In this document: positions 1 through 64,000 of the stretch, piece after piece | Layout: each line of letters opens with the position of its first letter | How positions within the stretch are numbered: position 1 is the stretch's first letter | Sequence record: MT764208.1 | Source: Escherichia phage JEP8 | Direction: 5' to 3' (one strand) | Length of the DNA stretch: 64,000 nucleotides | Notes under the pieces: generated by a model | The model's database searches: none | Seen by the model: the letters and a program-made list of their open reading frames with translations, nothing else | Told to the model about the DNA's origin: nothing | Translations under genes and position numbers: made by a program

Positions 1-208
1 TATTGTTAAAATTAGAAACATACTAATAACGCCGATCAGTGGAGTCGTCAAAACTACTGGTCCTACTTCATTTGGTGTTAATGGTGTTAGAACAACTCAT
101 ATTCAGGATAACGGTGATTTTACTAACCCTGTAATGAGTCTTCTTAAGCTGCCTAGAGACAATAAACATATCACATCCAACAACTTTAAAGAGTTCGATG
201 TTGATTAA
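1..208 (+). CDS. 3-prime fragment of a tail-fibre gene upstream of gp36 (possibly gp35-like); open frame from the window edge to TAA at 206-208
   Basis: Frame 2 is open from base 2 to the stop; position immediately upstream of the gp36-like gene; no start in window. Confidence 0.4.
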   Translation, partial: IVKIRNILITPISGVVKTTGPTSFGVNGVRTTHIQDNGDFTNPVMSLLKLPRDNKHITSNNFKEFDVD

Positions 209-370
209 CATTTTTTTACAAGCCGATCCATGTGGTCGGCTTTATTTTTATACAGTTGGTTAAAATGTAACCAAAACGAAGAAAGATCTTTAGAATAATA
301 GAAAATTTGTTTCGGTTAAAAATTAGTCAGTGCCTACGGCACGTCGCGAAGCGATATTTTGTTAACATTC

Positions 371-378
371 TATAAATA
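371..378 (+). promoter_or_regulatory. T4-type late promoter box TATAAATA
   Basis: Exact TATAAATA about 34 nt upstream of the gp36-like ATG, followed by GAGG Shine-Dalgarno. Confidence 0.55.
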
Positions 379-411
379 CTCGGAACTATAACTAATTTTT
401 GAGGTTACTTT

Positions 412-1902
412 ATGGCAGATTTGAAATATGGATCTACTGTAGGTGGATCTCCCATTTGGACGCAAGGAAACTTGACGATCCAGCCAGCAGGGGATCAGCT
501 TTTCTACAAAGGTCATAAAATCTATACCGCTTTTGATAGACCTTCGGCTACCGATTTTGATGCTGTTAGTGCATCCGAAGGTGGCACATTTCAAAAGCAA
601 GTTCATTTCGAGGAAGGTTTAAGCGTAGGTAGCGCATCGGCTGGAGAAACCAAAAAGAATGGTATCTTTAAAGGTCAGAGTGATGCTGCTAATTTTGACG
701 GTGTAAGCTGGGGTTTGCATTCATGGAAGTCAATAGGCTTTGTTAATGCCCGTGATGGCGTTATTATGGCGTATATTGACACCACAACGGGCGAATTTAA
801 GTCTAAAGGGACTATCGAAGGGACAACCATTAAAGACACAGGTCAACGCGTCTATAGCCCTGTTAATAAACCAACGAATAATGATTTAGATTTGGTGTCT
901 CGTCGCGGTGATACTCTCACAGGAACATATAATTTAAACACTGTCACTGTTAAACTATCGGTTGATTCTAAATTAATTGCAAGGGAACGTGATTTAATTA
1001 ATTTTGATGCGACTAAGATCTATTATGGTAACGTTCTTGATACGTTGGTCTTCCGAAGTAAAGATGAGCCTACCATTTTTGTTAATGGCAGAGAAGGTCG
1101 TTTTTATCACACCAATAATAAACCAACTAAAGCCGATGTTGGGCTAGGCAATGTCACCAATGATGCACAGGTTAAACGTGCTGGTGATATTATGGAAGGT
1201 AACTTGCAAGCGCCTAGAATGTTGGCGACAAACGATCCTGCTGGTCCGAATGAATTGGTTCGTTTGAGCTACTTTGAGAGAAAATCAATGGTAGCAAATC
1301 CAACCATCATTGGAAACGTTGATTGGAACACTCTTATTAATCGCGGTATCTATCGTGTGGAAAATGCTGGGTCGGGTACTAATAAACCGTCTGATAGCTA
1401 TTATAACGGCGTTTTGATGGTATATCGCCCAGAAGATGCGGTCGGTACTCGTCGAATTGTTCAGGTGTATTATCCTGAATCTATTGACCATCCGATGTGC
1501 TGGCGTTCTTGTTCTAATGAATCATGGACTGCATGGAACTATGTAGATCACCGTAAATTAGCCGATATTCGCTATGTTAACGTAACTGGCGATACCATGA
1601 CAGGACCGTTAACTGTTCCGGCTGCAAACGGTGTTAGAACGGCTAAAACTAACTATAACGGGGATAACTGTTATGCGGCGTTAAGCGGTGCTGATGGTAC
1701 TGCTATGATTCACCGCATTAGTGATATTAAAGGGACCGAAAAGCTGGGGATCACCCATGACTCAAAGGTCGTGTTTTTCCGTTCTAGAAACAATACTCAA
1801 ACCGTGGACCGCTATCAGCTTTATCATGAAGGTAATAAACCTACTCCGGCTGATGTTGGAGCGGTTCCACTTAATGCGGTGATTGATTTTGGTACTTTCT
1901 AA
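412..1902 (+). CDS. 36: long tail fibre protein gp36-like (496 aa, longer than T4 gp36)
   Basis: N-terminus MADLKYGSTVGGSPIW resembles recalled T4 gp36 MADLKVGSTTGGSVIW; sits directly before gp37. Confidence 0.7.
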   Translation: MADLKYGSTVGGSPIWTQGNLTIQPAGDQLFYKGHKIYTAFDRPSATDFDAVSASEGGTFQKQVHFEEGLSVGSASAGETKKNGIFKGQSDAANFDGVSWGLHSWKSIGFVNARDGVIMAYIDTTTGEFKSKGTIEGTTIKDTGQRVYSPVNKPTNNDLDLVSRRGDTLTGTYNLNTVTVKLSVDSKLIARERDLINFDATKIYYGNVLDTLVFRSKDEPTIFVNGREGRFYHTNNKPTKADVGLGNVTNDAQVKRAGDIMEGNLQAPRMLATNDPAGPNELVRLSYFERKSMVANPTIIGNVDWNTLINRGIYRVENAGSGTNKPSDSYYNGVLMVYRPEDAVGTRRIVQVYYPESIDHPMCWRSCSNESWTAWNYVDHRKLADIRYVNVTGDTMTGPLTVPAANGVRTAKTNYNGDNCYAALSGADGTAMIHRISDIKGTEKLGITHDSKVVFFRSRNNTQTVDRYQLYHEGNKPTPADVGAVPLNAVIDFGTF

Positions 1903-1907
1903 TTTTA

Positions 1908-1930
1908 GCGGGGATTATCTCCCCGCTTTT
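1908..1930 (+). terminator. GC hairpin GCGGGGA-TTATC-TCCCCGC plus T-run between genes 36 and 37 (partial terminator or processing site)
   Basis: Perfect 7 bp stem followed by TTTT. Confidence 0.4.
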
Positions 1931-1972
1931 CTAAATAATGTTATTCTAATAACCGTTTAAGGATTTTATAAA

Positions 1973-4741
1973 ATGGCAGATTTAAGCAGAATCCAATTTA
2001 AACGTACTAGCACTAAAGGCCGTCGACCTGATGCTGGTACGATGAATCCGGGGGAATTGGCAATCAACCTTGCGGATCAATATCTTCTTACTAAAAATGA
2101 TTCCGGTGCTATTATCAATTTAAGTTGTCCTCCGGTTTATGACCGCGATGTTACAATGGCAGGTAAGGTTAAAGGTAATAATTATATCTTAAGTAAAACC
2201 GCTAACTATCTGGAAGATCAGACAGCGCGAGATCTTAACTACTTTGGTGCTTTCCGTACCAATGGTCTTGATGGTTTTCTCGAACTCACGCTAAACGTTC
2301 CTCATTCTTCTGGTGTTCAGCATGGTCGAGGATTTACTTTCCAGTATGGACACACTGGATCGCGTGTAGAAACTTATGGCTATAATAAAGAAGGTCAAAA
2401 AGCATTTAGCTATAAAATGTATCATGAAGGTGATAAACCAACTCCAGGAGAATTGAACGTTTATAGCAAACAAGAAGTTGACCGTATGTTTGTTAAGAAC
2501 GTTAAACTTGCTACATCTCCTAGTGATATCGTTGAAGGCTATTTTAAATTAGCAACTGCAATGATTCCACAAAACGGTCTTAGCGTATTTTTCCGTATTC
2601 ATGGTGGTAACGGATATAACGTTACTGCATACGATCAAGTTGATATTGTAGAAATTGTTATTCGCAGTGGAAATGGTCGCCCTAAAGGTGTTAACGTTAT
2701 TGCATATCGCCGAAATACAAACAAATCATTTGATGTTTTGGCTGTTAATACTTCTGGTGATAACTATGATATCTATGTGAAATATCAGCGTTACACTGAT
2801 AACGTTATTGTTGAATTTGGTAAAAGTGTTGGTGTTAATCTGGTAGTTCATGACGTTCCAGATTTTGTTGCTGATCGTCCTGCTGGCGATAATGTTATTG
2901 GCGGTCGCGCGGTAACTCTTTTTAATACTGAAAATAAACGTGGTGTGTTAAGTTTTGATGATAACACACAAAACAGCTATGACATTGTTCACTTGAGTAA
3001 TGATAGGGGTACAGGACGAAAATATATTCGTAAATTCCGTAGCAACTATAATGAAATGATCTGGCATGAGACGGTTCAAGGTGCTACTTATCGTCTGGCT
3101 ACTGGTGCAACTGATGTTCAGGATATTCTAACCGTTGAATCTGTTAGCTCAATTTCTGGAACTCATAAAGGTAATATTACTTCTGGTCGTATGCTGTTAA
3201 ATGGTGGTAGTAATGTTATTACCTTGCGGCGTCCTGCTGGTCAATCCAACCATATTGCGTTTCAAGATAATCGTACTGGAGATATTACCCGTCAAGGATG
3301 GATCGGTTATGCCAATGCTAATACTAACGTTTTTGAATGGTATAGTGATGTAGGTGGCAGTTCTATTCGTCAACATATCGACGGACAGATCGAATTTCAG
3401 ACAGGTAGCATGAAGCGAGTTTATACTAACGGACAATTCATTTCATTATATGCCGATGGCTTCCGTACTGTATATGGTAACTATGGTTCATGGTGGCGAA
3501 ATGACGGTAGTAACGTTTATCTGATGAGCACAAAATCAGGCGACACTATGGGTCCGTGGAATACCTTTAGGCCGTTCATCTATAGCCTAGCCAATGGTAA
3601 CGTTACATTGGGGGGTAGTGATGCTGGCAACCATTTAATGCGTCTCAATAATGAAAGTAAACGAGTTGAAGTGAACGCAACCACACATCTTGGAAGCAGA
3701 CTGTATTGGGAACGTAACGACGAAGGATCGAAATCTGTATTCTTTGTTAAATCTTGGGGTAATGAAACTCGCGCTCAAGTGTGGGAACTTGCAGACGAAA
3801 CAAGCTATCATCTATATTCTCAGCGTGATTCTAACGGATCGATTCAATTTCGTGTTGCTGGTAGTTTGGAAACTGGAGGCCGCGCCCAGATTAATGGCGA
3901 TTTGGTCGTTACTAATGTTCTTCGTACAAATAACCAAATACAGATTTATAGAGATAACAACAAAGAGATCTGGTTTAAAGATGCTAATGGTACTAACCGT
4001 GGTGTTATCTGGGGAGATGGTGGCGGCAAAATGAGATTGCGTAACTATTCTGGTGGAGAATATGACCATGTGTTCGAAGCTGGTATGATTCGCCTTGAGC
4101 GTGGTTACGCCAATGGACAAGGTGCTGGGTTGATTCGCGGAGAAGTACAAGGTGGAGCATGGTCTGAATGGAGAACTCGCGCTGCTGGCTTATTGGTTGA
4201 CTGTCCAAATGCTCAAACTTCCGCATATAACGTATGGAAAGCGACCAAATGGGGTTTAGACCACATCGCGGCAATGGGTGTTCATGTTCCTAACGGTAAT
4301 GTTGGTAACTCTATTGCGCGTCTGCATGTTGGTGGCACTAACTTTGACTTTAACGCCTCCGGTGATTTCCAGGCAGGTCGTAACGGTAATTTTAACGATG
4401 TTTATATTCGCTCTGATGCTCGCCTTAAAATCAATAAGGAAGAGTATAAAGAGAATGCCACCGATAAAGTTAATCGCTTGACTGTGTACACCTACGATAA
4501 GGTTAAGTCTTTGACGGACCGCACTGTTATCGCTCATGAAGTTGGTATTATTGCTCAGGATCTTGAAAAAGAATTGCCGGAAGCAGTAACAACTTCTAAG
4601 ATCGGCGATCCTGATAAGCCAGAAGAGATCTTAACAATTTCTAACTCTGCTGTCAACGCTCTTTTAATTAAGGCGTTTCAGGAAATGAGCGAAGAATTGA
4701 AAGCCGTTAAAGCTGAACTAGCGGAACTTAAAAAGAATTAA
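1973..4741 (+). CDS. 37: long tail fibre distal subunit gp37 with C-terminal intramolecular chaperone (peptidase S74-type) domain
   Basis: N-terminus MADLSRIQFKRTSTKGRRPDAG..GELAINL resembles T4 gp37 MATLKQIQFKRSK..GELAINL; last 108 aa carry SDARLK..IAQDLEKELPEAV as in endosialidase/T5 fibre chaperone domains. Confidence 0.85.
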   Translation: MADLSRIQFKRTSTKGRRPDAGTMNPGELAINLADQYLLTKNDSGAIINLSCPPVYDRDVTMAGKVKGNNYILSKTANYLEDQTARDLNYFGAFRTNGLDGFLELTLNVPHSSGVQHGRGFTFQYGHTGSRVETYGYNKEGQKAFSYKMYHEGDKPTPGELNVYSKQEVDRMFVKNVKLATSPSDIVEGYFKLATAMIPQNGLSVFFRIHGGNGYNVTAYDQVDIVEIVIRSGNGRPKGVNVIAYRRNTNKSFDVLAVNTSGDNYDIYVKYQRYTDNVIVEFGKSVGVNLVVHDVPDFVADRPAGDNVIGGRAVTLFNTENKRGVLSFDDNTQNSYDIVHLSNDRGTGRKYIRKFRSNYNEMIWHETVQGATYRLATGATDVQDILTVESVSSISGTHKGNITSGRMLLNGGSNVITLRRPAGQSNHIAFQDNRTGDITRQGWIGYANANTNVFEWYSDVGGSSIRQHIDGQIEFQTGSMKRVYTNGQFISLYADGFRTVYGNYGSWWRNDGSNVYLMSTKSGDTMGPWNTFRPFIYSLANGNVTLGGSDAGNHLMRLNNESKRVEVNATTHLGSRLYWERNDEGSKSVFFVKSWGNETRAQVWELADETSYHLYSQRDSNGSIQFRVAGSLETGGRAQINGDLVVTNVLRTNNQIQIYRDNNKEIWFKDANGTNRGVIWGDGGGKMRLRNYSGGEYDHVFEAGMIRLERGYANGQGAGLIRGEVQGGAWSEWRTRAAGLLVDCPNAQTSAYNVWKATKWGLDHIAAMGVHVPNGNVGNSIARLHVGGTNFDFNASGDFQAGRNGNFNDVYIRSDARLKINKEEYKENATDKVNRLTVYTYDKVKSLTDRTVIAHEVGIIAQDLEKELPEAVTTSKIGDPDKPEEILTISNSAVNALLIKAFQEMSEELKAVKAELAELKKN

Positions 4742-4781
4742 GGAAACTCCCAGGGAAGGGAACTACTAAGGAGAAACGGCT

Positions 4782-5021
4782 ATGGTCTATAATATCGTCA
4801 TTGGCGCTTTGTCTAATTTCGGAATGAAATTATTGTCAAAGTTAATTAGTGAAAAGATGCTCACTAAAATTTTCTTCTATTGCGCTCGTCGTCTTGCGGC
4901 TTATACCAATACGCCAATTGATGATCGTTTTGTGGAAGAACTTTATAAGGAGTTTAATAAAGATCAGTCAGAAGATAGTAACGAGCAAGATAAATCTAGT
5001 GATAGTCAACTACCTAAATAA
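4782..5021 (+). CDS. small hypothetical protein (79 aa) between gp37 and holin
   Basis: AAGGAG Shine-Dalgarno 8 nt upstream of ATG; hydrophobic N-terminus, acidic C-terminus; no recognised homolog. Confidence 0.45.
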   Translation: MVYNIVIGALSNFGMKLLSKLISEKMLTKIFFYCARRLAAYTNTPIDDRFVEELYKEFNKDQSEDSNEQDKSSDSQLPK

Positions 5022-5054
5022 GAGTACACTGTCATAGTTATCTTAGGGCATTAT

Positions 5055-5711
5055 ATGCAAGTTTCTGAAAAAGGGAAAGACTTTGCTATCTCAAATGTCC
5101 TGCGCGCTATTTTCACAACTAAAAGCACGGAGTTGCTCGTACTTCGTGTTTTTGCTGCCGTCGTGTTGTCTATATTGGCATTTGTCGTTTATAGTAAAAA
5201 CGAGTTATTTGCGCTTTATAAAGAGACTCGTTATGAGACTTATGCTCACATTCTCCAGGTAGAGAAAGACCGCAATTTTGATAATGCAGCACAGGAGCAG
5301 TTACAGATAGTTCATGTGTCGGCTGATGCCGATTTTTCTGCTGTTTTTAGTTTTCGTCCGAAAAACCTAAACTATTTTGTTGATTTGGTGGCATATGAAG
5401 GAAAGCTACCACATACAATCGATGAAAAGAATTTAGGCGGATTCCCTATCAATAAAACGAGTGAAGAATATCGTAGACATCTTTTAGGTAAATCATATTT
5501 TACCGATAAAGATTTCCAGTATATTCCATCAAGAGAAAAGAAATTAGAGAATATCGATATAGGTTTCATGTATTCTTGTCCTATATTCAATCTCGATAAT
5601 GTCTATTCTGGTAGTATCGCCATTTCATGGAAGAATAAACCGGATATTGACATTGAGAATTTAGATACTCTTTGCAATCAATCTGCCAGAATCCTCGGAA
5701 GGATTAGATAA
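5055..5711 (+). CDS. t: holin t (218 aa)
   Basis: Same length as T4 holin; shared blocks EQLQIVH, SADADFSAV.SFRPKNLNYFVD, AYEGKLP, YSCPxFNLDN, ARILGR. Confidence 0.9.
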   Translation: MQVSEKGKDFAISNVLRAIFTTKSTELLVLRVFAAVVLSILAFVVYSKNELFALYKETRYETYAHILQVEKDRNFDNAAQEQLQIVHVSADADFSAVFSFRPKNLNYFVDLVAYEGKLPHTIDEKNLGGFPINKTSEEYRRHLLGKSYFTDKDFQYIPSREKKLENIDIGFMYSCPIFNLDNVYSGSIAISWKNKPDIDIENLDTLCNQSARILGRIR

Positions 5712-5716
5712 CTTAA

Positions 5717-5748
5717 AGGGGAAGCCTTTCGGCCTCCCCTTCTTTTTA
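5717..5748. terminator. bidirectional rho-independent terminator between convergent genes
   Basis: AGGGGAAGCC-TTTC-GGCCTCCCCT hairpin flanked by A-run and T-run. Confidence 0.55.
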
Positions 5749-5994
5749 TTGGCGCATAGACGCGCCTGAATCACATTTTGACGCTGTATGATGAAAACAG
5801 GTAGCGTACCAGTCATCGGCTTGTTTGTCTTCGTCAGAAAACGCGTAATTTCGTTGTACGCCGTTTTCTACTTTGACCAGTGCAATAGCTGTTTCTGGAA
5901 GATCAATCAATCGGACAAAATCACCATCTTCCCACTCTACACGAGCAATATCATAGCCCATCTCAAAGTATACAATCGCTTGTTCTAATTTCAT
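5746..5994 (-). CDS. hypothetical protein (82 aa)
   Basis: ORF track; first gene of the leftward cluster. Confidence 0.45.
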   Translation of the reverse strand: MKLEQAIVYFEMGYDIARVEWEDGDFVRLIDLPETAIALVKVENGVQRNYAFSDEDKQADDWYATCFHHTASKCDSGASMRQ

Positions 5995-6320
5995 TCTGGA
6001 AACTTCCCGTAAACATTCTCTGCCAACTTACGTGCATCTTTTACAATATCTTTCATGTAATGACTATAATTTTTAGCTAGATCAATGATGCAATCAACAA
6101 AGAAGTAATAGCGTCGCAGTGCGACCAGCTCAACATCTTCAAGATGACCATTTTCTCCAATCGCTGAAATATGTTTAAATTCCTTTCGGATCGCGTCCAT
6201 CGCTACATTAACTTCTTTTATAATATCTTTCGTATTATATGCACCTCGACTAATCAAAATTTTGGTTAGGTCTTCTGCTTTTTCGTGAAAGTTGTCAATT
6301 TCAAACTCGATCATAATCAC
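5991..6320 (-). CDS. hypothetical protein (109 aa), paralog of 6429-6761
   Basis: GAGGTGA Shine-Dalgarno; shares C-terminal ENxxGKF ending with the neighbour. Confidence 0.55.
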   Translation of the reverse strand: MIMIEFEIDNFHEKAEDLTKILISRGAYNTKDIIKEVNVAMDAIRKEFKHISAIGENGHLEDVELVALRRYYFFVDCIIDLAKNYSHYMKDIVKDARKLAENVYGKFPE

Positions 6321-6428
6321 CTCTCATAATTTCACGCTGTTGTTTCAACATTTTTTCGTGGTTTGCTAATTCTATACCTTGTAATAGCATAACCAGTGCA
6401 ATTTTCAATGATTCATCATCTTTCATAA

Positions 6429-6761
6429 TCAAAATTTACCGAAAATATTCTCTGTCATAATTCTTGCTTCGTCGATTATTTTCGTCATGTTCATGGTGTA
6501 GTTATGATCATTTAGTGCTTTAATAACAACGAGCAAGGAATCTAAAAACACTCGATACCGGGTATATTCTACGCTATTTGTGAATACCGATGTTTTCTCT
6601 ACTTTATCGATCAGATAGCCTAAAGCCGATAGCGCCTCGTTTACTTCCCGTGTTACTTTATCGGCGCTAAACAACACCGGATAAAGACGCGGTGTGATTA
6701 ACCGCGCTGCCTCTTTCAATTCGGTCGCTTTCCATGATTCATATTTGTCAAAATTAAACAT
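6429..6761 (-). CDS. hypothetical protein (110 aa), paralog of 5991-6320
   Basis: AAGGA Shine-Dalgarno; similar length and C-terminal motif. Confidence 0.55.
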   Translation of the reverse strand: MFNFDKYESWKATELKEAARLITPRLYPVLFSADKVTREVNEALSALGYLIDKVEKTSVFTNSVEYTRYRVFLDSLLVVIKALNDHNYTMNMTKIIDEARIMTENIFGKF

Positions 6762-6773
6762 TGTATAATGTCC

Positions 6774-7106
6774 TTACAGATGAAAACCTGTTACAATTAC
6801 CGCATCGATCATACCGCTAGGAATAAACGGTTCACCCTCTTTTATTTCAACTTTGAATTGATGCCATTTCGCCAATACTTCTTCCGGTACACCCAGCGAT
6901 TCGGCGTCTGCTTTAGTTTCATCCATAATCCAACTAGGCTGCATGAGAGCATAGTTTACATAGTCCATTTCTGGGGTCATGTCATCAATGTTAATATATT
7001 TGCAGTTGACGCGTTTCAGAATTTCAAATTCTTTATTGTCAACCTGTACCATGTATAATTCAGTAGTTTCTGGAATCACTTCCCACACAATCAGTACATT
7101 TTTCAT
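6774..7106 (-). CDS. hypothetical protein (110 aa)
   Basis: GAGGTGA Shine-Dalgarno before ATG. Confidence 0.55.
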   Translation of the reverse strand: MKNVLIVWEVIPETTELYMVQVDNKEFEILKRVNCKYINIDDMTPEMDYVNYALMQPSWIMDETKADAESLGVPEEVLAKWHQFKVEIKEGEPFIPSGMIDAVIVTGFHL

Positions 7107-7114
7107 AGTTCACC

Positions 7115-7483
7115 TCACTTAACAAAGATTTTCTTTAATGCTTTCAGGATCGTTGCTTCCGGCGCTTCTTCCGGTGGAGGAAGCAATTCTACCACTTCCT
7201 CTTCCAACTCGATATAGTCTACCAGATATTCTACATAGAATGCAAGTGCTTCCATGAAATTAGATGCTACATCCGATTCGCCACACGCGCCCACATGCAT
7301 TGTATAAACATCACTGCGATCAAGTTTGTGGATGCTTCCCAGATAGTTTCGGTTATACCAGACTTCCCACACTTTCAGCTTTCCGGTTTTGGTTGATGTT
7401 TTATAATCGGTTTCGTAATGATGCAATTGACGTTGCAGATCATTGATAATAACACATTTTTCGTAATTGTTTTGAATTTCCAT
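7115..7483 (-). CDS. hypothetical protein (122 aa)
   Basis: GAGGA Shine-Dalgarno before ATG. Confidence 0.55.
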   Translation of the reverse strand: MEIQNNYEKCVIINDLQRQLHHYETDYKTSTKTGKLKVWEVWYNRNYLGSIHKLDRSDVYTMHVGACGESDVASNFMEALAFYVEYLVDYIELEEEVVELLPPPEEAPEATILKALKKIFVK

Positions 7484-7493
7484 GATGTAATCC

Positions 7494-7685
7494 TCACTTA
7501 TCGTTAAGAAGTTCTAAAACTTTCTGTCGTACTTTGTCAATATTAGTTGATTCAAAAACTGTACGGTATCCCCAGCTTTGACCGTATGAGCGGTTGCAAT
7601 CTCCATATCCCCATTGTTCAACCTGATAGTATTCAAGGAATGGGTGCTGCCGAACTATGATACCATCGCGATTAAAAATTACCAT
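7494..7685 (-). CDS. hypothetical protein (63 aa)
   Basis: GAGGA Shine-Dalgarno before ATG. Confidence 0.5.
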   Translation of the reverse strand: MVIFNRDGIIVRQHPFLEYYQVEQWGYGDCNRSYGQSWGYRTVFESTNIDKVRQKVLELLNDK

Positions 7686-7708
7686 AATATAATCCTCACG
7701 TCAACAAC

Positions 7709-7996
7709 TTATTTTCGGTTGTGGTCACGATATGTTTTAAAATATCCCTCGTACCACGGTAAAACATCTGGATTTTTACCACTATACAGACCTTTAACCA
7801 TCATGTCAATAAGGCCATCCGGTGTTTGATAGTTTCCAGCTTTTATAAGCTCTCTGATTAAAATCTCTCTGTATATGTCTTTCGGATCTTCGTAATCAAC
7901 TTGTATTGTGGTTGTGGTCTCATTCAATTTGGTTTCTGGAGTATCTCGCATTGCATCCCACCAATCTTTTGTGACCTTCATGTTATTGAATTGCAT
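7709..7996 (-). CDS. hypothetical protein (95 aa)
   Basis: AGAGGT Shine-Dalgarno before ATG. Confidence 0.5.
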   Translation of the reverse strand: MQFNNMKVTKDWWDAMRDTPETKLNETTTTIQVDYEDPKDIYREILIRELIKAGNYQTPDGLIDMMVKGLYSGKNPDVLPWYEGYFKTYRDHNRK

Positions 7997-8007
7997 AATT
8001 TAACCTC

Positions 8008-8766
8008 TTACTTGCAAACGTATTGGTCTACATCAATTGCTCCACCGAATGTAGGATGACGTTTTTCAAATCGAATAGTTCCGTCGTTTGGTTCGAAAAC
8101 GGAGTATTCATATAGATCTTTCTTGCCAACATTCTTATAAAACCCGCCTTTAGTCATAACGGTTTCTTGTACGTTTGCTTTGTGTACGTTGTATTCATCA
8201 ATGTATACAAAATCAACCATCTTCCCATTTTTAATTGTTACTTTAAGATCACCCGGTTGATTTCCATATTTGGCATACAGTGGCGCTTCTTTAATTTTTG
8301 TGGAAATTCCATCTTTCATACTCCACTCATAACGAACGGTGCATTGATAGGTAAAAGTTTCGACCTTCGGTTCTTCTACCACTTTTGCTTCCTGTTTCTG
8401 TTGTTCTTCTTCAACCTTTGCAGAAGTCTCTGAATCGCTTTCTGACGAGGTTTCTTCTTTAGGTAATACATTCATCAAGTTTTGGATTTGAGCGTTATAT
8501 ACAGCCTCCAGTGGCTGAATCTGCCCGATATTGATCATTGTATCACGAACAGTTTTATTCCAGTTTCGTTGCTCTTGTTTCAGAGACGGATCAATCTTAA
8601 CAGCCTTAACATACACTTCATGAAGTTTAGAGTCCAGTGCGGAGATAGACTCATTAGCACAAATAAACTTCTCTGATTTGGTAGTAGCTTTAGCGCAATC
8701 AAAGGACGCAGCATTAGCACCGAAAGCAGTAGCGGAAAGAACGATAGCAGCGATAATGTTTTTCAT
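8008..8766 (-). CDS. secreted protein with LprI/DUF1311-like (lysozyme-inhibitor-like) N-terminal domain
   Basis: Signal peptide MKNIIAAIVLSATAFGANA then SFDCAKATT..EKFICANESISALDSKLHEVY..QRNW, the two-Cys DUF1311 pattern. Confidence 0.6.
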   Translation of the reverse strand: MKNIIAAIVLSATAFGANAASFDCAKATTKSEKFICANESISALDSKLHEVYVKAVKIDPSLKQEQRNWNKTVRDTMINIGQIQPLEAVYNAQIQNLMNVLPKEETSSESDSETSAKVEEEQQKQEAKVVEEPKVETFTYQCTVRYEWSMKDGISTKIKEAPLYAKYGNQPGDLKVTIKNGKMVDFVYIDEYNVHKANVQETVMTKGGFYKNVGKKDLYEYSVFEPNDGTIRFEKRHPTFGGAIDVDQYVCK

Positions 8767-8800
8767 AATATATTCCTCAATGTTTTGTCTTGATGGGAGT

Positions 8801-8830
8801 ATCTTACTACTCCCTTAATCCTGTGTCAAC
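8801..8830 (-). promoter_or_regulatory. sigma70-like early promoter (-35 GTTGACA, 17 nt spacer, -10 TAAGAT) with GGGAGTA/TACTCCC palindrome flanking the -10
   Basis: Read on - strand; drives 8008-8766. Confidence 0.45.
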
Positions 8831-8836
8831 TAATTT

Positions 8837-8992
8837 TTAAATTTCTTCTACAGTAAAGTCTTCAATGTTGTTGTGCTCGGCGAACGTTGCCAGACCAGCA
8901 TTCCATGCATCATCCTCAGAGAAGAATACACCGTAACGTTCATATCCTTTAGCGCCTTCAAATTTAACCATTAATTTGTGAGTATGTTTCAT
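8837..8992 (-). CDS. hypothetical protein (51 aa)
   Basis: Trimmed to ATG after AGGAG; the ORF-track extension runs through the promoter. Confidence 0.45.
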   Translation of the reverse strand: MKHTHKLMVKFEGAKGYERYGVFFSEDDAWNAGLATFAEHNNIEDFTVEEI

Positions 8993-9022
8993 TTTGATTC
9001 TCCTTCGTTGTCTTGATGAGTT

Positions 9023-9052
9023 TAGTATAGGGGATCGCCGATCCCCTGTCAA
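9023..9052 (-). promoter_or_regulatory. sigma70-like early promoter (-35 GTTGACA, -10 TATACT); spacer is the palindrome GGGGATCGGCGATCCCC with two GATC sites
   Basis: Exact 17 nt spacing; near-identical cassettes at about 49.5 kb and 59.2 kb. Confidence 0.5.
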
Positions 9053-9061
9053 CAACTATTT

Positions 9062-9274
9062 TTAATTTTTACCCGCTCGTGCATTAATACGCATTTTCTG
9101 CATAGCCATGATCTGGCTTACTGCTTCTTCTTTACGTTTTTGCGTGATAACGTGACCAGATTCCGCAAACTCTCCCGCAACTTCTTCTACAATCTCGCGA
9201 ACTTGAGAACGTCCAAAGATGCGGTTTCCTTCGTAGCTCATAAATTCAGTCACTACTTGCTCAATAGATTTCAT
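9062..9274 (-). CDS. hypothetical protein (70 aa)
   Basis: Trimmed to ATG after AGGAGA. Confidence 0.5.
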   Translation of the reverse strand: MKSIEQVVTEFMSYEGNRIFGRSQVREIVEEVAGEFAESGHVITQKRKEEAVSQIMAMQKMRINARAGKN

Positions 9275-9303
9275 GTGATTCTCCTTTCGTTTGGTATGGG
9301 AGT

Positions 9304-9332
9304 ATAATACTACTCCCATTTCTTTACGTCAA
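9304..9332 (-). promoter_or_regulatory. sigma70-like early promoter (-35 GTTGACG, -10 TATTAT inside GGGAGTA..TACTCCC palindrome)
   Basis: 17 nt spacer. Confidence 0.45.
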
Positions 9333-9335
9333 CAA

Positions 9336-9497
9336 CTATTTTAAATTATTTTCGACCTTCACCCATTCCGCGTATTCTTGCGCGGCTACTTTCGGATTTA
9401 AGCCGTCTTCGTACATTGCATCAAGTAATTCTTTGTCGGTGGGCTTATACCCTAGATAAGCCTCCACCTGATTTTTCCAAATTTTATACCAGTTCAT
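9336..9497 (-). CDS. hypothetical protein (53 aa)
   Basis: Trimmed to ATG after GGTGA. Confidence 0.4.
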   Translation of the reverse strand: MNWYKIWKNQVEAYLGYKPTDKELLDAMYEDGLNPKVAAQEYAEWVKVENNLK

Positions 9498-9501
9498 ATT
9501 A

Positions 9502-9774
9502 TCACCAATCAAGAGCGCGTGTCTCTGCGTCTTCCCATGCTTGATCCATAACAGCCTTGAAAACATATTCTAGAGTATCATCTTTAGAGAATCCGAAGAC
9601 TTTAGACGGAATATCTTCGATTGCTACTCCCGCAACTTCTGCATTACGCGCTTGGCAATAATGCAACTCTAAGTTATCGAGATAGCGACCGCCTAATTTC
9701 TCCATATCATCCCAGCATTTCCAGTAACCTACTTTATCTGCAATTGCCAACACTTTGCTGTTTTCGTTGCACAT
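9502..9774 (-). CDS. hypothetical protein (90 aa)
   Basis: Trimmed to ATG after AAGGAG. Confidence 0.5.
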   Translation of the reverse strand: MCNENSKVLAIADKVGYWKCWDDMEKLGGRYLDNLELHYCQARNAEVAGVAIEDIPSKVFGFSKDDTLEYVFKAVMDQAWEDAETRALDW

Positions 9775-9805
9775 CTTTGATTCTCCTTTTGTTTGGTATG
9801 TGTGT

Positions 9806-9834
9806 ATTATGCAATGTTGGATTCTGTAAGTCAA
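9806..9834 (-). promoter_or_regulatory. sigma70-like early promoter (-35 TTGACT, -10 CATAAT)
   Basis: 17 nt spacer; the TGTGTATTATGCA-type -10 region recurs at 23.7, 61.3 and 62.4 kb. Confidence 0.45.
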
Positions 9835-9884
9835 CAACTTTTTAAAATAAAAAAGCCGACCACAAGGATCGGCTTAATAATCAG

Positions 9885-10280
9885 TTACTTACTAAATTTC
9901 TTTTTGGCTTCGTCTACCGCATGAGATGCCAGTACCGCAGCCGCATGTGCACTTTTATCTGTGTTGCAGAGAACGCCCAGATAAACATCACGCCAAAGTT
10001 TAATCATCTCGTAGATCATATCAATATCATTTTCTTGTTTGTTGGCGATGCTATTCGTCGTTATCTGGTAAGGTAACGGCTTGATCTGTACTGGTTCCGC
10101 CATCGGGCTAATCGGCTTCGGATCAGTCATAATAGGTGCTGTTGTGGGTGGTGTTTTCCATACGCCATTATTCCACGGTTTAATCGTTGTATCGTAAAGT
10201 TTATAAGGATTTTTGTCTGGGTCAACCATCCAGGCATGATGAGTACCCAAACCATTTGAAGTAATGCGTCGTTCAGTCAT
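9885..10280 (-). CDS. hypothetical protein (131 aa), proline-rich middle
   Basis: GGAGGG Shine-Dalgarno. Confidence 0.5.
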   Translation of the reverse strand: MTERRITSNGLGTHHAWMVDPDKNPYKLYDTTIKPWNNGVWKTPPTTAPIMTDPKPISPMAEPVQIKPLPYQITTNSIANKQENDIDMIYEMIKLWRDVYLGVLCNTDKSAHAAAVLASHAVDEAKKKFSK

Positions 10281-10482
10281 ACTTTCCCTCCAAAAATTCT
10301 TTCATCAAATAGTCTATCGTTGCTCTGTGTTCTGGTGTGTTTGTGATCTCTGCTAACTTATTCAGAGATTCAATAGTGATCCGGTTGGCTTCTTCCATAG
10401 TCTCAACGACCATTGGCGCAATCTTTTTATTGTTGTACACGAAAGCCACATAACCGCCTTCTGGATATTCTTTCATAATCAA
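10273..10482 (-). CDS. hypothetical protein (69 aa)
   Basis: ORF track; overlaps the gp52 stop. Confidence 0.45.
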   Translation of the reverse strand: MIMKEYPEGGYVAFVYNNKKIAPMVVETMEEANRITIESLNKLAEITNTPEHRATIDYLMKEFLEGKYD

Positions 10483-11843
10483 CCCTTCTTAAGTTCTTTA
10501 AGATCTTTCTTATATTCCTTCATTGCGGTCGTCTTTGTCCAATACTCATATTCACTATGATGTTTATCGGCATCTTTGACCAGTCGACCATACTCTTCTT
10601 GAGTAACGCTATACAATGGCATAGAAACTAGCTTATCGGCGTATGGACGCAGTTTTTCATGTCCATTGATGGATTGCATTACCTCGGCCTTTTTCTTGCC
10701 CTGTAGCTCGATTTCGCCCTTAATTACGCGATCGATAAATTCGGCTTTAGCCATTGCATAATTGTATGCTTCCAGTGTTTCCGCTTGCATCAATTCAATG
10801 CGTTTATCTACATAGCCTAATCGGATTTCGACGAATCGACGGATCAGATCGCTCGCTTTTTCGAATACTTCTACTAAACCACGTTCGTTAACTACTACGA
10901 TATTCTGGGCTACTAACTGCGTTAGTTTAAAATCCTTCATGATTTGCTCATGTCGAGCGGATTCATCTTCGCTTTTGAAATAATCGCGTTTCAGTGTTAC
11001 TTCAAATCTGAATCCGTCCTTAGAGCAACGGTCATTATACGATACAATCAGATCTTTTTCTTCCAGTGCATCCAGTACCGCTACATATTCTTCACGGTCG
11101 AACTTATAAGGAACTTCTGATATTGTCAGTTTAGTCTTGCCGTTTAGTTCATATGTACCCTCAAGAATCACACCATCGCGATCATCTCGCGGGATAACTT
11201 TACCCTTGAATTTCGGGAATTGAACACTAGGTTCTTTATCCAGTTTTCCGGCAAGTGCTAGCTCTGTGCATTCAATAAGGCTTTCCAGTGAATGCGGTAA
11301 AATGTCAGTTTTATACCCTGTAGCAATACCACTAATACCATTAGCTAGTACCATTGGCACAACTGGCAAGTAGAACGCTGGCGGGATGTGTTCCAGATCT
11401 TCGTGCTTAGGTGCGCAATTCATATCTTTATAGATTTTAAAGAAGTTTTCATGCACACGAGCAAAGATATAACGTGCCGCACCTGCTTTCTGGACTAAAC
11501 GCGATCCGAAGTTACCTTGACCGTCAAGCAGTGGAGTATTATTGCTCCATGTATTCGCCATGAGTGATCCGGCTTCTACGGCATTAGTTTCCCCGTGGTG
11601 ATAACCCAACTCAGCAACACCAGATCCAATATCTGCCATCTTACGGAATTTCTTACGGTCGCCTTTACTCTTTTGAAGTGCGCACTCCATAACAAAGCGT
11701 TGCACTGGTTTAAGCCCATCCACTAATTGAGGAATCCCGCGTTCCTCGGCAGAATAGATCGCATATTCCTTAGCTTCATTATGTACAATGCTTTCAAGGC
11801 TGCGGTAAGTAAATGTGTTTACAATTTGACTAATTTTATCCAT
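10479..11843 (-). CDS. 52: DNA topoisomerase II medium subunit gp52 (GyrA-like)
   Basis: KPVQRFV, LGYHHGE, MANTWSNN.PLLDGQGNFGSR, AARYIFARV, HIPPAFYLP blocks match recalled T4 gp52; start set at ATG after GAGGTGAAG. Confidence 0.9.
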   Translation of the reverse strand: MDKISQIVNTFTYRSLESIVHNEAKEYAIYSAEERGIPQLVDGLKPVQRFVMECALQKSKGDRKKFRKMADIGSGVAELGYHHGETNAVEAGSLMANTWSNNTPLLDGQGNFGSRLVQKAGAARYIFARVHENFFKIYKDMNCAPKHEDLEHIPPAFYLPVVPMVLANGISGIATGYKTDILPHSLESLIECTELALAGKLDKEPSVQFPKFKGKVIPRDDRDGVILEGTYELNGKTKLTISEVPYKFDREEYVAVLDALEEKDLIVSYNDRCSKDGFRFEVTLKRDYFKSEDESARHEQIMKDFKLTQLVAQNIVVVNERGLVEVFEKASDLIRRFVEIRLGYVDKRIELMQAETLEAYNYAMAKAEFIDRVIKGEIELQGKKKAEVMQSINGHEKLRPYADKLVSMPLYSVTQEEYGRLVKDADKHHSEYEYWTKTTAMKEYKKDLKELKKG

Positions 11844-11850
11844 CTTCACC

Positions 11851-12213
11851 TCATACACGCTTACAAATCACATTCTTTACTTTATCAGATTTATCAGCCC
11901 AATCCAATAGCCATTTTAACGGAAGGATTGAAACAATAAACGGGGCAGCAATCAAAGCAAACATGATACACCTGATAATCAGGAAAACGCAAGTGACAAA
12001 ACTAGCGATAGTGATCCCGACAAAACAAAATACCATAGAAAACAGAGTAATGATATAGAAAGGCCAGAATACCCACTCCCGCATCTTAACTCCTTTGTAT
12101 TCTCTGAATTGCTTAAAATCTACAAACAACTCTCGGATAGACGCGTACAGGACCGAAAAATCATCTTTCATTGCTCTGAATGAGCAATCTTCTATTTTAG
12201 AATGACCTAGCAT
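11851..12213 (-). CDS. hypothetical membrane protein (120 aa)
   Basis: Long hydrophobic stretches; AAGGCGG Shine-Dalgarno. Confidence 0.5.
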   Translation of the reverse strand: MLGHSKIEDCSFRAMKDDFSVLYASIRELFVDFKQFREYKGVKMREWVFWPFYIITLFSMVFCFVGITIASFVTCVFLIIRCIMFALIAAPFIVSILPLKWLLDWADKSDKVKNVICKRV

Positions 12214-12215
12214 TA

Positions 12216-12509
12216 TTAACCGCCTTTAACCATTGATACAGGAATTGTTTTCTGATTTGTGTATAATTGGCCTACTTCAATTTTTTCTTGAATCACCACG
12301 ACGTTACAATATCCACTGTCTTTAAGTTTTCTGATAATGACTCGCTTTTGTTCGTCGGTGATAGGATTGACTGTTCTCACCAATTCACCGCAAATAATAG
12401 CACCATCTTTACAATTGCCAGTAACTTTCATGCTACGACCGTGAACAACAACCACATCACCGTAAATCACATTTTCGTCGTCGTATTTGGTAATAACCGT
12501 GACTGTCAT
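12216..12509 (-). CDS. hypothetical protein (97 aa)
   Basis: AGAGGGA Shine-Dalgarno. Confidence 0.5.
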   Translation of the reverse strand: MTVTVITKYDDENVIYGDVVVVHGRSMKVTGNCKDGAIICGELVRTVNPITDEQKRVIIRKLKDSGYCNVVVIQEKIEVGQLYTNQKTIPVSMVKGG

Positions 12510-12528
12510 AATGTATTCCCTCTAAGAA

Positions 12529-12547
12529 AGGCCGCTTTGCGCGGCCT
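12529..12547 (-). terminator. hairpin AGGCCGC-TTTGC-GCGGCCT followed by T-run on the - strand
   Basis: Perfect 7 bp stem. Confidence 0.4.
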
Positions 12548-12554
12548 ATGTTGA

Positions 12555-12881
12555 TTATTGTTCTACAGTATAACCGTTGTTTTCAAGCCATGCAATAACA
12601 ATCTTTTCGCCAATTTCATCGAGCATTTCATCAGCGCCGTATTCTTTAATGAAAGTCGATGGATCATTATTGCTTACTACGTGCTGGATCACAACATGTT
12701 CAGGAATTGCGTCTAGCAGTTCGCTATGATCATACTCATTAACGATATCTTCAACACTAACATTATTAACCAAATCAACATCATCCATAGTCACAGTAAC
12801 GCGACCGGACGGACGCAATGAATATTGGCTACTTTCAACTTCAACATGTGCACTTTCGCAAGTAACTTTCATATCAATCAT
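12555..12881 (-). CDS. hypothetical acidic protein (108 aa)
   Basis: GAGGA Shine-Dalgarno. Confidence 0.5.
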   Translation of the reverse strand: MIDMKVTCESAHVEVESSQYSLRPSGRVTVTMDDVDLVNNVSVEDIVNEYDHSELLDAIPEHVVIQHVVSNNDPSTFIKEYGADEMLDEIGEKIVIAWLENNGYTVEQ

Positions 12882-12895
12882 AATTAATTCCTCTG

Positions 12896-13888
12896 TTAGT
12901 AATGGCTAAACCCTTCGGTCACATCTTCAACCACATAGTAACGATGACAGCGCATTTTGGCATTCGCATAATCTTTCGGGATACTTACAACGTGACGCGG
13001 ATCAACTTTACATTTAATGATTCGGCCTCGTCCACCGCCATAGTGCGGAATATAGTGTTTCGCTGCAACGTGGAGGCCATTAGAGCAAGTGCGATCATCA
13101 TCCGGGTCCACGTCTTTACGCTTCATTTTAACCGTGCGACCTGGGCTATTATCAAACGTATGCGTAAAGAAATCTTTATAATCAACATCAACACGTTTCC
13201 ATGCATAGAAACAACCATCTTCCACGATCTCAATGTCGTTGTGCTCTAAGAAGTCAAACAGACGATCTACGGCCTTACGGCTAGGGTTTTTCTTGCACTT
13301 CTCAAAGAAGTTCAGATAGTGCGTATATGGCTTATTCTCTTTAATCGACTCCACAACTCGACGAGTCAGATTATTATCAAGAACAATATTATGATAATAC
13401 ACAATACCATTTTCGATACGGAAAGCGCCGTGATAATATACTTCAACCGCTTTCTTAATGTCAATCAGCGTAATAGCTTTGATGAAATCATTATGTTTAA
13501 TCGCTTCCAGTGCTTCATTAAAGTTAACATGCGACGGATCAGCAGTATAAACAATGTCACCACATGTAATAGTAATAAACTTAGTTGAGGCTATTGCTAC
13601 GATTTTTGAGGAAGTAGTCACGGGCTTTTTTGCGCGTTCACCGCCTTTTCCTTTACTGGTTTTACGGCGTGCTTTACGTTTTTCTAGTGCCTTGCGACCT
13701 TCCGCTACTGCGTCTTTCTGAATCAGTAATACACGGGAGGCAGTACGACGAGATACCCCAAATGCTGCCGCAAGTGCTTCGCGGGTAGTAAACTTACCTT
13801 CGCCCCACTGTTTAGCCAGTTTGATTTGTTTTTCAGAATCCAGGCATTGAACGTTACGGTCAGAGACGGTGATTTTTGCTTTAGTCAT
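12896..13888 (-). CDS. rIIB: rIIB protein
   Basis: C-terminal blocks PSRKAVDRLFDFL..DIEI.EDG.FYAWK, TFDN.PG..VKM, CS.GLHV, HPR.VVSIP.DY.DAKMR, YYVVEDVTE match recalled T4 rIIB. Confidence 0.85.
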   Translation of the reverse strand: MTKAKITVSDRNVQCLDSEKQIKLAKQWGEGKFTTREALAAAFGVSRRTASRVLLIQKDAVAEGRKALEKRKARRKTSKGKGGERAKKPVTTSSKIVAIASTKFITITCGDIVYTADPSHVNFNEALEAIKHNDFIKAITLIDIKKAVEVYYHGAFRIENGIVYYHNIVLDNNLTRRVVESIKENKPYTHYLNFFEKCKKNPSRKAVDRLFDFLEHNDIEIVEDGCFYAWKRVDVDYKDFFTHTFDNSPGRTVKMKRKDVDPDDDRTCSNGLHVAAKHYIPHYGGGRGRIIKCKVDPRHVVSIPKDYANAKMRCHRYYVVEDVTEGFSHY

Positions 13889-13950
13889 AGTATTCATTCC
13901 TCTATTAGTTGGGCGACTATCGCCGCCCGATTCACATCATTATACCAGAA

Positions 13951-14082
13951 TTATTTTGCTTCTACAACCTTGCGGATTGTGCGGTCTGATACATTATAGA
14001 TTCGTGCCAGTTCGCCTTTAGTCAAGCCGCGAGCGTATTGTTTACGGATGGTTTCTTTCTGGATAGCGGTCAGTTTAGTCAT
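13951..14082 (-). CDS. small helix-turn-helix protein (43 aa) between rIIA and rIIB
   Basis: AGAGGTGA Shine-Dalgarno; MTKLTAIQKETIRKQYARGLTKGELARIYNVSDRTIRKVVEAK; below the 60 aa ORF-track cutoff. Confidence 0.45.
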   Translation of the reverse strand: MTKLTAIQKETIRKQYARGLTKGELARIYNVSDRTIRKVVEAK

Positions 14083-14093
14083 AATATCACCTC

Positions 14094-16202
14094 TTAAAAT
14101 TTAACATTCTTAACCAGTTTCATAAAGTCTTGTGCGCGTTTGTCGTTATGCAGAATACGATACCAGTTATCTACAATATCATACAGTAACGGGCTATTCT
14201 CTTTAAACTTCGCACAAACTGCTTTAATTCGTTCGTTTGCTGCCGTGAATTTTTCATCACAGATCTTTTTAGTTTCTTCGTCCATAATCCAACGAGTAAT
14301 AAGGAGTAACTTGGAAACCTCTTTATTATAATGACGACCGTACAGTCTGTCAATAAATTCTGGAATACAGCGTTCTAATTCATCGTCATGAAACAACATA
14401 GTGATCACACCCAGATATTCGCCATACCCCAGATGATTGGTCTTAACCTTCTTAGCCAGACCAGCCAGCTTACCGCGAACAAATTCTAGCGCACATTCCA
14501 ATTGTTCGTCAACGAGATATTTTTGTGTCTCGTTACGGGTAATAATATACTTTGTTACCCCGAAGTAGTCAAGCGCCGTGTGTAATGTATTTTCATTATA
14601 GATCGATTGACGGCTACGGCTTTCGAATGCATCACCCACGCGGAACATGTGCAAGCCTGATAACTCGCGAATCTCTGCCGCTTTCATGTGATGGCTGGTT
14701 TTATGCCAACTGTCACCAATCTTTTCCATGATATACACGTTAGGCAGCTTGGGAGTAGCTTCACGTTGTGTACGCTCGGTCTTCTCCGGCTTAACTGCTT
14801 TAGCACGCAGATCATCGGCCTCTGATACCTTAATCACGGTCATTTCAGAATCATCATAATACTGTTTGATGTACTCGAAAGTCTCCATATGTTTTTCGTT
14901 GCGCTGACGGAACACAAGTACCTTTTTATTGATGCCGTATTCCTGGACCATGCCGTTAAGAGTCAGTGCACGCAGTTTCGGTTTATCGGTATCATCAATA
15001 AGACACGTAATATCTTCTTTATGCATCCATACAAAATGCGTAATGTTGTATTGACTGCTAACGAAAGCAGGGCGCAATTTACTGATTGTGTGACGAGTAC
15101 GATACAGAGTATACACCTGACCTTCTACGTCGTTAGGCGAATCTTTACCCGCATTCACAAACTTATTATAGATTGCTACCGGATCATCCCACTTCCCGAT
15201 CTTACCCATCTTGCTAATAATATTGCGTTGAGTCGATGAATACTCGCTCATAAATTGCGCAAGTTTACGCTCTGTTTTAATGTTGGCGATCTTTTCTTTA
15301 ACCTTTTCCAACATCATTTCATTGATTTCTGCAATACGTTTTTCGATGTTTGCTTTAGTCTCAATTGACAAGTGAACTTCTTCACGCGATGGCATCAGGT
15401 CCAGATCACCCAACTCAAAATTAATGTAAATGGTCTGGTGCTGGCGGTTTACAGCTTCTAACCATGTTCCGCGAACATATTCATACGGGATCGGATACTG
15501 AATCTTACCCATGATTGCATATACTACATAGGAATCGTTATCACGCCCATTGCAAACATAATAATTATCAAAGCTAGGGAAATAATTAATTTCGATTGCA
15601 TTGATATTAGGTTTGTGTTCCCCAAAATGACGCAGTACAAATTGCGCTTCTCGATGCCATGTCTGAATATCTTTTTCTTTCACCGGAATAGTGATTTTCA
15701 GACCATTGTCTTCATAGGTCGGTTCGTCGAAAATCTGCACCATTTTCGGCATAGAGTTTTGCACAAATGCCGTAAAGCCATAAGCGCGACCATTGTAATA
15801 GTTTACGATTGTAAAGGTGTCAGTGTAGCTATAAGCAGATTTCGCACCTAAACCAAAAGATCCGATATAATCATTAGTTTGGTCTTTTGTTGATTCAAAG
15901 TAAACCGTAAACAGTTGTTCTAATTCTTTCTTAGACGGAATACCCGTACCATAATCACGCACAGAGAAATAAGGTTCAATTGCGGTAGGCAAATGAATAT
16001 CAAACGGACGATCTAAGGTTCCGGCTTCTTTGTGAGTGTCGGTAGCATTGCACGAATACTCACGGACGCAAGCACGTTCACAATATTGATAAGTGTTCTT
16101 AGAAAGCACCATAAAAGCCTTGCTACTTGCTTTCAGTGAAAAATCAACCGCACCGCTCAAGTCACTGCCAAATACTTCTTCATTATCAATATGCATTTTC
16201 AT
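14094..16202 (-). CDS. rIIA: rIIA protein (GHKL-type ATPase fold)
   Basis: 702 aa; GSFGLGAKSAY ATP-lid-like motif; synteny with rIIB and gp39. Confidence 0.8.
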   Translation of the reverse strand: MKMHIDNEEVFGSDLSGAVDFSLKASSKAFMVLSKNTYQYCERACVREYSCNATDTHKEAGTLDRPFDIHLPTAIEPYFSVRDYGTGIPSKKELEQLFTVYFESTKDQTNDYIGSFGLGAKSAYSYTDTFTIVNYYNGRAYGFTAFVQNSMPKMVQIFDEPTYEDNGLKITIPVKEKDIQTWHREAQFVLRHFGEHKPNINAIEINYFPSFDNYYVCNGRDNDSYVVYAIMGKIQYPIPYEYVRGTWLEAVNRQHQTIYINFELGDLDLMPSREEVHLSIETKANIEKRIAEINEMMLEKVKEKIANIKTERKLAQFMSEYSSTQRNIISKMGKIGKWDDPVAIYNKFVNAGKDSPNDVEGQVYTLYRTRHTISKLRPAFVSSQYNITHFVWMHKEDITCLIDDTDKPKLRALTLNGMVQEYGINKKVLVFRQRNEKHMETFEYIKQYYDDSEMTVIKVSEADDLRAKAVKPEKTERTQREATPKLPNVYIMEKIGDSWHKTSHHMKAAEIRELSGLHMFRVGDAFESRSRQSIYNENTLHTALDYFGVTKYIITRNETQKYLVDEQLECALEFVRGKLAGLAKKVKTNHLGYGEYLGVITMLFHDDELERCIPEFIDRLYGRHYNKEVSKLLLITRWIMDEETKKICDEKFTAANERIKAVCAKFKENSPLLYDIVDNWYRILHNDKRAQDFMKLVKNVKF

Positions 16203-16216
16203 AATATAATCCTCAC

Positions 16217-16474
16217 TTAATTAAAATCTTCTTTGTCCATCTCTGCGTAGATTACATCCCACGCCCATAAATCAATAAACGCATTATATGTCACGGTGCA
16301 ATCGTTGTCAATCACTTCTTTCGCATATTTCTTGATGTTTTCGTAGGCAACTTGCGGATCAATTTTGTGTTTACGAAGGTGTGCATATTCATACCTCAAA
16401 CATTTCATAAACAGGTCCATCGATTTCTTTTCTCGATGACACTTGGCGATCAGAAAATCAAAACTTCGACTCAT
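16217..16474 (-). CDS. hypothetical protein (85 aa)
   Basis: AAGGAG Shine-Dalgarno. Confidence 0.5.
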   Translation of the reverse strand: MSRSFDFLIAKCHREKKSMDLFMKCLRYEYAHLRKHKIDPQVAYENIKKYAKEVIDNDCTVTYNAFIDLWAWDVIYAEMDKEDFN

Positions 16475-16484
16475 TTTCTACTCC

Positions 16485-16679
16485 TTATACATTTTCAATC
16501 ACCCATTGCAGATGGGCTTCTGCGTCAACCAATTCAGCGCGGCTTTTCTCTAAGCACTTGCTGTATTCTTTACGTTCCCAATCAGCAATTTCGTTTTTCA
16601 GGACTTCTTCATAGTAAGCAATTACGCCTTTCAGGTCTGAAACTTTACGGCTTGCCAATTCGATGTAATGGTTACGCAT
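16485..16679 (-). CDS. hypothetical protein (64 aa)
   Basis: AAGGAGA Shine-Dalgarno. Confidence 0.5.
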   Translation of the reverse strand: MRNHYIELASRKVSDLKGVIAYYEEVLKNEIADWERKEYSKCLEKSRAELVDAEAHLQWVIENV

Positions 16680-16870
16680 TTTGATTCTCCTTTGTTACTA
16701 GATAACGAATTTGGTCTTGCATTGCGATCAGTTCCCAGCGTGCTACTTTCATCATGGAAACCGACTCTTTGAACATAATATTAGCTTTTTCCTTATTCCC
16801 TGTCAAGTAGATTTCTGCAATTTTTCACAAAATTTTTGAGTTTCTTCATTCTTAAACGGTTTCATATAAG

Positions 16871-17230
16871 TCAACCTTTTGTTTTCGATGGGGATATTAT
16901 GATATATCCCCGATCCAGTGTCAACAGATTTTTAATCTTTTTCAATGCATCCATTACTCGCTCTGCGATCAGTTCTCGTAAGCACTGATAACCATGATAT
17001 TTGATGGCAATGTCACGCAGATCATTAACCAGTTCCCGTACTTCATGGTCTTTCAAATCGTCTCTGTATTTCGATTTAACCGTGTCTTTAGGTGGATTTC
17101 TGATAACCTGAAAACCTTGTTCTGCAATCACTGCGGCTTCGCGCTGGCGTTCATGCTGTACTGTATTTTTGATCAGGTCTGCTTCCATGAACTTTGCCAT
17201 ACTCATCATCATGTTATTCTTTTTGCTCAT
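16871..17230 (-). CDS. hypothetical protein (119 aa)
   Basis: Trimmed to ATG after GAGGA; its 3-prime end overlaps a promoter cassette. Confidence 0.45.
   Translation of the reverse strand: MSKKNNMMMSMAKFMEADLIKNTVQHERQREAAVIAEQGFQVIRNPPKDTVKSKYRDDLKDHEVRELVNDLRDIAIKYHGYQCLRELIAERVMDALKKIKNLLTLDRGYIIISPSKTKG
16896..16924 (-). promoter_or_regulatory. sigma70-like early promoter (-35 TTGACA, -10 CATAAT inside GGGGATAT..ATATCCCC palindrome)
   Basis: 17 nt spacer. Confidence 0.4.
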
Positions 17231-17264
17231 TATTAAATCCTCATAAAAGAAAAGGGAGACTCCC

Positions 17265-17292
17265 ATTATAGAGAATCTCCCTTGTATGTCAA
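17265..17292 (-). promoter_or_regulatory. sigma70-like early promoter (-35 TTGACA, -10 TATAAT) followed by GGGAGACTCCC hairpin and T-run
   Basis: Immediately after the gp39 stop; the hairpin lies at the predicted transcript 5-prime end. Confidence 0.5.
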
Positions 17293-17295
17293 GTG

Positions 17296-19119
17296 TTATG
17301 ATTGCATCCACGCTTTTCTGCGATCGGAATCTTCACTATAGAGCAAATCGAATAGCTCTTTATAGTTTTCTGGTAACGTGATGACCTCCATTACAGGATC
17401 GTTGATCACGCGATGATAGTCTGATTCTGTGAGTGATGCCAACCCTTTGATATATCGAATGTTATAGCCTTTGATATTGTCTCGATCGTTCTCGAAATCT
17501 TCTAGGTCATAATACCATCGAACATCGTCACCTTTCTTTGGTTCCGCAATGATAATAGGCGTTTTGATAAACCGGATTCGTCCATCTTCGAACAATTCAG
17601 GCCAACGTGCAAAGAAAGAGATCAGACTAGGCTTAATAGACCCGGTCCCGTCAGTATCAGCGTCTGTCATAATCGCAATATTTTTGTATTGCATAACTTC
17701 CAACGCATCAACACCAAATTGCAAACCAGTGATCGCCATGATGTTAAAAATTTCGGCGTTCTTAACGATCTTTGCCTCCGGTTGTTCCCACGTTGTAAGA
17801 GTTTTGCCTCGCAACGGGAAACCTCCATGTAAATCTTGATCACGTACAGAGATCAGATAGTTGATCGCGGAATCACCTTCCGTCAAAAACAGGGTAGTTT
17901 CTGCGTCAGTTCCAATAAGGTTAGCTTTAACGTGTTTTGCCACCTTAGCCCGTTTCGCTGCCTTTGCTGCCTTAGTCGCTGCCGCTTTATCTGCTGCCTC
18001 TTTGCGTGCCAGGACTACAGCAATAATAGGCATGATAATGTTTTCTTTCTTAGCAATGACTTTAGCCAGCTTTTTAAAATCAAGATCAATATGACGCTTG
18101 ATATCACCAGTTGGATTAGTCAATCGTTCTTTTGTCTGTGAATCAAAACGAAGGTTAGGCAATTCACGAACAATAAGAATACAGGTCAATCCAGACTTAA
18201 CCGCAGCTTTAGTAACATCAACCTTATATTCTTTCTTGATTCGTTTTACAATCTCTTCACAAAGATCATCTGTCACATAATCAACGTGTGTTCCCCCGTT
18301 TTTGGTAAACAGACCATTAGCAAAGGATACTGATTTAAAACCTTCTCCCTCGACCGCAGGAACTAGGGCAAGTGAAAAGTTTTTATCTTCAATGACAAAC
18401 GGGTCATCATTGTATAGTTTAGCATAGTCCTTGAACTTGCTGGTTATCTTTTTGCCATTAAACTTAAACGTGATCTTAGGAAAGATTACACTTAAGGAAT
18501 ACATACGGTCACAAATCACATCTGAAATTTCTTGTGACATGATCATGCCTTCAAAATGATCGAAATCAGGGCAGAATGTAACCTTAGTCCCTTTCAGCTT
18601 TGATGGTTTAGATGACCAACTAATATTTTCAGCACCATTGGTGCATTGTACGGTCAATTCATTCTCACCATCGCATGTCACACCAGTAAACCACGATGAG
18701 AAAAATGATGTGAGCGCGCTTCCTATCCCATTCATCCCCATAGTGACACGATTTGTATCATCAAAGTTAGATCCTGCTTTAGCTCGTGTCCATGCAGCCA
18801 CTGGTTGGGGAATCTGTTTCCCTTCTGGTGTAGTGACTATATGTTGTGGAATGCCGCGACCGTTATCTGTTACCGACACAATGTTATCTTTGATATCTAC
18901 GCTAATAACATTAGCGTATTCAAAATTAGTGCGGATCGCTTCGTCTACCGAGTTGTCGATAATCTCATCAATAATTTTAACTAGACCGGGAACATATGAT
19001 ACTTTGGTCCATTTTCCAAAAAGGAAACGATTATGTGATTCATAAGTCGTTGACCCTATGTACATAGAAGGTCTTTTAAGACAGTGAGCGCGATCATCTA
19101 ACAGCAAAAATTCAGACAT
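17296..19119 (-). CDS. 39: DNA topoisomerase II large subunit gp39 (GyrB-like, fused form, 607 aa)
   Basis: GHKL ATPase signature DEIIDNSVDEA and GRGIP; TOPRIM-like region; synteny. Confidence 0.9.
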   Translation of the reverse strand: MSEFLLLDDRAHCLKRPSMYIGSTTYESHNRFLFGKWTKVSYVPGLVKIIDEIIDNSVDEAIRTNFEYANVISVDIKDNIVSVTDNGRGIPQHIVTTPEGKQIPQPVAAWTRAKAGSNFDDTNRVTMGMNGIGSALTSFFSSWFTGVTCDGENELTVQCTNGAENISWSSKPSKLKGTKVTFCPDFDHFEGMIMSQEISDVICDRMYSLSVIFPKITFKFNGKKITSKFKDYAKLYNDDPFVIEDKNFSLALVPAVEGEGFKSVSFANGLFTKNGGTHVDYVTDDLCEEIVKRIKKEYKVDVTKAAVKSGLTCILIVRELPNLRFDSQTKERLTNPTGDIKRHIDLDFKKLAKVIAKKENIIMPIIAVVLARKEAADKAAATKAAKAAKRAKVAKHVKANLIGTDAETTLFLTEGDSAINYLISVRDQDLHGGFPLRGKTLTTWEQPEAKIVKNAEIFNIMAITGLQFGVDALEVMQYKNIAIMTDADTDGTGSIKPSLISFFARWPELFEDGRIRFIKTPIIIAEPKKGDDVRWYYDLEDFENDRDNIKGYNIRYIKGLASLTESDYHRVINDPVMEVITLPENYKELFDLLYSEDSDRRKAWMQS

Positions 19120-19125
19120 ATTATA

Positions 19126-19869
19126 TCATTCTCCGTCAGTTCGTTTCAGGTATTCCAACGCTGCATATAGTCTTTGCGGATCGTCTTTGAACATTCCTAA
19201 TCCGGCGTTACATTTTCCACAAAGAACACCTCTTATCTTACCAGTCTTATGATTATGGTCAAGATGTTTCCACTTTTGGCGTTTTCTCTCGCCGCATCGT
19301 TCATTTATGAATTTTACACCGCATATCTCGCAATTGTCAACTCTGTCTAAAATTTCTAACGCTTCTCGTTTTGTTATTTTTATACCATCTTCGGCGTGGT
19401 GATATGGTCTATCTAGTTCTCGTTCTCGTTTCTCAAACAATCGACACTCATCAGAACAATACTTTTGAGATGCGTTTATTGCAACAAATGGTTTACCACA
19501 TTTAGCGCATTCTCGTTCAATCTTTATGTTTTGTGCCTGATCCAACGATGCGCAACGAGAACAGCAAAATTTATGATAGCCTCTAGAGTATGTATGATAA
19601 TTTACAGGATTTGGGCATCTTGCACATTTAACTATTCCTGTTATTCCGTGGCGCAATCTATAAACAGCCTCGTTATATGGTTGTTGATTTCTGAGACCTC
19701 CATTACAGAACTTAAACTCATTCCTTATAATCTGAAATTCCGCAGGATACAATTTTTCCATTTCTGGAATTTTATTTTCTTTAAAAAGATTTGAGTTTAG
19801 TCTATTTCCGCTTTTCGCCTCCAGAACATCAACAATAAACTTTTTGATGTTCACTTTTTCTCTCTCCAA
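19126..19869 (-). CDS. putative homing endonuclease: zinc-finger N-terminus plus endonuclease VII-like domain (start TTG/GTG uncertain)
   Basis: Several CxxC pairs; C-terminal HLDHNHKTGKIRGVLCGKCNAGLG matches the endonuclease VII/HNH motif. Confidence 0.6.
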   Translation of the reverse strand: MEREKVNIKKFIVDVLEAKSGNRLNSNLFKENKIPEMEKLYPAEFQIIRNEFKFCNGGLRNQQPYNEAVYRLRHGITGIVKCARCPNPVNYHTYSRGYHKFCCSRCASLDQAQNIKIERECAKCGKPFVAINASQKYCSDECRLFEKRERELDRPYHHAEDGIKITKREALEILDRVDNCEICGVKFINERCGERKRQKWKHLDHNHKTGKIRGVLCGKCNAGLGMFKDDPQRLYAALEYLKRTDGE

Positions 19870-19957
19870 TACATAACATAACCATAACTTACTGCAACCG
19901 CCACAAAGACGGCTGCAACAATCATATTAAAAATTGAGTGATTGTCAAGTATATGAT

Positions 19958-20131
19958 TCATGACACGCGCACATTTTTATCGTAATACCCGCCATTAATC
20001 CCGCGCGGGGCAGTTAATCCCTGTTTGCATTCTTTACCACATTCAGGGCATTCTGCCTTTTCACGCTCGGAAATTTTGCGGATTTTCTGAAATTGACCGT
20101 GTTCTTCACAAGAATAATCATATAATGGCAT
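19958..20131 (-). CDS. FmdB-like zinc-ribbon protein (57 aa)
   Basis: MPLYDYSCEEHG..CPECGK; AAGGGGGA Shine-Dalgarno before the internal ATG. Confidence 0.5.
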   Translation of the reverse strand: MPLYDYSCEEHGQFQKIRKISEREKAECPECGKECKQGLTAPRGINGGYYDKNVRVS

Positions 20132-20132
20132 A

Positions 20133-20801
20133 TTATCCCCTTTGTTTCTTAACTGAATTTGGATCTGGATTTTCTGGCAAGTCTTCCAGACCCATAGCAT
20201 AACGTTGTGCATAGATTAGCATAAGAATATCGCGAGCGCAATCATGAATCGCATCATGGGCGATAAACCCATCTAGCGTACCCATTGGTAACGGACACTC
20301 ACACATCCCGCGATGCATCAATGTACGCTCAATGGCGGTACGAACATCTCGGATGTTCCAGAATCGCACAGGTTCAAGATTGAACGTCTCTCGTGTATTG
20401 TGTGCACGGCGGATCATATCAACTAGTAACGGAATATCAAACGCATTACCGCGTGACCACATTACTGATTTAACCGGATCTACTCCTACGGATTCACAGA
20501 ATGCGTTAAAACGCGCTAAACCTTCTTTAGTTGATACTTCCGTACCATTTGTGATTAATTGCTTTCTCATGCCTTCTGAGGCGGTATTCTTCCACCATTC
20601 AACCACACCATGATCAAACACTCTTACACCTTTCTGGGAAGGAATATCAAATTTTACCAGAAAGGAATTGTCAACCAGTTCTTTAAATGTAGGTGGGTTG
20701 TGCGGATCTTCTTTAAATCCGATTGCCGCCATATTGATAACCGCCCCATCAGGCGGATAACCTAAACTTTCAAAGTCAATCATTAAATCCACTGGAAGCA
20801 T
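20133..20801 (-). CDS. dexA: exonuclease A DexA
   Basis: IDFE, FD..SQKG.R.F, EWWKN, DIPLLVD, FKLEP.RFWN.RD, CPLP.GTLDGF.AHD.IHDCA.DI.M..YA.RYAMGLED match recalled T4 DexA. Confidence 0.85.
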   Translation of the reverse strand: MLPVDLMIDFESLGYPPDGAVINMAAIGFKEDPHNPPTFKELVDNSFLVKFDIPSQKGVRVFDHGVVEWWKNTASEGMRKQLITNGTEVSTKEGLARFNAFCESVGVDPVKSVMWSRGNAFDIPLLVDMIRRAHNTRETFNLEPVRFWNIRDVRTAIERTLMHRGMCECPLPMGTLDGFIAHDAIHDCARDILMLIYAQRYAMGLEDLPENPDPNSVKKQRG

Positions 20802-20802
20802 T

Positions 20803-21045
20803 TTAAATATCCTCCGCGATATGCCGGAACAACTCCAGATCGTTTTTATCCAGAATGAAACCGCTACAATCAATAATCCCGTTACCGTAATTATCGGTTA
20901 ACAGTCGTTCCGTTGCCATGTATGCGCGTACTTTGTTGTTAAAATTCATTACATGTTGTGCATAGTCACAATGAATCTTTTGACGGTTCCAAGCGACAAT
21001 TGATTGTAGATGTATTACATTAGCCACATTATTAATAACAACCAT
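20803..21045 (-). CDS. hypothetical protein (80 aa)
   Basis: GAGGT Shine-Dalgarno. Confidence 0.5.
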   Translation of the reverse strand: MVVINNVANVIHLQSIVAWNRQKIHCDYAQHVMNFNNKVRAYMATERLLTDNYGNGIIDCSGFILDKNDLELFRHIAEDI

Positions 21046-21046
21046 A

Positions 21047-21214
21047 TCAAAAACCTCGCTTAGTGAAATATTCGATCATTTTATTGATACATTCAGCTTC
21101 ACTGTCGCCGGACACGTTCCATCCATAATAACCCCAACAAAAACACATGGTAACAGTTCCATTGTGACGGCGTACCGTCACTTCGTCAAATTCGGGGATA
21201 TTTCGCATAATCAT
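21047..21214 (-). CDS. small Cys-containing hypothetical protein (55 aa)
   Basis: GAGGA Shine-Dalgarno 8 nt before ATG; not in ORF track (<60 aa). Confidence 0.4.
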   Translation of the reverse strand: MIMRNIPEFDEVTVRRHNGTVTMCFCWGYYGWNVSGDSEAECINKMIEYFTKRGF

Positions 21215-21224
21215 AATAGTTTCC

Positions 21225-22616
21225 TCAAATATAGTCTACCCGATAACGTGCACGGGTAACACCCACATATAATAACTGCATTGCCAGTTCAAAGTCAACA
21301 TTATCTGTACACATGCAAGGAGTATACAGGAACACGCGGTCTACGCTGATCCCTTGTGACTTATGAATAGTGCAAGCTGGTAATGCTTTTACATTCAGGA
21401 ACATACGTTTCATCGTCCAGAAAGAATCCCAATCTGGTTTAAAGTTTGGATTCTCTTTCTTCATTTCGCGATATTGTCCGGCGACCGTATTCAGGTAGAT
21501 AGAGAAAATGTTCTTCTGTCGTTGTTCTGTCAGAATATTGATTTCTACTAAATCCGGTTTGTCGGTAGTGATTCCGACTGCATCTAAACCAACTTTCTGA
21601 TTCAGGATCTCTTTGACTTCGTCATTATCTACGCTTTCCACTTTAAGAGTATACCCTAAAACTGGTTGCGGATCTACCCCCGTGCAACGTAATGTAAATT
21701 CGCGCGGTATAACCTCTTTAACTCGGATCATCTCACCGTTGTTAAAAATCACATTAGGAATCTTCTTCCCGCGTTCATCTCGCAGATATTCGATCAACGG
21801 TTCCTGAGTAACCAGAATTTCATCTACAATGACCGGATCTTCTGTATTGTAAATGCGCTTACGCACAATTTCATTGAGTTTTTCGACACTCTTATTAGTG
21901 TAAGCCAGAATACGGTTTTCTAACAGGTCTTCCGGCGTTTTAACTGCTTCAAAATAACGAGTCATAAACTCCGGCAGAGTTGAGCTATGGAATACACCCT
22001 CGTTACCGCACTGCTTTTCGAATACCCATTTACCGTTACGGACAGCGGTCGCCACATCAATTATTGGTGCATTAGATCGTTTAATCTCTGTAAGTTCTAC
22101 ATTATGAAACCTTTCATCGGTGAAGAAAGGAGAGATCGACGTTGCACCGCTCGGATCAACTGGTCGTAACTGGTACAGATCACCCACGGCAATAATAACA
22201 ATTCGACCGTTGATACTCTTCATGAGAATATCAAATAGTTTCTTATCGACCATACTCGCTTCATCAACAATGATGATCTGAACATCATCTAGCTTAGGAG
22301 TATCTTTTTGCTCAAATACTTGAGTATCTTCATAGTTGGTCGGGTTTAGTCGCAGTAGTGCATGTAAAGTAAATGCTTGACGACCTACCGCTTTACTCAA
22401 AACTTTTTTAGCCTGGTGGGTAGGCGTTGCCAAAACCACACCAGTTACACCACGGCGGACCATTTCCTGAACAATGAATTTCATCATTGCGGTTTTACCA
22501 GTACCCGCCGCACCACGGACAGTTGTATGCTTCTTTTGTTCAATGCGTTTCATTAGAACATCAAAAGCATGTTTTTGCCCGTCTGTTAACATATCGAAAG
22601 TTAATACTCTGCTCAT
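21225..22616 (-). CDS. dda: Dda DNA helicase (SF1)
   Basis: DGQK.AF..VMK, GAAGTGKT, ATPTHQAKK.LSK, SPFFT, ELTE.KRSNAPIIDVAT.VRNGKW, LYVGVTR blocks match recalled T4 Dda. Confidence 0.9.
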   Translation of the reverse strand: MSRVLTFDMLTDGQKHAFDVLMKRIEQKKHTTVRGAAGTGKTAMMKFIVQEMVRRGVTGVVLATPTHQAKKVLSKAVGRQAFTLHALLRLNPTNYEDTQVFEQKDTPKLDDVQIIIVDEASMVDKKLFDILMKSINGRIVIIAVGDLYQLRPVDPSGATSISPFFTDERFHNVELTEIKRSNAPIIDVATAVRNGKWVFEKQCGNEGVFHSSTLPEFMTRYFEAVKTPEDLLENRILAYTNKSVEKLNEIVRKRIYNTEDPVIVDEILVTQEPLIEYLRDERGKKIPNVIFNNGEMIRVKEVIPREFTLRCTGVDPQPVLGYTLKVESVDNDEVKEILNQKVGLDAVGITTDKPDLVEINILTEQRQKNIFSIYLNTVAGQYREMKKENPNFKPDWDSFWTMKRMFLNVKALPACTIHKSQGISVDRVFLYTPCMCTDNVDFELAMQLLYVGVTRARYRVDYI

Positions 22617-22930
22617 TATCCTAAAATCCTCACCTTGCGAACACAGATAGTATTGAGTTCTCGCCGTACCCGTTCTTTTTCATATTCAGGAATTTTATAT
22701 TCGATACCATCCCGAACAATTTCAGAAGACCGGATTATGCCAAATTTTCGTTTAGGTACAACCTTGTATTTCGGTTCACCCGCCAATAGACTCTCACAAT
22801 AATCTATCTGATCACACATTGACGCTAACGCAGCATCATGTGTTTCGCAAGTTAGGACGCGACCCTTCGCGTCCACTGAGTATTGAAAGAATCCGTCTTT
22901 ATCACGATAACATACAGCAAATACATGCAT
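22616..22930 (-). CDS. hypothetical protein (104 aa)
   Basis: Overlaps dda start; AAGGTAGG Shine-Dalgarno. Confidence 0.5.
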   Translation of the reverse strand: MHVFAVCYRDKDGFFQYSVDAKGRVLTCETHDAALASMCDQIDYCESLLAGEPKYKVVPKRKFGIIRSSEIVRDGIEYKIPEYEKERVRRELNTICVRKVRILG

Positions 22931-23685
22931 TATAAACCTACCTTCGCTTTCATCAATTCAATCCACGACGCATCAATCGGAAGCCCGTATTTCACGCGTT
23001 CTTTTTGTGCTGGCGTTAAGTTCTCATACTTAGAAAGAGATTCAATCAAAACGCTGGTATATTTTAGCACGATTTCGGTATTGTTTGCAATAGCCTTAAG
23101 TTTTTCTTCTTTCTTGTTGATTTCGCTAAGGGCTTGCTTGAGATCTGCAATTTTCTGATAACGTTCTTCCATACGGAAGAGAGTATTTTTAATCGCTCGC
23201 TCGGCTGCCTCTGCTTTCTCCGGTTCGTTGTGCTTTTTATGGCGCTCGATTGCTAATTTCTTTTCTTCGATTGCCATTTCCTGATTTTTGATGCGATTCT
23301 CGTTAAGTTCGATCCACTCGATGTACTTCGCACGTAGGGCAATTTCATCATCAGAAAGTTTACCGTTAGTTCCTAGTTCCTGGATCTCTTTAAGAGATTC
23401 GATAGTGTGATTGCCACGGAAAGAATTGTATTTCAGTTTAACCGGAATTACATTGCCATCAACATATCCCAGATTGCAATCAATGCGCTCTAAGGAGAGT
23501 CCATCATCACCTTCACCGAAAGCCTCACCGGAATAGGCGCAATGAGTCTGACGGTAAATGTTACGCACAGTGACTAAGCTCATAGAGAAGTCTTTGTTGC
23601 GACGTGAAGCACCAGCCATGATAGAGTTCAGCCGGAAAACAACCAGCGCCAATTCTTCGTTAGATTTAAAAGCAAACAGTTTCAT
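22930..23685 (-). CDS. hypothetical protein (251 aa), C-terminal coiled coil; positional counterpart of T4 srd (not sequence-verified)
   Basis: ORF track; Shine-Dalgarno present; heptad-rich charged C-terminal half. Confidence 0.5.
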   Translation of the reverse strand: MKLFAFKSNEELALVVFRLNSIMAGASRRNKDFSMSLVTVRNIYRQTHCAYSGEAFGEGDDGLSLERIDCNLGYVDGNVIPVKLKYNSFRGNHTIESLKEIQELGTNGKLSDDEIALRAKYIEWIELNENRIKNQEMAIEEKKLAIERHKKHNEPEKAEAAERAIKNTLFRMEERYQKIADLKQALSEINKKEEKLKAIANNTEIVLKYTSVLIESLSKYENLTPAQKERVKYGLPIDASWIELMKAKVGL

Positions 23686-23713
23686 AATTGATTCTCCTTA
23701 GTTGGTATGTGTG

Positions 23714-23743
23714 TATTATTGTCTATCTGGTTTGTGCTGTCAA
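23714..23743 (-). promoter_or_regulatory. sigma70-like early promoter (-35 TTGACA, -10 ATAATA-like)
   Basis: TGTGTATTAT -10 region class. Confidence 0.4.
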
Positions 23744-23746
23744 CAC

Positions 23747-24250
23747 TTAAATTAAAGAAAATTTGTAAATCTCTATCAGATCGCCATTACACGCGTAAAC
23801 TTCCTCGATCTCATCAAGGATCATGGTCGTCCCTGTCTTGTATATGCACTCGCGCTCATCTGCCAACATAGCATACAAAGACAGTCGAGTAGTCGGATTG
23901 TCATACTCTTTAGACACCACTCGGTCAATAGCATGTTCGTAATAATTCATGCAAGGCTTGGTAGGTTTTATTGCAATAATCTTTCCTGTTGCATAAACAT
24001 CGGTTGCAAAGTCCTCTGCTGTTGATTGCAGTGGCGTAAAGCTCATAGGACGCTCTACAACGAAAGAATCGCCTACAATTAAGGTATCCAGCTTACGGCC
24101 TTCTCTTTTGCTCACACCGCGATACAAGGCTTCATGATGCACTAACCGCTCAGTCTTTTCAATCAATCCATTAAGGATCGACATATCGATATTTTCTTTA
24201 GAGTTCATCACCTCATCAATGATGTTAAGTTCTTCTGGTGTAAATTGCAT
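23747..24250 (-). CDS. putative ADP-ribosyltransferase (ModA/ModB/Alt-like), tentative
   Basis: Ordered YRG ... SFT ... ERE triad resembling the R-S-E ART motif; position after gp56 as in T4 mod genes. Confidence 0.4.
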   Translation of the reverse strand: MQFTPEELNIIDEVMNSKENIDMSILNGLIEKTERLVHHEALYRGVSKREGRKLDTLIVGDSFVVERPMSFTPLQSTAEDFATDVYATGKIIAIKPTKPCMNYYEHAIDRVVSKEYDNPTTRLSLYAMLADERECIYKTGTTMILDEIEEVYACNGDLIEIYKFSLI

Positions 24251-24259
24251 AATAAAAAA

Positions 24260-24283
24260 GCCTCCAATCTTTCGACGGGAGGC
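24260..24283 (-). other. RNA hairpin GCCTCC..GGGAGGC whose 3-prime arm contains the Shine-Dalgarno of the downstream ORF, followed by T-run
   Basis: 6 bp stem; sits between the promoter -10 and the ATG at 24250. Confidence 0.4.
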
Positions 24284-24312
24284 ATAATAAAACCATGATA
24301 GAGTAGTGTCAA
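24284..24312 (-). promoter_or_regulatory. sigma70-like early promoter (-35 TTGACA, -10 TATTAT)
   Basis: 17 nt spacer. Confidence 0.45.
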
Positions 24313-24319
24313 CTAATTT

Positions 24320-24838
24320 TTAGTAGCCGCGTTCTTGACGGGCGAAGTTTTCAGCATTTTTCAGATAGTACAGAATAAAGAGTTCTTGAGCGTCAATACC
24401 CAGCGGGATCATCTTTGACAGAATGAAGTGGATCGCGTCCACAAATTCAAATTTCACTTCAAGCTGATCTTCTGGTGACAGTTCAGAGAATTTACGCGCT
24501 CGCGCTTCCCCGTGGTTCTTTTTCCACATTTTCCAGATTGCACTTGCATCTTTACCATTGGACATTCCACCCAGCGATGTGTAAAGCTCTCGTGTTTCGT
24601 CTGCGATAGCGTCATCCATCCGTTGCATCCAATCCAGCATTTCACCGCAAGTCTCTAGCTTAGTTGGATTTGGGACCCAATCAAATTTTTCGGATAATGC
24701 AACCTGTAAACCAGTTTGCATTTCGAGCATCACCTGAAACGGATCTTTACCTTCTGCAATCGCGTGATGATATGCGGCGATAGCCGCGTCAATATTTTTT
24801 TCGTTAACCAGACCAGCACAAGAATTAAATTCTGACAT
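24320..24838 (-). CDS. 56: dCTPase gp56
   Basis: DPLQVML.MQ, PDKLET.G, FRELLTSLG.MS, ASA.WKKW, MSPEDQLE.KFE.VD.FHF, YYLKN.ENFARQ.RGY match recalled T4 gp56. Confidence 0.85.
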   Translation of the reverse strand: MSEFNSCAGLVNEKNIDAAIAAYHHAIAEGKDPFQVMLEMQTGLQVALSEKFDWVPNPTKLETCGEMLDWMQRMDDAIADETRELYTSLGGMSNGKDASAIWKMWKKNHGEARARKFSELSPEDQLEVKFEFVDAIHFILSKMIPLGIDAQELFILYYLKNAENFARQERGY

Positions 24839-24852
24839 ATTCACCTCATTAA

Positions 24853-25881
24853 TTAAAATTTACAATATTTCATAAACCGCATTTTAGCCATCAGACCTTG
24901 TACGGTGTTCTCTTTGATATATTCCATGATCTGGTCGCGTGTAGCGCCCTCGTCCTGAATCATGGCGTTAACGTCTTTAGAATGCCACGGACAACGATCC
25001 CACAAAACAATCTTTTCCCCTGCATTGATAAACTTTTCCAGTCGGTGCATTGTATCGGCAGACCGTGGTTCCGCATCAAGTACAAACACTCGCTGGTCTG
25101 GGAAAGGGATTTCATCTAATCCCAAAGTACCGCCAGTAATTGCACACCCGTTATCAATAAACAATGAATCGATCGGACCTTCTAAGAAATACACTGGTTT
25201 ACTCGGATCGGCGCGTTCAAGACCATAGACCTTACTCGCTAACTCATGAGTTTTAATCGTCATATATTTGGTCTTTCCGTAATCCTTTCTCAATGCTCGC
25301 CCCTGAATGGATTCTATCTTGTTCTCGCGGTTAAAGATAGGAATCACTAAACGCGGTTCCGGTTGTGGATTCTTGAAAGTATCAGCCTTAATGTGATTTG
25401 CTACCTTTTGCCATTCTCTCGTGAAATACAGAAGATCCCATTTATCGTGAGGAATACAGCGATCACTGACATACTTTATTATAGGATGATTAGCCGGAAG
25501 AGTATCTAACCTCTCGCAGAAAGGCAATGTTTGCACTTTCTTAATCTCCGGCTTTTCTACCTTTTTCAGTGGCTTGAACGTGGTGTTCTTGTGGTCGCCT
25601 TGTTCCTTCCGTCGTTCCATAAGCCATTCCCTGAATAGGTCCGGCTTATACTGTTTGAGAAATTCACCCAACGGCTGATTGTAGTTACAGTTGAAACATC
25701 CGGCTCGCAAACTATCCTTATAGGTATAGATACGGAATCGCGCTTGAGTATGATTTTTCTTTGAGTCACCGCAGATCGGACAACTACAGACCAGCGTAAA
25801 TGAGCTAGTATGCAACCGTTTAAAATTTCGTTCGCCGTATATGGCTTTTTCCGCTATTTCATAATCTGCGTAGTAAATCAT
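24853..25881 (-). CDS. 61: DNA primase gp61
   Basis: 342 aa as in T4; N-terminal zinc finger CSCPICGDS...CFNCNY; synteny between gp56 and gp41. Confidence 0.85.
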   Translation of the reverse strand: MIYYADYEIAEKAIYGERNFKRLHTSSFTLVCSCPICGDSKKNHTQARFRIYTYKDSLRAGCFNCNYNQPLGEFLKQYKPDLFREWLMERRKEQGDHKNTTFKPLKKVEKPEIKKVQTLPFCERLDTLPANHPIIKYVSDRCIPHDKWDLLYFTREWQKVANHIKADTFKNPQPEPRLVIPIFNRENKIESIQGRALRKDYGKTKYMTIKTHELASKVYGLERADPSKPVYFLEGPIDSLFIDNGCAITGGTLGLDEIPFPDQRVFVLDAEPRSADTMHRLEKFINAGEKIVLWDRCPWHSKDVNAMIQDEGATRDQIMEYIKENTVQGLMAKMRFMKYCKF

Positions 25882-25890
25882 ATTAACCTC

Positions 25891-26094
25891 TTATAGCTCA
25901 AATTTCATGAAAGTTCCCACACTTTCATTTTCATTCTCTCCGTTTTCATCTAAGCCAAATTTGTAGACACTACCATCTGGCGATGTGTAAGAGAATACAC
26001 GAAAACGGCCTACCGAATCAAGTTCTGCAAATTCATATTCTTTTCCGGCTTCAAAAAGTGCATATGTGCTTTTAAGACATTTCATCGTAATCAT
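25891..26094 (-). CDS. hypothetical protein (67 aa)
   Basis: ATG overlaps upstream stop (ATGA). Confidence 0.5.
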   Translation of the reverse strand: MITMKCLKSTYALFEAGKEYEFAELDSVGRFRVFSYTSPDGSVYKFGLDENGENENESVGTFMKFEL

Positions 26095-26249
26095 TTAAGC
26101 GCCACCGACAACAGAATGAGAACTACACCAACATACATTGTGATCTCGGATAACTTTTCTGTTTTTGTTTTGTGTCCAGATAATCCGAAAACAACAACAC
26201 CGACAATAGCGGACAGCAAGCCAACGATAAACATGATGATACTAAGCAC
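26091..26249 (-). CDS. small membrane protein (about 52 aa, GTG start)
   Basis: AAGGAG 6-7 nt before GTG; two hydrophobic segments; stop overlaps next ATG. Confidence 0.4.
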   Translation of the reverse strand: MLSIIMFIVGLLSAIVGVVVFGLSGHKTKTEKLSEITMYVGVVLILLSVALK

Positions 26250-26418
26250 CGTCTTTCTCCTTTTTGCGTTTTTCTTTACCCGCTACACTAGGTCCACGAT
26301 TGGTAATAGATCCGCTCGTTTCACCTGCTGCGATCTTCTCAGGATTGCCGCCAGCATCGCCAGCGGTCATATCTTCTTTGAGTTTATTTTCTTCAACAAA
26401 CTGTTTAAATCCAATCAT
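26242..26418 (-). CDS. small Gly-rich basic protein (58 aa)
   Basis: ATG overlaps stop of 26415-26792 (ATGA). Confidence 0.4.
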   Translation of the reverse strand: MIGFKQFVEENKLKEDMTAGDAGGNPEKIAAGETSGSITNRGPSVAGKEKRKKEKDGA

Positions 26419-26792
26419 AGAATAATCTCTTTCAGTAAGTCAACAATCTGGTCTTTCGTCAGTTTATCCTGATTCTCTACAATCTTGATAACACAAGCAT
26501 TAACATCTTTTCGAGTCACGCGGGAGATCGTTTTAATACGATGAAACGGTTCGTAGAAATATACTGCTTCATTATAGAGCGCAGCAATTTTTCGACGCAT
26601 TTGATCTTTATCTGACAAGAAAACAAGTGCTGTTTTATGACCTTCTACACCCGCCACGTTATATAGTTCAGCAACACCCCAGCGACCTTCCGGTTCAATC
26701 ATTCCGGCGTGTTTACCGTCGATAAAAATAAGAATATCTCCGTTGAATGCGGTTTTGAATGCTACATCTTCCGGCGTAATCATATTTTTCAT
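26415..26792 (-). CDS. hypothetical protein (125 aa)
   Basis: AAGGAG Shine-Dalgarno. Confidence 0.55.
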   Translation of the reverse strand: MKNMITPEDVAFKTAFNGDILIFIDGKHAGMIEPEGRWGVAELYNVAGVEGHKTALVFLSDKDQMRRKIAALYNEAVYFYEPFHRIKTISRVTRKDVNACVIKIVENQDKLTKDQIVDLLKEIIL

Positions 26793-26822
26793 AATATAGT
26801 CTCCTTAGAGTTTCATTATAGA

Positions 26823-27458
26823 TCAAGCGAATGTAGAAAGCAAATGTTTTGTTTCTTTCAGTTGTCGTTCAAGATCTTTGCGTTTCTCTTTAAGTTGCAT
26901 TTTAGCATTATTTCGCTGTTTTTCAACATCTTTATCAATGCTCTTATTCCAGTTATCAATATCAGAATAAGTTGGCATACCCAATTCTAGACCTAATGCG
27001 GTTGGATACAGGGTAACAGTCCATAAACCGCTAATCTTCTTAAATAGGTCTGGGTGTAGTGTACTATCTACATCTTCCGGTGTCAACTCTTTTTCTTCTT
27101 TCAGTGGTGGGATCTCGTCATATGGTTCCAGCGCATTTACTTTAATATCAGATACCTCATCAAAGAATCCGCGTACATCCGCAGGAAATACACAAGCAAT
27201 TTCCCAACCGTGATCACGCAGAGAAGTAATATTTTTCACTCCCCCACCATGTGTGATGATTGATGTGACATTGCCATCGAGGTCCACCGAATTTACGAGA
27301 AATGGCTTATCGTCTGTCAGATCATTATAAAACTGTGCTTCGGCTGTAGTCATCTCCAGAAACAGATCTCGGATCGGACGACCATCAGGTGCGTTACCTT
27401 CCTTGAGAGTATAAAAGCGACTTACGATCCATTTTGGCGGTAAAGCATTAGCGGTCAT
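26823..27458 (-). CDS. hypothetical protein (211 aa)
   Basis: AGGAGA Shine-Dalgarno. Confidence 0.55.
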   Translation of the reverse strand: MTANALPPKWIVSRFYTLKEGNAPDGRPIRDLFLEMTTAEAQFYNDLTDDKPFLVNSVDLDGNVTSIITHGGGVKNITSLRDHGWEIACVFPADVRGFFDEVSDIKVNALEPYDEIPPLKEEKELTPEDVDSTLHPDLFKKISGLWTVTLYPTALGLELGMPTYSDIDNWNKSIDKDVEKQRNNAKMQLKEKRKDLERQLKETKHLLSTFA

Positions 27459-27508
27459 GTTATATCTCCTATCAAATCATTCACCAGCGCCCCGCAGGGC
27501 GCATTTTA

Positions 27509-28921
27509 TTAGAAAGTCATGGTATTTGCTAGCTCGTCGAGTTTTTCGCGTTTCTCGGCTTGCTGTGCGCTTTGTGGTTTAACTTGTGCATTCTCCTGAT
27601 CTGCGATCTGGTTTGGTACTTCATACCAACGCTGATTGCCTTTCTTCACACCAACGTTAAACCGTGAATAATAGTTCTTATCACCGTAACGAGACTTGAT
27701 CTGCTTCATGAGTTGGACGCCCATTTTAGCCAGGTCTTCGGTTTCGATAACACCCAACATAAAGTCGGCAGTAGCCGGAAGACCTGCTGATTCAGCGGTA
27801 TCACTCATGTTAAGGTCGGAAGCATCCCAACCCGCGCGGGTAGTCTGTGCCGCAGTCCAACCAACAACATCCCACTTAACAAAAAATCCTCGCAGTTCTT
27901 CCGCAATCGCCTTAACTAGTGTGTAACTATTTTCAGAGTATACACGCAAGCGAGACGATGCGCAAATCCCCAGATAGTCAACAATCACAACATCAGGTTT
28001 AAACTGTTTCTTGAGTCGCAATTCATTCATTAACGCCTCAAAGTGATTGGAGTTCGCGCCACCAGTCGGATACTGCTTGATCATCAATTTTCCAACCGGA
28101 CGATCTCCGATCTTCTTATTCTTAACACGCTTCATGCGTGCGGAATATTCCGCAAAAGAAACATTACCATTATCCAATTCATCTAATGTAATGTCAAGCA
28201 AGTTTGCGTCGATACGTTTTGCTACTACATGCTCTGCCATCTCCATTGAGATATACAATACATCATAACCACATTCCATATAATCCGCAGCAAGAGAACA
28301 CAAGCCAAGCGATTTACCAACGTTTACACCAGCAAGCAACACATTTAGCGTTTTTCTTTCCGCCCCTCCTTTCGTGATTTTATTCAACATCGGCAGCTTA
28401 AACGGGATCTTATTCGCCTTAGTCTGATATAGCAAGAATCGTTTTTCAAAGTCATTAAACCAGTCATGACCTACATCAGAATCAAACGTAATGGATAGTG
28501 CTTCCTGCATGATCTCAGGAATAGCACCCTCACTCGGCAATTTCTTATTCTGTTTCTCTTTTGGTAGTTGTGCGTTCGCCTGAATCTCTAGCGCCCGTGA
28601 CATTGCATTATACATGGCACGGTCACGAATAAATTTTTCGGTTTCCTTCATTAACCAATCAAGGTCTTCCGGTGTATTCTCAAGCGAATCAAGAAGAGTT
28701 TTAGCCCCTTCATATGTTGTCTGATTGCCTCTCTCCTTGTCTAAAGCAATCTGTAATGCAGTTGGCGTAGGAATATTGGAATATTCGTCTACGTGCTTTT
28801 TAATCAGCTTATAAATCAGTTTTTCTTCGTCTTCGGTGAAGTAGTCCGCTTTAAGGTGAGGCCATACATTCGTAAAGAATGCGCCATTGTAAATCAACTG
28901 TGAAAAGATAGTTTTAATCAT
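27509..28921 (-). CDS. 41: replicative DNA helicase gp41 (DnaB-like)
   Basis: Walker A GVNVGKS, SMEM, RecA-like fold; 470 aa vs 475 in T4. Confidence 0.9.
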   Translation of the reverse strand: MIKTIFSQLIYNGAFFTNVWPHLKADYFTEDEEKLIYKLIKKHVDEYSNIPTPTALQIALDKERGNQTTYEGAKTLLDSLENTPEDLDWLMKETEKFIRDRAMYNAMSRALEIQANAQLPKEKQNKKLPSEGAIPEIMQEALSITFDSDVGHDWFNDFEKRFLLYQTKANKIPFKLPMLNKITKGGAERKTLNVLLAGVNVGKSLGLCSLAADYMECGYDVLYISMEMAEHVVAKRIDANLLDITLDELDNGNVSFAEYSARMKRVKNKKIGDRPVGKLMIKQYPTGGANSNHFEALMNELRLKKQFKPDVVIVDYLGICASSRLRVYSENSYTLVKAIAEELRGFFVKWDVVGWTAAQTTRAGWDASDLNMSDTAESAGLPATADFMLGVIETEDLAKMGVQLMKQIKSRYGDKNYYSRFNVGVKKGNQRWYEVPNQIADQENAQVKPQSAQQAEKREKLDELANTMTF

Positions 28922-28923
28922 AC

Positions 28924-29235
28924 TTATCCCCCAACTACACGCATAACAAAGGTCTTAAGTTTATACCAGAAAGTTTCCTTTTTCAACTTTTCTTCTGCTT
29001 CTTTGATCTGCGCGGTTAACGCCTTAATGATGTGAGGATATACCACATCACGATCTGACGGCGTGGAGTAGTCGACCACAATACCTTTAGTGTCTGGATC
29101 GTATTCAACATTATGAATATAGACAATATGATGTTCTCCCTCTTCATCAACAATTATCAGTTCCTGAATAACTGTCTTCATTGCTTCTTGAATCAAGCCG
29201 TGTGCTTCTTCTAAACTTGTTGGTTTCTTATCCAT
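28924..29235 (-). CDS. hypothetical protein (103 aa), positional counterpart of T4 gene 40
   Basis: GAGAGGA Shine-Dalgarno. Confidence 0.5.
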   Translation of the reverse strand: MDKKPTSLEEAHGLIQEAMKTVIQELIIVDEEGEHHIVYIHNVEYDPDTKGIVVDYSTPSDRDVVYPHIIKALTAQIKEAEEKLKKETFWYKLKTFVMRVVGG

Positions 29236-29261
29236 AATATAATCCTCTCAGTAAAAATCTC

Positions 29262-29290
29262 ATTTTACTACTTTAATTATTCTATGTCAA
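29262..29290 (-). promoter_or_regulatory. sigma70-like early promoter (-35 TTGACA, weak -10 TAAAAT)
   Basis: 17 nt spacer. Confidence 0.35.
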
Positions 29291-30053
29291 CAAATTTCCA
29301 ATTTGGAAAGTCTGGACACATACAACGACGGCGAACGGTTCCGCGCTCGTTTCCTAGTACCTTAGATACTTCCGATACAGATTTATAGATCACACCATCA
29401 ACAGATACAGCCTTTCGGTCTTTTCTGTTTTGTTTCTTGCTCTTTTCTCGTCTGGCTTCGACATTCTCCGAATCATTCCATTGTCTCTTTGCTGTCTCGC
29501 GGGAAGATATTGTCTTTTGTTCTTTAACAATATCTTTAACAAGTTGTTCTTGTCCTGTTATCTTCGCCCACACATTAACAGACTGAATAGCATTAGCCTC
29601 ACTCATTCCCCAACGTTTACCGGATATATTCTTACGACGAACGCGTAGAAATTCGTTAAAGACTTCTTCGCATTGGTGCATATAATCACGAAAACCATAT
29701 TTCTTAGCCCATGCCTCTTTAATTGCACCAGACATATTTTCGGCAATACGTCTACGCACCCATGCATACTCCTTATTATTGCGACCGTGACTGGTCATAC
29801 ACATCATACGTGCAGCCATAATAAGACCAACATTCTTAGGATACATTTTAGCTAACAATAAGTGAGCGGTAAAGTGTTCCTCCGGTGTCAATGGAACGAG
29901 ATTTTCCTGTTCATCCGTGCCGCCCATACAACGTGGTTTAACGTGATGGATCTCTATGTATCCGGTCGGCTTCTCTCGGTTTCTTGCTCGTTCAATCAAT
30001 CTTTCGTAATGTGTTTTGTAGTTCATGTGATCCTCCATATGAAAAAGGGGCAT
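29277..30053 (-). CDS. free-standing HNH homing endonuclease (true start may be an internal ATG at 30026)
   Basis: EIHHVKPRCMGGTDEQENLVPLTPEEHFTAH is a classic HNH motif; inserted between uvsX and the gene 40/41 block. Confidence 0.75.
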   Translation of the reverse strand: MPLFHMEDHMNYKTHYERLIERARNREKPTGYIEIHHVKPRCMGGTDEQENLVPLTPEEHFTAHLLLAKMYPKNVGLIMAARMMCMTSHGRNNKEYAWVRRRIAENMSGAIKEAWAKKYGFRDYMHQCEEVFNEFLRVRRKNISGKRWGMSEANAIQSVNVWAKITGQEQLVKDIVKEQKTISSRETAKRQWNDSENVEARREKSKKQNRKDRKAVSVDGVIYKSVSEVSKVLGNERGTVRRRCMCPDFPNWKFVDIE

Positions 30054-30077
30054 AAAGCCCCTTAACTGCCACTGATA

Positions 30078-31148
30078 TTATGCTAACATATCCTCGACTT
30101 CTTTGTCAACTGCTTCGTCGCTGATAACTTGACCTAACTGATAGTGATCGTTGATCGCTTTCTGGAAGTGTTCATTGGTCAGAAGTGGTTTCCAAAAATC
30201 AACACTATCCGTTTCTTTAGCGCGGAACTTGCGGTCTTCGGTTTCCATTTCTCCTGTTTCAGCATTCAGGATTGAGCGAGAATACCAACCATTCGACGGT
30301 TTAACAATCCAACCCAACTCGATAGCCAGTTCAAGCAATCCAGAGTAAGGATCAATGCCACCGCTAAAGGTTACGCTAATCGGGAACTTCGATTTTTCTT
30401 TAACGGTTCGTGATTTTTCCGCATTCAGGATAAAATCATAACCAGTAATTTCGGTTCCTTCTTTCTGCTGACGACGGCTAATAATGAATACTTCGTTTGC
30501 ACTGTACATACCACCAGTACCACCCGACATAATCTCTTTCGGATACAGAGACATTTCAGAGTAAGTATGGTTAATAGCGATGCACGGGATATCATTCATA
30601 GTCAGATAAGGTGTCATCATACGGAACAAGCCTTTAAGTGCTTTAGCTCGCGTCATATCCTGCGCTGATTTCTCATTAATCGCGTCTTCAACTTCTTTTT
30701 TGCTTGCCAAGTTACCGATTGAGTCGATAAAGATGATCACTTTATCTTCACGGGTAATTTGCTCAAGCTGGTTCATGATTTCAAATTTAAGTTCTTCGAT
30801 GTTCTTGATTGGAACATGCACCACGCGATCAGGATCTACACCCATAGATGACAGATAAGCGGACGTAATACCGAACTCAGAATCAAAGAACAAACACGCC
30901 GCATCAGGATTCTGTTTCATGTATGCACTAACACAAGTTAATCCCATGTTTGATTTAAAGTGCTTAGACGGACCAGCAAAGAAAATCAGACCAGATTGAA
31001 AGCCCTTTTTAAGATCACCTGAAAACGCAATATTCAGCATCGGGATCTTAGTGCGAGTATTTGTTTTTTCGTTAAAGAAGCTGGATTTAGACAGTACCGC
31101 AGTAGTTTTCAGGGTAGAGTTCTTTTTCAGTTTTTCCAGTACAGACAT
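30078..31148 (-). CDS. uvsX: UvsX recombinase (RecA-like)
   Basis: RTKIPM.NIA.SG, SGL...AGPSK.FKSN.GLT, FYDSEFGIT.AYL.SMGVDP.RV.H, IDS.GNLASKKE.EDA.NEK, CIAINHTY, KSRTVKEKSKF, GGIDPYSGLL match recalled T4 UvsX. Confidence 0.9.
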   Translation of the reverse strand: MSVLEKLKKNSTLKTTAVLSKSSFFNEKTNTRTKIPMLNIAFSGDLKKGFQSGLIFFAGPSKHFKSNMGLTCVSAYMKQNPDAACLFFDSEFGITSAYLSSMGVDPDRVVHVPIKNIEELKFEIMNQLEQITREDKVIIFIDSIGNLASKKEVEDAINEKSAQDMTRAKALKGLFRMMTPYLTMNDIPCIAINHTYSEMSLYPKEIMSGGTGGMYSANEVFIISRRQQKEGTEITGYDFILNAEKSRTVKEKSKFPISVTFSGGIDPYSGLLELAIELGWIVKPSNGWYSRSILNAETGEMETEDRKFRAKETDSVDFWKPLLTNEHFQKAINDHYQLGQVISDEAVDKEVEDMLA

Positions 31149-31159
31149 TATTAATACCT

Positions 31160-31348
31160 CTATTCAGTTAATCCGTAATACTTTAATTGCTTCATTGTTA
31201 TTCGATCTTTGTAGTGCTCTTGAATTAACTTTTTCATCGCATCAACATCGATCGTCACAAATACTTCGTTGCTGTGATTTCCGTGAACTTTCTTGAAATG
31301 CTCTATGCCTTCCTCACGTTCACGTTTAATCTTTTCAATGTCTCTCAT
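31160..31348 (-). CDS. hypothetical protein (62 aa)
   Basis: Trimmed to ATG downstream of hairpin; the ORF-track GTG extension runs into the hairpin. Confidence 0.45.
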   Translation of the reverse strand: MRDIEKIKREREEGIEHFKKVHGNHSNEVFVTIDVDAMKKLIQEHYKDRITMKQLKYYGLTE

Positions 31349-31366
31349 AATATATTTCTCACATTG

Positions 31367-31393
31367 GCGGGTATCGTAACCCAACACCCGCCA
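31367..31393 (-). other. GC hairpin GGCGGGT..ACCCGCC immediately after a promoter -10 (transcript 5-prime stem-loop)
   Basis: 7 bp stem, 13 nt loop. Confidence 0.4.
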
Positions 31394-31420
31394 TTATACA
31401 CACTTTATCTTAAATGTCAA
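31393..31420 (-). promoter_or_regulatory. sigma70-like early promoter (-35 TTGACA overlapping gene 43 stop, -10 TATAAT)
   Basis: 16 nt spacer. Confidence 0.45.
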
Positions 31421-32886
31421 ACAGGTCCGTAAGCGATGCCACCTTTTCATATTGCAGCTTTGCAGCCGTGGTAATGTTCTCCAGTGGTTTGACGAAAGTC
31501 TTATTAAACAACAAAGGCCAGTCTAACCACTTTAACACCTCGCTTTCAATCTCTGGAGGAATACGAGTACCGGACAACCAACCAAAACAGATTTCTCCAA
31601 ACGGATTTCGATCTTTCAGCGGTACAATCATAACCTTCTCGCCTTCACGAATCGGATCTAGTCCGAATTTTCGAGCATTACGATTATAACACAATACACT
31701 CTTAACCGCATACGGACAACCCTTAATCGGATACCCGTTTGAATCGCTGTATTTCTGTAGGTTGTTTGCAGATGATACCGCAGCAACATCAAGATAGTCA
31801 AGTTTTCTAAATTCTTGCTCAAAAATACCGTAGTATTCCTGCAATGACTCTTCACCTTCCTGCAACATACGGCGAATACATTCTTTCAGTGATTTCTGAC
31901 ATGCTTTCGGGGTGGAGCTACGTTGCGTTTCCAAGCCCATGATTTTTAGCTTAGGTTCAGCAAAGCGCGTTCCTTCCATATCCCAAACATTAAGAGCATA
32001 ACGCTTTTTACCAGTCCAGAATCCACCGATACCCGCAGATTTCAATGGAGGACCAGCAATTGCCTCACGGTCCATAAACATCAAGTGCTCATAGTTGTTC
32101 ATGTACTCGCATAACTCGCGATATCCCTCGTCGATAATAGGTTCCATTCGATGTTTACCGAAATTATCAAGGAAGTCAACAAGTTTTTCGGTATCGTCGA
32201 AACGGTCTTCCCCACCAACCTTATCAATAACATTGTTAACCAGCACATAAACGGAGTCAGTATCACAATAACGAACATATGCAAAATCAGTTGTTCCGCA
32301 AAGCTCGTTTAAGTATTCGTTAATCTTACGCTCAATCCACTGAATTGCAAGCTGACCGAACAGTGTGATCGCACTAGCGTTACGGAGATCATAAAAACGG
32401 AATTTAGGATTCCCCAACGCACCATAAAGGGAGTTGATCAAAACTTTTCGAGAAAGCTGGTTTGTATTGCACAAGATCGACTCGTCTTTACATTCATCCA
32501 GCAATTTCTCTAAGGCATCTTTACTTAATTCAGAAAGCATCGATTTAAACGCTTCGTCAAAGTCGTGACGCACTTCAACGCTATAGCTAATGGTTCCCCC
32601 ATAAACATGATTTTCATCGTGTAGAATCGCTTTACAGAGTTCAGCATTGCGATCACATGCCAACATCATGTTTTTGTACTGCTTACGCTGATCGAATACC
32701 TTTTTAATCTCAATCGGTACGATACCATGAATATCTTTTCGATACATCCATCCGTTAGGCGAGCAAGAATACTCATCACTAGGACGTGGTGCAGTTTTAT
32801 TGATATACTCGTGCATCGGTGCAGCATCAAAAGATCCAGCGATTGTTTCCGGCGAAATGTTAACCTGACGGATGATTGATGGATAC
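31410..32886 (-). CDS. 43: DNA polymerase gp43, exon 2 (from second half of motif A, YPSIIRQ..., to stop)
   Basis: In-frame conserved YPSIIRQVNISPETI lies directly upstream of the ORF-track ATG with no start codon; downstream blocks incl. YCDTDSVYV match recalled T4 gp43. Confidence 0.8.
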
Positions 32887-34000
32887 CATTATGTTCAGCG
32901 CGGTTCGCTACTCCCGCGCCCGTTCTCTTGCGAACTGCTACATGTCACCATGTAGATCAGACTATATCACATTCTCATAGAGAATCCTGCCATTTCGAAT
33001 CGCTTGATTCTACTCTACTCGGTTCGTTACCCTTTCGATAGTCGTTGAACAACTGCATCTTTAAGCTCATTTTGATCAAACGGTGTTCTCTTACAGTACC
33101 CGCTATAATTCTTAGCAAAAGGTTTCTTCTTACCAAAGATCTCTTTTCCTGAATTATGTGCTTCAACAAGAAAATTCACCATTTCATCAAATGTGAAACT
33201 TGCAAATTTAGCATAAGTTTCATTACGTTTTGACATTATTTTACTCATAACTTCCGGTCGTTTAGACGCTGAATTTTCGCGTTTCTCGCCAGTATTAAAT
33301 GATACCAACTCACCGGAAACATATCTAGGATCATCACAACTAACTCTAAACCGATTTCCTTCATTATCCTTAACGATAACAGTATTCTTTAGCTTTTCTG
33401 CCATAGAATCAAGACCTTTTCGTATAGTGTCCTCATCAGCCCCGAAATATTTCTTTCCGCTCATATCGGTTCTGGCTTTTCCGGTCTTGTTTTCGGATAT
33501 TTTCAGTCTAACTTCCTCTCGCTTGGCTGGGTTATTGTCTCCAGCGAATGCATCTTTGGTTAACGCCTTCACTTTATCGTCATAAGATCCTCTAGAGATG
33601 AAAGCATATGCTCTCTTGCATTCACCGTTATTGAATATTAAGCACAATAACCGATGCGCCTCGACGTGGTCTTCAAACTTAAGCCTAACAAGATTCCATT
33701 TATCTAACCGATATTCAGGGAACATTGACTTCGGGCATATATGATGCACCTCGGAATATTCTTCACCCTGATACGGATTAGACACCAGTTTAATGTAGTC
33801 GTTTAATGCTTCCTCGTTATGTATTTCGTACTTTCTTAAAATGTCTTTCATCTCGCGCCTCCAATGTATATCAATATCTATATACATTATAAGACACGTT
33901 AGCTCAAAATGCAACTGCTGCTGATTGTCTCCTTAGAGATTTCCCAGCAATTAAGCAGGTTATTCGATCACTGTCACCAGTGAAAGCCCCATATCAGTTT
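32887..34000 (-). mobile_element. group I intron (1114 nt) in gene 43 carrying an HNH homing-endonuclease ORF
   Basis: P (AAUUGCUGGGAAA), Q (AAUCAGCAGC), R (GUUCAACGACUA), S (GAUAUAGUCUG) elements; IGS GGGG pairs with exon CCCU; 5-prime exon ends in U and intron ends in G; P9-like hairpin with GUGA loop. Confidence 0.75.
33027..33851 (-). CDS. intron-encoded HNH homing endonuclease (274 aa)
   Basis: GGAGG Shine-Dalgarno then ATG (MKDILRKYE); EVHHICPKSMFP..WNLVRLKFEDHVEAH HNH motif; 3-prime end overlaps intron R element. Confidence 0.75.
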   Translation of the reverse strand: MKDILRKYEIHNEEALNDYIKLVSNPYQGEEYSEVHHICPKSMFPEYRLDKWNLVRLKFEDHVEAHRLLCLIFNNGECKRAYAFISRGSYDDKVKALTKDAFAGDNNPAKREEVRLKISENKTGKARTDMSGKKYFGADEDTIRKGLDSMAEKLKNTVIVKDNEGNRFRVSCDDPRYVSGELVSFNTGEKRENSASKRPEVMSKIMSKRNETYAKFASFTFDEMVNFLVEAHNSGKEIFGKKKPFAKNYSGYCKRTPFDQNELKDAVVQRLSKG

Positions 34001-35202
34001 AGGGAAGTAAGGTCAAAGCTCATCATCCAACGGTAAGCATTCGGCACAGGTTCTTTTACAAATGCGCCTGGATAAGTCTGCTTAGGCTGTATCTTATTTT
34101 CCGGTACTACTTTACCCTCTGCTTTCAGAGATCCGAAGATAATAGCATCCCATACCTTCATCGGGTTATATACATGGTTAAACTTAATTTTCGCATAGAA
34201 ACATAGACTATACACAAGATCGATAAATCCACGCTTTTTATCAATCGCCAGCACACGGTCAACGTCGCCGATGTTATAATCGATGTAAAGTTGATGGTTG
34301 TCATCACGCAATTTCTTTAATGGACCATCATAATCAACCTTACCGATTCCTGTCTCATATTCAGCAACATAATCTAATGCATATGTTGGTTGAGTCGTAA
34401 AGCTAAATTTCTTGTACAGGTCAATATAATCAAGGCTTTCGATCCCCATGATCGTAAATGCTTCACGCTCGTTGCCAAAATCATCCTGTGAGATTCTGGA
34501 TTTAATCTTACCGCACGGGCTTAGACGGTTTGCCGTTCGACTTCCAAACTTATTCCCGATACGTTTAATGATATATGGAATATCGAATGTTTCTGTGTTC
34601 CAGCCAGTGAAACCAACGGGTCGGTTTTCCTCAAAGAATCGGATGTATTCTAACAGCAATTCATCTTCTGTGTCATAAACGTTATAAACAACGCGCTCCA
34701 CAATATCAGGTCGAAGAATAGACTTGCTTGCTTCCCAGATTTCACCGTTTTTTCCTTTCAAATCAAATACAAAGAAACGATCATGTAAGGAATCATAATG
34801 CGTAATTGCATCGATAGGATATTTCGCTTCTTCTGGTTTAGGAAATTCTGGGGCAGTGACCTCAATATCAACCCACGCTACACGGATTTTATTTCGGTCA
34901 TATCGAATCTCGCCTTTATATGTATCGGACAGATAGGAGATGATAAAATCATCCATCCCTAGTGCCTCTTGCCCCATTTCCCCCATCTTTTTACGCCATT
35001 TGTTGGCCTCGTTCATAGATGGGAATTTTTTAGCAATGCAAGGCTTGCCATAGATATCTTTATAATTCGTAACCATACCAGGCGCGGCATGATGAAATAA
35101 AGTTGGCGTATATTCAACGTAACGCTCTTGTTCTTGTCCAGCATCATCAATATAACGCTCGTAGATCTTATCACCCACTCGCTCACATGACAGAAAATAC
35201 AT
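34001..35202 (-). CDS. 43: DNA polymerase gp43, exon 1 (N-terminal and exonuclease domains up to ...SFDLTSL)
   Basis: ERYID, FPSM, DIEVT, IDAITHYDS, FTGWN.E.FD.PYI, YDGP..KLR..NHQ.YI.YNI.DV, WDAIIF.SLK, PGAFV.EP, MSFDLTSL match recalled T4 gp43; start at ATG after GGAGGAG. Confidence 0.8.
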
Positions 35203-35284
35203 AATATAAACTCCTCCACTTACGAAAGACACTCATTATAGGGGAATCGACTTGGTTTGTCAATACCCCTATCCCATCAGTATC

Positions 35285-35647
35285 TTAGCGTCCGATCTGA
35301 TATTTCTCGATCAGAGTCCACTCTTCTTTCTGTTTGAAAGACAGTACACGGAAATTATTAACTTCGGTAGTTTCAAAATCACTATCAATTAGGGTACATA
35401 GATTCCACTGCGCCAGAAGTTTTGCAATGTTATTACGGCGTAATTCATCTTCCCACGTCATTTTAACACTACGACCATCTAATTTCAACAACTCCTTGAA
35501 ATGAACGATGTAATAGCGCCCTTTCTTCTGGAGAATATGACAAGACTGATACAGAGTCTTGTCTCGATTGTTGGCAATGCCGCAGCGGGTTAAAGTCTCC
35601 TTAATTTTAAGGAAGTTTTCAGGACTAATCAAATTAATTTCAATCAT
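35285..35647 (-). CDS. regA: translational repressor RegA
   Basis: MIEI.L..PE.FLK.KETLTR.GIANN.DK.LYQSCHILQKKG.YYIVHFKE and NNFRV.SFKQK.EW.L..KY.IG match recalled T4 RegA. Confidence 0.85.
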   Translation of the reverse strand: MIEINLISPENFLKIKETLTRCGIANNRDKTLYQSCHILQKKGRYYIVHFKELLKLDGRSVKMTWEDELRRNNIAKLLAQWNLCTLIDSDFETTEVNNFRVLSFKQKEEWTLIEKYQIGR

Positions 35648-35648
35648 T

Positions 35649-36227
35649 TTACCACCTTTCTATAATCTTTTTAAGTCGTTTCCTTTCTGTCTGATTCTTA
35701 GTAACACCCGCCAAAAGTTCATCGGTCGCATACGGTTTAATGTGCTTCAATAACTTGTCCATATATCCCTTTTCATTAGCCAAATCGAGATAAAACCGGG
35801 CGTCATCCATATTTACACAATATGCTTTCGCCACTGCCGTTAAAACCAATTTTTGGTCCAATTCTTCTGTTAGTTTAGCCCATTTACCGTATCGTTTCCC
35901 CTTAGAAATACTCTGTAAGAGATAATCAAAATGCATTTGATCTGGGAGGCCATGACCGATTAAATTCATCACATACGCGCTATATAGACAATCTGCGTGC
36001 TGGGAAAGAGCGGTGTTAATCCATCTCTGGTTATATGCAGAATTGTTTCCCACATTAACGCGCTGTTTATCTAAGGTGATATGATCCATCAGAGCAAATA
36101 ATGCATTGTCGGTTTTCTCGGTGAACGTGTCCGCTAATTCAGACACCTTTTCCCAATCACGAGAGCGCCATGCAATTTCATGCTCGTTTAATTGTGTATC
36201 ATCTTCACCGAAAAATTGACCTAACAT
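35649..36227 (-). CDS. 62: clamp-loader subunit gp62
   Basis: QLNEHE.AW.S.DW, YSAYVMNLIG.GL.D..HF.YL, KGKRYGKWAKL; start overlaps gp44 stop (TAATG) as in T4. Confidence 0.8.
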   Translation of the reverse strand: MLGQFFGEDDTQLNEHEIAWRSRDWEKVSELADTFTEKTDNALFALMDHITLDKQRVNVGNNSAYNQRWINTALSQHADCLYSAYVMNLIGHGLPDQMHFDYLLQSISKGKRYGKWAKLTEELDQKLVLTAVAKAYCVNMDDARFYLDLANEKGYMDKLLKHIKPYATDELLAGVTKNQTERKRLKKIIERW

Positions 36228-37201
36228 TATACGAACTCCAATTCAACCATTAATTGCATTAACAAAAAGACAATGTGAATCTCTTTATCAGCCGCGTGCG
36301 CAAACATCTGATTATTTTCACCGATGATCTCAGTGAGACGAATAATCGACGCTGGCTTAACTTGAGTATACAACTCATTATAAAGTTTCTTGACAAATTG
36401 AGCGTATGTATTGGTATATCGTGGCGCAAGTTTACGCACATTAGCAAACTGTTTAGTTTTAAGTGCTTCCACTACATCGGTTACTTCGGTATTGCTACTT
36501 TCGATAACCATACTCAATACACCAGCATCAATTTTACCGTGTTTTGCGTAACGGTCCAAAAGTTTCATTACGCGCCGGAAATCTGGGAAGTTCTGCTTAA
36601 CCAGTTCCGCCAATACGCGCATTTCTTCTACTGGAACACCTTCTTTATCAAGAATTGCTTTACACCGGACGATCATTTCTTTCATCATGCGAAGCTGGTC
36701 ATCTTTAGTCGGAGATCCAAACGTGATTGGATCAAATCGAGATCTCAACGCTGGGATAATACCTTCTAGATCGTTTGCTGTGATAATGAAGGTCACATTG
36801 TTTGAGTATGCCTCGGAGAAACTACGCAAGTGTCTTTGAGCATCAGCCAGCCCTGCTCGGTCATACTCATCGATAATAACAACTTTGCCTTTTTCTCGTT
36901 TTTCTTCATCGAGTGATACACTCTGCGCAAAGCGTGTAATCTCATCTCGGATAAAGTCAATCTTACAATCTGCGCCGTTAACAAACAGATAATCAACACC
37001 CACATCTTCACAAAGCGCCTTAGCAACGGTTGTTTTACCAGTACCCGGCGATGGGCTATGCAGAATCATTGAAGGGATTCGGCCTTGTTTAACGATCTGC
37101 GCGAAGATCTTTTTATCTGCTTCCGGCAGAATACATTCAGAAATTGATTTCGGACGGTATTTCTGTTCCCACTGAAACTCATTTTCATTAACACTCAGCA
37201 T
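36227..37201 (-). CDS. 44: clamp-loader ATPase gp44 (AAA+)
   Basis: EQKYRP, ECILP, ILHSPSPGTGKTTVAKALC Walker A, IIDE.DR Walker B; start at ATG after GAGAGGTGA. Confidence 0.9.
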   Translation of the reverse strand: MLSVNENEFQWEQKYRPKSISECILPEADKKIFAQIVKQGRIPSMILHSPSPGTGKTTVAKALCEDVGVDYLFVNGADCKIDFIRDEITRFAQSVSLDEEKREKGKVVIIDEYDRAGLADAQRHLRSFSEAYSNNVTFIITANDLEGIIPALRSRFDPITFGSPTKDDQLRMMKEMIVRCKAILDKEGVPVEEMRVLAELVKQNFPDFRRVMKLLDRYAKHGKIDAGVLSMVIESSNTEVTDVVEALKTKQFANVRKLAPRYTNTYAQFVKKLYNELYTQVKPASIIRLTEIIGENNQMFAHAADKEIHIVFLLMQLMVELEFV

Positions 37202-37228
37202 ATAATCACCTCTCACAAATTACATCAT

Positions 37229-37253
37229 TAAAAAGGGGAGTATAATACTCCCC
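37229..37253 (-). terminator. rho-independent terminator after gene 45: GGGGAGTA..TACTCCCC palindrome plus T-run
   Basis: Near-perfect 8 bp stem followed by TTTTT on the - strand. Confidence 0.5.
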
Positions 37254-37265
37254 ACAAACATTATA

Positions 37266-37952
37266 TTAGTCGGTGTAGCTGGAGTCAAGGTCACACGCGA
37301 TCATATAAGATACGGTTTCACTTGCCAGCCATACAGCCTTACGGCGAGTGAAGCTCAGTTTGTAATCACCGAAGTCAGTAGCAACCAGTTTCATGTTGTC
37401 TTTACGAATAAAGAAATGGAAGTCGGCGGTTCCGGTATATTCGCCCATGTCAAGACAAAACATCTCATTAGGATTGTTTTTGTCAATCTCTTCCCAGCCT
37501 TTGATCATCAGACGACCATCAATCGGTAGAAATTCAAGGCGGTCCACTTTAAGCTGATTGCTCATTTTCATAAGCTGTTTCAGATCGTCGTTGCTCAATT
37601 CGTAATCTACATCGCTTGCAGGTGGAGTAACTCGGCCTTTCGGTGATACGATAGCGGCAGCACTAGCACCAGGATAGTTAATTTTCAGTCGATCGTTAGA
37701 CACACGAATGTTTCCAGTGCGGTTATCAACCGTAATATCTGCTTCATCGCCTACCAGATTCAGAATACCCAAGAAAGAGTTAAGATCGTAAATCCCAATT
37801 TCGTGTTCCAGTTCTTGATTCAGAGTCGCTTCACCATATACAACGTTTGTCATGTTTTTGGTGATCAGCACATTTCCTTTTTTCAGGATGATACCTGGGT
37901 TAATAGCGGAAAAGTTTTTCAGGGTAGCAATGGTTTCTTTAGTCAGTTTCAT
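37266..37952 (-). CDS. 45: sliding clamp gp45 (228 aa)
   Basis: Same length as T4 gp45; N-terminus MKLTKETIATLKNF resembles MKLSKDTTALLKNF; IYDLN.FLGIL.LV. Confidence 0.85.
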   Translation of the reverse strand: MKLTKETIATLKNFSAINPGIILKKGNVLITKNMTNVVYGEATLNQELEHEIGIYDLNSFLGILNLVGDEADITVDNRTGNIRVSNDRLKINYPGASAAAIVSPKGRVTPPASDVDYELSNDDLKQLMKMSNQLKVDRLEFLPIDGRLMIKGWEEIDKNNPNEMFCLDMGEYTGTADFHFFIRKDNMKLVATDFGDYKLSFTRRKAVWLASETVSYMIACDLDSSYTD

Positions 37953-37982
37953 CAAATCACCTTTATCATGTTAATCAATTAA

Positions 37983-38360
37983 TTACGGGTTCACTTCGTG
38001 CTCATTTTGAATCTTTAGCATTCTTTCGATAAATTTTTTCTCGGCTTCCTTATCGGATGAGTGAGTATACTTCAATCCAATGTAAGCTGTCAAGTATTGT
38101 TGCAGAGCATAGACAGTAACAGGATTCTTTGCGGTCTTTTTTCCGTCGAGATATACCAGATCACCACGAACATCAAACGCAAGTTTACGACGAATCACAT
38201 CATCAACAAATTTATCTAGGACAAAATACCACTCAATACACTCTATCCCGTGACGGTAGTTCATTACATCATTATCTTTGATATAATCAAACGGAATATG
38301 ACATAATTTACTATTTTGTAGGATGAATAGCATTTGTTCTTTTAAGCTCATACGTTTCAT
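37983..38360 (-). CDS. hypothetical protein (125 aa), positional counterpart of T4 rpbA
   Basis: Trimmed to ATG just after upstream stop. Confidence 0.45.
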   Translation of the reverse strand: MKRMSLKEQMLFILQNSKLCHIPFDYIKDNDVMNYRHGIECIEWYFVLDKFVDDVIRRKLAFDVRGDLVYLDGKKTAKNPVTVYALQQYLTAYIGLKYTHSSDKEAEKKFIERMLKIQNEHEVNP

Positions 38361-38364
38361 TCTA

Positions 38365-38742
38365 TCACTTCCCATCAGCAATTGCGATCAGACGAGTTAC
38401 TACTACGCTAGCGGCTTCAATCAGCAGTTCATCAGTGTCAATCTGATAACTTTTTTCGAGAATATCTTTACCTCGAATAGTTTTAGCGCCTTTAGCAATT
38501 GAATCATCGTAATACTTGCGCATTGCAGCGATCCATTCTTTTTGCACCATATCATCAATATGCGCGTACAGTTCAAAGCGTGCTTGCTGCGGGATAACCT
38601 TCATTTTAGCTTTCTCGCTTTCTGGCATTTGTAGTACCCACGCTTTACGGATCTTGTTCATTGCTCGGTCAAATTCGAGACTGGTTTTCTTGTTCTGAAT
38701 GTCTGCTACAGTAATTTTAGCCAGGTTTGCGGAAGTAGTCAT
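38365..38742 (-). CDS. hypothetical protein (125 aa)
   Basis: Trimmed to ATG after GGAGA. Confidence 0.5.
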   Translation of the reverse strand: MTTSANLAKITVADIQNKKTSLEFDRAMNKIRKAWVLQMPESEKAKMKVIPQQARFELYAHIDDMVQKEWIAAMRKYYDDSIAKGAKTIRGKDILEKSYQIDTDELLIEAASVVVTRLIAIADGK

Positions 38743-38772
38743 AATATTAATCTCCAAAATAAAATCAGTATA

Positions 38773-39003
38773 TCACGTTCTAAAGTTTGTTGCAACCCCA
38801 GCATCAGGGTAATCAAGTTTATCAAATTTGGGGACCAGCATAAACTCATGATGACGACAAGACAACATTTTTGTTATGTCTTCATCGCTGTATATGCTGT
38901 TTTTCATATCCCCCATACTAACTACATATTCTTCACCGGAATATAGATTGATTAATGTATACAATTCTAACTCCGGCTGCGTTACTCTGTCAAATGTTAA
39001 CAT
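38773..39003 (-). CDS. hypothetical protein (76 aa)
   Basis: ATG overlaps the gp46 3-prime end. Confidence 0.45.
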   Translation of the reverse strand: MLTFDRVTQPELELYTLINLYSGEEYVVSMGDMKNSIYSDEDITKMLSCRHHEFMLVPKFDKLDYPDAGVATNFRT

Positions 39004-40672
39004 TCATTTCAGTGAATCGCCCACGTTTAACCATCTTGAGATGACGGCTAAAATCATCAGGGTTATGGTCACGATGGCTGATAATATACACGTTATCATC
39101 TAACTTGTCAATGATGGAATCAAGTGCTTTTACGCCTTGAACGTCAGTAGCCCCATCATAGATTTCATCGAGTACCAACAAAGAAATATTAGTACCAGAT
39201 ACTTTACCAGCAACATCACGCCATGTAAAGAGCATCGCAAGATCAATACGTGCTTTTTCGCCTTGACTGAATGATGTATACGAAAACGATTCACGCCCCC
39301 GTGATTTGATTGTTTCGTTAAACTCTTCATCTAACGTAAAGATATAATCCGCTTCCATGATCTCCAGATAATAAGCAATTCGATCATTGAAATATGGAAT
39401 ATATTTCTTGACGATAGACGCCTTAACACCGGAATCCTTCAACATTTCTGTTACAAATCCGCGATGATATTTTTCAAGAACTAGTTTTGATTTTTCATTG
39501 GTAATCTCTACCAGTTCGTGTTCCAGTTTAGCAAGTTCTTCGGAATTGTCAACCCTTTCTTTTTGTAATTCCTGAATTGCTTTCTGGATCTGTTTAGCCC
39601 GACCTACAGATGCCGTTAAATTAGCTCTCTGTGACTCTATAGCGCGTTTAATTTCCAAGACCTTAGTTTGTGCTGTCTGGAAAGAATTGGCTTTCTCTGC
39701 GTATTCTACGCGCTTCTCGTCAATCAGAGACAGCTTATGTTCTGCTTGTGCTTTTTGCTCGCGCACCGCTTGATCATTACCCTGAATGATCGGTTGTGTA
39801 CACGTAGGACAGACACCGCCTTTCTCGTGCATATGGATAACACGATCAAAGTTCTGGATCTGTGCCCCAATCTGTGCGATAGCCGTATTAATTTTAGCCA
39901 ATGCCGCGCTGGGATCTTCCGGCATAACAACAGCCAATAGCTCATCGGTCAAGCGAGTTTCTTCGGCTTTAAATGCTTTAGCCGATTCCACCTCTTTATC
40001 ATACATATTCTGTAAACGCTGGAGATTCTCGGCACTCGCCTTGCTAGCGTCTTCTATGTACTTTTTATGAGTGTTGATTTGTTGCTGAACGTGATTAGCT
40101 TTCATTTCCTGCATTTGGATATTCTGGGTAATCTCGCGCACATACGCTTTATTCAGTTTATCCATTTCGCCTAGCGTAGCAATATCAAGCAAATCCTCGA
40201 CCAGCTTACGGCGACCCGCTGCCGGAAGACTCATAAACGGAACATAACCCGCAGTGCCTAAAACAACAATCTGCTTAAAGCTGGCTAGGTTCATGCCTAT
40301 GATACCTTCAAAATATTCCTGAAAGTCTTTGGTGCTTGCGCTCTCATCGATCTTTTGACCGTCGCGATGCACTTCGAATACTTCCGGCTTTTGTCCACGT
40401 TTAATATAAAATTCTTTCCCGTCCAGTTCAAACCAGACTTCGACTAACAGTTTCTTTTTGTTGACGCTGTTAATCAATTGGCCTTTCTTGATACTACGAA
40501 ACGGTTTACCAAACAATACAAAGCAAAGCGCCTCGATCATTGTTGATTTACCAGCACCGTTAACACCAGTGATCAGTGTCTTTTTGAATCCGTCTAGCTG
40601 AATCTCAACAGGTTCAGCACCCACGCTCATTATATTTTGATAGCGCAAGGTTTTAAAATTTAACTTTGCCAT
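38990..40672 (-). CDS. 46: recombination endonuclease subunit gp46 (Rad50/SbcC-like ATPase, 560 aa)
   Basis: KYKNIMSVG-like N-terminus, Walker A GVNGAGKST, LVEDLL, C-terminal ETIKSRGRE.FSY.SFSQGEKARIDLA; length equals T4 gp46. Confidence 0.9.
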   Translation of the reverse strand: MAKLNFKTLRYQNIMSVGAEPVEIQLDGFKKTLITGVNGAGKSTMIEALCFVLFGKPFRSIKKGQLINSVNKKKLLVEVWFELDGKEFYIKRGQKPEVFEVHRDGQKIDESASTKDFQEYFEGIIGMNLASFKQIVVLGTAGYVPFMSLPAAGRRKLVEDLLDIATLGEMDKLNKAYVREITQNIQMQEMKANHVQQQINTHKKYIEDASKASAENLQRLQNMYDKEVESAKAFKAEETRLTDELLAVVMPEDPSAALAKINTAIAQIGAQIQNFDRVIHMHEKGGVCPTCTQPIIQGNDQAVREQKAQAEHKLSLIDEKRVEYAEKANSFQTAQTKVLEIKRAIESQRANLTASVGRAKQIQKAIQELQKERVDNSEELAKLEHELVEITNEKSKLVLEKYHRGFVTEMLKDSGVKASIVKKYIPYFNDRIAYYLEIMEADYIFTLDEEFNETIKSRGRESFSYTSFSQGEKARIDLAMLFTWRDVAGKVSGTNISLLVLDEIYDGATDVQGVKALDSIIDKLDDNVYIISHRDHNPDDFSRHLKMVKRGRFTEMNVNI

Positions 40673-40916
40673 TAAGCCACTCCGCAATCACACATTCCAT
40701 AATATTAAATGCTAACACATCTTCATCAATGTTGTAAACACTTGCAGCCTTCACTTTAACTAGTGTGTCTCTGCGATCTGGCAACATGATCACATAATCC
40801 AGTGTCGCCGGATCATATGTCATAAAGGGATCAATGTAAATCCCTTTATTCAATGCCAGATATTCGCGAAGACCTTCTATAACCCTGTGTCTAAGGTAGG
40901 TCATCGATAGAATCAT
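40653..40916 (-). CDS. hypothetical protein (87 aa)
   Basis: ORF track; overlaps gp46 start. Confidence 0.45.
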   Translation of the reverse strand: MILSMTYLRHRVIEGLREYLALNKGIYIDPFMTYDPATLDYVIMLPDRRDTLVKVKAASVYNIDEDVLAFNIMECVIAEWLNGKVKF

Positions 40917-41485
40917 TTTAGTTTATGTTCCTCTAAAAATTCTTCAATTTCACCTTGCAGGTCTTCCGCTTGCTGTTCCAGAATATCGCGAAATTCACCT
41001 ACAGTCAAGCGGTGATCACATTTCACCAGTCTATGCGGGAGAATATACCCCTTGTACATTGTCTCTGACGCTTCCAGGAATACCCCGCTATGCATGACAG
41101 AGATCCAACCTGTTAGAGTCAATGGAGTATTCGGAAAATAATATTTGCTGGATTGTTTCCACTGGACGAAAGCACCATATACAATCGGATTATATTCACC
41201 AACCACACTCTTAATAATAGCTTCTACTTTGTCTTTTACAAATACGCCCATATCCATATTGATCATCAATTCTTGTGGATGTATCACTTTAAGATAACGA
41301 TGATAACCATCATCATAATACAGCTTAACCACTGGCTGACCCCACGTAGATGAAATATTCGCTTTCAGATAACCATAAATCGGATTCTTGTAATGTGATT
41401 GTTTTATCGTGTAGTTATGCAACAGCGTAATAAAATGTTGCATTACCAATTTATCTGGATCAGCCGCGACCATAGTCGTATTCAT
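40913..41485 (-). CDS. hypothetical protein (190 aa)
   Basis: Trimmed to ATG after AAGGGGGA. Confidence 0.5.
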   Translation of the reverse strand: MNTTMVAADPDKLVMQHFITLLHNYTIKQSHYKNPIYGYLKANISSTWGQPVVKLYYDDGYHRYLKVIHPQELMINMDMGVFVKDKVEAIIKSVVGEYNPIVYGAFVQWKQSSKYYFPNTPLTLTGWISVMHSGVFLEASETMYKGYILPHRLVKCDHRLTVGEFRDILEQQAEDLQGEIEEFLEEHKLK

Positions 41486-41777
41486 AATATGTTCCCCCTT
41501 CAATCTCATATTGTTTCAGGTCTTCTAAAAGTTCATCCATTGCTTGTTTCAGCACATGACGCAGCGTAAAGTAATAGCTTTCATCAAATTCTATTTCATC
41601 GCGAGGAATAGAGCGAAACTTACACTTAACGGTAGTGTCAGTGAGTCGCTTTTCGAGCATCATCCGAACTTCTTCATGCTCTTTGGAATACCATACATCA
41701 ACGGAGATCCCCTTACGGCGAGCAAACATAGGCAACGCTGCATTAAATTCCATTACTTTTTGTGCAAGTGTTTTCAT
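41460..41777 (-). CDS. hypothetical protein (105 aa)
   Basis: GGAG Shine-Dalgarno; ATGA overlap with upstream stop. Confidence 0.5.
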   Translation of the reverse strand: MKTLAQKVMEFNAALPMFARRKGISVDVWYSKEHEEVRMMLEKRLTDTTVKCKFRSIPRDEIEFDESYYFTLRHVLKQAMDELLEDLKQYEIEGGTYYEYDYGRG

Positions 41778-42025
41778 CGTACAGACTCCATAGACCCACG
41801 AGCAATAACATTCTGGGTAATATCAGCAACCTTACGGGATACGATGGTTGCTAGTTCCAGTCTAGTGATATTGTCTCGGTCGAAAGGAATTTCATCATGT
41901 GTCCACATCCCGTAATTAGAACGGAAGGATAGCATATGTTGACCATTCCGAACAACCTCAAAAACTCGGATCTTAGTAAACTTCTCTAAACTTGCGTTAA
42001 ATTCTTTCAGTGTGTCGGTAATCAT
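41774..42025 (-). CDS. hypothetical protein (83 aa)
   Basis: GGGAGGT Shine-Dalgarno. Confidence 0.5.
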   Translation of the reverse strand: MITDTLKEFNASLEKFTKIRVFEVVRNGQHMLSFRSNYGMWTHDEIPFDRDNITRLELATIVSRKVADITQNVIARGSMESVR

Positions 42026-42051
42026 AATAACCTCCCATCAATTTTTTAGAG

Positions 42052-42080
42052 AGTATAACGGGGATTTCTCCCCGCGTCAA
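42052..42080 (-). promoter_or_regulatory. sigma70-like early promoter (-35 TTGACG, -10 TATACT) with GGGGA/TCCCC hairpin in spacer
   Basis: 17 nt spacer; immediately after gp47 stop. Confidence 0.45.
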
Positions 42081-43106
42081 CTAACTTTTTGCGCTATTTA
42101 CTTCGGCTAAAAGCTCATCGGAGATACGCTTAACTGCCGCAAGTTCTTCCGGTTCTAGGTTTTGTTCTTCCAGATATTCATAGACCATCTGAATAGTGCT
42201 TTTAACTTCAATAACACCTGTTTCCTGTGATGCGCTACTCTCCAGCTTATGGACCACTTTTAGCTTGTGTACAACGGCCTCTAACGCGCTTTCTAACTTA
42301 GTTAACCCATTATCAGCGACCGTTGCAATTAGGCGCACACTAAGCCCTTTAAAGCGTTCTACATCGATTTTATCATCTGACGGGTAAGTGATACGCACAT
42401 GATAAGTTTTGTCATTCTGGATAAACTCCTTTTTGTGTGTATCTGTATCGAATACCCAAAAACCACGCGGATCATTTTCGTCGCCAGCCGTTAGTGTGTA
42501 TGGTGTACCGATATACGTTACGTTACCGCCATCACTGATAGTATGAAAGTGACCGGAAAACACTTCACGGTATTTCTTGAGGAAGTCCGCGCTATAACCT
42601 TCGGATTTTAACCCTTTATAGAAATAGTAGCCGGACAATTCCCAATGGCCTACACAATATTCGCTGAATGAATTTTGAATAAACTCTAAAACCTCGGATT
42701 TATTGTCATCACAAAACCACGGGAACAGGTCGAATGATACCCCATCAAAGGTAACTGTTTCCGGCTTATCAATAACCTTAATGCAATCATACTGGCTTAA
42801 CACTTCGCGCGGTGCGTTAGGCTGGATCTTATTGCGTTTAAACATATCATGATTCCCGACCGTGATATAACAGGTGATTCCTGCCTCTTCCAGTAATGGG
42901 ATGACCTTAGTACGGTTAAATTTCATGGTTTCATGTGTGATAGCCTTGCGACAATCAAACCAATCCCCTGTTTGAATCCATATCTTAATACCATTTTCTT
43001 TAGAATAATCAACAGCTTTCTTGATCGTGTCTAAAATATACTCATGCACCCACGGATCATCGCCACCGATACCAGTATGCAGATCACCCAAAAGCAAAAT
43101 TTTCAT
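42081..43106 (-). CDS. 47: recombination endonuclease subunit gp47 (Mre11/SbcD-like nuclease)
   Basis: MKILLLGDLH phosphoesterase motif I, GNHD motif; 341 aa vs 339 in T4. Confidence 0.9.
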   Translation of the reverse strand: MKILLLGDLHTGIGGDDPWVHEYILDTIKKAVDYSKENGIKIWIQTGDWFDCRKAITHETMKFNRTKVIPLLEEAGITCYITVGNHDMFKRNKIQPNAPREVLSQYDCIKVIDKPETVTFDGVSFDLFPWFCDDNKSEVLEFIQNSFSEYCVGHWELSGYYFYKGLKSEGYSADFLKKYREVFSGHFHTISDGGNVTYIGTPYTLTAGDENDPRGFWVFDTDTHKKEFIQNDKTYHVRITYPSDDKIDVERFKGLSVRLIATVADNGLTKLESALEAVVHKLKVVHKLESSASQETGVIEVKSTIQMVYEYLEEQNLEPEELAAVKRISDELLAEVNSAKS

Positions 43107-43196
43107 AGTCTCTTCCTCTCTTCGTTTTCGATGCTCTCACTATATCATAGAAAAATAAAAAGGGAAACCCCTTTCGGAGTCTCCCTTATAAAGCCA

Positions 43197-43484
43197 TTAC
43201 AGCATACTTAATACCGTTTGCCGTGTACTAATCCACATAGCAGAAAGCAGTTCTGGCGTGTGTGGCTGTTTGTAGATATCACGTAACTTTCCGATAGCGT
43301 AGATATACGCATCACGGTTATCATCGATGATAGCTTGTTCAGCCCACCGCTTAAGGCGTGCAATCTCTCGCGAGTTCTTACGCAAGATCTTTTCCGCTTT
43401 CTTAGCGGCTTTAGCCTCTAGTTCTGCTTGTACTTTGTCTACTTCATTCACTGCAATCTTGTCATGCTGTTCATCGTAAGTCAT
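43197..43484 (-). CDS. hypothetical protein (95 aa)
   Basis: AGAGGT Shine-Dalgarno. Confidence 0.5.
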   Translation of the reverse strand: MTYDEQHDKIAVNEVDKVQAELEAKAAKKAEKILRKNSREIARLKRWAEQAIIDDNRDAYIYAIGKLRDIYKQPHTPELLSAMWISTRQTVLSML

Positions 43485-43485
43485 G

Positions 43486-43719
43486 TTATTTTACCTCTGG
43501 GATATAATCAATTATTAAAGAAAATTCATCTTCTGATACATTATAGCTATGTGAGATTGTACCCGTCAAGACCTCAAGATCCGGTGATTTGATATTGCAC
43601 GGATCGATAATCACCGGAACGCCGCAATCTCTCAAAAATAATTTGGCGAAATACGGCACGAGGTCAGTTTCAAACTCTGCTTCTTCCAGCAAACGGGAAA
43701 TGTTAATTTTCAATCTCAT
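43486..43719 (-). CDS. hypothetical protein (77 aa)
   Basis: ORF track; overlaps gp55 3-prime end. Confidence 0.4.
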
Positions 43720-44236
43720 AAAATTGGTCCAGGCTAGGCAATTCCTCAGTCAATACATCTTCAACCTTTGGCGCTTTCGGTTTATTGACCGATTCCTCGT
43801 AGTTGTTGATTTTATCGTAAATGTCCTGTATGAATGCCTCATCAGCAATCTGGCACATATCAGCGTCGCGTTCGTCATATACATGATGCACAAAATATTT
43901 GTATTTTGCGGCTGTCGCTGTTCTCTCTTTTTTAATGCGCTGTACAAAAGCATTAAAGCACGCTTGCGTGATGTAAGCATGAGGATTTTTATACTTTGTC
44001 TCGTCAAAATTAATCAAACCCTTGACCGCCGCTTCGATTCCGTCGTCGATCATTTCTTCGCGCCATGTTTGACTATAACCAGAAAAGTTAAAACGACGTG
44101 ATAGATTTTTAGAGATTTGCATAATTGCTAGGCCGATTTGATCGCTCATTGGAACTTGCCGACCTTCTGCTGCAATTTGTTGTTTCCAACGGCAAATTTC
44201 TTCGTAAAGCTCTTTATTGTTTACATAATCAGACAC
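43703..44236 (-). CDS. 55: late sigma factor gp55 (GTG start)
   Basis: [64 protein letters not shown]...YEES match recalled T4 gp55. Confidence 0.85.
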
Positions 44237-44276
44237 TTCGCACCCTCGCTATTATTTAGGAAATAACCCTTTCGGG

Positions 44277-45746
44277 CTATTCCCCATTACCATTATACTT
44301 TCTTTGCTTAGTTATCCACACTCTAACCATCTCTACTGATTCACCGTCAGACGGATCAAGAGTTTTTCCTTTTTTCTTCATGCGATACTTAAATCCGTTA
44401 AATCTTGCATTCTCTTGCTCGTTAAAGTCGAACATCTTTTTAAATGATTTTCTCCCTTTACGCTCACCACATTCTAGCGGAATCATTCGGTCTGTTATTA
44501 CATTGGCATTAGGTAGAAACGTTTTTAGATAATCCACCAACGCCCAATCAGGAACATATAGATTAACATTCTCCTTGCTCTCGTTGTCTCTCAGGTTACA
44601 ACGCAAACATAATTGAAATGCTGGTTCCAGATAATCAGACACATGACGCGCTTTCAAAAACTCGTTTGTCGGGAGATCACAACTATTAGCAAGACCTTTT
44701 AAAATATCAATCTCCCATCGTTGAGGGTTAAAGCTGAACATCACAGCAACATTTTTATGATGAATGTAAGAGTTAAGACCATAAGATCCGTAAGGTATCC
44801 GCTCACCAATACCATTTGTGCACGCTTCACGGTCCCGATTCACGGTATAAATGAAGTCATCGCCACATTCATTTTTAACCATATCAACAAGACGTTCAAA
44901 GGTATTGTTTGTTTCTGACTGGTGACGCGACCAGCGTTCGGAGTCAGTCATAAGGATGATGTTAACTCTATCTGTATTTTTATACTCTTTGAAATATAGT
45001 CTGGATTCTAGCGCACTCGGAACAAAATCGCAATTTGCATAGTATCGTAGATACTTCCCACTATATGTATCAAAGAGATTTGCACATGCTATCGTAACCT
45101 TTTTAAAGTCTCCCCACGTACCGTGTTTGTTATCGTTCAAGAAAACAATTTTCGACCCATTCTTCCGGTGTCCTTCGTTATGTTTTACCATAACGTTGAT
45201 TTTCTTCTCTAATAACGCCTCATAAAGCCCTCTAAGAGAAGAATCGATCATATCAGTACCATCCTTTGCACTTTCTATCTTTTCTTTGATAGCGGCCTTC
45301 TCAGAGTCTTTTAGAACTAAGTTCTGTAGGCATTCCGATTCGTCGGCGATTGGTTCGCAATGCTTCGTGATAAGTTCAAGATTAGACTTAAACGGATACT
45401 CATTAAATTCAACCAGTTGAGGAACTTCATCAATGTAAAGAGCATATTCACCAAACATTTTTGAACGTTCCATATTAGATAACGCTGTATGTGTAATGAA
45501 TATCACATCAGCACCGTCTTTAACTGATTGCATTATCGACGCTTGCACTGTCTTAAGGCTTCTTAGTCTTGTGCTATCGATCAAGACAGCACGACCGCCC
45601 ATTCTTTTAAACTTATTGTAAGATTGTTCACTTAAAACACGAGATGGCGAAGCAATAACCGCTTTTTCTTTTGTCTCTAGGACGTGGGAAAGTATAGCAT
45701 CAGTTTTCCCCGCCGCTGGCAATGCGATTAATGTTTCAATCTTCAT
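44277..45746 (-). CDS. P-loop NTPase with SF2-helicase-like motifs, function unknown (489 aa)
   Basis: ALPAAGKT (motif I), SPSRVL (Ia-like), YIDEV (motif II) in N-terminal 110 aa; remainder unrecognised. Confidence 0.55.
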   Translation of the reverse strand: MKIETLIALPAAGKTDAILSHVLETKEKAVIASPSRVLSEQSYNKFKRMGGRAVLIDSTRLRSLKTVQASIMQSVKDGADVIFITHTALSNMERSKMFGEYALYIDEVPQLVEFNEYPFKSNLELITKHCEPIADESECLQNLVLKDSEKAAIKEKIESAKDGTDMIDSSLRGLYEALLEKKINVMVKHNEGHRKNGSKIVFLNDNKHGTWGDFKKVTIACANLFDTYSGKYLRYYANCDFVPSALESRLYFKEYKNTDRVNIILMTDSERWSRHQSETNNTFERLVDMVKNECGDDFIYTVNRDREACTNGIGERIPYGSYGLNSYIHHKNVAVMFSFNPQRWEIDILKGLANSCDLPTNEFLKARHVSDYLEPAFQLCLRCNLRDNESKENVNLYVPDWALVDYLKTFLPNANVITDRMIPLECGERKGRKSFKKMFDFNEQENARFNGFKYRMKKKGKTLDPSDGESVEMVRVWITKQRKYNGNGE

Positions 45747-46033
45747 TAGAAACCCTTACGTCGTGCTTTCTGGCATTTCTTGATCATTTTATCAGAAATT
45801 TCGCGCTTAGGTGCAAGCTCTTTCACACCGAAAGCACTAATGCCAAATTCAGAGAGAATATATTCAACCAACAATTCACGCACACGCGCTTTACCGATAT
45901 TCACGCCGTTATTTTTCAGATATGTCTGGCCTTCGACTTGCATCAGATCTAAATCAGCGTCGGTAATATTGATTTCTTCCATGCGCCCAAATCGAGAGTA
46001 AACCATGTGTGCGATTGCATTGTGTACTAACAT
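45746..46033 (-). CDS. hypothetical protein (95 aa), translationally coupled to the NTPase gene
   Basis: Trimmed to ATG after GAGGAA; stop overlaps NTPase ATG (TAATG). Confidence 0.5.
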   Translation of the reverse strand: MLVHNAIAHMVYSRFGRMEEINITDADLDLMQVEGQTYLKNNGVNIGKARVRELLVEYILSEFGISAFGVKELAPKREISDKMIKKCQKARRKGF

Positions 46034-46054
46034 AATATATTCCTCACTCAAGAA

Positions 46055-46213
46055 TTACTTAATGATACTTACTTTACCAGATCCATGACAATGAGCGCAA
46101 CACCCATCACCACGTAATCCTGTTCCGTTACAGTGTTTACACTTCTTCAACGGTAAAGTCATTATAGCAAATAAAGCAATAATGAACACCGAAACTAAAT
46201 TCTCAATAATCAT
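46055..46213 (-). CDS. small membrane-anchored DnaJ-type zinc-finger protein (52 aa)
   Basis: GAGGG Shine-Dalgarno; hydrophobic N-terminus then CKHCNGTG and CAHCHGSG (CxxCxGxG repeats); not in ORF track. Confidence 0.45.
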   Translation of the reverse strand: MIIENLVSVFIIALFAIMTLPLKKCKHCNGTGLRGDGCCAHCHGSGKVSIIK

Positions 46214-46472
46214 AAATCGCCCTCAGTTCTTTATAGCCTCCAATGTGCTCGTTGTCAATGAATATCTGGGGGTATACAAACCGGAGGCTCTTTGAGTTCA
46301 GCCTCCCCGCCAGTTCTTCAATCATATCACGGTCGGGAATAATGTCAACCCCGACCTGCTTGAATACTGGTTTAAGTGTATACGGAATACCCAGATCATC
46401 CAGTAGCTTCATTGCACTAATACAACCATAACAATGATAAGCCTCTTTAGGTATACCGTATATCTCGATCAT
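46203..46472 (-). CDS. nrdH: glutaredoxin-like protein (NrdH/NrdC family)
   Basis: CYGC active-site motif, YPQIFIDNEHIGGY; position next to nrdG/nrdD. Confidence 0.7.
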   Translation of the reverse strand: MIEIYGIPKEAYHCYGCISAMKLLDDLGIPYTLKPVFKQVGVDIIPDRDMIEELAGRLNSKSLRFVYPQIFIDNEHIGGYKELRAIYDY

Positions 46473-46945
46473 TTCTCAGCCTTTAATCTTTCTAGTTCTT
46501 CTTCCAGTTCCTTGATCCGTTGGTCACGTTCAAAGTCACGCTGTAACTTAGTGGCGAATACTCGTTTAAACTGATTGTAATCATCGATTTTAAACACTTC
46601 TTCTTCGCCATAGCGACGCACAGAAACTTCGTAGTTATTGAAGAATTGTTGCATCATTGCTTCGGATGATAGTTCTGCTGATACTACTTTAAAATATTGA
46701 TCTTCGGTAGGTGAAAACCAATTACAAGCATAAAGATAAACCTTTTCATTGTCTGGACACTGATAAGCCTTACCATCGATTTCAATCACAGAAACATATT
46801 CAGGTATACTGGATGAATCAATAGCTAAGACTTTAAACGCACGGTCCCCGATAAACTCGGAGATCACACGATTCGCATCACTGGTTGCAAATGCTTTACG
46901 CGCTTGTTCGTTTTTCCACTGATAGGTCATACCAACAACAAACAT
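46469..46945 (-). CDS. repeat-domain family protein (1 copy) with C-terminal coiled coil
   Basis: GMTYQWK..FKVL..IEIDG..W.. domain; ERDQRIKELEEELERLKAEK tail. Confidence 0.55.
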   Translation of the reverse strand: MFVVGMTYQWKNEQARKAFATSDANRVISEFIGDRAFKVLAIDSSSIPEYVSVIEIDGKAYQCPDNEKVYLYACNWFSPTEDQYFKVVSAELSSEAMMQQFFNNYEVSVRRYGEEEVFKIDDYNQFKRVFATKLQRDFERDQRIKELEEELERLKAEK

Positions 46946-46946
46946 A

Positions 46947-47771
46947 TTACCAACCTCGCTCTTTACCGATCAAAAATTCAACTTCACGACGTTTAATATC
47001 TTCTTGAAGGTCTTTAATCTTCTGGCGATCTTGCATGATTTCGTCCATCTTGTCAAGTGCTGTAATGAAATCATCGAAACGTTCAAAGGTTTTACCTTCA
47101 TTTGCTTCGCCAAATTTAACCATTGTCAGGCCGTAACGACTACTAAACAGACGTTTCAACTGTCCAACGATCTTAGAATCAGTAGTGACGACTTCCAATT
47201 CTTCTACTTCTTGAAAGAATTTTCTATCAGAATCAATAAACCAGCTAATTCCTTTATGGTCTTTATCTTCGGTTGCACTCATTAGAGTATGGTCTTTACC
47301 ATCAATTTCAATTACATCAATTTGCCCACATGGACTAACCTTTTTAACAGTAAAAGGTCTATAATTTATTGCTCGTGCAATAACATAATTAAGGTTTGAT
47401 ACGTTTTCAGCATAATGGCAGAAGTCGGTCATAGCATTCGCATCTTTCCAAGTATAAGTTTTACCAACTTCCCATTTCTGGGGAACTTCTTCGACTTCAC
47501 GAAAGAATTTTCTATCGAATGGACTAAAGAAATATGTTGCAGTCCAAATGTCTTTTCCTGTAGCAGTTTTCGCCGTATGATAAACACCGTCTAGCTCTAT
47601 TGCATCAATCCAACCGTTACCCTCGATCTCGATGATGGTAAATGGCTTGTCACCAATAGCTGCACTAATATCGCTGTTAAGTGGAGAAAGAACACCTTCT
47701 CCGTTAGTAATAAACTCAGTTTTAGCGTTTTCGTCTTTCCAAGTGTAAGTTTTACCAATTTCCCATTTCAT
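46947..47771 (-). CDS. repeat-domain family protein (2 copies) with C-terminal coiled coil
   Basis: MKWEIGKTYTWKD.. and QKWEVGKTYTWKD.. internal duplication, each ending DRKFF.EV. Confidence 0.55.
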   Translation of the reverse strand: MKWEIGKTYTWKDENAKTEFITNGEGVLSPLNSDISAAIGDKPFTIIEIEGNGWIDAIELDGVYHTAKTATGKDIWTATYFFSPFDRKFFREVEEVPQKWEVGKTYTWKDANAMTDFCHYAENVSNLNYVIARAINYRPFTVKKVSPCGQIDVIEIDGKDHTLMSATEDKDHKGISWFIDSDRKFFQEVEELEVVTTDSKIVGQLKRLFSSRYGLTMVKFGEANEGKTFERFDDFITALDKMDEIMQDRQKIKDLQEDIKRREVEFLIGKERGW

Positions 47772-47783
47772 AATATATTCCCC

Positions 47784-48269
47784 TTAACCGATTTTATCAA
47801 GTTCGTTTAATGCTTTCTCTGCTTCCTGTATAGCTTGCACTCTTTCCGGCATTTTGTCAAGAAAATCTTTCAACTCTTCAAAACTGGAGATATGACGCAA
47901 GGCATTAGCACCGATAGCCGCATGTGATTTGCATTCAAAGCGGATTTTATAATTATCCATAGCCAATTTGAGAAGATCAATTAGATCATGTTCATGACCA
48001 GGCAATAAAACTTCTTTGAAGCACGCTCGGTCGTCATCGGAAAACCATATATTATCACCAACATCGATAGAACTAATATAATCCCCTTCGTGATTATAGA
48101 TTGAACGTACATTACCCCAACGGTCTACCGTAGCGACAGTAAATGGTTTATCTAGATATGTAAACACACCATCAATATTAGGTTTTTGTTCGTAACGCCA
48201 ACAATCACGCAAAATACGCTTTTCGTCCTCACCAACCAACTTATATGTCTTCCCTTCTTCCCATTTCAT
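47784..48269 (-). CDS. repeat-domain family protein (1 copy)
   Basis: MKWEEGKTYKL..; trimmed to the ATG matching family N-termini. Confidence 0.55.
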   Translation of the reverse strand: MKWEEGKTYKLVGEDEKRILRDCWRYEQKPNIDGVFTYLDKPFTVATVDRWGNVRSIYNHEGDYISSIDVGDNIWFSDDDRACFKEVLLPGHEHDLIDLLKLAMDNYKIRFECKSHAAIGANALRHISSFEELKDFLDKMPERVQAIQEAEKALNELDKIG

Positions 48270-48273
48270 AATA

Positions 48274-48801
48274 TCATCTCTCATTTTTGATACGTGATTC
48301 TAATTGGATCATACGGTCGCGCGTTTGCTTATATTCGCGGATAGCACCGATTCGGCTAGGCATACCATCCAGTACGCTCTTAATACCTTCTAGGGTAGTG
48401 ATTTTAGCAATGCTATTATGCAATCCTGTCTTATCGATCAACTGAATGTCGTAGGCTTCCATAAGCAGACCCAGACGTTCTAAAGTTAGGTCTTCTTCTT
48501 TTTCTTCCGATTCTGGAATCTTAGGTTCAATAGTAACTTCGGTAAAGAAACGACGCTCACCAGCCCAAAACCACACACCGGAACAGCCAATAGGGGATTC
48601 TTTTAACGTCATAGAGTCGAAATCACTACCAATAATAGTAATTTCTCTAACATCACCATCATCGTCAATGTCTTCTACCATAAACGGGCGACCAGCCAAC
48701 AAGTCCACAATACATCTGTTAATAGACGACGAAAATTTAGTCAGTTCGGCTTTCGACGCTTCGCATTCAATCTTGTAAGTTTTACCAACTTCCCATTCCA
48801 T
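48274..48801 (-). CDS. repeat-domain family protein (1 copy) with C-terminal coiled coil
   Basis: MEWEVGKTYKI.. after GAGGTGA; ERRFFTEV. Confidence 0.55.
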   Translation of the reverse strand: MEWEVGKTYKIECEASKAELTKFSSSINRCIVDLLAGRPFMVEDIDDDGDVREITIIGSDFDSMTLKESPIGCSGVWFWAGERRFFTEVTIEPKIPESEEKEEDLTLERLGLLMEAYDIQLIDKTGLHNSIAKITTLEGIKSVLDGMPSRIGAIREYKQTRDRMIQLESRIKNER

Positions 48802-48811
48802 AATAATCACC

Positions 48812-49315
48812 TCAAATAATTTTCACTGGAATACTATTAACAATCTTGTATTGTACTTGATTGTCAGACCCCCGCCACGGCTTCTTCGTTGGCATATCTT
48901 TAATATAACGCCCATCGATGAACATGTCAACTGATTCTACAATTTTTCTTTGCTCATCATTCAATTGGTCAAGGGTATAACCGGACCATAGCCAAATATC
49001 TTTATTTGGCATCCATGATTTTACTTCATCGATGATCCGCTGTACACCCTTTAAATTGCGTTTATACAGTGGATCGCCACCTAAGAATGTTAGCCCCTGA
49101 ATAAAATCAGGACTAAGCAGATCCAGAATCAATCCCATTGTATCATCGGTGAATGGTTCCCCGTTCTTAGGATTGAGTATACTGGAATTAAAACAACCAT
49201 CACATGCGTGTGAACATCCGGTAACGTAAAGGGAGACTCTCACTCCCTCACCGTTAACCATATCACAATCTTTAATATCGGCATAGCGTAGTTTGCCGTA
49301 TGTATCAGAACTCAT
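48812..49315 (-). CDS. nrdG: anaerobic ribonucleotide reductase activating protein NrdG (radical SAM)
   Basis: D.VNG.G.RV.L.VTGC.H.C.GC.N, GLT..GGDPLY, DIWLW.GY, KPWRGSDNQ match recalled T4 NrdG. Confidence 0.85.
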   Translation of the reverse strand: MSSDTYGKLRYADIKDCDMVNGEGVRVSLYVTGCSHACDGCFNSSILNPKNGEPFTDDTMGLILDLLSPDFIQGLTFLGGDPLYKRNLKGVQRIIDEVKSWMPNKDIWLWSGYTLDQLNDEQRKIVESVDMFIDGRYIKDMPTKKPWRGSDNQVQYKIVNSIPVKII

Positions 49316-49532
49316 ATTCAATTACCCCGAACTCGTTTACAATCTGCGCTTTATAGTAACCACCGCGAGATGCCAATAGATAAGCTGGTCTTAGGTATTC
49401 GTATTCACGGATTTCTACTTGTGCGTTTTCAGTTTCCCAAATCAGTAAAGTCCACATATTTGATTCTCCTGTAAAGTTGTATCTCGTCTTGATGAATATA
49501 GTATAGGGGATCTCGCGATCCCCGTCAAGAAT

Positions 49533-50075
49533 TTATTTTAAATTTTTTCGAATGTATTCAGACCATTCCTTCCCTGTCATTTCGGACCCGTTCTGGAAAC
49601 TGAAATATTCATAAGGCATCGAGTCAAGATAAAACAGGATCATACATCGCGCCATATAATACCAATCACGATTAAAGTAAACTACGTTATCACCAGTGCC
49701 ATCAACCCCTTTATCATAACCATCGCGGGTACGGGCTACCCATTGAATAGTATCAGTTTTCTCACGGATAGTAACAGGTTCCCAATATCCAGCACATCCA
49801 GCATGACCACACGAACAAGTAAGGAAGTATTGGCCTTTTGCTTTGTTGTCATCCCATTCACGATGGATTGGTTCGACCTCGTGAAACAGTACCAAACAAT
49901 CATGATTATGCAACACTGGCTTACCATCAATCAATGCATGGAATGTATACAAACGACCAGTAGACAAATAGCTATCCTCACGCTCAACCAGTTCAATAGC
50001 AATCTTTTTAGCTCGTTCTTTGTGTCGTTGTGCTTTACGCTTACGGTTTAATGATTTCATATTCACCTCACACAT
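49533..50075 (-). CDS. hypothetical Cys-rich protein (180 aa)
   Basis: Start coupled to upstream stop; CSCGHAGCAGYW. Confidence 0.5.
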   Translation of the reverse strand: MCEVNMKSLNRKRKAQRHKERAKKIAIELVEREDSYLSTGRLYTFHALIDGKPVLHNHDCLVLFHEVEPIHREWDDNKAKGQYFLTCSCGHAGCAGYWEPVTIREKTDTIQWVARTRDGYDKGVDGTGDNVVYFNRDWYYMARCMILFYLDSMPYEYFSFQNGSEMTGKEWSEYIRKNLK

Positions 50076-50077
50076 TA

Positions 50078-50620
50078 TCAAAGGTCGCGATATAGTACAT
50101 TATGAAAATGAGAACTTGCATTACCAATATTGTAGATAATAAATTCTTCATCCGGCGCTTGCGCTACAAATTGAGTATGAGCAACCGCCACAACCTTAAA
50201 AATACGATCCGTGATCTTGTGTTTAATTTCTGCCCCTACTTCCATAGGAACATATTCATTTGTTTCTGTTTCAGTCGCAAAACAGCCATCTTCTTCATAA
50301 GCACGAACAAATCGGTCGCAATCAGTACGCTTAACAAATTCAAGAGTATATAATTCTCGTGAATTGTCGGTATAGACCAATACAGAATTATTATGATAGC
50401 GAATCACATACAGGTTATTATCATCGTCAATTACGCAAAAGCTACGGATTCCTTCGCCTTGACTCCAGCAGATATTAACCACCGTTCCTCTAATAAAAAA
50501 ACTTTCCTTTAAATTAAAACTAGTCAATGTGCTAGCGTGCATTTTAACAACAACACCATCGCCAATTTCCAGTTTACGAAGTTTAACTTCTTTGCTCAGT
50601 ACACAAAACATCATCATCAT
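50078..50620 (-). CDS. hypothetical protein (about 180 aa)
   Basis: GAGAGGA Shine-Dalgarno before a run of ATG codons. Confidence 0.5.
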   Translation of the reverse strand: MMMMFCVLSKEVKLRKLEIGDGVVVKMHASTLTSFNLKESFFIRGTVVNICWSQGEGIRSFCVIDDDNNLYVIRYHNNSVLVYTDNSRELYTLEFVKRTDCDRFVRAYEEDGCFATETETNEYVPMEVGAEIKHKITDRIFKVVAVAHTQFVAQAPDEEFIIYNIGNASSHFHNVLYRDL

Positions 50621-50649
50621 GTTGTCCTCTCGTTGTTTTCGATGTGAGC

Positions 50650-50677
50650 ATTATACATTAGCTAATCAAGTTGTCAA
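50650..50677 (-). promoter_or_regulatory. sigma70-like early promoter (-35 TTGACA, -10 TATAAT)
   Basis: 16 nt spacer; downstream of the nrdD terminator. Confidence 0.45.
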
Positions 50678-50683
50678 CACCCC

Positions 50684-50715
50684 AAAACGAAAAAGCCGAC
50701 CCTTTCGGATCGGCT
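50684..50715 (-). terminator. rho-independent terminator after nrdD
   Basis: GCCGACCC-TTTC-GGATCGGC hairpin followed by TTTTTCGTTTT on the - strand. Confidence 0.5.
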
Positions 50716-50720
50716 GAAAA

Positions 50721-52583
50721 TTACATGTGCTTAACGCGGTTTACCATCTCGGAGTGTTTCCCGTGGTTAAATGGACGCAGATCAACAGATCCAAGATATC
50801 CACTAACGCGACGGATAACATTCATCTTTTCCAGATTGTCATTGCCGCAATCAGGGCAAACAAAACCAGACTCGGTCGCTCTCATTTCCTTATTAGATCC
50901 ACATACATGACATACATCAGAAGGAGTATTAACACCGAAGTAGTGCAATTTATCCATTGCATAGTCTACTACAGTTTCAAGACCTTTCAGGTTGTTTTTC
51001 ATGTCTGGGAACTCAACATAAGAGATCATGCCACCGGACGCCAGCCAGTGATAATCTTTCTCAAAGTCGATTTTCTCAAATGGTGTGACTTTCCGGTCTA
51101 CGTCAAGGTGGAATGAGTTGGTGTACCAGTCTTTATCGGTAGCACCCTTAACAATACCAAATTGCTCTCTGTCCAGTCGATTAAATCGATAGCAAAGGCT
51201 CTCGGCTGGCGTACCGTAAAGACTAAACCCAAGTCCGGTTTCATCCTTCCATTTTTCAGTATAATGACGCAAGATCTTAAGAATATGTTTACCGTATCGC
51301 TGCGCATCTTCCGAATCAAACGGATGAACACCAAACAGGACGCTCAATACCTCATGTAAACCAATATATCCAAGAGAGATACTAGCGCGACCATCTTTCA
51401 ACACTTCCAAAATTTCATCGTTTTGATGAATACGGAAAAATGCACCTTCTGTATACAGCACCGGAGCAACATTGGCTTTAGCGCCTTTTAAAGCGTCTAC
51501 GCGACTCATGAGCGCATCAAAGCAAATAGGCATACGATTGGCTAGCTCTTGTTCGAATAGCTCAATTCTGCGCATTACAGACGCTTTACCAGCACGACGC
51601 GCGGCAATAAGGGCAATACGCGGAAGATTCAGAGTCACAACACCTAAGTTATTACGTCCGTCTAATACTTCTTCTCCTTTCTCATTATGCCACACACCCA
51701 GGAAGCTACGACAACCCATCGGGCTAACCGGAACACTAGATCCGGTGATACTACGGTTATTCTTCGCAGAGATATAATCAGGGTAAAGACGCTTACTAGA
51801 ACATTCCAATGCAAGTTGCTTAATGTCGTAGTTCGGATCTTCCGGTTTAAGGTTTAATCCTTCTTCTAAGAACATCACCAGCTTAGGAAACACCGGAGTG
51901 ATACCATCTTTACCTAAACCTTTAGTTCGAACGTTCAGGATCGCTTTCTGAATCAGTTTTTCTTCCCAGCTAGTACCCATACCAAAGGTTAAAGTCACAA
52001 AAGGCGTTTGACCGTTGGTGGAGAACAAAGTGTTGATTTCATATTCCAACGCTTGATACCCGTCTAAAGTTTCTTTTTCTGTCTTCTCTTGTGCATAGAG
52101 AGTATCAGCTTTGATTCCGTAGGTTTCGGCATCAGCAAGGTGTTTATGATATGTTTTCTCAACATACGGTGCTAACACCTGATCGATGTTTGCGATTGTG
52201 GTCCCTCCATATTGATGACTTGCCACCTGTGCGATAATTTGAGCGGTCACAGCACATGCAACACCGATCGATTTAGGACTTTCGATTTGTGCGCTACCCA
52301 ATTTAAAACCATTCTCTAACATGTCTTTGAGATTAACAAGACAGCAGTTAGTAAACGGCATAGCGGGTGCATAATCCATATCATGATAATGAATATCACC
52401 GTCTACATGCGCTTTATAGATGTGCTCAGGTAACACGGTTTTAGCAATCTGTTTAGACACAGCACCAGCAATCAGATCTCGACGTGTCGGGAATGTTCGC
52501 GCGTCTTTGTTCGCGTTCTCTTTACTTACTTCGTTTTCTTTACCCGTTGCGATCTCTGTAATGTCTTTGATTAGTTTTTCCAT
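50721..52583 (-). CDS. nrdD: anaerobic ribonucleoside-triphosphate reductase NrdD (glycyl radical enzyme), uninterrupted
   Basis: Extensive blocks match recalled T4 NrdD incl. NANKD.R.FPT.RDL, PFTNCCLV.LK.MLENGFKLG.AQIE.PKSIG, C-terminal CxxC zinc ribbon and glycyl-radical RVSGYLG. Confidence 0.9.
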   Translation of the reverse strand: MEKLIKDITEIATGKENEVSKENANKDARTFPTRRDLIAGAVSKQIAKTVLPEHIYKAHVDGDIHYHDMDYAPAMPFTNCCLVNLKDMLENGFKLGSAQIESPKSIGVACAVTAQIIAQVASHQYGGTTIANIDQVLAPYVEKTYHKHLADAETYGIKADTLYAQEKTEKETLDGYQALEYEINTLFSTNGQTPFVTLTFGMGTSWEEKLIQKAILNVRTKGLGKDGITPVFPKLVMFLEEGLNLKPEDPNYDIKQLALECSSKRLYPDYISAKNNRSITGSSVPVSPMGCRSFLGVWHNEKGEEVLDGRNNLGVVTLNLPRIALIAARRAGKASVMRRIELFEQELANRMPICFDALMSRVDALKGAKANVAPVLYTEGAFFRIHQNDEILEVLKDGRASISLGYIGLHEVLSVLFGVHPFDSEDAQRYGKHILKILRHYTEKWKDETGLGFSLYGTPAESLCYRFNRLDREQFGIVKGATDKDWYTNSFHLDVDRKVTPFEKIDFEKDYHWLASGGMISYVEFPDMKNNLKGLETVVDYAMDKLHYFGVNTPSDVCHVCGSNKEMRATESGFVCPDCGNDNLEKMNVIRRVSGYLGSVDLRPFNHGKHSEMVNRVKHM

Positions 52584-52596
52584 TGTATCACCTATG

Positions 52597-52619
52597 AAAA
52601 AGCGGGATTTTCTCCCGCT
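52597..52619 (-). terminator. hairpin AGCGGGA..TCCCGCT plus T-run upstream of the nrdD ribosome-binding site
   Basis: 7 bp stem; terminates transcripts from 52630-53124. Confidence 0.4.
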
Positions 52620-52629
52620 CGTTGATAGT

Positions 52630-53124
52630 TTATTTTACCAGTTCTGCTAATTCTTTTTCTTTAGCTTCCAGTTCAGCTTTAAGCTGTTTAATCTCTTGTC
52701 GCTTCTTATTAGCGGCTTCCTGCTTACTATTGCGGATAATCTGATCTAGATACAACTCCCAATCCTGAATATTTTTGATAATATAACCGTCAACATTAAT
52801 TGGTCGGATATTTAGTACAGCTTCCAGTTTAGTCGCAAAAACTTTAATTGCTGGTGTGAAGTATTCATATTCGTTATCTTCAAACCAATAACCTAGACTT
52901 GCATTCTCAATACGAAGACGAAGTTCAAGATCAAGGTCTTTATCTTCGGTGTAAAGATCTTGCACATGCCCCATCGAACTAACAACAACTTTAAAACGAA
53001 TTTTATCAACACCACCAAACACATCAGTAAGGATACCAGCAATTGAGCTATTAGCGCAAGATTGGTCGCTGAATGCGTCAAGGTTTTCTTTAGTTACAGT
53101 ATACCAAACATCTTGTACCCACAT
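52630..53124 (-). CDS. hypothetical protein (164 aa) with C-terminal coiled coil
   Basis: GAGAGGA Shine-Dalgarno; KQLKAELEAKEKELAELVK tail. Confidence 0.5.
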   Translation of the reverse strand: MWVQDVWYTVTKENLDAFSDQSCANSSIAGILTDVFGGVDKIRFKVVVSSMGHVQDLYTEDKDLDLELRLRIENASLGYWFEDNEYEYFTPAIKVFATKLEAVLNIRPINVDGYIIKNIQDWELYLDQIIRNSKQEAANKKRQEIKQLKAELEAKEKELAELVK

Positions 53125-53178
53125 AATATAATCCTCTCGTTGTTAAGTGGGAGTATTATAGCATACTCCCTTCGCATG

Positions 53179-54357
53179 TCAAGCACTAACTTTTTTCTTT
53201 ACTGCTTTCACCTTCTGGCGAATTGCTCGAATCTCTTCGATCTCTTTTTCAGTCTCTTTAACAATTTCTTTGCGATTCTGAATATCTGTATCGAGATTAT
53301 CATCAAGTTTAGGCAGCATGTCAATCAAGAACTTTTTAAAGTCTTTCAGGTTTCGGATAACAGCACCTTCACCCATTACCGCCACCCCTACACCATCCGG
53401 CAGATCACCAAACAGCTTAACCAGTTCAGACAGATGATCATGATCTTCTAGTGCTTCTTCCGGTTCAGATGGCAGTTCAACAAAGTTATAACGTTCATCA
53501 TTGCTGATCAAGTGATACCAGCAAAGCCCAAAAGATTTAGGAGTATATTCTACACCATCAACTTCAACCGCGTCAACACTTCCGAAAGAATCTACTTTAG
53601 TTGCCTTAAATCCGTGTTCCAGCTTTTGAACAATTTCAATAACATGACTGGATACGGTTTCCGTATTAAACCAATGAGGCAAATTATGTGGATTTGGCTT
53701 GTAGCGTTCGCCTACTTTAAATCTCTGACCACGCTCTTGCATACGGACATATTCAACTCGCGTGATTTCCGCGAAGTATTCAAATTCGCCACCGTCAAAC
53801 ACACAAGCCCATTGATCACAAAAACGATCTGCCTTAACAGTTTCACCTTTCGCGGTGATCATGGTAGCTGATCCGTGCAATTCTTCTTCAACTAAAAAGC
53901 CATATTCGACAAAATCAACAAGTTTCATAGCTTCTTTGTGATCTGGATCATGCTCTCCCCAGAATCGCTTAAATTCTTGCAAACCTTCTGGGGTAAACGA
54001 ATAACATTTACCTTTTTCAAAGTAAGTCGGCATTGCATCCTCTTTCTTGTTCATCGCTTCGTATGCCTCTTTTGAGATGCGTTTAAAGTATTTACGCTCA
54101 TTGTGCATAATCATAGTAGCCCAATAATCAACAATATCATTAGCGGAATAAACTACATCTCCAGCTTCAATAGTAATAACATGACCGTGGTCATCTTTTT
54201 CTAATACTTTAAAGCCCTTTTCTACGATTTCAGCAACCCGAATATGACCACGGCGCGAAGCATCGGTCAGAATAATTGAATAGCGAGAAAAGTCTAGAAA
54301 CTCATCTTTACCACCTTCACGGAATGCATAGTAATGACCTTCAAAGAATTTAGCCAT
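53179..54357 (-). CDS. repeat-domain family protein (about 3 copies, 392 aa) with C-terminal coiled coil
   Basis: Three modules each ending ERKYF/FEYF/ERYNF; GAGAGGA Shine-Dalgarno. Confidence 0.55.
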   Translation of the reverse strand: MAKFFEGHYYAFREGGKDEFLDFSRYSIILTDASRRGHIRVAEIVEKGFKVLEKDDHGHVITIEAGDVVYSANDIVDYWATMIMHNERKYFKRISKEAYEAMNKKEDAMPTYFEKGKCYSFTPEGLQEFKRFWGEHDPDHKEAMKLVDFVEYGFLVEEELHGSATMITAKGETVKADRFCDQWACVFDGGEFEYFAEITRVEYVRMQERGQRFKVGERYKPNPHNLPHWFNTETVSSHVIEIVQKLEHGFKATKVDSFGSVDAVEVDGVEYTPKSFGLCWYHLISNDERYNFVELPSEPEEALEDHDHLSELVKLFGDLPDGVGVAVMGEGAVIRNLKDFKKFLIDMLPKLDDNLDTDIQNRKEIVKETEKEIEEIRAIRQKVKAVKKKVSA

Positions 54358-54413
54358 AATATAATCCTCTCGTTGTTTAGATGTGAGTATCTTACTACTC
54401 CCGTTTCATCATG

Positions 54414-54980
54414 TCAAGCGTTAAATGACTTTTGGATCTCTTTCAGTTCAGCTACTTTATCGGCGCTGAATTTAGCGTAGGTATCATGTCGAATAATTTC
54501 ACTTTCAAGAAAGGTTTCCAGCCGAGATCTATTTTCAATAAGGAACTCTTTCAGGTCTTCCGCGTTCTTGATAAAGATTTTATTGTCAGTAATGTCATCT
54601 TCAATCGCAAAGGAGATAGAGCGAACTTTACCAAACAAGTTAATCAGATCTTCCAGAGATTCTTCTTTCTTAACTGGTTTCATTTCTTCAAACTGCTTTT
54701 TAGTGATGCGTTTAAAGTATTTGCGCTCGCTTGCATCAATCATGATTGACGCACCCTCATAATCATGAGTTTCTACCAAATACACTTTACCCATAACATT
54801 AACCGTAAGAACTTTAAAGCCCCTGTGAAGCACACCATACAGGAACTTGTTATGTTGTGGATAGCGTTTAACAAATTCCTCTGCGGACTCAGCATTACGG
54901 AAAGTGTAATAACGACCTCGTTCAAAAACAGCATCATTTGAAGACTTAGCTGGATACAATTTATACGTTTTCTGTACCAT
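54414..54980 (-). CDS. repeat-domain family protein (188 aa)
   Basis: VQKTYKLY..GFKVL..ERKYFKRI; trimmed to ATG after AGAGGA. Confidence 0.5.
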   Translation of the reverse strand: MVQKTYKLYPAKSSNDAVFERGRYYTFRNAESAEEFVKRYPQHNKFLYGVLHRGFKVLTVNVMGKVYLVETHDYEGASIMIDASERKYFKRITKKQFEEMKPVKKEESLEDLINLFGKVRSISFAIEDDITDNKIFIKNAEDLKEFLIENRSRLETFLESEIIRHDTYAKFSADKVAELKEIQKSFNA

Positions 54981-54994
54981 AATATAATCCTCTA

Positions 54995-55267
54995 TCATTT
55001 CACTAATTGAACAGCACGGAACAGAATGCGCTCACACGGAAGCAGCATAAATTCCCAACGCGGATCAAAGTCTTTAGCGGTGTATGTTTTCCCATCAACC
55101 GAGATTTCACTTACATAACCAACAGGTGACACTTTAAGAACAGTAAATCCATTCTTGATGACTTCGTAGGTATCTTTCACTCCTTCGTATTCATCATCTA
55201 AGAAGTCTTTACGTGCTTGCTCAGATTTAAAAACATAGGCAACACCGGATTTAAACATCTTACGCAT
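54995..55267 (-). CDS. repeat-domain family protein (90 aa)
   Basis: Trimmed to ATG after AAGGAGA; GFTVLKV..VDGKTY. Confidence 0.5.
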   Translation of the reverse strand: MRKMFKSGVAYVFKSEQARKDFLDDEYEGVKDTYEVIKNGFTVLKVSPVGYVSEISVDGKTYTAKDFDPRWEFMLLPCERILFRAVQLVK

Positions 55268-55330
55268 TGTTGATTCTCCTTCTTGATTAGATGGGAGCAT
55301 TTTACTACTCCCATTTCTTATTGTCAACTA

Positions 55331-55804
55331 CTATCTTAAACTTTTTATGAATTGTTTCTTATACTTCTTCGTGATCTCTTCTCTTGTATCAGCGTCGCAG
55401 TAATCGAAACCTTCTGCGTCCATAATAGCAACCATCTCCGCGCGGGTCAAGCGTGAAAATAGTTTTACTTTATCAACGGCATATTGAGGATGTAAATGAT
55501 TGTTGGTGTAGTCTCCTTTGATGTAATTAACATAGTTTGTAGCCCAAACAACGAAATCAGCACCTAAAGCACCAACACCAAACCGCTTAAAGTCTCCGGT
55601 CAACGATCCTTCTAGGCGGTTGCAACACGAATGAAGCAATCCCCTTACGCGGCCTTGCCCTTTCCCATCTAGATCATGATCATGGTCAAGATGGTTTTTG
55701 CTCATATCCTCAAAAAGTGGCAATTGACAAAGGGGGCAAATGCCCCCCTGTTTTTCGAATAGTTCTTGTTTGTACTCTTTAGCACTCTTAGCAGTCAGTA
55801 ACAT
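55331..55804 (-). CDS. 49: recombination endonuclease VII gp49 (157 aa)
   Basis: C.LC, NHLDHDH, RGLL..CN..EG, NY..Y.K.DYT.N..HP, FSRL...EM, KKQ..KSL match recalled T4 endo VII; same length. Confidence 0.85.
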   Translation of the reverse strand: MLLTAKSAKEYKQELFEKQGGICPLCQLPLFEDMSKNHLDHDHDLDGKGQGRVRGLLHSCCNRLEGSLTGDFKRFGVGALGADFVVWATNYVNYIKGDYTNNHLHPQYAVDKVKLFSRLTRAEMVAIMDAEGFDYCDADTREEITKKYKKQFIKSLR

Positions 55805-55828
55805 AAATTCACCCTCCAAAGAAGGTAT

Positions 55829-56110
55829 TTAACCATTAATCTTGTTTTTGACTACAAAGGATCTGAACTCATCAAAACCACCTATATAATCACCATTATA
55901 GAAAATCTGCGGCATGGTGGCAATAACTTCTACCCCTGAGCGATCCTGAATGTCGGCAATGATAGAATCAATCTTTACCGGACGACCGTTTTCGTCTACA
56001 CCATCATTAACCGGAATGTAGATGTAAGGGATCTTACGCGATTCACAAAGGCGCTTTGCATTCTGGCAATACTTACAGTTGTAACCTTCAAAACCAAAAA
56101 TTTCTACCAT
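55829..56110 (-). CDS. nrdC: glutaredoxin NrdC-like
   Basis: CKYCQNAKRL active-site region, MPQIFYNGDYIGGFDEFRSF; aligns with recalled T4 NrdC. Confidence 0.7.
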   Translation of the reverse strand: MVEIFGFEGYNCKYCQNAKRLCESRKIPYIYIPVNDGVDENGRPVKIDSIIADIQDRSGVEVIATMPQIFYNGDYIGGFDEFRSFVVKNKING

Positions 56111-56118
56111 GTTATACC

Positions 56119-56931
56119 TCAATCTACGTTAGTTACATAAACTTCTTGCGTATCAGAAGACTTACCACCTGAACGATCTAGGCAATAGGTCTTATTCAAC
56201 AGGACGCAGTTTAAATCATTCCGCTTGATAAAGTCAAGGAGATGATCATTTACCTTTCCCTTATGATGTGTGACATTACTGATACCAAACTGAAAACCAC
56301 GCGCCATAATAGATTCTACCCACTGATAGAATTTAATCTCTTCCTCGTTACTCCAGAACTTATTGTATTCCGCAGAAGTGATAAGGTACGGCGGGTCCAA
56401 ATAAACGAAATCACCTGGCAAGATCTCGATCTCGTCATAGCGACCAGACGTAAAACTGATTCGACCGTCTTTGTTTTCTTCCTTAAAATTCAGGACACGC
56501 TCTACCGCGTTTTCGTTAAAAGTCCGGCGACCAAAATTAGCATTAAATTCTCCCTTTCGGTTATGGCGGTTAATGTTGCTAAAACTGTGCTGAATCAACA
56601 CAAACAGAGATAGCGGATCTGGATTCTCGTTATACTTCTTACGGAATATCATGTAAGCGTCTTTATCATCACGAGACAAATCATTTTCGGCAATAATACG
56701 CTTGATCGTAGAAACCGGATCAGGACACTCGTCAATCGCTTTGTACGCGTCAATTAAGCGGTGATCATAGTCATTAGCCAGCACATCACCTTCGACGTAC
56801 AGAGACACGCTCAAGCCGCCACAGAAGGCATCAACAAAGCGGTTATAGCGCTTAGGGAAATACTTACTAACACCGGGCAATAGCTTTTCCTTATTGCCAG
56901 TATAGGGAATTAAACCTAATGCTTTCTTCAT
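56119..56931 (-). CDS. dam: DNA adenine methyltransferase Dam
   Basis: YTGNK..LLP, NRFVD.FCGGLSVSL, VLAND, GDFVY.DPPYLIT.A.YNKFWS.EEE, GISNV..H.GK.N match recalled T4 Dam. Confidence 0.85.
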   Translation of the reverse strand: MKKALGLIPYTGNKEKLLPGVSKYFPKRYNRFVDAFCGGLSVSLYVEGDVLANDYDHRLIDAYKAIDECPDPVSTIKRIIAENDLSRDDKDAYMIFRKKYNENPDPLSLFVLIQHSFSNINRHNRKGEFNANFGRRTFNENAVERVLNFKEENKDGRISFTSGRYDEIEILPGDFVYLDPPYLITSAEYNKFWSNEEEIKFYQWVESIMARGFQFGISNVTHHKGKVNDHLLDFIKRNDLNCVLLNKTYCLDRSGGKSSDTQEVYVTNVD

Positions 56932-57362
56932 TATCCCTTCCTCAAATAAGTTCGCTCAATCTCTACCAGTTCGAAAAAATCTTGCCAGTCGCAAGGAAAA
57001 TTGCAGTTTCCGAAATGATCCTCTTTGTAAAGTTCTTTACCGGATGGCAGCTTAATATCTGTTACGCTGTAGTATCCGCAACAATCGCAATCACCATCTG
57101 TATATTCTGTTTTGGTAGGAATATCCATCATTGCCAGATACAAAGGTACATCGTCTTGCTCAAAGTTCATGTAACCTTCATGGTCGAATGAAACAAAGTT
57201 ATCATCGCCACCGAAAGGGATATAATGGTCATAATCGGTTACAGGTTGACCGTGCAATTCCCATTCTACAATTTTAACATTACCGCTAAACTTGATGCCC
57301 ATAATTTCAACAAGAAAATGAGTATCGTCAATGTAAATCTTACTAGGAGTTGGATAACCCAT
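56931..57362 (-). CDS. hypothetical protein (143 aa)
   Basis: GAGGA Shine-Dalgarno; stop overlaps dam ATG. Confidence 0.5.
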   Translation of the reverse strand: MGYPTPSKIYIDDTHFLVEIMGIKFSGNVKIVEWELHGQPVTDYDHYIPFGGDDNFVSFDHEGYMNFEQDDVPLYLAMMDIPTKTEYTDGDCDCCGYYSVTDIKLPSGKELYKEDHFGNCNFPCDWQDFFELVEIERTYLRKG

Positions 57363-57372
57363 TATATAATCC

Positions 57373-57666
57373 TCATATCTCAGAGAATAGAATCTCTGTT
57401 AGCTTCACTGACTGCTCTCTGAATGTTAGCGTATACTCGAAAGGAAAGTCAACACCCAACTTCAAAAGAGAATAGCCTACCGCCTCTTTATGCTTATCGG
57501 TTAGGGCGATCCTAACCAATTCCCGTTGAATCTCTTTAGGCGGTGAATGGATAGTAACACGGGTATCATGTAATGTCCAGTCACCATTTCGAATTAAGAT
57601 TAACGGTTTATCATCATTGAAGATCACCGACCCCTTTCCGGTCGGTGAATGTTTTATATTAATCAT
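57373..57666 (-). CDS. hypothetical protein (97 aa)
   Basis: ORF track, trimmed from TTG to the adjacent ATG. Confidence 0.45.
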   Translation of the reverse strand: MINIKHSPTGKGSVIFNDDKPLILIRNGDWTLHDTRVTIHSPPKEIQRELVRIALTDKHKEAVGYSLLKLGVDFPFEYTLTFREQSVKLTEILFSEI

Positions 57667-57880
57667 CAAATTCTAAGAAATATTCTGGAACGATATAACC
57701 GTTAAAGTCATTGCACTTATAAAAATGTGGTGCATTCAATGCTGGATGAGCATTAGTAAAGAGTTTACCCTCTAGAAACAGAATGTAATTAATCGGTCTA
57801 ATACCGACAGAATCAGGATCTAAACCTTTTTCTTTCAGTTCAGCCAGCGTTAAAACTCGTCCAGATCGTAACTTAGCCAT
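57659..57880 (-). CDS. hypothetical protein (73 aa)
   Basis: GGGGGT Shine-Dalgarno. Confidence 0.45.
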   Translation of the reverse strand: MAKLRSGRVLTLAELKEKGLDPDSVGIRPINYILFLEGKLFTNAHPALNAPHFYKCNDFNGYIVPEYFLEFDD

Positions 57881-58166
57881 GATTTACCCCCAATTCATCA
57901 AGATTATGTCGCAGCATTTCAGAGTATTTTTCTACTTCCTTGATCTTAGTGTGGATCTCCACGATCTCATCTTCACTATCAGATAGTTTAATGGCAATCG
58001 CGAGCGTGCTTTTACCAGCTTTCATAGTCTCTTTCCGTTCAACCAATAGATCCGCGTGTTTCAATAGCAATTCTTCACGTCGAACATAAGCGACGGTCAA
58101 AGCCTCATCAGCGATTTCTAAAGCATTTTCAGCGACACCAACAACCATTTTACGAGTAGACAGCAT
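57873..58166 (-). CDS. hypothetical protein (97 aa)
   Basis: ORF track. Confidence 0.45.
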   Translation of the reverse strand: MLSTRKMVVGVAENALEIADEALTVAYVRREELLLKHADLLVERKETMKAGKSTLAIAIKLSDSEDEIVEIHTKIKEVEKYSEMLRHNLDELGVNHG

Positions 58167-58180
58167 AAATTCACCTCACA

Positions 58181-58489
58181 TTATTTCACGTTAACGCCGT
58201 CATCAATCCAGCCGACGCTATTTTGTTTAACAGTTTTACCATAGGATGCATACTTAATCAAGCATGGTTTAACATCATTATCAAATCTTCCTAAACGTAC
58301 TCCCAAATCAGGAATATCCATGTATGCGGCTTTATATCCCCATGTGCCGTATTCAGAATCAATCTCAACCGGACGGCCTTTAAAAGCATACACTACACCG
58401 TGACGGTCAACGATAACATAGCGATAGCCAGCCGGAAGATACACAGTTTCGCCGTAAACTTTAACTGGAGTAGCAGAAGAGATAAACAT
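58181..58489 (-). CDS. hypothetical protein (102 aa)
   Basis: Trimmed to ATG after GAGGA. Confidence 0.45.
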   Translation of the reverse strand: MFISSATPVKVYGETVYLPAGYRYVIVDRHGVVYAFKGRPVEIDSEYGTWGYKAAYMDIPDLGVRLGRFDNDVKPCLIKYASYGKTVKQNSVGWIDDGVNVK

Positions 58490-58559
58490 AATATAATCCT
58501 CACATCGTTCATTTGATGCGGTCATTATATGATAACCGCATTTTCATGTCAACAGTTTT

Positions 58560-58868
58560 TTAAAAATCTTCTTCCGGTTTATATCGACCGTCATCGACTG
58601 GTTTTGGACTGAATCCTTTATGCGTGCGCGGCTTCGCTTCCGGTTTACCAGCAATCATCAAACCAAAACATTTCAGCCCCTTATAACACATAACAATATC
58701 AACCACGGTCCACGTTATAGGCCATACGATTGCAGCAATACAAAATGCTCCTGTATCGACCTCTTTGGTGTCCTTGTCGAATCTGGCGTACAAGCAGAAT
58801 ACTAGATACGAGATCATTGCACCAGTAGTCCAGATATAAAGCACATTAACAATATCTTGTGTTGTCAC
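58560..58868 (-). CDS. hypothetical membrane protein (about 102 aa, GTG start)
   Basis: GGAGGA then GTG just after the upstream stop; two hydrophobic segments. Confidence 0.4.
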   Translation of the reverse strand: MTTQDIVNVLYIWTTGAMISYLVFCLYARFDKDTKEVDTGAFCIAAIVWPITWTVVDIVMCYKGLKCFGLMIAGKPEAKPRTHKGFSPKPVDDGRYKPEEDF

Positions 58869-58878
58869 ATTATCCTCC

Positions 58879-59157
58879 TTACATGTCTTGCAGTGCATAA
58901 AAGCATTTTTCTTCATAGTCATAGAAAATGTCAAAGTATGCTTTTTCCACATACTCGCCATTAATCCAAGCGGCAGTAACAATCAGAGTGGTCCAGTTAG
59001 ATCCGCTCTCAACGGTAAAGGTTTTAATACCCAGCTTCGCTGCCAAGTCGAACGCAAACCGGACGCAACCACGGCAGGAAGTGATATTGGAAGTTTTGAT
59101 TTTAAAGCCACCGCGAGTTTTAGAAATTTCTACTTTAGCGAAAGACAGGTTGCTCAT
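58879..59157 (-). CDS. hypothetical protein (92 aa)
   Basis: Trimmed to ATG after AAGGAGA. Confidence 0.45.
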   Translation of the reverse strand: MSNLSFAKVEISKTRGGFKIKTSNITSCRGCVRFAFDLAAKLGIKTFTVESGSNWTTLIVTAAWINGEYVEKAYFDIFYDYEEKCFYALQDM

Positions 59158-59194
59158 TTTGATTCTCCTTAAGAAAGTGTGTTTCGTTTTGATG

Positions 59195-59226
59195 TGTGTA
59201 GTATAGGGGATCACCGATCCCCTGTC
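59195..59226 (-). promoter_or_regulatory. sigma70-like early promoter cassette (-35 GTTGACA, spacer GGGGATCGGTGATCCCC, -10 TATACT); coordinates approximate
   Basis: Near-identical to the cassettes at 9023-9052 and about 49.5 kb. Confidence 0.45.
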
Positions 59227-59236
59227 AACAACTTTT

Positions 59237-59500
59237 TTATGATTTTAGTGAATTAACCACCACATCAAAATGATGTACAGAGTACACCTTATTAAACACA
59301 TATTCATCGTGTTTAGGAATCGCCCCTAATCGCTCTATTTCGCTCGCTAACACGATAAAACGTTTATCCGGTGCATTTACCTTATATGCTTCAACAACGC
59401 ACGGAAAACGCGTTTTAGCGAGTTCGGGATAGTTTTCTGACTCCATCAGGACAATGAATACCCTATTACATTGATTGTAGAATCCGGTTTTTGATTTCAT
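59237..59500 (-). CDS. hypothetical protein (start uncertain)
   Basis: ORF track trimmed to an internal ATG. Confidence 0.4.
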   Translation of the reverse strand: MKSKTGFYNQCNRVFIVLMESENYPELAKTRFPCVVEAYKVNAPDKRFIVLASEIERLGAIPKHDEYVFNKVYSVHHFDVVVNSLKS

Positions 59501-59804
59501 CAAGTTTTCTTCTCTGTGAAATTCGTGCAATCTTCCTTTCATGATTTCGTTGGTTCTTGTCTTCACAGTTTACCCACTCAACAAGGTCTTTACCTAACTC
59601 GAAAGCCCATTCTCGGTCCTGCTTTACGTTTTGTAGGTATGGACTTTCCGACACTCGAAGAAGTGATCTTGTCGTAACAAGAATGATCTCAGGAATGTTC
59701 GGATGTTCCTTTCCATATACAATAGGACGCGAGTCACTATCAATACCCTGTAAGAAGGTGTATCCTGAATCACTTAGAATCATATACTTTTTCATTTCAC
59801 ACAT
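59466..59804 (-). CDS. hypothetical protein (112 aa)
   Basis: ATG after GAGGAAA. Confidence 0.45.
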   Translation of the reverse strand: MCEMKKYMILSDSGYTFLQGIDSDSRPIVYGKEHPNIPEIILVTTRSLLRVSESPYLQNVKQDREWAFELGKDLVEWVNCEDKNQRNHERKIARISQRRKLDEIKNRILQSM

Positions 59805-60061
59805 CACAGTTTCCTCAACCAGTTATTAAAGCGAGCAAACCATGACGCTTTTCGTGCTTCTTTTACTTTATGTGCACGCAAACCACTGAAACACCATTCA
59901 TAATCATCACTGAAATATGATTCAACAGGAACACCCGCATTTCGTAGTTCTCTGGTCTTTATCATGAATCCTTGACATAAGGGGCGACCTTCAACAATGA
60001 TAGGAAGTTTAACTTTTTCCATGAAAGTATACCCAGCACGGTCAATAATTTCAATTTTCAT
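59804..60061 (-). CDS. hypothetical protein (85 aa)
   Basis: GGAGA Shine-Dalgarno. Confidence 0.45.
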   Translation of the reverse strand: MKIEIIDRAGYTFMEKVKLPIIVEGRPLCQGFMIKTRELRNAGVPVESYFSDDYEWCFSGLRAHKVKEARKASWFARFNNWLRKL

Positions 60062-60305
60062 TTACATTATCTCCATAGATCTTTCCATCAATATCAATTT
60101 CACCAGCACGAACATCTAGGATAAGATGCGGTAGGTGAATGCAGTTTTCCCACCCTACTCGCTTCATTTCTGAAACAGTGACGTAAGCCCACCCGTTCGC
60201 TGTAATAAAGTCTACTTCAACCTTGAGAGGAAAGCAAGACTTTTCTATGTCTTCAAATCCGATAATGTGTTTTGTCGTTGAATATGGAATATATCCGGTG
60301 ATCAT
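60051..60305 (-). CDS. hypothetical protein (84 aa)
   Basis: AAGGAGA Shine-Dalgarno; ATGA overlap with upstream stop. Confidence 0.45.
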   Translation of the reverse strand: MITGYIPYSTTKHIIGFEDIEKSCFPLKVEVDFITANGWAYVTVSEMKRVGWENCIHLPHLILDVRAGEIDIDGKIYGDNVNEN

Positions 60306-60736
60306 TTTGTGATCTCCTTATACTCAACACACCATAAGCGGGTAGCCCATGATAAACGCTCATAACGCTGGCAGAAATCGGACCATAGATATTGTGTACC
60401 GTCTTGCATGGTTGAAATATGCGTTTTCTCACCTACTTTCACGAAAGAAGTATTCGATTTTGTGATCTCGACCGGAGTATATCCGAAAGCGGGTTCCAAG
60501 CCAACATCTGAACTAAATGCCAATTTAACAGAATTTGTTTTTCTGACCGCTGTCCGGTTTCCTTCTGGGTACAGCACAGCAGGTTTAGCGCCTAAGCGGA
60601 TAAACTCAGTGTTTTTAATAAACAGAATATCATGATAACCGTCATATTCCGACACTTCCATAGTAACAGGAAAATCGACATGTTCTAAACCTGGTAGATC
60701 TCGCATATCATGAAAGGTCGCCATCAACTTTTTCAT
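60302..60736 (-). CDS. hypothetical protein (144 aa)
   Basis: Trimmed to ATG after GAGGAA. Confidence 0.45.
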   Translation of the reverse strand: MKKLMATFHDMRDLPGLEHVDFPVTMEVSEYDGYHDILFIKNTEFIRLGAKPAVLYPEGNRTAVRKTNSVKLAFSSDVGLEPAFGYTPVEITKSNTSFVKVGEKTHISTMQDGTQYLWSDFCQRYERLSWATRLWCVEYKEITK

Positions 60737-60746
60737 TCTATATTCC

Positions 60747-60944
60747 TCACTCTTCTGTTTCATTTCTTTTATATGGTACTATAACAGGATTAATACAGCA
60801 AGCACCAATTACGTTATGAGCACCACAATTTAAGCATTTATAATCATGGAACTTATTAAGGAATCGACCAAACTCATAACCGACTAGCGCCGCATGTACT
60901 TGAGTCTCGATCTCATCCATATCAGCCAATGTTTTAACCTTCAT
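60747..60944 (-). CDS. hypothetical Cys-rich protein (65 aa)
   Basis: Trimmed to ATG after GAGGA; CLNCGAHNVIGACC. Confidence 0.45.
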   Translation of the reverse strand: MKVKTLADMDEIETQVHAALVGYEFGRFLNKFHDYKCLNCGAHNVIGACCINPVIVPYKRNETEE

Positions 60945-60954
60945 AATATAATCC

Positions 60955-61245
60955 TCAAATTGTAGTTTTGCGAAGATGGTCATTACATGCTTTTAATGCA
61001 TCGGTCGCGGTGTCATAGCGAGTATTATCATAGCACCAATAACCATCTGTCAACTGATAAATTAATCCATCCTTTTTAGCTTCGATGAAAGACAATTCTT
61101 TGAAAGTTTCTACTTTCTTTGCTGATACTCCACGGTCACGTCGCTTATACAGTTTAGCTAAAATGCGTTCAGCTTGTTCCTCTTTATCTCCAGACAGATC
61201 CCAGATGATGTTTCGGATATGCTTGATTAATTGTTCAGTGGTCAT
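60955..61245 (-). CDS. hypothetical protein (96 aa)
   Basis: AAGGAGA Shine-Dalgarno. Confidence 0.5.
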   Translation of the reverse strand: MTTEQLIKHIRNIIWDLSGDKEEQAERILAKLYKRRDRGVSAKKVETFKELSFIEAKKDGLIYQLTDGYWCYDNTRYDTATDALKACNDHLRKTTI

Positions 61246-61274
61246 CTTTGATTCTCCTTAGTTGGTATGCGTGC

Positions 61275-61302
61275 ATTATAGCATTGTGATTATCTTTGTC
61301 AA
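61275..61302 (-). promoter_or_regulatory. sigma70-like early promoter (-35 TTGACA, -10 TATAAT)
   Basis: 16 nt spacer. Confidence 0.45.
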
Positions 61303-61307
61303 CACCC

Positions 61308-61339
61308 AAAAACAAAAAAGGCTACCCCGAAGGATAGCC
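61308..61339 (-). terminator. rho-independent terminator after the gp38-like gene
   Basis: GGCTACCCC..GGATAGCC hairpin followed by T-run on the - strand. Confidence 0.45.
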
Positions 61340-61346
61340 CATAAAA

Positions 61347-62126
61347 TTACACGCGAGCACCGTAGATCGTGCCTACTTTATCCCAGCGAGGGGCATTGCC
61401 AGTAACAGCCTTACCAGCCGCTCCGCCATTATATTCCGATCCCCGTCCACGGATATTACATTTACCACCAGCGCCACCAGCATCACCACCGTTACCGCCA
61501 TTATATACACCGTTGACAGACCCTTTACCTGGCGCGGAAATAGTACCAGCAGTAGCACCCTGTTCCATTTTAGCAGACCCACCAGCAGCGCCAAATGGAC
61601 GACCGCCGCCACCTCCAAAAGTCAATTTCATTTGTGGAAAAGGAGACCAGTATCCTCCGCCACCACCACCACCGCCACCGCAAATAGCGCCGTTATTTGT
61701 GATGCGTAAGCGTGTGCCTATACCGTTGTTAATTGCATTACCACCAGCACCACCAGCGGAGTTATTGCCACCATTACCACCACGCCCCCAAACATGAACA
61801 CCTGCATTAATGATCAATGTTACATATTCGTTTGTTAACGAGCTAGGGAAGTCAAGACAAGGAACGCCAGTAGATTGGGAAACAATATTACCCGTGATAG
61901 TAATTACTACCGGAGTAGATCCTTGTGCTTTCATCCAGTTAATAAGAGTGTCTTTATTGTAAGAGTTACTAGCACCAATGCTATAATGAATCTCTTTAGA
62001 GCGTCCGACCATTGCCGACATATACGCCGGACGACCTAAGCGTACAGCTTGCATTGCGGCGCTCATCCACCGTTGACCAGTCTCGGACACCGCAGATGAT
62101 CCTACCCATCCAGAAGATATTGCCAT
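61347..62126 (-). CDS. 38: gp38-like tail-fibre adhesin (T2-type receptor-recognition protein with glycine-rich motifs), ectopic
   Basis: N-terminus GWVGSSAVSETGQRWMS resembles recalled T2 gp38 GWIGSSAVNETGQRWMS; GRGGNGG, GGGGGGGGGY, GGGGGRPFG glycine-rich motifs; about 259 aa. Confidence 0.7.
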   Translation of the reverse strand: MAISSGWVGSSAVSETGQRWMSAAMQAVRLGRPAYMSAMVGRSKEIHYSIGASNSYNKDTLINWMKAQGSTPVVITITGNIVSQSTGVPCLDFPSSLTNEYVTLIINAGVHVWGRGGNGGNNSAGGAGGNAINNGIGTRLRITNNGAICGGGGGGGGGYWSPFPQMKLTFGGGGGRPFGAAGGSAKMEQGATAGTISAPGKGSVNGVYNGGNGGDAGGAGGKCNIRGRGSEYNGGAAGKAVTGNAPRWDKVGTIYGARV

Positions 62127-62142
62127 AAAATTTCCTCACAAG

Positions 62143-62162
62143 AAAAGCCCCAATTAAGGGGC
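62143..62162 (-). terminator. hairpin GCCCC-AATTAA-GGGGC plus T-run upstream of the gp38-like gene
   Basis: 5 bp GC stem. Confidence 0.4.
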
Positions 62163-62180
62163 ATTGATTGATAATATTAC

Positions 62181-62402
62181 TTAGATGACCTCTGCTTCAC
62201 CATCCAGGAAGAAAGACCATGTTTTGTTAGGATAGCGAAGCGCCCATGATTCAGCAGTTTTAACACCAGCTTCGAACAATTGACGGCTGGTTACTTTAGC
62301 CATACCATCTTCGATGGCAACGTTTTCAATAATCATCGGGTACTTAGCGCCACGCATGAAACCGAAACCAGCGGAAGATTTGATAATTTTAACAGTTGCC
62401 AT
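62181..62402 (-). CDS. hypothetical protein (73 aa)
   Basis: AGGAGA Shine-Dalgarno. Confidence 0.5.
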   Translation of the reverse strand: MATVKIIKSSAGFGFMRGAKYPMIIENVAIEDGMAKVTSRQLFEAGVKTAESWALRYPNKTWSFFLDGEAEVI

Positions 62403-62490
62403 TTTTGATTCTCCTAGAAAGTGTATCTCGTTTCGATGTGTGTATTATGCAATAACACCGGAACGCTGTCAACACTTTCTAAGAAAAATT

Positions 62491-62775
62491 TTAAACTAAT
62501 CGAATGTAGCCCAAAATTTCAGCACTTTTAGCCAGATCTAAAATTTCCCATTCAAGATCGCCGTAGTCATAATTTGCAACCATCAACTGACCATTTTTCA
62601 TGCAGCAATCATGAGAGAAAATTTGCCCCGCATAAACTACGATAGTGATAAACTTTCCTGATTCTGGCGGTGTGGAAGACAAAGCGACCATATGACCATT
62701 CAGCTTAGTCACCAGTGATGGAACAATAAAATTCGGGCTTACCTTAATACCGTTAAATTCGTTTGTGTCTTTCAT
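62491..62775 (-). CDS. hypothetical protein (94 aa)
   Basis: GAGGT Shine-Dalgarno; ATGA overlap. Confidence 0.5.
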   Translation of the reverse strand: MKDTNEFNGIKVSPNFIVPSLVTKLNGHMVALSSTPPESGKFITIVVYAGQIFSHDCCMKNGQLMVANYDYGDLEWEILDLAKSAEILGYIRLV

Positions 62776-63122
62776 GCCAGACCTCGCAAAACACTAATAG
62801 CATAATCATGCTGGTTATTCATAATATCAATTGCATTGTGATAACGAGCTAAACCATCAAGGATAAATTCTTGTTTATCCTGTTTCAGTTTGGTATCACG
62901 CGCAGCCATAAGAGCATCGAGAACAGGTCCAAAGTGATTATCTAATTCATCTTCGGTTGCAATGTTTCCTATTGCCTCGTCGATCCGTGATTCTAATGCT
63001 TGCTTTTCGTTGATCACTTGCTGGGTATATTCCAACACATCAAGAATATCGCGGGTAACGTCGCCGTGATAAGGTATTCCCGCATGAAGATGATCAATTA
63101 ATCGCTGAATATCGATGTTCAT
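62772..63122 (-). CDS. hypothetical protein (116 aa)
   Basis: AGAGGAGGG Shine-Dalgarno. Confidence 0.5.
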   Translation of the reverse strand: MNIDIQRLIDHLHAGIPYHGDVTRDILDVLEYTQQVINEKQALESRIDEAIGNIATEDELDNHFGPVLDALMAARDTKLKQDKQEFILDGLARYHNAIDIMNNQHDYAISVLRGLA

Positions 63123-63457
63123 TTGTAACCCTCCTCTGAAAGCACATCCCAGATCGTTGAGTCAAGGTGCATTAAATTCCACATAATAGAGTCATAACTA
63201 CCGAAGCCAGAAGTAAAAATTACATCACACTGGCGATAGGTCTTATGAAAATCGGTGGCTGTCTCTGCATCAATCGGCATATCGTCACCAGAAAGCACCA
63301 GACATTTAAGAATCATAACTCTGTTAGCCGTTGGCGCTTGCTTAGTCTTTTCAGCATATTTTTCGATGATCCGTTTTGCCTTTTCTTCTTTGATACGTCC
63401 AGACCAAATCCGGTTTCGGTATTGATTCATAATAATTTCAATCACATCATTTTGCAT
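63119..63457 (-). CDS. hypothetical protein (112 aa)
   Basis: GGAGA Shine-Dalgarno. Confidence 0.5.
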   Translation of the reverse strand: MQNDVIEIIMNQYRNRIWSGRIKEEKAKRIIEKYAEKTKQAPTANRVMILKCLVLSGDDMPIDAETATDFHKTYRQCDVIFTSGFGSYDSIMWNLMHLDSTIWDVLSEEGYK

Positions 63458-63656
63458 TCTTCACGGTCTCCATAATTGTTTTGTAAGCCAGTTTAAGATG
63501 ATCACCGAAAAACTTTGCAGTGTTACCCTTCGGATCGCGGAGCATGGTTTCTACGATCTCATCGGCAGTAACAATTTCTCCTTTCTTTGCTGCATGTTCT
63601 ACCATATACTTCAAAGTTTCTTCGGAAGCAAGTGCTGCGGCTACTGGATTAATCAT
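63447..63656 (-). CDS. hypothetical protein (69 aa)
   Basis: AAGGAGA Shine-Dalgarno. Confidence 0.5.
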   Translation of the reverse strand: MINPVAAALASEETLKYMVEHAAKKGEIVTADEIVETMLRDPKGNTAKFFGDHLKLAYKTIMETVKNAK

Positions 63657-63685
63657 TTTGATTCTCCTTTGTTGTCGATGTATGC

Positions 63686-63714
63686 ATTATGCTATACCCT
63701 ATTCCGGTTGTCAA
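63686..63714 (-). promoter_or_regulatory. sigma70-like early promoter (-35 TTGACA, -10 CATAAT)
   Basis: 17 nt spacer. Confidence 0.45.
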
Positions 63715-63720
63715 CACCTA

Positions 63721-63751
63721 AAAACGAAAAAGCCACCCTTTCGGATGGCTT
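63721..63751 (-). terminator. rho-independent terminator
   Basis: AGCCACCC-TTTC-GGATGGCT hairpin followed by T-run on the - strand. Confidence 0.45.
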
Positions 63752-64000
63752 TTGATTATATTTTATTCTAATCCATTTGTATAGTAGTGTTTGAATCGAC
63801 CTTTGCTAAACTCGTTAAACATAGTAACCAATTTACCACCACTTTCCAATGATAGCACTTCCTCGTCTTAGACGGGTCTTCCGATTCGGCAGTAATTGAA
63901 CACGCGAAAGTATGAGGAAGCCAAATAGTTGTGTTAATGCTAGTATTCTTTTACTTCTGGTATGCATCCCACAGTGACTAACATTAAGCCAGTCGAGTGA

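Follow-up and report, generated by a model that had tools for sequence, protein, structure and literature searches.

The long-tail-fibre region of Escherichia phage JEP8 (sequence record MT764208.1) is, with a probability of about 0.95, the standard, published fibre locus of the Krischvirus phages, with a displaced gene 38 and a gp37 of the S74 type. The region quite likely represents the distal half of an RB49-like long-tail-fibre operon, the 3' end of which is fused to a two-gene lysis unit. The architecture of the locus is already known, and the displacement of gene 38 and the homology of the small reading frame to P18 of phage PM2 were published between 2002 and 2011.

The window, which is the whole 64-kb stretch of DNA that was analysed, is 93-96 % identical at the nucleotide level to the Krischvirus phages RB49, Phi1, JSE and GEC-3S, and all four carry the order 35-36 (496 aa)-37-small ORF-t. 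They have the gene order, the length of gp36, the 79-residue ORF, the holin gene t and the displaced gene 38 in common with JEP8, at a nucleotide identity of 93-98 %, and the differences are allelic only; gp37 has 922 residues in JEP8 and GEC-3S versus 980 in Phi1. The coding sequences of gene 36, the 79-residue ORF and t in the annotations of Phi1 and GEC-3S are identical in length to those on the ORF map of JEP8. Strong homologues were found for all three reading frames from gene 36 to the 79-residue ORF (3/3), which are thus real genes (Table 1). A preliminary description, made from the sequence alone, had called this locus rearranged. The order 35-36-37-x-t is intact, however, and is also that of T4 (36-37-38-t), in which the holin gene likewise follows the fibre genes; gene 38 alone has moved and is still present in the window. 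The 496-residue gp36 and the 79-residue ORF, both regarded as peculiar at that stage, are standard among all close relatives.

Table 1 Features of the long-tail-fibre locus of JEP8 and of the displaced gene 38 (positions in the window)
Feature	Position	Strand	Evidence or remark
Gene 35, 3' end (proximal hinge connector, long tail fibre)	1..208	+	Aligns with the end of the gp35 CDS of Phi1 and GEC-3S; stop codon TAA at 206-208
Terminator-like hairpin and U-run after gene 35	220..242	+	-12.6 kcal/mol, z -3.96
T4-type late promoter box TATAAATA	371..378	+	34 nt upstream of the gene 36 ATG
Gene 36, distal hinge connector, 496 aa, start MADLK	412..1902	+	T4 gp36 similarity; phrog_16472
G+C-rich hairpin and U-run between genes 36 and 37	1907..1927	+	-14.8 kcal/mol, z -3.64
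Near-consensus late box TCTAAATA (one mismatch)	1930-1937	+	Follows hairpin 1907..1927
Gene 37, distal fibre subunit, 922 aa, start MADLS	1973..4741	+	T4 gp37-like N-terminus
gp37 C-terminal Peptidase_S74 intramolecular chaperone, aa 814-922	4412..4738	+	PF13884
79-aa ORF, PM2 P18/gp l family (PF26925 Phage_PM2_Gpl; very likely)	4782..5021	+	phrog_402 5e-20; precomputed PF26925; hhalign
Gene t, T4-type holin, 218 aa	5055..5711	+	Pfam Phage_holin_T 4.5e-61; phrog_860
Operon-closing hairpin, U/A runs on flanks, between convergent genes	5716..5741	.	-17.7 kcal/mol, z -1.17
Gene 38, T2/S16-type receptor-binding adhesin, 259 aa	61347..62126	-	Pfam GP38 and Gp38_N

Fibre proteins of JEP8

The gp36 protein is, as had been pointed out, more than twice as long as that of T4 (496 versus 221 residues). 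Its first 171 residues are homologous to T4 gp36 (BLASTP, 37 % identity, E 1e-29), residues 172-215 of the T4 protein align to residues 251-294 of JEP8 gp36 (BLASTP), and the C-terminal end, DFGTF, keeps the T4-like terminal DFGxF/Y motif. The Pfam model Phage_T4_gp36 (PF03903) gives the protein 21.4 bits, which is below the gathering score of 26; a precomputed match to this model is present on close relatives. The modules that are added with respect to T4 comprise residues 172-250, a globular insert at approximately 297-380, and residues 400-496. PHROG matches to the modules were obtained, and two recurring junction motifs, Y-x-x-x-N-K-P-T-x-x-D and G-D-x-M-x-G, mark the module borders. The extra ~275 residues are added fibre modules, one of them a globular insert, and the N-terminal T4-like domain, which docks onto gp35, has been kept.

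An artefact of annotation or assembly, such as a fusion of gene 36 to a neighbouring fragment, could in principle produce an oversized gp36, and the difference in size from T4, but nothing else, points that way. The explanation can practically be dismissed: gene 36 forms one ORF without interruption, the length of which does not differ between genomes that were sequenced independently, the proteins of relatives at 50-64 % identity comprise 492-508 residues, phrog_16472, a family of 496 positions, matches gp36 over its full length, and T4-like landmarks have been kept at both the N- and the C-terminus.

The structure model of gp36 is poor overall (pLDDT 49.5), and no structure of the protein is detectable in the PDB by sequence. 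A "pyocin knob" was sought in residues 285-400, and no match was obtained in Pfam, NCBIfam or the PDB sequences. Fibres of E. coli prophages that are labelled "pyocin knob domain-containing" align at residues 133-269 of gp36, outside the insert. The knob-like reading of residues 297-380 draws on the PHROG module matches and on Foldseek matches of low TM score to 6cl5 and 6cl6. As these low-TM matches are all that remains, the insert is called a globular fibre module and is tentatively regarded as knob-like.

The gp37 protein resembles its T4 counterpart in the first 71 residues (46 % identity). Residues 435-537 form a trimerisation module of the gp34 type (Pfam Gp34_trimer, 7.5e-24), and the protein matches PDB entries 4uxe and 5yvq. 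The N-termini of gp36 and gp37 were originally described as alike. They have only MADL in common, and BLASTP finds no N-terminal similarity, the sole match between the two proteins being an internal YHEGxKPTP motif (E 3e-4); a like coincidence exists in T4, with MADLK versus MATLK. At the C-terminus of gp37, the Peptidase_S74 model, with a cut-off of 22 bits, scores 45.1 bits over residues 814-873, and the S74 region aligns to the equivalent chaperone region of S16 gp37 in the structure of the T2/S16-type fibre tip (6f45_A, E 0.0011). RB49 gp37 is reported to have a self-cleaving chaperone (PMC9569957). By analogy with this protein and with the family, self-cleavage of JEP8 gp37 is predicted between S814 and D815, at the putative Ser-Asp junction IRS814-D815-ARLK, and S814 is probably the last residue of the mature shaft; just ahead of this site, no sequence match of the shaft to the PDB is detectable. 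Because gp37 ends in a Peptidase_S74 chaperone domain, a chaperone of the T4 gp38 type is not needed. The fibre chaperone that had been reported missing from the locus is thus accounted for by the C-terminal domain of gp37 itself. T4 gp37, in contrast, carries a needle tip and has no S74 domain. By simple arithmetic, gp36 and mature gp37 together amount to ~1310 residues, close to the 1247 of T4; any functional meaning of this near-equality would be putative.

In T4, gene 38 is located at the fibre locus and encodes a chaperone, and in T2 and S16 it directly follows gene 37. The gene 38 of JEP8 is found on the other strand at a distance of 56 kb from the fibre locus, in a hyperplastic early-gene region, a position that has been kept in GEC-3S, Sf20 and other relatives. 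Its product matches the Pfam families GP38 (PF05268; 5.4e-73, 245.9 bits) and Gp38_N (PF21721; 3.9e-18, 65.6 bits) as well as phrog_2056 (2e-101), and residues 1-256 align with gp38 of S16 (PDB 6f45_D, E 9.2e-50). The protein has both an N-terminal domain for attachment to gp37 and a C-terminal receptor-binding domain with glycine-rich motifs, and poly-Gly motifs can be recognised in its translated sequence. The displacement of gene 38 in RB49 has been described, with publications dating from 2002/2011 (PMC3157838), and gp38 is reported to be the receptor-binding protein of RB49 (PMC9569957). The fibre of JEP8 is of the T2/S16 kind and not of the T4 kind: gp37 would fold with the aid of its own S74 chaperone, and the tip exposed in this way would then receive the separate adhesin gp38.

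The 79-residue reading frame upstream of the holin gene

The ORF in the slot of gene 38 is, as first reported, unrelated to gp38, giving no GP38 match in the Pfam scan, and it is preceded by a strong Shine-Dalgarno sequence (AAGGAG at 4768-4773, 8 nt before the ATG). The hydrophobic N-terminus that had been attributed to its product turned out to be amphipathic, without a transmembrane segment. The maximum Kyte-Doolittle value over 19 residues is 1.31, versus 2.86 for the transmembrane domain of the neighbouring holin T; the helix holds conserved Lys residues, the net charge is -1 and the tail is acidic. Neither a signal peptide nor a lipobox cysteine nor a transmembrane domain was found. The model of the protein predicts three helices and an acidic disordered tail. 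When it was compared with viral structures by Foldseek, the only significant match was to its own orthologue, followed by weak ones to small proteins of cyanophages and Vibrio phages.

The ORF is present at an amino acid identity of at least 90 % in 58 phage records. It was not found by tblastn in Tequatrovirus records, and T4 is without a P18-like ORF. Local Pfam and NCBIfam scans with E values up to 10 gave no family match and no similarity to the T4 chaperones gp38 and gp57A, and all PHROG matches were to families without an assigned function. PF26925 (Phage_PM2_Gpl) is listed for the close relatives and for 69 of 69 homologues, and the assignment of the ORF to this family rests on these precomputed hits, the local copy of Pfam being without that model. 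An alignment of the 35-sequence ORF family with PM2 gp l by hhalign gave a probability of 87.8 % and an E value of 3.3e-6 over 42 columns, both partners being short helical proteins. The core E...A..LA...T..D(D/N)E is common to the ORF family and PM2 gp l, and P18 homologues in RB49 and Felix O1 were listed by Krupovic and Bamford 2007 (PMC1950889). Judged by these similarities, membership of the ORF in the PM2 P18/gp l family is very likely. PM2 P18 (gp l, the product of gene XVIII) is a soluble or amphipathic protein. Like the JEP8 protein, it is small, helical and devoid of a transmembrane domain, and its gene stands at the end of a late operon, where it adjoins a holin(-like) gene. PM2 gp l has 51 residues; some 10 residues at the N-terminus of the JEP8 protein have no counterpart in it, and neither has the acidic tail. 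PM2 possesses neither spanins nor a T-type holin, whereas Krischvirus has both.

According to the passages on PM2 lysis in PMC9502842 and PMC1950889, which cite Krupovic 2007, P18 is required for disruption of the outer membrane at lysis; the passage in PMC9502842 places this step after permeabilisation of the cytoplasmic membrane. The ORF abuts t in JEP8 and follows lysozyme genes elsewhere, and it is therefore read as a lysis gene and not as a fibre chaperone. In a Shewanella prophage and in Vibrio-type phages, homologues come immediately after Phage_lysozyme genes, and another directly follows the gene of a 1112-residue lysozyme-domain protein. The product would most likely be an accessory factor of late lysis that acts beside holin T, as homology and gene neighbourhood suggest. 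By analogy with P18, the odds are a little better than even that it acts at the outer-membrane step of lysis in this phage.

A dedicated assembly factor or chaperone for the tail fibre, which had been considered for the gene 38 slot, would fit the position of the ORF, which is next to gene 37, is not separated from it by a terminator and has its own strong ribosome-binding site. Trojet et al. speculate on such a function for small ORFs downstream of gene 37 in other phages (PMC3157838). The homologue of Felix O1 follows a tail-fibre gene and precedes a gene whose product combines a transmembrane domain with a coiled coil, and those of Cronobacter A24 and Aeromonas LAh_6 lie among tail genes; in all three phages the homologue is within or at the end of a structural module, with no recognisable lysis enzyme adjoining it. 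An assembly function is nevertheless improbable, as gp37 already has its S74 chaperone and a lysozyme gene precedes the homologue in four other lineages with no fibre gene nearby. In addition, the homology of the family is to a genetically defined lysis protein (hhalign; PMC1950889). In the divergent relative L016, the ORF stays directly upstream of t, as in JEP8, although gp37 is an unrelated protein of 524 residues of the Gp10_C type without S74. The proposal that the ORF travels with S74-type fibres was rejected on the same L016 protein and on the Felix O1 fibre, which has neither S74 nor C-terminal similarity. Since this fibre and JEP8 gp37 have no C-terminal module in common, the ORF does not travel with the type of fibre.

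The location directly upstream of t in both JEP8 and L016 would also suit a regulator of holin T on the cytoplasmic side, which would affect timing or resemble an antiholin. In PM2, gene l overlaps the holin-like gene k at the end of the latter, and the JEP8 protein shows no signal peptide, no lipobox and no transmembrane domain by which it could reach the envelope. In most other lineages, however, the homologue is paired with a lysozyme and not with a T-type holin, and the only genetic data on the family (PMC9502842, citing Krupovic 2007) put its action at the outer-membrane step. A regulator of this kind is thus considered unlikely, and the preferred reading of the ORF is a lysis gene that belongs to the PM2 P18/gp l family.

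The function proposed for the ORF is in the same third step of lysis, disruption of the outer membrane, as that of the spanins (T4 PseT.3/PseT.2 and lambda Rz/Rz1) and of the phiKT disruptin. Its product is neither a spanin nor a disruptin, because it lacks an N-terminal transmembrane domain and a lipobox and does not have the character of a cationic amphipathic peptide. The Krischvirus phage Phi1 has the spanins pseT.3/pseT.2, and for this reason an additional P18-like factor for the outer membrane would be redundant or needed under certain conditions only. No convincing o-spanin ORF with a lipobox was found beside the homologues at the Felix O1, Vibrio and Shewanella loci.

Transcription signals

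The observation that only one late box is present for the 36-37 operon was confirmed: TATAAATA has a single exact match in the whole window, compared with a mean of 5.9 in shuffled sequence. By its agreement with the T4 consensus, it is a putative working promoter. Upstream of gene 38, neither exact boxes nor boxes with one mismatch were found within ~690 nt. The hairpin after gene 35 is also in the list of the terminator scan, and both it and the hairpin between genes 36 and 37 are annotated as terminators in GEC-3S. The hairpin after t is weak on its own, because its z value is only -1.17, and the GEC-3S annotation has it as a bidirectional terminator.

As judged from these signals, the single late promoter would serve gene 36, gene 37, the 79-residue ORF and t in succession; the hairpin between genes 36 and 37 would be leaky, and the terminator after t would end the transcript. 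The 36/37 hairpin could also be a true terminator, which would count against an operon with one promoter. Transcription of gene 37 would then have to start from a promoter of its own, for which the one-mismatch box TCTAAATA is the only candidate.

Meaning for the Krischvirus phages

Two further possibilities, which taken together are doubtful, are that the P18-like protein is a conditionally essential factor for the outer membrane and that the insert of gp36 is a secondary glycan-binding site. The P18-like protein may constitute a third factor of outer-membrane disruption in a T4-like coliphage already equipped with spanins, and it might act on the LPS layer, which is stabilised by divalent cations, through the acidic motif T-x-T-P-x-D-D-E that is conserved in the protein. 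If true, this would be a widespread and unrecognised class of lysis proteins in Krischvirus, in Felixounavirus and in many phages of Vibrio, Aeromonas and Shewanella. A glycan-binding site in gp36, if true, could help to explain the use of several O antigens by RB49-like phages with one small gp38 adhesin.

As a discovery, the locus is of small importance, and its practical value is in annotation. Homologues of the 79-residue ORF are "hypothetical" throughout the databases (391/391 phage records), and these records could carry the label 'PM2 P18/gp l-like putative lysis protein'. For the host-range engineering of therapeutic Krischvirus phages, it matters that the receptor-binding gp38 is encoded away from the fibre locus.

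Gene order and transcription signals of the fibre locus

By megablast, the window belongs to the genus Krischvirus and shares 93-96% identity over 6 kb with GEC-3S, RB49, Phi1, JSE, and ~80 other records. The ORF map gives all four genes of the region the same orientation, and in the annotations of Phi1 and GEC-3S the order is that of JEP8: 34, 35, 36, 37, a hypothetical ORF of 240 nt, and the holin gene t. In both of these annotated phages gene 36 is 1491 nt long and specifies 496 aa; gp37 is 922 aa in GEC-3S and 980 aa in Phi1. A gp36 of 496 aa and this small ORF, which had been presented as signs of a rearranged locus, are therefore the norm in the closest relatives of JEP8. The observation was genuine, and the feature itself is ordinary and previously described.

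Features of the fibre and putative lysis genes in JEP8, with ORF79 of Felix O1
Feature	Position	Strand	Product	Remarks
End of preceding ORF	206-208			Stop codon, upstream of gene 36
Hairpin terminator	220-242			Between preceding ORF and gene 36
Gene 36	412-1902	+	496 aa
Strong hairpin with U-run	1907-1927			Between 36 and 37; -14.8 kcal/mol, z -3.6
Gene 37	1973-4741	+	922 aa
79-aa ORF	4782-5021	+	79 aa
Holin gene t	5055-5711	+	218 aa
Hairpin	5716-5741			3' of t; bidirectional terminator in GEC-3S annotation
Gene 38	61347-62126	-		Complete T2/S16-type adhesin; Pfam GP38 5.4e-73, Gp38_N 3.9e-18; PDB 6f45_D 9e-50
ORF79 of Felix O1	5187-5552 (Felix O1 locus L004)		121 aa	One N-terminal transmembrane segment, coiled coil; i-spanin-like or holin-like

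As the preliminary description had it, a single late box precedes the 36-37 operon: the T4-type box TATAAATA occurs at 371-378 and nowhere else in the 64-kb window. Shuffles led to an expectation of 5.9 copies on both strands of positions 1-64000, and 72 one-mismatch variants were present where 126 would be expected. The box is thus underrepresented in this region, most of which is early/middle and on the minus strand. One such variant, TCTAAATA, directly follows the hairpin between genes 36 and 37, and a fold scan of the gap between gene 37 and the small ORF revealed no hairpin. The simplest reading of these signals would be one late transcript starting from 371-378, with partial read-through of the hairpin at 1907-1927.

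Elsewhere on the minus strand, the early region of this lytic phage contains a 252-aa ORF (8008-8766) whose N-terminus looks like a signal peptide and in which Pfam recognises an LprI (lysozyme inhibitor) domain (7.7e-6). Two putative mobile or nuclease genes were also seen on this strand (29277-30053 and 19126-19869), one of 258 aa that carries an I-TevI DNA-binding domain and one of 247 aa in which an endonuclease VII domain follows an N-terminal extension of ~160 aa.

Fibre proteins and the displaced gene 38

T4 gp36, the length of which had been correctly given as 221 aa, aligns to aa 1-171 (37% identity, E 1e-29) and aa 251-294 of JEP8 gp36, and both proteins end in DFG plus two aromatic/hydroxyl residues (DFGTF in JEP8, DFGYY in T4). 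Of the reported likeness between the gp36 and gp37 N-termini only the common MADL holds: BLASTP of the two proteins found no N-terminal alignment, and the T4 proteins show the same coincidence (MADLK/MATLK). The motifs Y-x-x-x-(N/D)-K-P-T-x-x-D (four copies, at aa 37, 148, 231, and 470) and G-D-x-M/L-x-G (three copies, at aa 166, 258, and 393) together delimit the modules. The monomer model is of low overall quality (pLDDT 49.5), which is expected because the fibre is trimeric; three beta-rich segments are better defined (aa 180-245, aa 297-380 with pLDDT 67-84, and aa 431-488). Residues 285-400 match internal stretches of six other tail/tail-fibre PHROG families. The top Foldseek matches of the model, with low TM-scores, were the C-terminal region of T4 gp34 and R1/R2 pyocin fibres; sequence searches did not confirm a pyocin-knob identity. 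An artefact as the source of the oversized gp36 was ruled out: full-length relatives at 50-64% identity are 492-508 aa, so the large gp36 is a stable family. Up to S814 of gp37, JEP8 gp36 and gp37 provide ~1310 residues per chain versus 1247 in T4 (221 + 1026), so that the extra length of gp36 roughly makes up for the shorter mature gp37.

Neither gp38 nor a gp57-like chaperone had been seen after gene 37. Residues 1-71 of gp37 are 46% identical to T4 gp37. The protein ends in an intramolecular chaperone domain of its own (Peptidase_S74, S74; aa 814-873; 45 bits, Pfam cut-off 22), which explains the lack of a chaperone gene at the locus, and its final 110 residues can be aligned to the equivalent stretch of gp37 of Salmonella phage S16 (PDB 6f45). 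A scan of the window's remaining mid-sized ORFs uncovered a complete gene 38, at a position conserved genus-wide; the displacement was described for RB49 by Trojet et al. (PMC3157838). In RB49 the gp37 chaperone is described as self-cleaving, and genetic evidence identifies gp38 as the receptor-binding protein (Efimov et al. 2022, PMC9569957). Taken together, this makes it a T2/S16-type fibre whose adhesin gene has been relocated.

The displaced gene is surrounded by small early-type ORFs. A GCCCC-TTAATT-GGGGC hairpin with a U-run lies immediately upstream (62127-62475 region, minus strand) and a near-consensus sigma-70 promoter, TTGACA-N17-CATAAT, one ORF further upstream; the arrangement is similar to that of the PeSL elements known from RB49 and Phi1. 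Neither exact nor one-mismatch copies of TATAAATA were found within ~690 nt upstream of gene 38. In Karamvirus and RB16/RB43-type phages, annotated distal fibre subunits of ~737-820 aa with Gp34_trimer and S74 domains (P0093-P0158) match the gp36 N-terminus over their first ~50 aa at ~50% identity; the gp35-docking module has therefore been shuffled between gp36-like and gp37-like proteins.

The P18-like ORF next to the holin gene

The strong AAGGAG site noted before the 79-aa ORF is present at 4768-4773. Its N-terminus, described as hydrophobic, is rather an amphipathic helix in which lysines are conserved; hydropathy over 19 residues peaks at 1.31, versus 2.86 for the transmembrane segment of holin T. 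An AlphaFold model shows three helices and a disordered acidic tail (mean pLDDT 67). Local Pfam and NCBIfam copies gave no match, and the PHROG matches are families of unknown function only. Using tblastn, the ORF was found at at least 90% identity in 58 Krischvirus records, with diverged homologues (30-47%) in Felixounavirus and in Erwinia, Vibrio, Aeromonas, and Cronobacter phages. Every homologue in a large protein database is assigned to PF26925, named Phage_PM2_Gpl in contig annotation. When the 51-aa gp l of PM2, which is protein P18, was compared by hhalign with 35 aligned family members, 42 columns matched with 87.8% probability (E 3.3e-6), and the E, A..LA, and T..D(D/N)E residues that are conserved fell in register. 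In PM2, P17 functions as a holin and P18 is needed for outer membrane disruption, according to a passage of PMC9502842 citing Krupovic et al. 2007.

The ORF adjoins t in JEP8, and a metagenome contig of a divergent relative (L016; gp36 64% identical) has a large gp36 too and keeps the P18-like ORF beside t, with gp37 replaced by an unrelated 524-aa protein. This protein (1722-3296) has a Gp10_C domain and no S74, an example of wholesale distal-fibre replacement. P18-like ORFs lie directly 3' of a lysozyme gene in a Shewanella prophage, Vibrio-type 40-kb phages, and another contig. On contig L011 (1663-5219), the gene of a 1112-aa Phage_lysozyme-domain protein overlaps by one base at its end with the start of the P18-like ORF that follows; this large protein is possibly a lysin that is virion-associated or ejected. 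In Felix O1 the homologue is directly upstream of ORF79, whose product combines a transmembrane domain with a coiled coil; a search around ORF79 for a partner ORF with a lipobox found none. Cronobacter A24 and Aeromonas LAh_6 depart from this pattern, the homologue being among tail genes in both. We infer that the 79-aa product most likely serves as an accessory protein in lysis, with its ORF on the same transcript as t. Krischvirus also has the pseT.3/pseT.2 spanins, so its contribution to lysis may be conditional. The interest that is left concerns the function of P18-like proteins in tailed phages, the gp36 insert, and the expression of the displaced gene 38.

Follow-up and report, generated by a model that had tools for sequence, protein, structure and literature searches.

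The Peptidase S74 family was founded on the chaperone domains of the K1F endosialidase and the GA-1 neck appendage (3GW6 and 3GUD, respectively), which sit on tailspikes or appendages whose head domains are enzymatic or of other kinds, and not on a T-even long tail fibre. For the distal subunit of the latter, gp37, a self-cleaving C-terminal chaperone has already been published in RB49, and the arrangement is common among T-even-like phages, of which it is the majority type (PMC9569957). In S16 the intramolecular chaperone of gp37 is autocleaved before a conserved Ser (DLNVS^SDRRIKK, where the caret marks the cut), which exposes a docking site for a single gp38, and for gp37 of the fPS phages the cut is predicted at DVYIR^SDGRLKI (PMC7917993). 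The T5 fibre protein pb1 likewise bears a C-terminal S74 chaperone, cut between Thr1263 and Ser1264 so that the Ser departs with the chaperone (PMC4690869). T4 gp37 holds the same position in the distal half-fibre, but ends in an extended receptor-binding tip without an S74 domain, and T4 gp38 is an unrelated assembly chaperone; an earlier note on the present DNA was right in stating that T4 gp37 needs gp57A and gp38 as chaperones (PMC3157838; PMC12032242). In most T-even-type phages gene 38 adjoins gene 37, and in RB49 g38 is found at a distant locus (PMC3157838).

Here we describe gp37 from Escherichia phage JEP8, a Krischvirus (RB49-like) coliphage, using a window of 64,000 nt (the whole stretch of DNA analysed, from record MT764208.1). 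Its counterparts in RB49 and other Krischvirus phages (GEC-3S, JK32, Phi1) are the same gene in the same genus, with gp38 likewise displaced. Since this arrangement has been reported in RB49 and prevails among T-even-like phages, no new biology is involved, and the value of the analysis lies chiefly in correct annotation and engineering.

The gene 36 and 37 region

The genes of the distal half-fibre and the features around them are as follows.

371..378, plus strand: TATAAATA, match to the T4-type late-promoter consensus, shortly before gene 36
412..1902, plus strand: homologue of gene 36 (496 aa), coding for the attachment partner of gp37 in the fibre (PHROG 16472 and 1425; gene 36 in Phi1)
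1973..4741, plus strand, stop codon included: gene 37, long tail fibre distal subunit precursor, 922 aa, 102.5 kDa
3275..3583, plus strand: Gp34_trimer-like domain in the gp37 shaft, aa 435-537 (Pfam PF21446, E 7.5e-24)

The product of gene 37 matches PHROG 1699, 'long tail fiber protein distal subunit' (E 6e-179), in agreement with the annotation of the same ORF as gene 37 in relatives. Its shaft gave PDB matches to T4 gp34 (4UXE, 5NXF), whose domains those of JEP8 resemble, and to the phage Mu fibre protein S (5YVQ). The needle/tip of T4 gp37 was not matched by gp37 in the PDB sequence search; the S74 domain stands there instead. The late-promoter consensus of T4 is well established, and its exact match TATAAATA occurs only once in the 64,000-nt window, at 371..378 on the plus strand, where it is likely to drive late transcription of genes 36 and 37.

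gp37 ends in an S74 chaperone domain

The C-terminal part of gp37 (...NGNFNDVYIRSDARLKINKEEYKENATDKVNRLTVYTYDKVKSLTDRTVIAHEVGIIAQDLEKELPEAV...) contains all of the motifs that the earlier note had quoted from the ORF at 1973..4741, and its main elements are listed below.

4412..4738, plus strand: intramolecular chaperone domain, aa 814-922 (Ser814-Asn922), 109 aa, 12.2 kDa, pI 5.1 (Pfam S74, model and fold matches)
4412..4414, plus strand: Ser814 codon (TCT), predicted to be the nucleophile and to head the released chaperone (aligned to position 1 of the Pfam profile for S74)
4427..4429, plus strand: Lys819 codon (AAA), predicted general base, five residues past Ser814 (conservation and T5 pb1 spacing)
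4643..4735, plus strand: C-terminal helix of the chaperone, aa 891-921, presumed trimeric coiled coil (helix in the monomer model; T5 pb1 counterpart)

The Pfam search that the note had named as a check placed Peptidase_S74 (PF13884) on aa 814-873 with an E-value of 1.3e-11 and 45.1 bits, covering profile positions 1-58 of 58. The domain extends to the last residue of gp37, that is, to the extreme C-terminus of the fibre protein. That gp37 ends in an S74 chaperone, as the note had proposed, is thus borne out by the Pfam profile, the catalytic residues, the alignment to solved members and the predicted fold. The start given for the domain, 4415, does lie within it, but this is the codon after Ser814, and the domain begins at 4412.

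In an alignment of 20 homologues, which are short, mostly partial proteins (<300 aa) and therefore tell little about full-length architectures, Lys819 is invariant (K60 of the alignment), while Ser814 and each residue of the preceding V-Y-I-R are conserved in at least 90%, giving the shared motif NDVYIRSDxRLK. The spacing of five residues between Ser814 and Lys819 equals that of Ser1264 and Lys1269 in T5 pb1. The residue at which the GA-1 chaperone chain 3GUD starts (SDERHK, compared with SDARLK in gp37) aligns with Ser814, and the two chaperones share the start motif SD-x-R-x-K; also aligned with Ser814 is the second Ser of DLNVS^SD in S16, the P1' residue. In T5, an Arg/Asp pair of the neighbouring chain (Arg1250/Asp1239) acts as a 'folding sensor' and makes up the oxyanion hole, and the Arg sensor has also been described for K1F. 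In JEP8 gp37, Arg803 and Asp798 lie upstream of Ser814, and Arg803 is not conserved as read from the alignment of the 20 homologues.

Sequence searches of the PDB with the last 149 aa of gp37 returned S16 gp37 as the sole significant match (E 8e-5; MyRF, E 1.3). A profile built from the 20 sequences recovered S16 gp37 (6F45_A) at an E-value of 6e-11 and the MyRF ICA (7DC3) at 0.0017, with GA-1 3GUD non-significant at 0.27. The sequence that precedes the chaperone aligns to the trimeric tip of S16 gp37. Neither T5 pb1 nor K1F was matched in the PDB by the 149-aa query or by the 20-sequence profile, and the sequence identity between the T5 and JEP8 chaperones is low. Using tblastn, the same S74 module was found in 931 phage records, mostly annotated as fibre proteins among the matches listed, with T5-like L-shaped fibres present among the matches.

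We also analysed an AlphaFold model of the gp37 C-terminus (163 residues, monomer), which had a mean pLDDT of 80 for the whole model and values above 82 in the chaperone. Its secondary structure (H70-76, E79-85/E93-100, H102-108, E113-120/E123-130, H132-162) forms, in the chaperone, two beta-hairpins and a long C-terminal helix (model residues 132-162, pLDDT ~82-94). The top 11 PDB fold matches obtained with Foldseek are all intramolecular chaperone domains, namely 7DC3 (E 6e-5), followed by 3GUD and 3GW6, so that both GA-1 and K1F are reached via the fold (Foldseek probability 0.84-1.0). The C-terminal helix, which has its counterpart in the terminal coiled-coil helix of the hairpin-rich T5 pb1 chaperone (PMC4690869), is presumed to form a trimeric coiled coil.

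Predicted cleavage and the displaced gene 38

Three further features bear on how the fibre end would be processed and capped.

1973..4411, plus strand: predicted mature gp37, aa 1-813, 90.3 kDa (from the S16/T5 cleavage position, with Ser814 aligned to their P1' Ser)
4397..4411, plus strand: DVYIR, aa 809-813, predicted mature fibre end and proposed gp38 docking tip (same DVYIR in fPS-phage gp37; PMC7917993)
61347..62126, minus strand: gene 38, T2/T6/S16-type tail-fibre adhesin, 259 aa, 23% Gly (Pfam and PDB matches)

The gp37 site, DVYIR^SDARLKI, can be set against DVYIR^SDGRLKI of the fPS phages and DLNVS^SDRRIKK of S16, from which it differs at P1 (Arg in JEP8, Ser in S16). From these relatives we infer autoproteolysis of gp37, its exact bond and the chaperone role of the released domain, and predict a cut between Arg813 and Ser814 (DVYIR813^S814). 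The products would be a mature fibre protein of 813 aa (90.3 kDa) and a fragment of 109 aa (12.2 kDa). The earlier note had put the cut after Ser814; since S16 and T5 cut before the conserved Ser, the mature protein is predicted to have 813 residues, not 814. In terms of annotation, virion gp37 is expected to fall about 12 kDa short of the full gene product. No experiment showing cleavage of a Krischvirus gp37 emerged from a literature search, virion proteomics included.

Gene 38 is present in the window, 56.6 kb from gene 37 and on the opposite strand, not directly downstream, and this displaced position is repeated in GEC-3S. Its product matches the Pfam families GP38 (E 5e-73) and Gp38_N (E 2e-17) and, in the PDB, chain D of 6F45, S16 gp38 (E 9e-50), as expected of an adhesin that has an N-terminal attachment domain followed by a glycine-rich domain for receptor binding; both JEP8 partners match the two chains of the S16 gp37-gp38 tip. 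Of the three Trp prongs in the attachment domain of S16 gp38, two have Trp counterparts in JEP8 (W7 and W20), whereas the third (in RPFWISS) aligns with Tyr35 (in RPAYMSA). A search for a late promoter of the displaced gene found no exact TATAAATA on the gene 38 strand.

The wording of the note implies that the S74 domain substitutes for gp38 and gp57A. This implication does not hold, given the gp38 gene in the window and the 57A encoded by Phi1. On the basis of the Phi1 annotation, gp57A probably still assists fibre folding in this phage, and gp38 most likely caps the cleaved gp37 tip.

The usual gene 38 slot after gene 37 is occupied by an ORF of 79 aa. We considered it as a chaperone tied to the S74 module and rejected a specific link to that module: its Felixounavirus homologue follows a tail-fibre gene without an S74 domain.

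Proposed fibre maturation, alternatives and shaft variation

Considering the S16 system together with the features above, we propose that the S74 chaperone makes up the final 109 residues of a 922-aa gp37 precursor. On the model of K1F endosialidase, T5 pb1 and S16 gp37, the C-terminal helices would bring three chaperone domains together, and the beta-hairpins of these domains would seed the trimeric beta-helical fibre end and set its register. In a correctly folded trimer, Lys819 would activate Ser814 and the Arg813-Ser814 bond would be cut. The departure of the 12.2-kDa domain would then expose a flat tip ending in DVYIR813, on which one copy of gp38 may dock via its N-terminal attachment domain and provide receptor recognition. 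We assign this reading, self-cleavage at Arg813-Ser814 followed by capping with gp38, a probability of roughly 0.85.

The main alternative accepts the cleavage but lets the trimmed gp37 tip bind the receptor itself, with no gp38 cap, as in T5 pb1, where removal of the chaperone directly unmasks the receptor site (PMC4690869). The comparison with T4 in the earlier note points to such a fibre. The separation of gene 38 from gene 37, with the 79-aa ORF in its place, would suit such a fibre, and so would the high variability of gp37 just upstream of the tip, as is often seen in host-range determinants. The tip itself, however, is conserved and not variable, and its final DVYIR matches the gp38 docking strand proposed earlier (PMC7917993). 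Moreover, RB49 fibres are described as carrying gp38, and the host-range mutations of that phage map to it (E230K, Y231S; PMC9569957). We consequently consider direct binding by the gp37 tip quite unlikely and expect JEP8, in contrast to T5, to use a separate adhesin as cap.

Still less probable is a domain kept in the virion as a structural C-terminal knob, an auto-chaperone that does not cleave, such as has been suggested for the C-terminal fin of the P22 tailspike. Non-cleaved auto-chaperone regions are known in other fibres (P22 is discussed in PMC4690869), but in gp37 both catalytic residues are conserved, all characterised family members with the Ser/Lys dyad cleave themselves (PMC4690869; PMC7917993), and the docking surface for gp38 would be hidden if the domain stayed in place. 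That the S74 match reflects a chance or degenerate resemblance without chaperone function, for instance of the C-terminal coiled coil only, has a practically negligible probability. A profile of 58 positions is short and calls for general caution; nevertheless, the score is about twice the gathering cut-off of 22 over the full profile, the independent fold evidence agrees with S74, and the module recurs in the phage records found by tblastn. Under the preferred reading of cleavage and gp38 capping, host range is likely determined by the distant gene 38 and not by the C-terminus of gp37, and any fibre swap needs to leave both the DVYIR tip and the chaperone module unaltered.

The shaft upstream of this module differs sharply between relatives.

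3530..4372, plus strand: variable distal shaft, ~aa 520-800 (low identity to Phi1 gp37)

Gene 37 is 91% identical in DNA to that of GEC-3S over its full length, and many Krischvirus records match it as two pieces only. Compared with Phi1 gp37, identity is 82-100% over aa 1-500, 30-65% over ~aa 520-800 and 95-100% over aa 800-922, which comprise the tip and the chaperone. The distal shaft is thus a different allele from that of Phi1 and RB49, and the protein has 922 aa here versus 980 aa there. A conserved tip and chaperone downstream of a divergent shaft fits a conserved docking and folding module. The distal shaft might additionally form a second, lateral receptor-binding module beside the gp38 cap, for example for O-antigen; this idea, which we regard as unlikely, was prompted by the occurrence of sharply different shaft alleles within the genus, between a conserved N-terminal half and the conserved tip and chaperone. 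If true, two receptor-binding sites might explain the use of both O-antigen and OmpA by RB49-like phages.

Chaperone domain at the end of gp37

The precursor of the distal subunit of the long tail fibre (gp37) ends in a Peptidase_S74 (S74) intramolecular chaperone domain, residues 814-922, as five independent lines of evidence agree: Pfam, conservation, structure profiles, a fold model and phage records. The features concerned are:

1973..4741, +, gene 37 in the ORF list, 922-aa product
4412-4414, +, codon of Ser814
4427-4429, +, codon of Lys819
412..1902, +, gene 36 homologue, 496 aa
3275..3583, +, Gp34_trimer domain in the gp37 shaft, E 7.5e-24
about 4130..4370, +, gp37 shaft segment with homology to fibres of other phages

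The product matches PHROG 1699 ('long tail fiber protein distal subunit') at E 6e-179, and gene 37 is 91% identical over its full length to that of Krischvirus GEC-3S, JK32 and Ec_Makalu_002. Since the gene order (36, 37, a small ORF, holin t) also matches Phi1, the window is that of an RB49-like ('pseudo-T-even') coliphage.

The motifs from which the earlier note had read an autoproteolytic S74 domain are all present in the translated C-terminus (...NGNFNDVYIRSDARLKINKEEYKENATDKVNRLTVYTYDKVKSLTDRTVIAHEVGIIAQDLEKELPEAV...AELAELKKN), and Pfam Peptidase_S74 (PF13884, 'chaperone of endosialidase') matches residues 814-873 across all 58 profile positions (E 1.3e-11, 45.1 bits; gathering score 22). 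When 19 homologues from the database, almost every one with PF13884, were aligned with gp37, the motif NDVYIRSDxRLK was prominent, Lys819 was invariant, and Val810, Tyr811, Ile812, Arg813, Ser814 and Asp815 were each conserved to at least 90%. Searched against solved structures, the profile of gp37 homologues matched Salmonella phage S16 gp37 (6F45_A, E 6e-11), the tail fibre in 8JOV and the MyRF ICA domain (7DC3, E 0.0017); the GA-1 neck-appendage chaperone (3GUD) fell below significance (E 0.27), and in this non-significant alignment its chain start, SDERHK, pairs exactly with SDARLK of gp37. An AlphaFold2 model of residues 760-922 (mean pLDDT 80, mostly 82-94 in the chaperone) has a pair of beta-hairpins and, at the C-terminus, a helix of 31 residues, and the best 11 PDB fold matches found by Foldseek were all intramolecular chaperone domains, led by MyRF ICA (E 6e-5), then GA-1 3GUD and K1F 3GW6. 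The module was seen in 931 phage records, including many Tequatrovirus gp37, T5-like L-shaped fibres, KVP40, Aeromonas phages and streptococcal PblB proteins. It is an ordinary feature, previously described for the RB49-like group.

Identity to Phi1 gp37 is 82-100% over residues 1-500, 30-65% over 520-800 and 95-100% over 800-922, and many Krischvirus records match gene 37 in two pieces only. The gene 38 allele is closest to those of GoldenSnicker and Sf20 (98-99%) but only 77% of the length of Sf20 gene 37 is matched, in two pieces; it thus seems that shaft and adhesin are exchanged independently of each other, in keeping with a docking tip and chaperone that are strictly conserved. A single non-trivial reading is left, and it has a low probability: the variable shaft may act as a second receptor-binding module. 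Segments homologous to T4 gp34 (4UXE, 5NXF) and phage Mu tail fibre protein S (5YVQ) were observed in the shaft and illustrate fibre-module mosaicism. The gene 36 homologue is about twice as long as T4 gp36, matches Phage_T4_gp36 below threshold (21.4 bits, cut-off 26), and resembles the N-termini of several distal-fibre-subunit PHROG families in its first 40-80 residues.

Predicted position of the cleavage and proposed maturation of the fibre

The earlier note placed the cut after Ser814 and its domain start, 4415, is the first codon past that serine. Characterised relatives cut before the conserved Ser: T5 pb1 is cleaved at Thr1263-Ser1264, the Ser departing with the chaperone, and likewise in K1F, while the phi29 model alone put it on the mature side, in weak density (PMC4690869). 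The S16 gp37 site is DLNVS^SDRRIKK, whose second Ser of DLNVS^SD aligns with Ser814, and the site predicted for fPS phages, DVYIR^SDGRLKI (PMC7917993), is nearly identical to DVYIR-SDARLKI here. Arg813^Ser814 is thus the best prediction for the scissile bond; mature gp37 would then have 813 aa (90.3 kDa), and 109 aa (12.2 kDa, pI 5.1) would be released. The expected loss of about 12 kDa stands; the S74 observation is confirmed and, with this one-residue correction, its interpretation is supported. That gp37 cleaves itself is what we infer by analogy with these relatives; our literature search found no Krischvirus virion proteomics.

Established here are the S74 domain at the very end of the protein, its catalytic dyad and predicted fold, the conservation of the DVYIR tip, and the presence of a gp38 gene. 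As in K1F, T5 and S16, three chaperone domains would join through their C-terminal helices, and their hairpins would template the trimeric fibre end. A correct trimer would bring Ser814 beside Lys819, the Arg813-Ser814 bond would be cut and the chaperone would leave, whereupon one gp38 could dock on the bared tip by its N-terminal helical bundle.

The gp38 adhesin and gp57A

T4 gp37 folds with gp57A and the gp38 chaperone (PMC3157838; PMC12032242), as the earlier note held; its suggestion that the S74 domain takes their place did not stand. In T2, T6, S16 and most T-even-like phages the gp37 C-terminus is proteolytically processed and a gp38 adhesin then caps it (PMC3157838), T4 being the exception, and in RB49 the mutations that alter host range lie in gp38 (PMC9569957). 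Gene 38 and the expression signals examined are:

61347..62126, -, gene 38, 259 aa, 23% glycine
62139..62162, -, terminator-like GC hairpin and T-run directly before the gene 38 ribosome-binding site
371..378, +, late-promoter consensus TATAAATA, just upstream of gene 36

The gene 38 product matches Pfam GP38 (E 5e-73), Gp38_N (E 2e-17) and S16 gp38 (6F45 chain D, E 9e-50), and keeps two of the three S16 Trp prongs (W7, W20), with Tyr35 at the third position, a small difference. A distance of 56.6 kb separates gene 38 from gene 37, and GEC-3S has its gene 38 at the corresponding place. The related Phi1 keeps 57A, annotated 'tail fiber chaperone', and by synteny 57A should lie outside the window. 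Because gp38 is encoded here and 57A in Phi1, the S74 domain is no substitute for the other proteins of fibre assembly but one part of the standard T2/S16-type route. An important addition to the earlier note is that gp38 most likely caps the fibre, with gp57A probably retained. The exact T4-type late-promoter consensus occurs once in 64 kb against 5.9 expected, with none on the gene 38 strand of the window for the displaced gene.

Other features of the window

4782..5021, + (also L003 3492..3686), 79-aa ORF, PHROG 402, unknown function
31410..35202, -, split gene 43 DNA polymerase region
33994..35202, -, exonuclease-domain ORF of gene 43
31410..32816, -, polymerase-domain ORF of gene 43
33027..33887, -, 285-aa ORF between the gene 43 halves, no Pfam match
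8008..8766, -, LprI-domain protein, 252 aa, predicted signal peptide (MKNIIAAIVLSATAFGANAAS...)
29277..30053, -, ORF with I-TevI-type DNA-binding domain, 258 aa, E 1.1e-6, among minus-strand ORFs

No tRNA genes, and no Rfam families at gathering score, were found within 1..64000. The 79-aa ORF, which had no Pfam match, takes the usual place of gene 38, flanked by gene 37 and holin t; homologues occur in 387 phage records, one lying directly downstream of a tail-fibre gene without an S74 domain in Felixounavirus VpaE1, and one overlapping a 'putative holin' annotation in an Erwinia phage. The gene 43 insertion was found in 11 Krischvirus records, some labelled HNH or NUMOD3 endonuclease, and is 100% identical in phage ELT4; RB49 and many others lack it. 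It therefore resembles a polymorphic insertion of the homing-endonuclease type. The 29277..30053 ORF is probably a free-standing homing endonuclease. The N-terminus of the 252-aa protein matches the LprI lysozyme-inhibitor domain (E 7.7e-6, 26.7 bits, cut-off 22).

Follow-up and report, generated by a model that had tools for sequence, protein, structure and literature searches.

Does Escherichia phage JEP8 lack the genes that drive T4 middle transcription and make glucosylated hydroxymethylcytosine (HMC) DNA, or are these genes displaced from the positions expected from T4? The question arises from a 64,000-nucleotide stretch of its genome (MT764208.1; hereafter the window), for which a preliminary description reported that motA, asiA, gene 42 and the glucosyltransferase genes are missing from their T4-syntenic positions. 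The absence of these genes is correct and is already known: it is a hallmark of the pseudo-T-even phages, published since 2002 (Desplats 2002; Nolan 2006; Petrov 2010; Yaung 2014).

Identity of the window and gene content

Judged by its sequence, the window belongs to a "pseudo-T-even" phage resembling RB49, of the genus Krischvirus (Straboviridae). Over positions 5000-12000 it shares 97.8% identity with RB49 (NC_005066, 154917-161925) and 98.1% with phage G2248; of the 63 matching records, 57 span 80% or more of this segment. RB49 and its Krischvirus relatives phi1, JSE, TB34, SAP and G2248 show 97-98% nucleotide identity to the JEP8 window. Gene order in the t-52, uvsX-43 and 47-55 intervals is identical in these phages, which have the same 15 small ORFs between t and 52 and share with the window both the lack of motA, asiA, 42, a-gt, b-gt, alc, denB, arn and ndd and the presence of 56, dam, denA, cd, 55 and 33. 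Mobile-element content is the sole difference. JEP8 is set apart by a homing endonuclease lying between gene 40 and uvsX, by the HNH-bearing intron of gene 43 and by an EndoVII/HNH ORF that adjoins gene 39, and it lacks the HNH gene RB49p040 next to gene 47.

The first interval is bounded by holin gene t (5055-5711, plus strand; a 218-aa ORF named after the RB49 annotation of the homologous locus) and by gene 52 for the topoisomerase II medium subunit (10479-11858, minus strand; 50.6% identity to T4 gp52, E = 5e-147). Where T4 carries asiA, asiA.1, arn, arn.1-4, motA and motA.1, the ORF list and the RB49 annotation give a block of small early-type ORFs of 41-252 aa (5746-10482, minus strand). 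They had been counted as about 17; the number is 15 in the RB49 annotation and 16-17 according to other annotators. The accompanying statement that none resembles MotA or AsiA was borne out. Each of the 15 has a match to a PHROG of unknown function, none matches the Pfam families MotA_activ, MotCF or AsiA even at E <= 1, and MotA and AsiA profile HMMs found nothing in the block better than E = 0.5. About 10 of the 15 have no recognisable domain.

One member of the block is a 122-aa homologue of T4 arn.4, the "12.8-kDa" ORF (7115-7483, minus strand; phmmer E = 3.7e-6 to the T4 ORF at 12631-12960 of the T4 stretch compared; also noted in the RB49 annotation), which in T4 lies directly downstream of motA. 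Because this homologue is a syntenic anchor, the interval is positionally orthologous to that of T4. A domain of the Tad2 type (Thoeris anti-defence 2, DUF2829; Pfam PF11195, E = 2.4e-6, 28.4 bits with the cut-off at 25) was recognised in an 82-aa ORF (5746-5994, minus strand; phrog_1048), for which a PDB search gave no match by sequence. Two paralogous ORFs (5991-6320 and 6429-6761, minus strand; both phrog_9457, reciprocal phmmer E = 4e-6) enclose a 43-aa ORF (6301-6432, minus strand). The N-terminal part of a 252-aa ORF (8008-8766, minus strand) matches the LprI (lysozyme inhibitor-like) domain (Pfam PF07007; 26.7 bits, cut-off 22), and, judged by eye from the translation, its hydrophobic N-terminus resembles a signal peptide; the ORF probably encodes an envelope protein. 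The small genes probably act in host takeover or anti-defence, the Tad2-like ORF and the LprI-like envelope protein being examples, and the interval is a hyperplastic early region of small accessory genes in which each group has its own predicted early promoter.

The other two intervals also agree with the preliminary description. Between uvsX (30078-31148, minus strand; 60% identity to T4 UvsX, E = 4e-149) and gene 43 there is indeed a single ORF (31160-31387, minus strand; 62 aa from the ATG in the RB49 annotation; phrog_12120, unknown function), at the place occupied in T4 by segA, b-gt, 42, imm and imm.1. The DNA polymerase gene 43 itself (31410-35202, minus strand) is split into exon 1 (34001-35202) and exon 2 (31410-32886), which are 99% identical to RB49 gp43 residues 1-401 and 402-892, respectively, with the exon/intron junction read from the sequence. 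The 1114-nt intron (32887-34000, minus strand) is group-I-like, with an Rfam Intron_gpI match that spans the full model length and lies under the gathering score (31.1 bits, E = 1e-5), and it contains an HNH homing-endonuclease ORF (33027-33914, minus strand; phrog_12434).

Between gene 47 (42081-43106, minus strand; from the ORF list and the RB49 annotation of the homologous locus) and gene 55 for the late sigma factor (43703-44236, minus strand; 61% identity to T4 gp55, E = 9e-69), the two small ORFs seen earlier are the only genes, and they are homologues of T4 a-gt.4 (43197-43484, minus strand; tblastn E = 1e-12) and a-gt.5 (43486-43719, minus strand; tblastn E = 6e-8), a pair with the Pfam domains DUF2654 and DUF5491. 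In T4 the two genes separate a-gt from gene 55. According to the T4 gene map, 47.1, a-gt, mobB, a-gt.2 and a-gt.3 are missing from the JEP8 interval.

Transcription

The MotA profile was built from 83 sequences and the AsiA profile from 42, including distant representatives from a scan of 1.8 billion proteins, and all filters were off. The profiles matched T4 only (MotA, E = 3e-94; AsiA, E = 2.5e-39); in the window, RB49 and SAP, nothing was better than E = 0.5 save one rejected 14-bit match considered below. The Mot-box plus -10 motif occurs 4 times in the window against 2.9 expected, with at least 4 occurrences in 34 of 100 shuffles. In the T4 control it occurs 17 times against 3.7 expected, a count reached in none of 100 shuffles.

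Sigma-70 promoter-like sites, which are consensus matches and not mapped transcription starts, number 70 in the 27-46 kb region against 49.6 +/- 6.9 expected, and the best ones lie on the coding strand. Two match the consensus at 12 of 12 positions: TTGACA-16-TATAAT before the 62-aa ORF and uvsX (31393-31420, minus strand), where the homologous place in RB49 is annotated as "hypothetical early promoter", and TTGACA-17-TATAAT directly upstream of gene 43 (35235-35263, minus strand), also with a homologous RB49 promoter annotation. In T4, gene 43 is driven from a MotA-dependent middle promoter. The perfect consensus matches in JEP8 are predicted promoters of genes that T4 expresses from middle promoters.

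The t-to-52 interval has 14 sigma-70-like sites against a shuffle expectation of 20.3, i.e., no excess; support for the candidates comes from the five best (9834-9806, 9332-9304, 9052-9024, 8829-8801 and 7809-7781, minus strand; 10-11 of 12 consensus matches), because all five are on the coding strand in gaps between small ORFs. A GC-rich stem-loop with a T-run (9853-9875, minus strand) lies just upstream of the site at 9834, and the two form a predicted terminator-plus-early-promoter cassette of the PeSL type, a concept from PMC4122927. The late apparatus is kept (gp55, gp33 and gp45), and with it the late mode of transcription.

These results sustain the earlier suggestion that the phage relies on early sigma70-type promoters without a MotA mode: MotA and AsiA profile matches and Mot-box enrichment are lacking, and consensus sigma-70 promoters precede gene 43, the uvsX operon and small early ORFs. 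They also agree with the two-class (early, late) transcription of RB49 given, with reference to Desplats 2002, in Nolan 2006 (PMC1524935), where an unsuccessful earlier search in RB49 is likewise cited from Desplats 2002. A functional middle mode could nevertheless depend on non-homologous or diverged MotA/AsiA analogues in the t-to-52 block or elsewhere. Within 5746-10482 the majority of ORFs lack an assigned function, and with about 10 of the 15 showing no recognisable domain a non-homologous regulator might be among them; other RNA-polymerase modifiers (Srd, RpbA, ModB and Alt) are retained, and the MotA profile weakly matches a goF-like ORF (53179-54357; 14 bits, E = 0.008). However, this match is confined to a wing-like motif within a goF-family module that is repeated and has several paralogues, and the MotCF DNA-binding domain is absent; it was therefore rejected. 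A middle mode is very unlikely also in view of the missing Mot-box enrichment in the window and the full -35/-10 sigma-70 promoters of the replication genes, for which an activator is not needed, and in RB49 early and late promoter motifs were reported but neither a middle-promoter consensus nor motA (Nolan 2006, PMC1524935).

DNA modification

The preliminary description had recorded dCTPase gp56 and Dam, and both were recovered: the gene 56 homologue (dCTPase/dUTPase; 24320-24844, minus strand; 49.7% identity to T4 gp56, E = 1e-51; Pfam dUTPase_2; phrog_173) and dam, for a GATC N6-adenine methyltransferase (56119-56931, minus strand; 45.9% identity to T4 Dam, E = 2e-63; Pfam MethyltransfD12, E = 4e-30). 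The latter is the sole DNA-modification gene found in the window. Counting six-bp palindromes with at least 5 expected occurrences, 19 of 60 are wholly absent from RB49, 20 of 60 from SAP and 15 of 53 from the window, against 0 of 52 from T4, and only 0.3-0.7% of non-palindromic 6-mers have an observed/expected ratio (O/E) below 0.25. The missing palindromes are a restriction-avoidance signature of ordinary-cytosine DNA. For GATC, O/E is 1.04-1.06 in RB49-type DNA and 0.32 in T4; JEP8 strongly avoids type II sites but not GATC, the opposite of T4.

That JEP8 may use a different DNA modification, as had been proposed, is not supported. HpaII and NheI cut RB49 DNA, which therefore lacks hmC and ghmC (PMC4041780), and Krischvirus TB34 has canonical cytosine with no modified base detectable by HPLC-MS (PMC13390438). 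The extreme avoidance of type II sites, lacking in hypermodified T4, and Dam as the only modification gene point the same way. The retention of gp56 despite the absence of gene 42 is awkward for a cytosine-DNA phage. T4 dC mutants (42-, 56-, denB-, alc-) replicate with ordinary cytosine once HMC-dependent functions are removed (PMC12115623), and the wild-type gene set of JEP8 resembles this genotype for 42, denB and alc. T4 dC strains, however, must lose the gp56 dCTPase too, whereas JEP8 keeps the homologue, whose activity would therefore have to be compatible with dCTP use. It may be kept as a dUTPase and dCMP supplier for the route through dCMP deaminase and thymidylate synthase.

According to a 2026 paper (PMC13390438), DNA of Krischvirus SAP contains 5-hmdC and alpha-glucosyl-hmdC, with no known pathway, and is sensitive to BrxU. 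This raises the alternative of a cryptic Krischvirus cytosine hypermodification that works without gp42, a-gt and b-gt, with gp56, gp1 and cd as its surviving partners, and is on in SAP but off in TB34 and RB49. The retained gp56 would fit, and within the first 50 kb SAP and TB34 differ by 8 base substitutions, every one at the central C of CCCGG, a pattern that hints at a modified cytosine at CCSGG. We nevertheless regard this as very unlikely. The only thymidylate-synthase-like gene of SAP is td, no a-gt or b-gt homologue is present, and its restriction-site avoidance is as extreme as in RB49, unlike that of fully hypermodified T4. The differences noted so far between SAP and TB34 comprise miscalls or deaminations confined to a motif, indels in homopolymers and a single tandem duplication of 83 bp, with no gene gain. 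Among the modified DNAs tested, SAP was cut least by purified BrxU (PMC13390438), which, we infer, would fit a mixed DNA preparation. The larger ORFs of unknown function in the window have no glycosyltransferase, thymidylate-synthase or TET-like domain.

Search beyond the window

With tblastn, neither T4 MotA, AsiA, gp42, a-gt and b-gt nor T4 Arn, Imm, Alc, Ndd, DenB, MotB and ModA gave a significant match in the window, complete RB49 or complete SAP, while the positive controls gp52, gp55, gp56, dam, uvsX, cd and denA gave E-values of 1e-42 to 1e-151. A gp42 match to the thymidylate synthase gene td alone (E = 0.006) was not significant. A whole-genome check for motA, asiA, 42, a-gt and b-gt had been suggested, with the caveat that they could lie outside the window; run on the closest complete genomes, RB49 and SAP, it found none of them. 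From these two complete, ~98% identical genomes and the literature we infer that the genes are also absent from JEP8 outside the window. In Table 4 of PMC2993671, 42, the glucosyltransferases, denB, alc and arn stand outside the RB49-type phages, and 56 and denA inside. It is very improbable that the genes exist in JEP8 but have shifted from their T4 positions to outside the 64-kb window: the window is just ~40% of the genome, accessory-gene shuffling does occur in T4-like genomes and some Krischvirus genomes exceed that of RB49 by 6-12 kb (G2248, 170.7 kb; JK32, 176 kb), but complete RB49 and SAP lack them by both tblastn and profile HMM, published gene-distribution tables concur (PMC2993671, PMC12115623, PMC13390438) and restriction-site avoidance spans the whole genome.

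Comparison with T4 and its relatives

JEP8 and T4 share the flanking core genes t, 52, uvsX, 43, 47 and 55 with their orientation, the arn.4, a-gt.4 and a-gt.5 homologues in place, and the late transcription apparatus. Unlike T4, JEP8 has no MotA, AsiA or Mot-box promoters, and no gp42, glucosyltransferase, alc, denB, arn, ndd, imm, motB or modA. In the literature, RB43 and RB16 (Pseudotevenvirus), like further T4 relatives whose cytosine is unmodified, likewise lack gene 42, motA and middle promoters, retain homologues of denA and gene 56, and show generalized transduction (PMC1524935, PMC8056088, PMC12115623). RB43, compared through the literature, differs from JEP8 in its rearranged genome and in keeping ndd.

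We are highly confident that JEP8 is a Krischvirus that lacks the MotA/AsiA and glucosyl-HMC modules, has two classes of transcription and contains ordinary-cytosine DNA. Its lineage never had, or lost long ago, two T-even-specific modules. The first is the MotA/AsiA sigma-appropriation system, and transcription would have two temporal classes, an early one of sigma-70 type and a late one of gp55 type, as published for RB49. The second is glucosyl-hydroxymethylcytosine: genes 42, a-gt and b-gt are absent, together with alc, denB, arn and ndd, which are meaningful only on HMC DNA. The virion DNA would then contain ordinary cytosine and Dam methylation at GATC, and the phage may handle restriction by purging type II recognition sites rather than by hypermodifying its bases.

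Identity of the phage

Over positions 5000-12000, the window is 97.8% identical at the nucleotide level to RB49 (NC_005066, 154917-161925) and 98.1% identical to phage G2248. Query coverage was at least 80% in 57 of the 63 matching phage records, and those of the covering records that are identifiable by name or taxonomy are RB49-type (Krischvirus). With positions 27000-46000 as query, 58 records reached at least 80% coverage, at 95-99% identity. The identity to RB49 (97-98%) and collinearity with it that mark a Krischvirus were found over both query segments, of 7 kb and 19 kb. Further traits of the genus are a G+C content of about 40% and a lack of tRNA genes; the G+C content of the window (40.4%) is that of RB49. 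The window starts in the long-tail-fibre genes of RB49 and ends at about 48 kb on the RB49 map. Its gene order is t, 52, rIIB, rIIA, 39, dda, 56, 61, 41, uvsX and 43, followed by 45, 46, 47, 55, nrdD, 49 and dam. No RNA families were found in the window by Rfam at the gathering threshold.

Gene content of the T4-syntenic intervals

The preliminary description stated that the T4 genes for middle transcription and cytosine modification are missing from the intervals t-52, uvsX-43 and 47-55, while gp56 and Dam are present. All of this is correct. The dCTPase/dUTPase gp56 (24320-24844) has 49.7% identity to T4 gp56, and Dam (56119-56931) has 45.9% identity to its T4 counterpart.

Between holin t (5055-5711, plus strand) and gene 52 (10479-11858, minus strand), the RB49 annotation gives 15 minus-strand ORFs of 41-252 aa; other annotators count 16-17. 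All 15 have PHROG matches, each of unknown function, and none matched MotA_activ, MotCF or AsiA in Pfam at E ≤ 1. The ORF at 7115-7483 resembles T4 arn.4, the '12.8-kDa' ORF (E = 3.7e-6). In T4 this ORF lies directly downstream of motA, whereas its JEP8 homologue has no motA beside it; its presence therefore makes the interval positionally orthologous to that of T4. The block (5746-10482, minus strand) appears to be a hyperplastic early region whose genes serve accessory functions, host takeover or anti-defence. In such regions of T4-like phages, small non-conserved early ORFs alternate with promoter/stem-loop (PeSL) cassettes, each a stem-loop with an early promoter. The inter-ORF gaps of the block contain five good sigma-70 consensus matches (10-11 of 12 positions), one with a terminator-like stem-loop directly upstream, but the total count of such sites in the block is not above shuffle expectation. 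The first ORF after t (5746-5994, minus strand, 82 aa) matches the Pfam Tad2-like family (Thoeris anti-defence 2 / DUF2829) with 28.4 bits against a curated cut-off of 25; phmmer found no PDB match for this ORF. The profile match makes this protein of a T4-like coliphage a candidate gcADPR sponge.

In the gap between uvsX (30078-31148) and gene 43, JEP8 has just one ORF, of 62 aa (31160-31387), whereas T4 has segA, b-gt, 42, imm and imm.1. The gap between genes 47 and 55 holds homologues of a-gt.4 (43197-43484) and a-gt.5 (43486-43719) and no others; T4 additionally has 47.1, a-gt, mobB, a-gt.2 and a-gt.3 here. A conserved ORF of 489 aa that adjoins gene 55 (44277-45746, minus strand), annotated in RB49-type phages as hypothetical alone, has a DEAD/DEAH-like helicase N-terminal domain (27.4 bits, cut-off 26).

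Search for the missing genes in complete genomes

The caveat that these genes could lie elsewhere in the genome was addressed by searching complete RB49 and complete Krischvirus SAP besides the window, and no homologues were found by tblastn or, for MotA and AsiA, by profile searches. With proteins of the T4 record as tblastn queries, MotA, AsiA, Arn, Imm, Alc, Ndd, DenB, MotB and ModA gave no significant match in the three sequences, and a-gt and b-gt gave nothing at E < 0.2. The only match of gp42 was td, outside the window (E = 0.006, 23% identity). The positive controls gp52, gp55, gp33, DsbA, gp56, Dam, DenA, Cd, Srd, ModB, RpbA and UvsX were all found, with E-values from 1e-7 to 1e-151.

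For MotA, an HMM was built from 83 homologues, and for AsiA from 42 sequences that included divergent cluster representatives, recovered by scanning 1.8 billion proteins in full. Both were run against all six-frame ORFs of at least 30 aa with every HMMER filter off. The models match the T4 genes with E = 3e-94 (MotA) and E = 2.5e-39 (AsiA); in the window, RB49 and SAP, the best scores were noise (E ≥ 0.5), apart from one MotA match of 14 bits. No RB49-type phages occur among the 87 source-named MotA clusters. The 14-bit match (E = 0.008), to a goF-like ORF at 53179-54357 and its RB49 and SAP orthologues, was rejected. It spans MotA positions 57-124 alone, with a wing-like 'GL.EK..G..IT.E' motif and a linker, lies in a repeated goF-like module that has paralogues (phrog_8944, phrog_5347, phrog_622), and does not extend to a match with the MotCF DNA-binding domain. 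Such goF-like (comC-alpha-like) modular paralogues (phrog_8944, 5347, 622 and 3710) are expanded around the nrd genes, at 46947-47771, 52630-53124, 53179-54357 and 54414-54998, all on the minus strand.

Neither MotA nor AsiA, the elements of the T4 middle mode, therefore has a homologue in the window, RB49 or SAP. From the set that goes with T-even glucosyl-HMC DNA, gp56 is present, and the dCMP hydroxymethylase gp42, the alpha- and beta-glucosyltransferases, alc, denB and arn are missing. The last three discriminate against cytosine DNA or protect HMC DNA, and their absence is in line with Petrov et al. (2010, Table 4; PMC2993671).

Transcription mode

The 64-kb window contains 4 copies of the Mot-box/-10 pattern TGCTTNA-N11-13-TANNNT where 2.9 would be expected, and 34 of 100 shuffles reach this count. 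The first 50 kb of T4 contain 17 copies, with 3.7 expected, a count that none of 100 shuffles reaches. Sigma-70-type sites are in excess at 27-46 kb (70 versus 49.6 ± 6.9 expected), the best being on the coding strand. Perfect sites lie directly upstream of gene 43 (TTGACA-N17-TATAAT, 35263-35235) and upstream of the 62-aa ORF and uvsX (TTGACA-N16-TATAAT, 31420-31393), and the RB49 record has 'hypothetical early promoter' features at both.

The proposal that this phage relies on sigma-70-type promoters without a MotA mode is borne out by the absence of MotA and AsiA, the lack of Mot-box enrichment and the strong sigma-70 sites before replication genes. Also present are gp55, gp33, gp45, gp56, Dam, DenA and Cd. 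We infer a transcription programme of two classes, early and late, for which JEP8 would use two promoter classes, -35/-10 and TATAAATA.

Restriction-site avoidance and DNA chemistry

Palindrome counts were compared with expectations from a maximal-order Markov model, and six-bp palindromes with at least 5 expected occurrences were considered. Wholly absent were 19 of 60 such palindromes in RB49, 20 of 60 in SAP and 15 of 53 in the window; in 99 kb of T4 the number was 0 of 52. In RB49, TCCGGA occurs 0 times versus 65 expected, GAATTC 2 versus 46, AAGCTT 0 versus 38 and GGATCC 0 versus 34. Just 0.3-0.7% of non-palindromic 6-mers have an observed/expected ratio below 0.25. The sites avoided in the window and RB49 include those of EcoRI, HindIII, BamHI, PstI, KpnI, PvuII, SphI, XhoI, NcoI and SacII. 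The shorter sites GGCC, CCWGG and CCSGG are depleted 2-4-fold in RB49 and the window (ratios 0.28-0.47) and GATC is not (1.04-1.06), whereas T4 has the opposite pattern, with about 1.0-1.2 for the former and 0.32 for GATC. In the literature searched, we found no description of type II palindrome avoidance in Krischvirus.

Palindrome avoidance of this kind is, as a sequence pattern, a classical signature of long exposure to type II restriction and would indicate unprotected cytosines; GATC is plausibly covered by the phage Dam. In our reading the virion DNA would carry ordinary cytosine with Dam methylation, and gp56 would act mainly as a dUTPase and supplier of dCMP. HpaII and NheI both cut RB49 DNA, which has no hmC or ghmC (Yaung et al., 2014; PMC4041780), and canonical cytosine was reported for Krischvirus TB34 in a paper of June 2026 (PMC13390438). 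The suggestion of a different DNA modification in JEP8 finds no support, given the strong site avoidance and the unmodified DNA published for RB49 and TB34.

Candidate modification genes were also considered. When 20 of the larger unknown ORFs in the window were scanned with Pfam, no glycosyltransferase, thymidylate-synthase or TET-like domains were found; the matches were a DEAD-like N-terminus in the 489-aa ORF that adjoins gene 55, Endonuclease_7 (19126-19869) and a Gp38 adhesin. Outside the window, the annotation of RB49p189 as 'DNA methyltransferase' or 'C-5 cytosine methylase' is unsupported because it has no Pfam match at E ≤ 0.01, and RB49p143 is a generic SAM methyltransferase. RB49 td is not a disguised hydroxymethylase, being an ordinary Thymidylat_synt (E = 1e-84). 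The match in this 410-aa protein (36870-38102 of the RB49 piece L006, outside the window) is split in two stretches, so that the central part of the enzyme has room for an in-frame insert of about 140 aa.

SAP and TB34

The same June 2026 paper reports 5-hmdC and alpha-glucosyl-hmdC in SAP, a sibling of TB34 at 99.96% identity, for which it could identify no pathway (PMC13390438). If Krischvirus, JEP8 included, were to modify cytosine by an unrecognised, perhaps switchable route without gp42, a-gt and b-gt, this would account for the hmC and glucosyl-hmC of SAP, the retention of gp56 and the C/T differences at CCSGG described here. We consider such a route very improbable. Tblastn of the complete SAP genome gave no homologues of gp42, a-gt or b-gt, and SAP has RB49-like restriction avoidance, an observation that speaks against hypermodification having evolved as a trait of this lineage.

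No gene difference between SAP and TB34 was found within the first 50 kb. All 8 substitutions in this region lie at the central C of 5'-CCCGG-3', with CC[C]GG in SAP and CC[T]GG in TB34, or the complement; at 6 of these positions RB49 has the SAP base. Beyond the substitutions, the two sequences differ by indels of one base in homopolymers, by which several TB34 genes are split, and by a tandem duplication of 83 bp in SAP (about 39.62-39.79 kb). The pattern suggests base-calling error or another sequencing artefact, or deamination at a methylated CCSGG cytosine, rather than a gene switch.

Mobile elements

Gene 43 (31410-35202, minus strand) is interrupted in JEP8 by a 1114-nt element (32887-34000), whereas it is uninterrupted in RB49 and SAP. 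The element sits exactly between L401 and Y402 in PolB motif A (DLTSL|YPS); U is the last base of the upstream exon, and G that of the element. It matches Rfam Intron_gpI over the full model length with 31 bits (E = 1e-5), below the gathering score, and contains an intact HNH endonuclease ORF of 295 aa (33027-33914). In phage JSE, gene 43 has been described as having a putative intron whose homing-endonuclease gene is truncated (Petrov et al., 2010). JEP8 also has two free-standing ORFs of homing-endonuclease type on the minus strand that RB49 lacks, one between gene 40 and uvsX (29277-30053, phrog_655) and an Endonuclease_7/HNH ORF adjoining gene 39 (19126-19869). Conversely, the HNH gene RB49p040, adjoining gene 47 in RB49, is missing from JEP8.

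Relation to published work and biological meaning

T4 middle promoters and motA are shared by RB69 and 44RR only, and a search of RB49 for a middle-promoter consensus or a motA orthologue failed (Nolan et al., 2006; PMC1524935), as it did, according to the citation in that paper, for Desplats et al. (2002). AsiA orthologues are listed there for RB69, 44RR, Aeh1 and KVP40, not for RB49. Genes 42, denB and alc occur in T-even phages, JS98, RB69, CC31, Acinetobacter phages and some Aeromonas phages; a-gt is limited to T-even phages, b-gt is confined to T4 and CC31, and outside the T-even phages arn is assigned to CC31 alone; 56 and denA are found in almost every relative, the RB49 type among them (Petrov et al., 2010, Table 4; PMC2993671). 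Krischvirus has been described as a generalized transducer without genes for non-canonical bases (Nikulin and co-workers; PMC8056088, PMC12115623). The absence of a MotA mode and of the HMC module in JEP8 therefore restates a defining, long-known property of the genus.

The window behaves as textbook RB49, and the state of knowledge is unchanged. It is already recognised that these phages can be cut and cloned, that CRISPR and type II enzymes can target the remaining sites, and that their capacity for generalized transduction bears on phage therapy. Sigma appropriation in the middle mode and glucosyl-HMC DNA do not belong to the core of T4-like phages but were added in the T-even branch; phages of the RB49 type instead live with ordinary cytosine in their DNA, two classes of promoters and strong avoidance of restriction sites.
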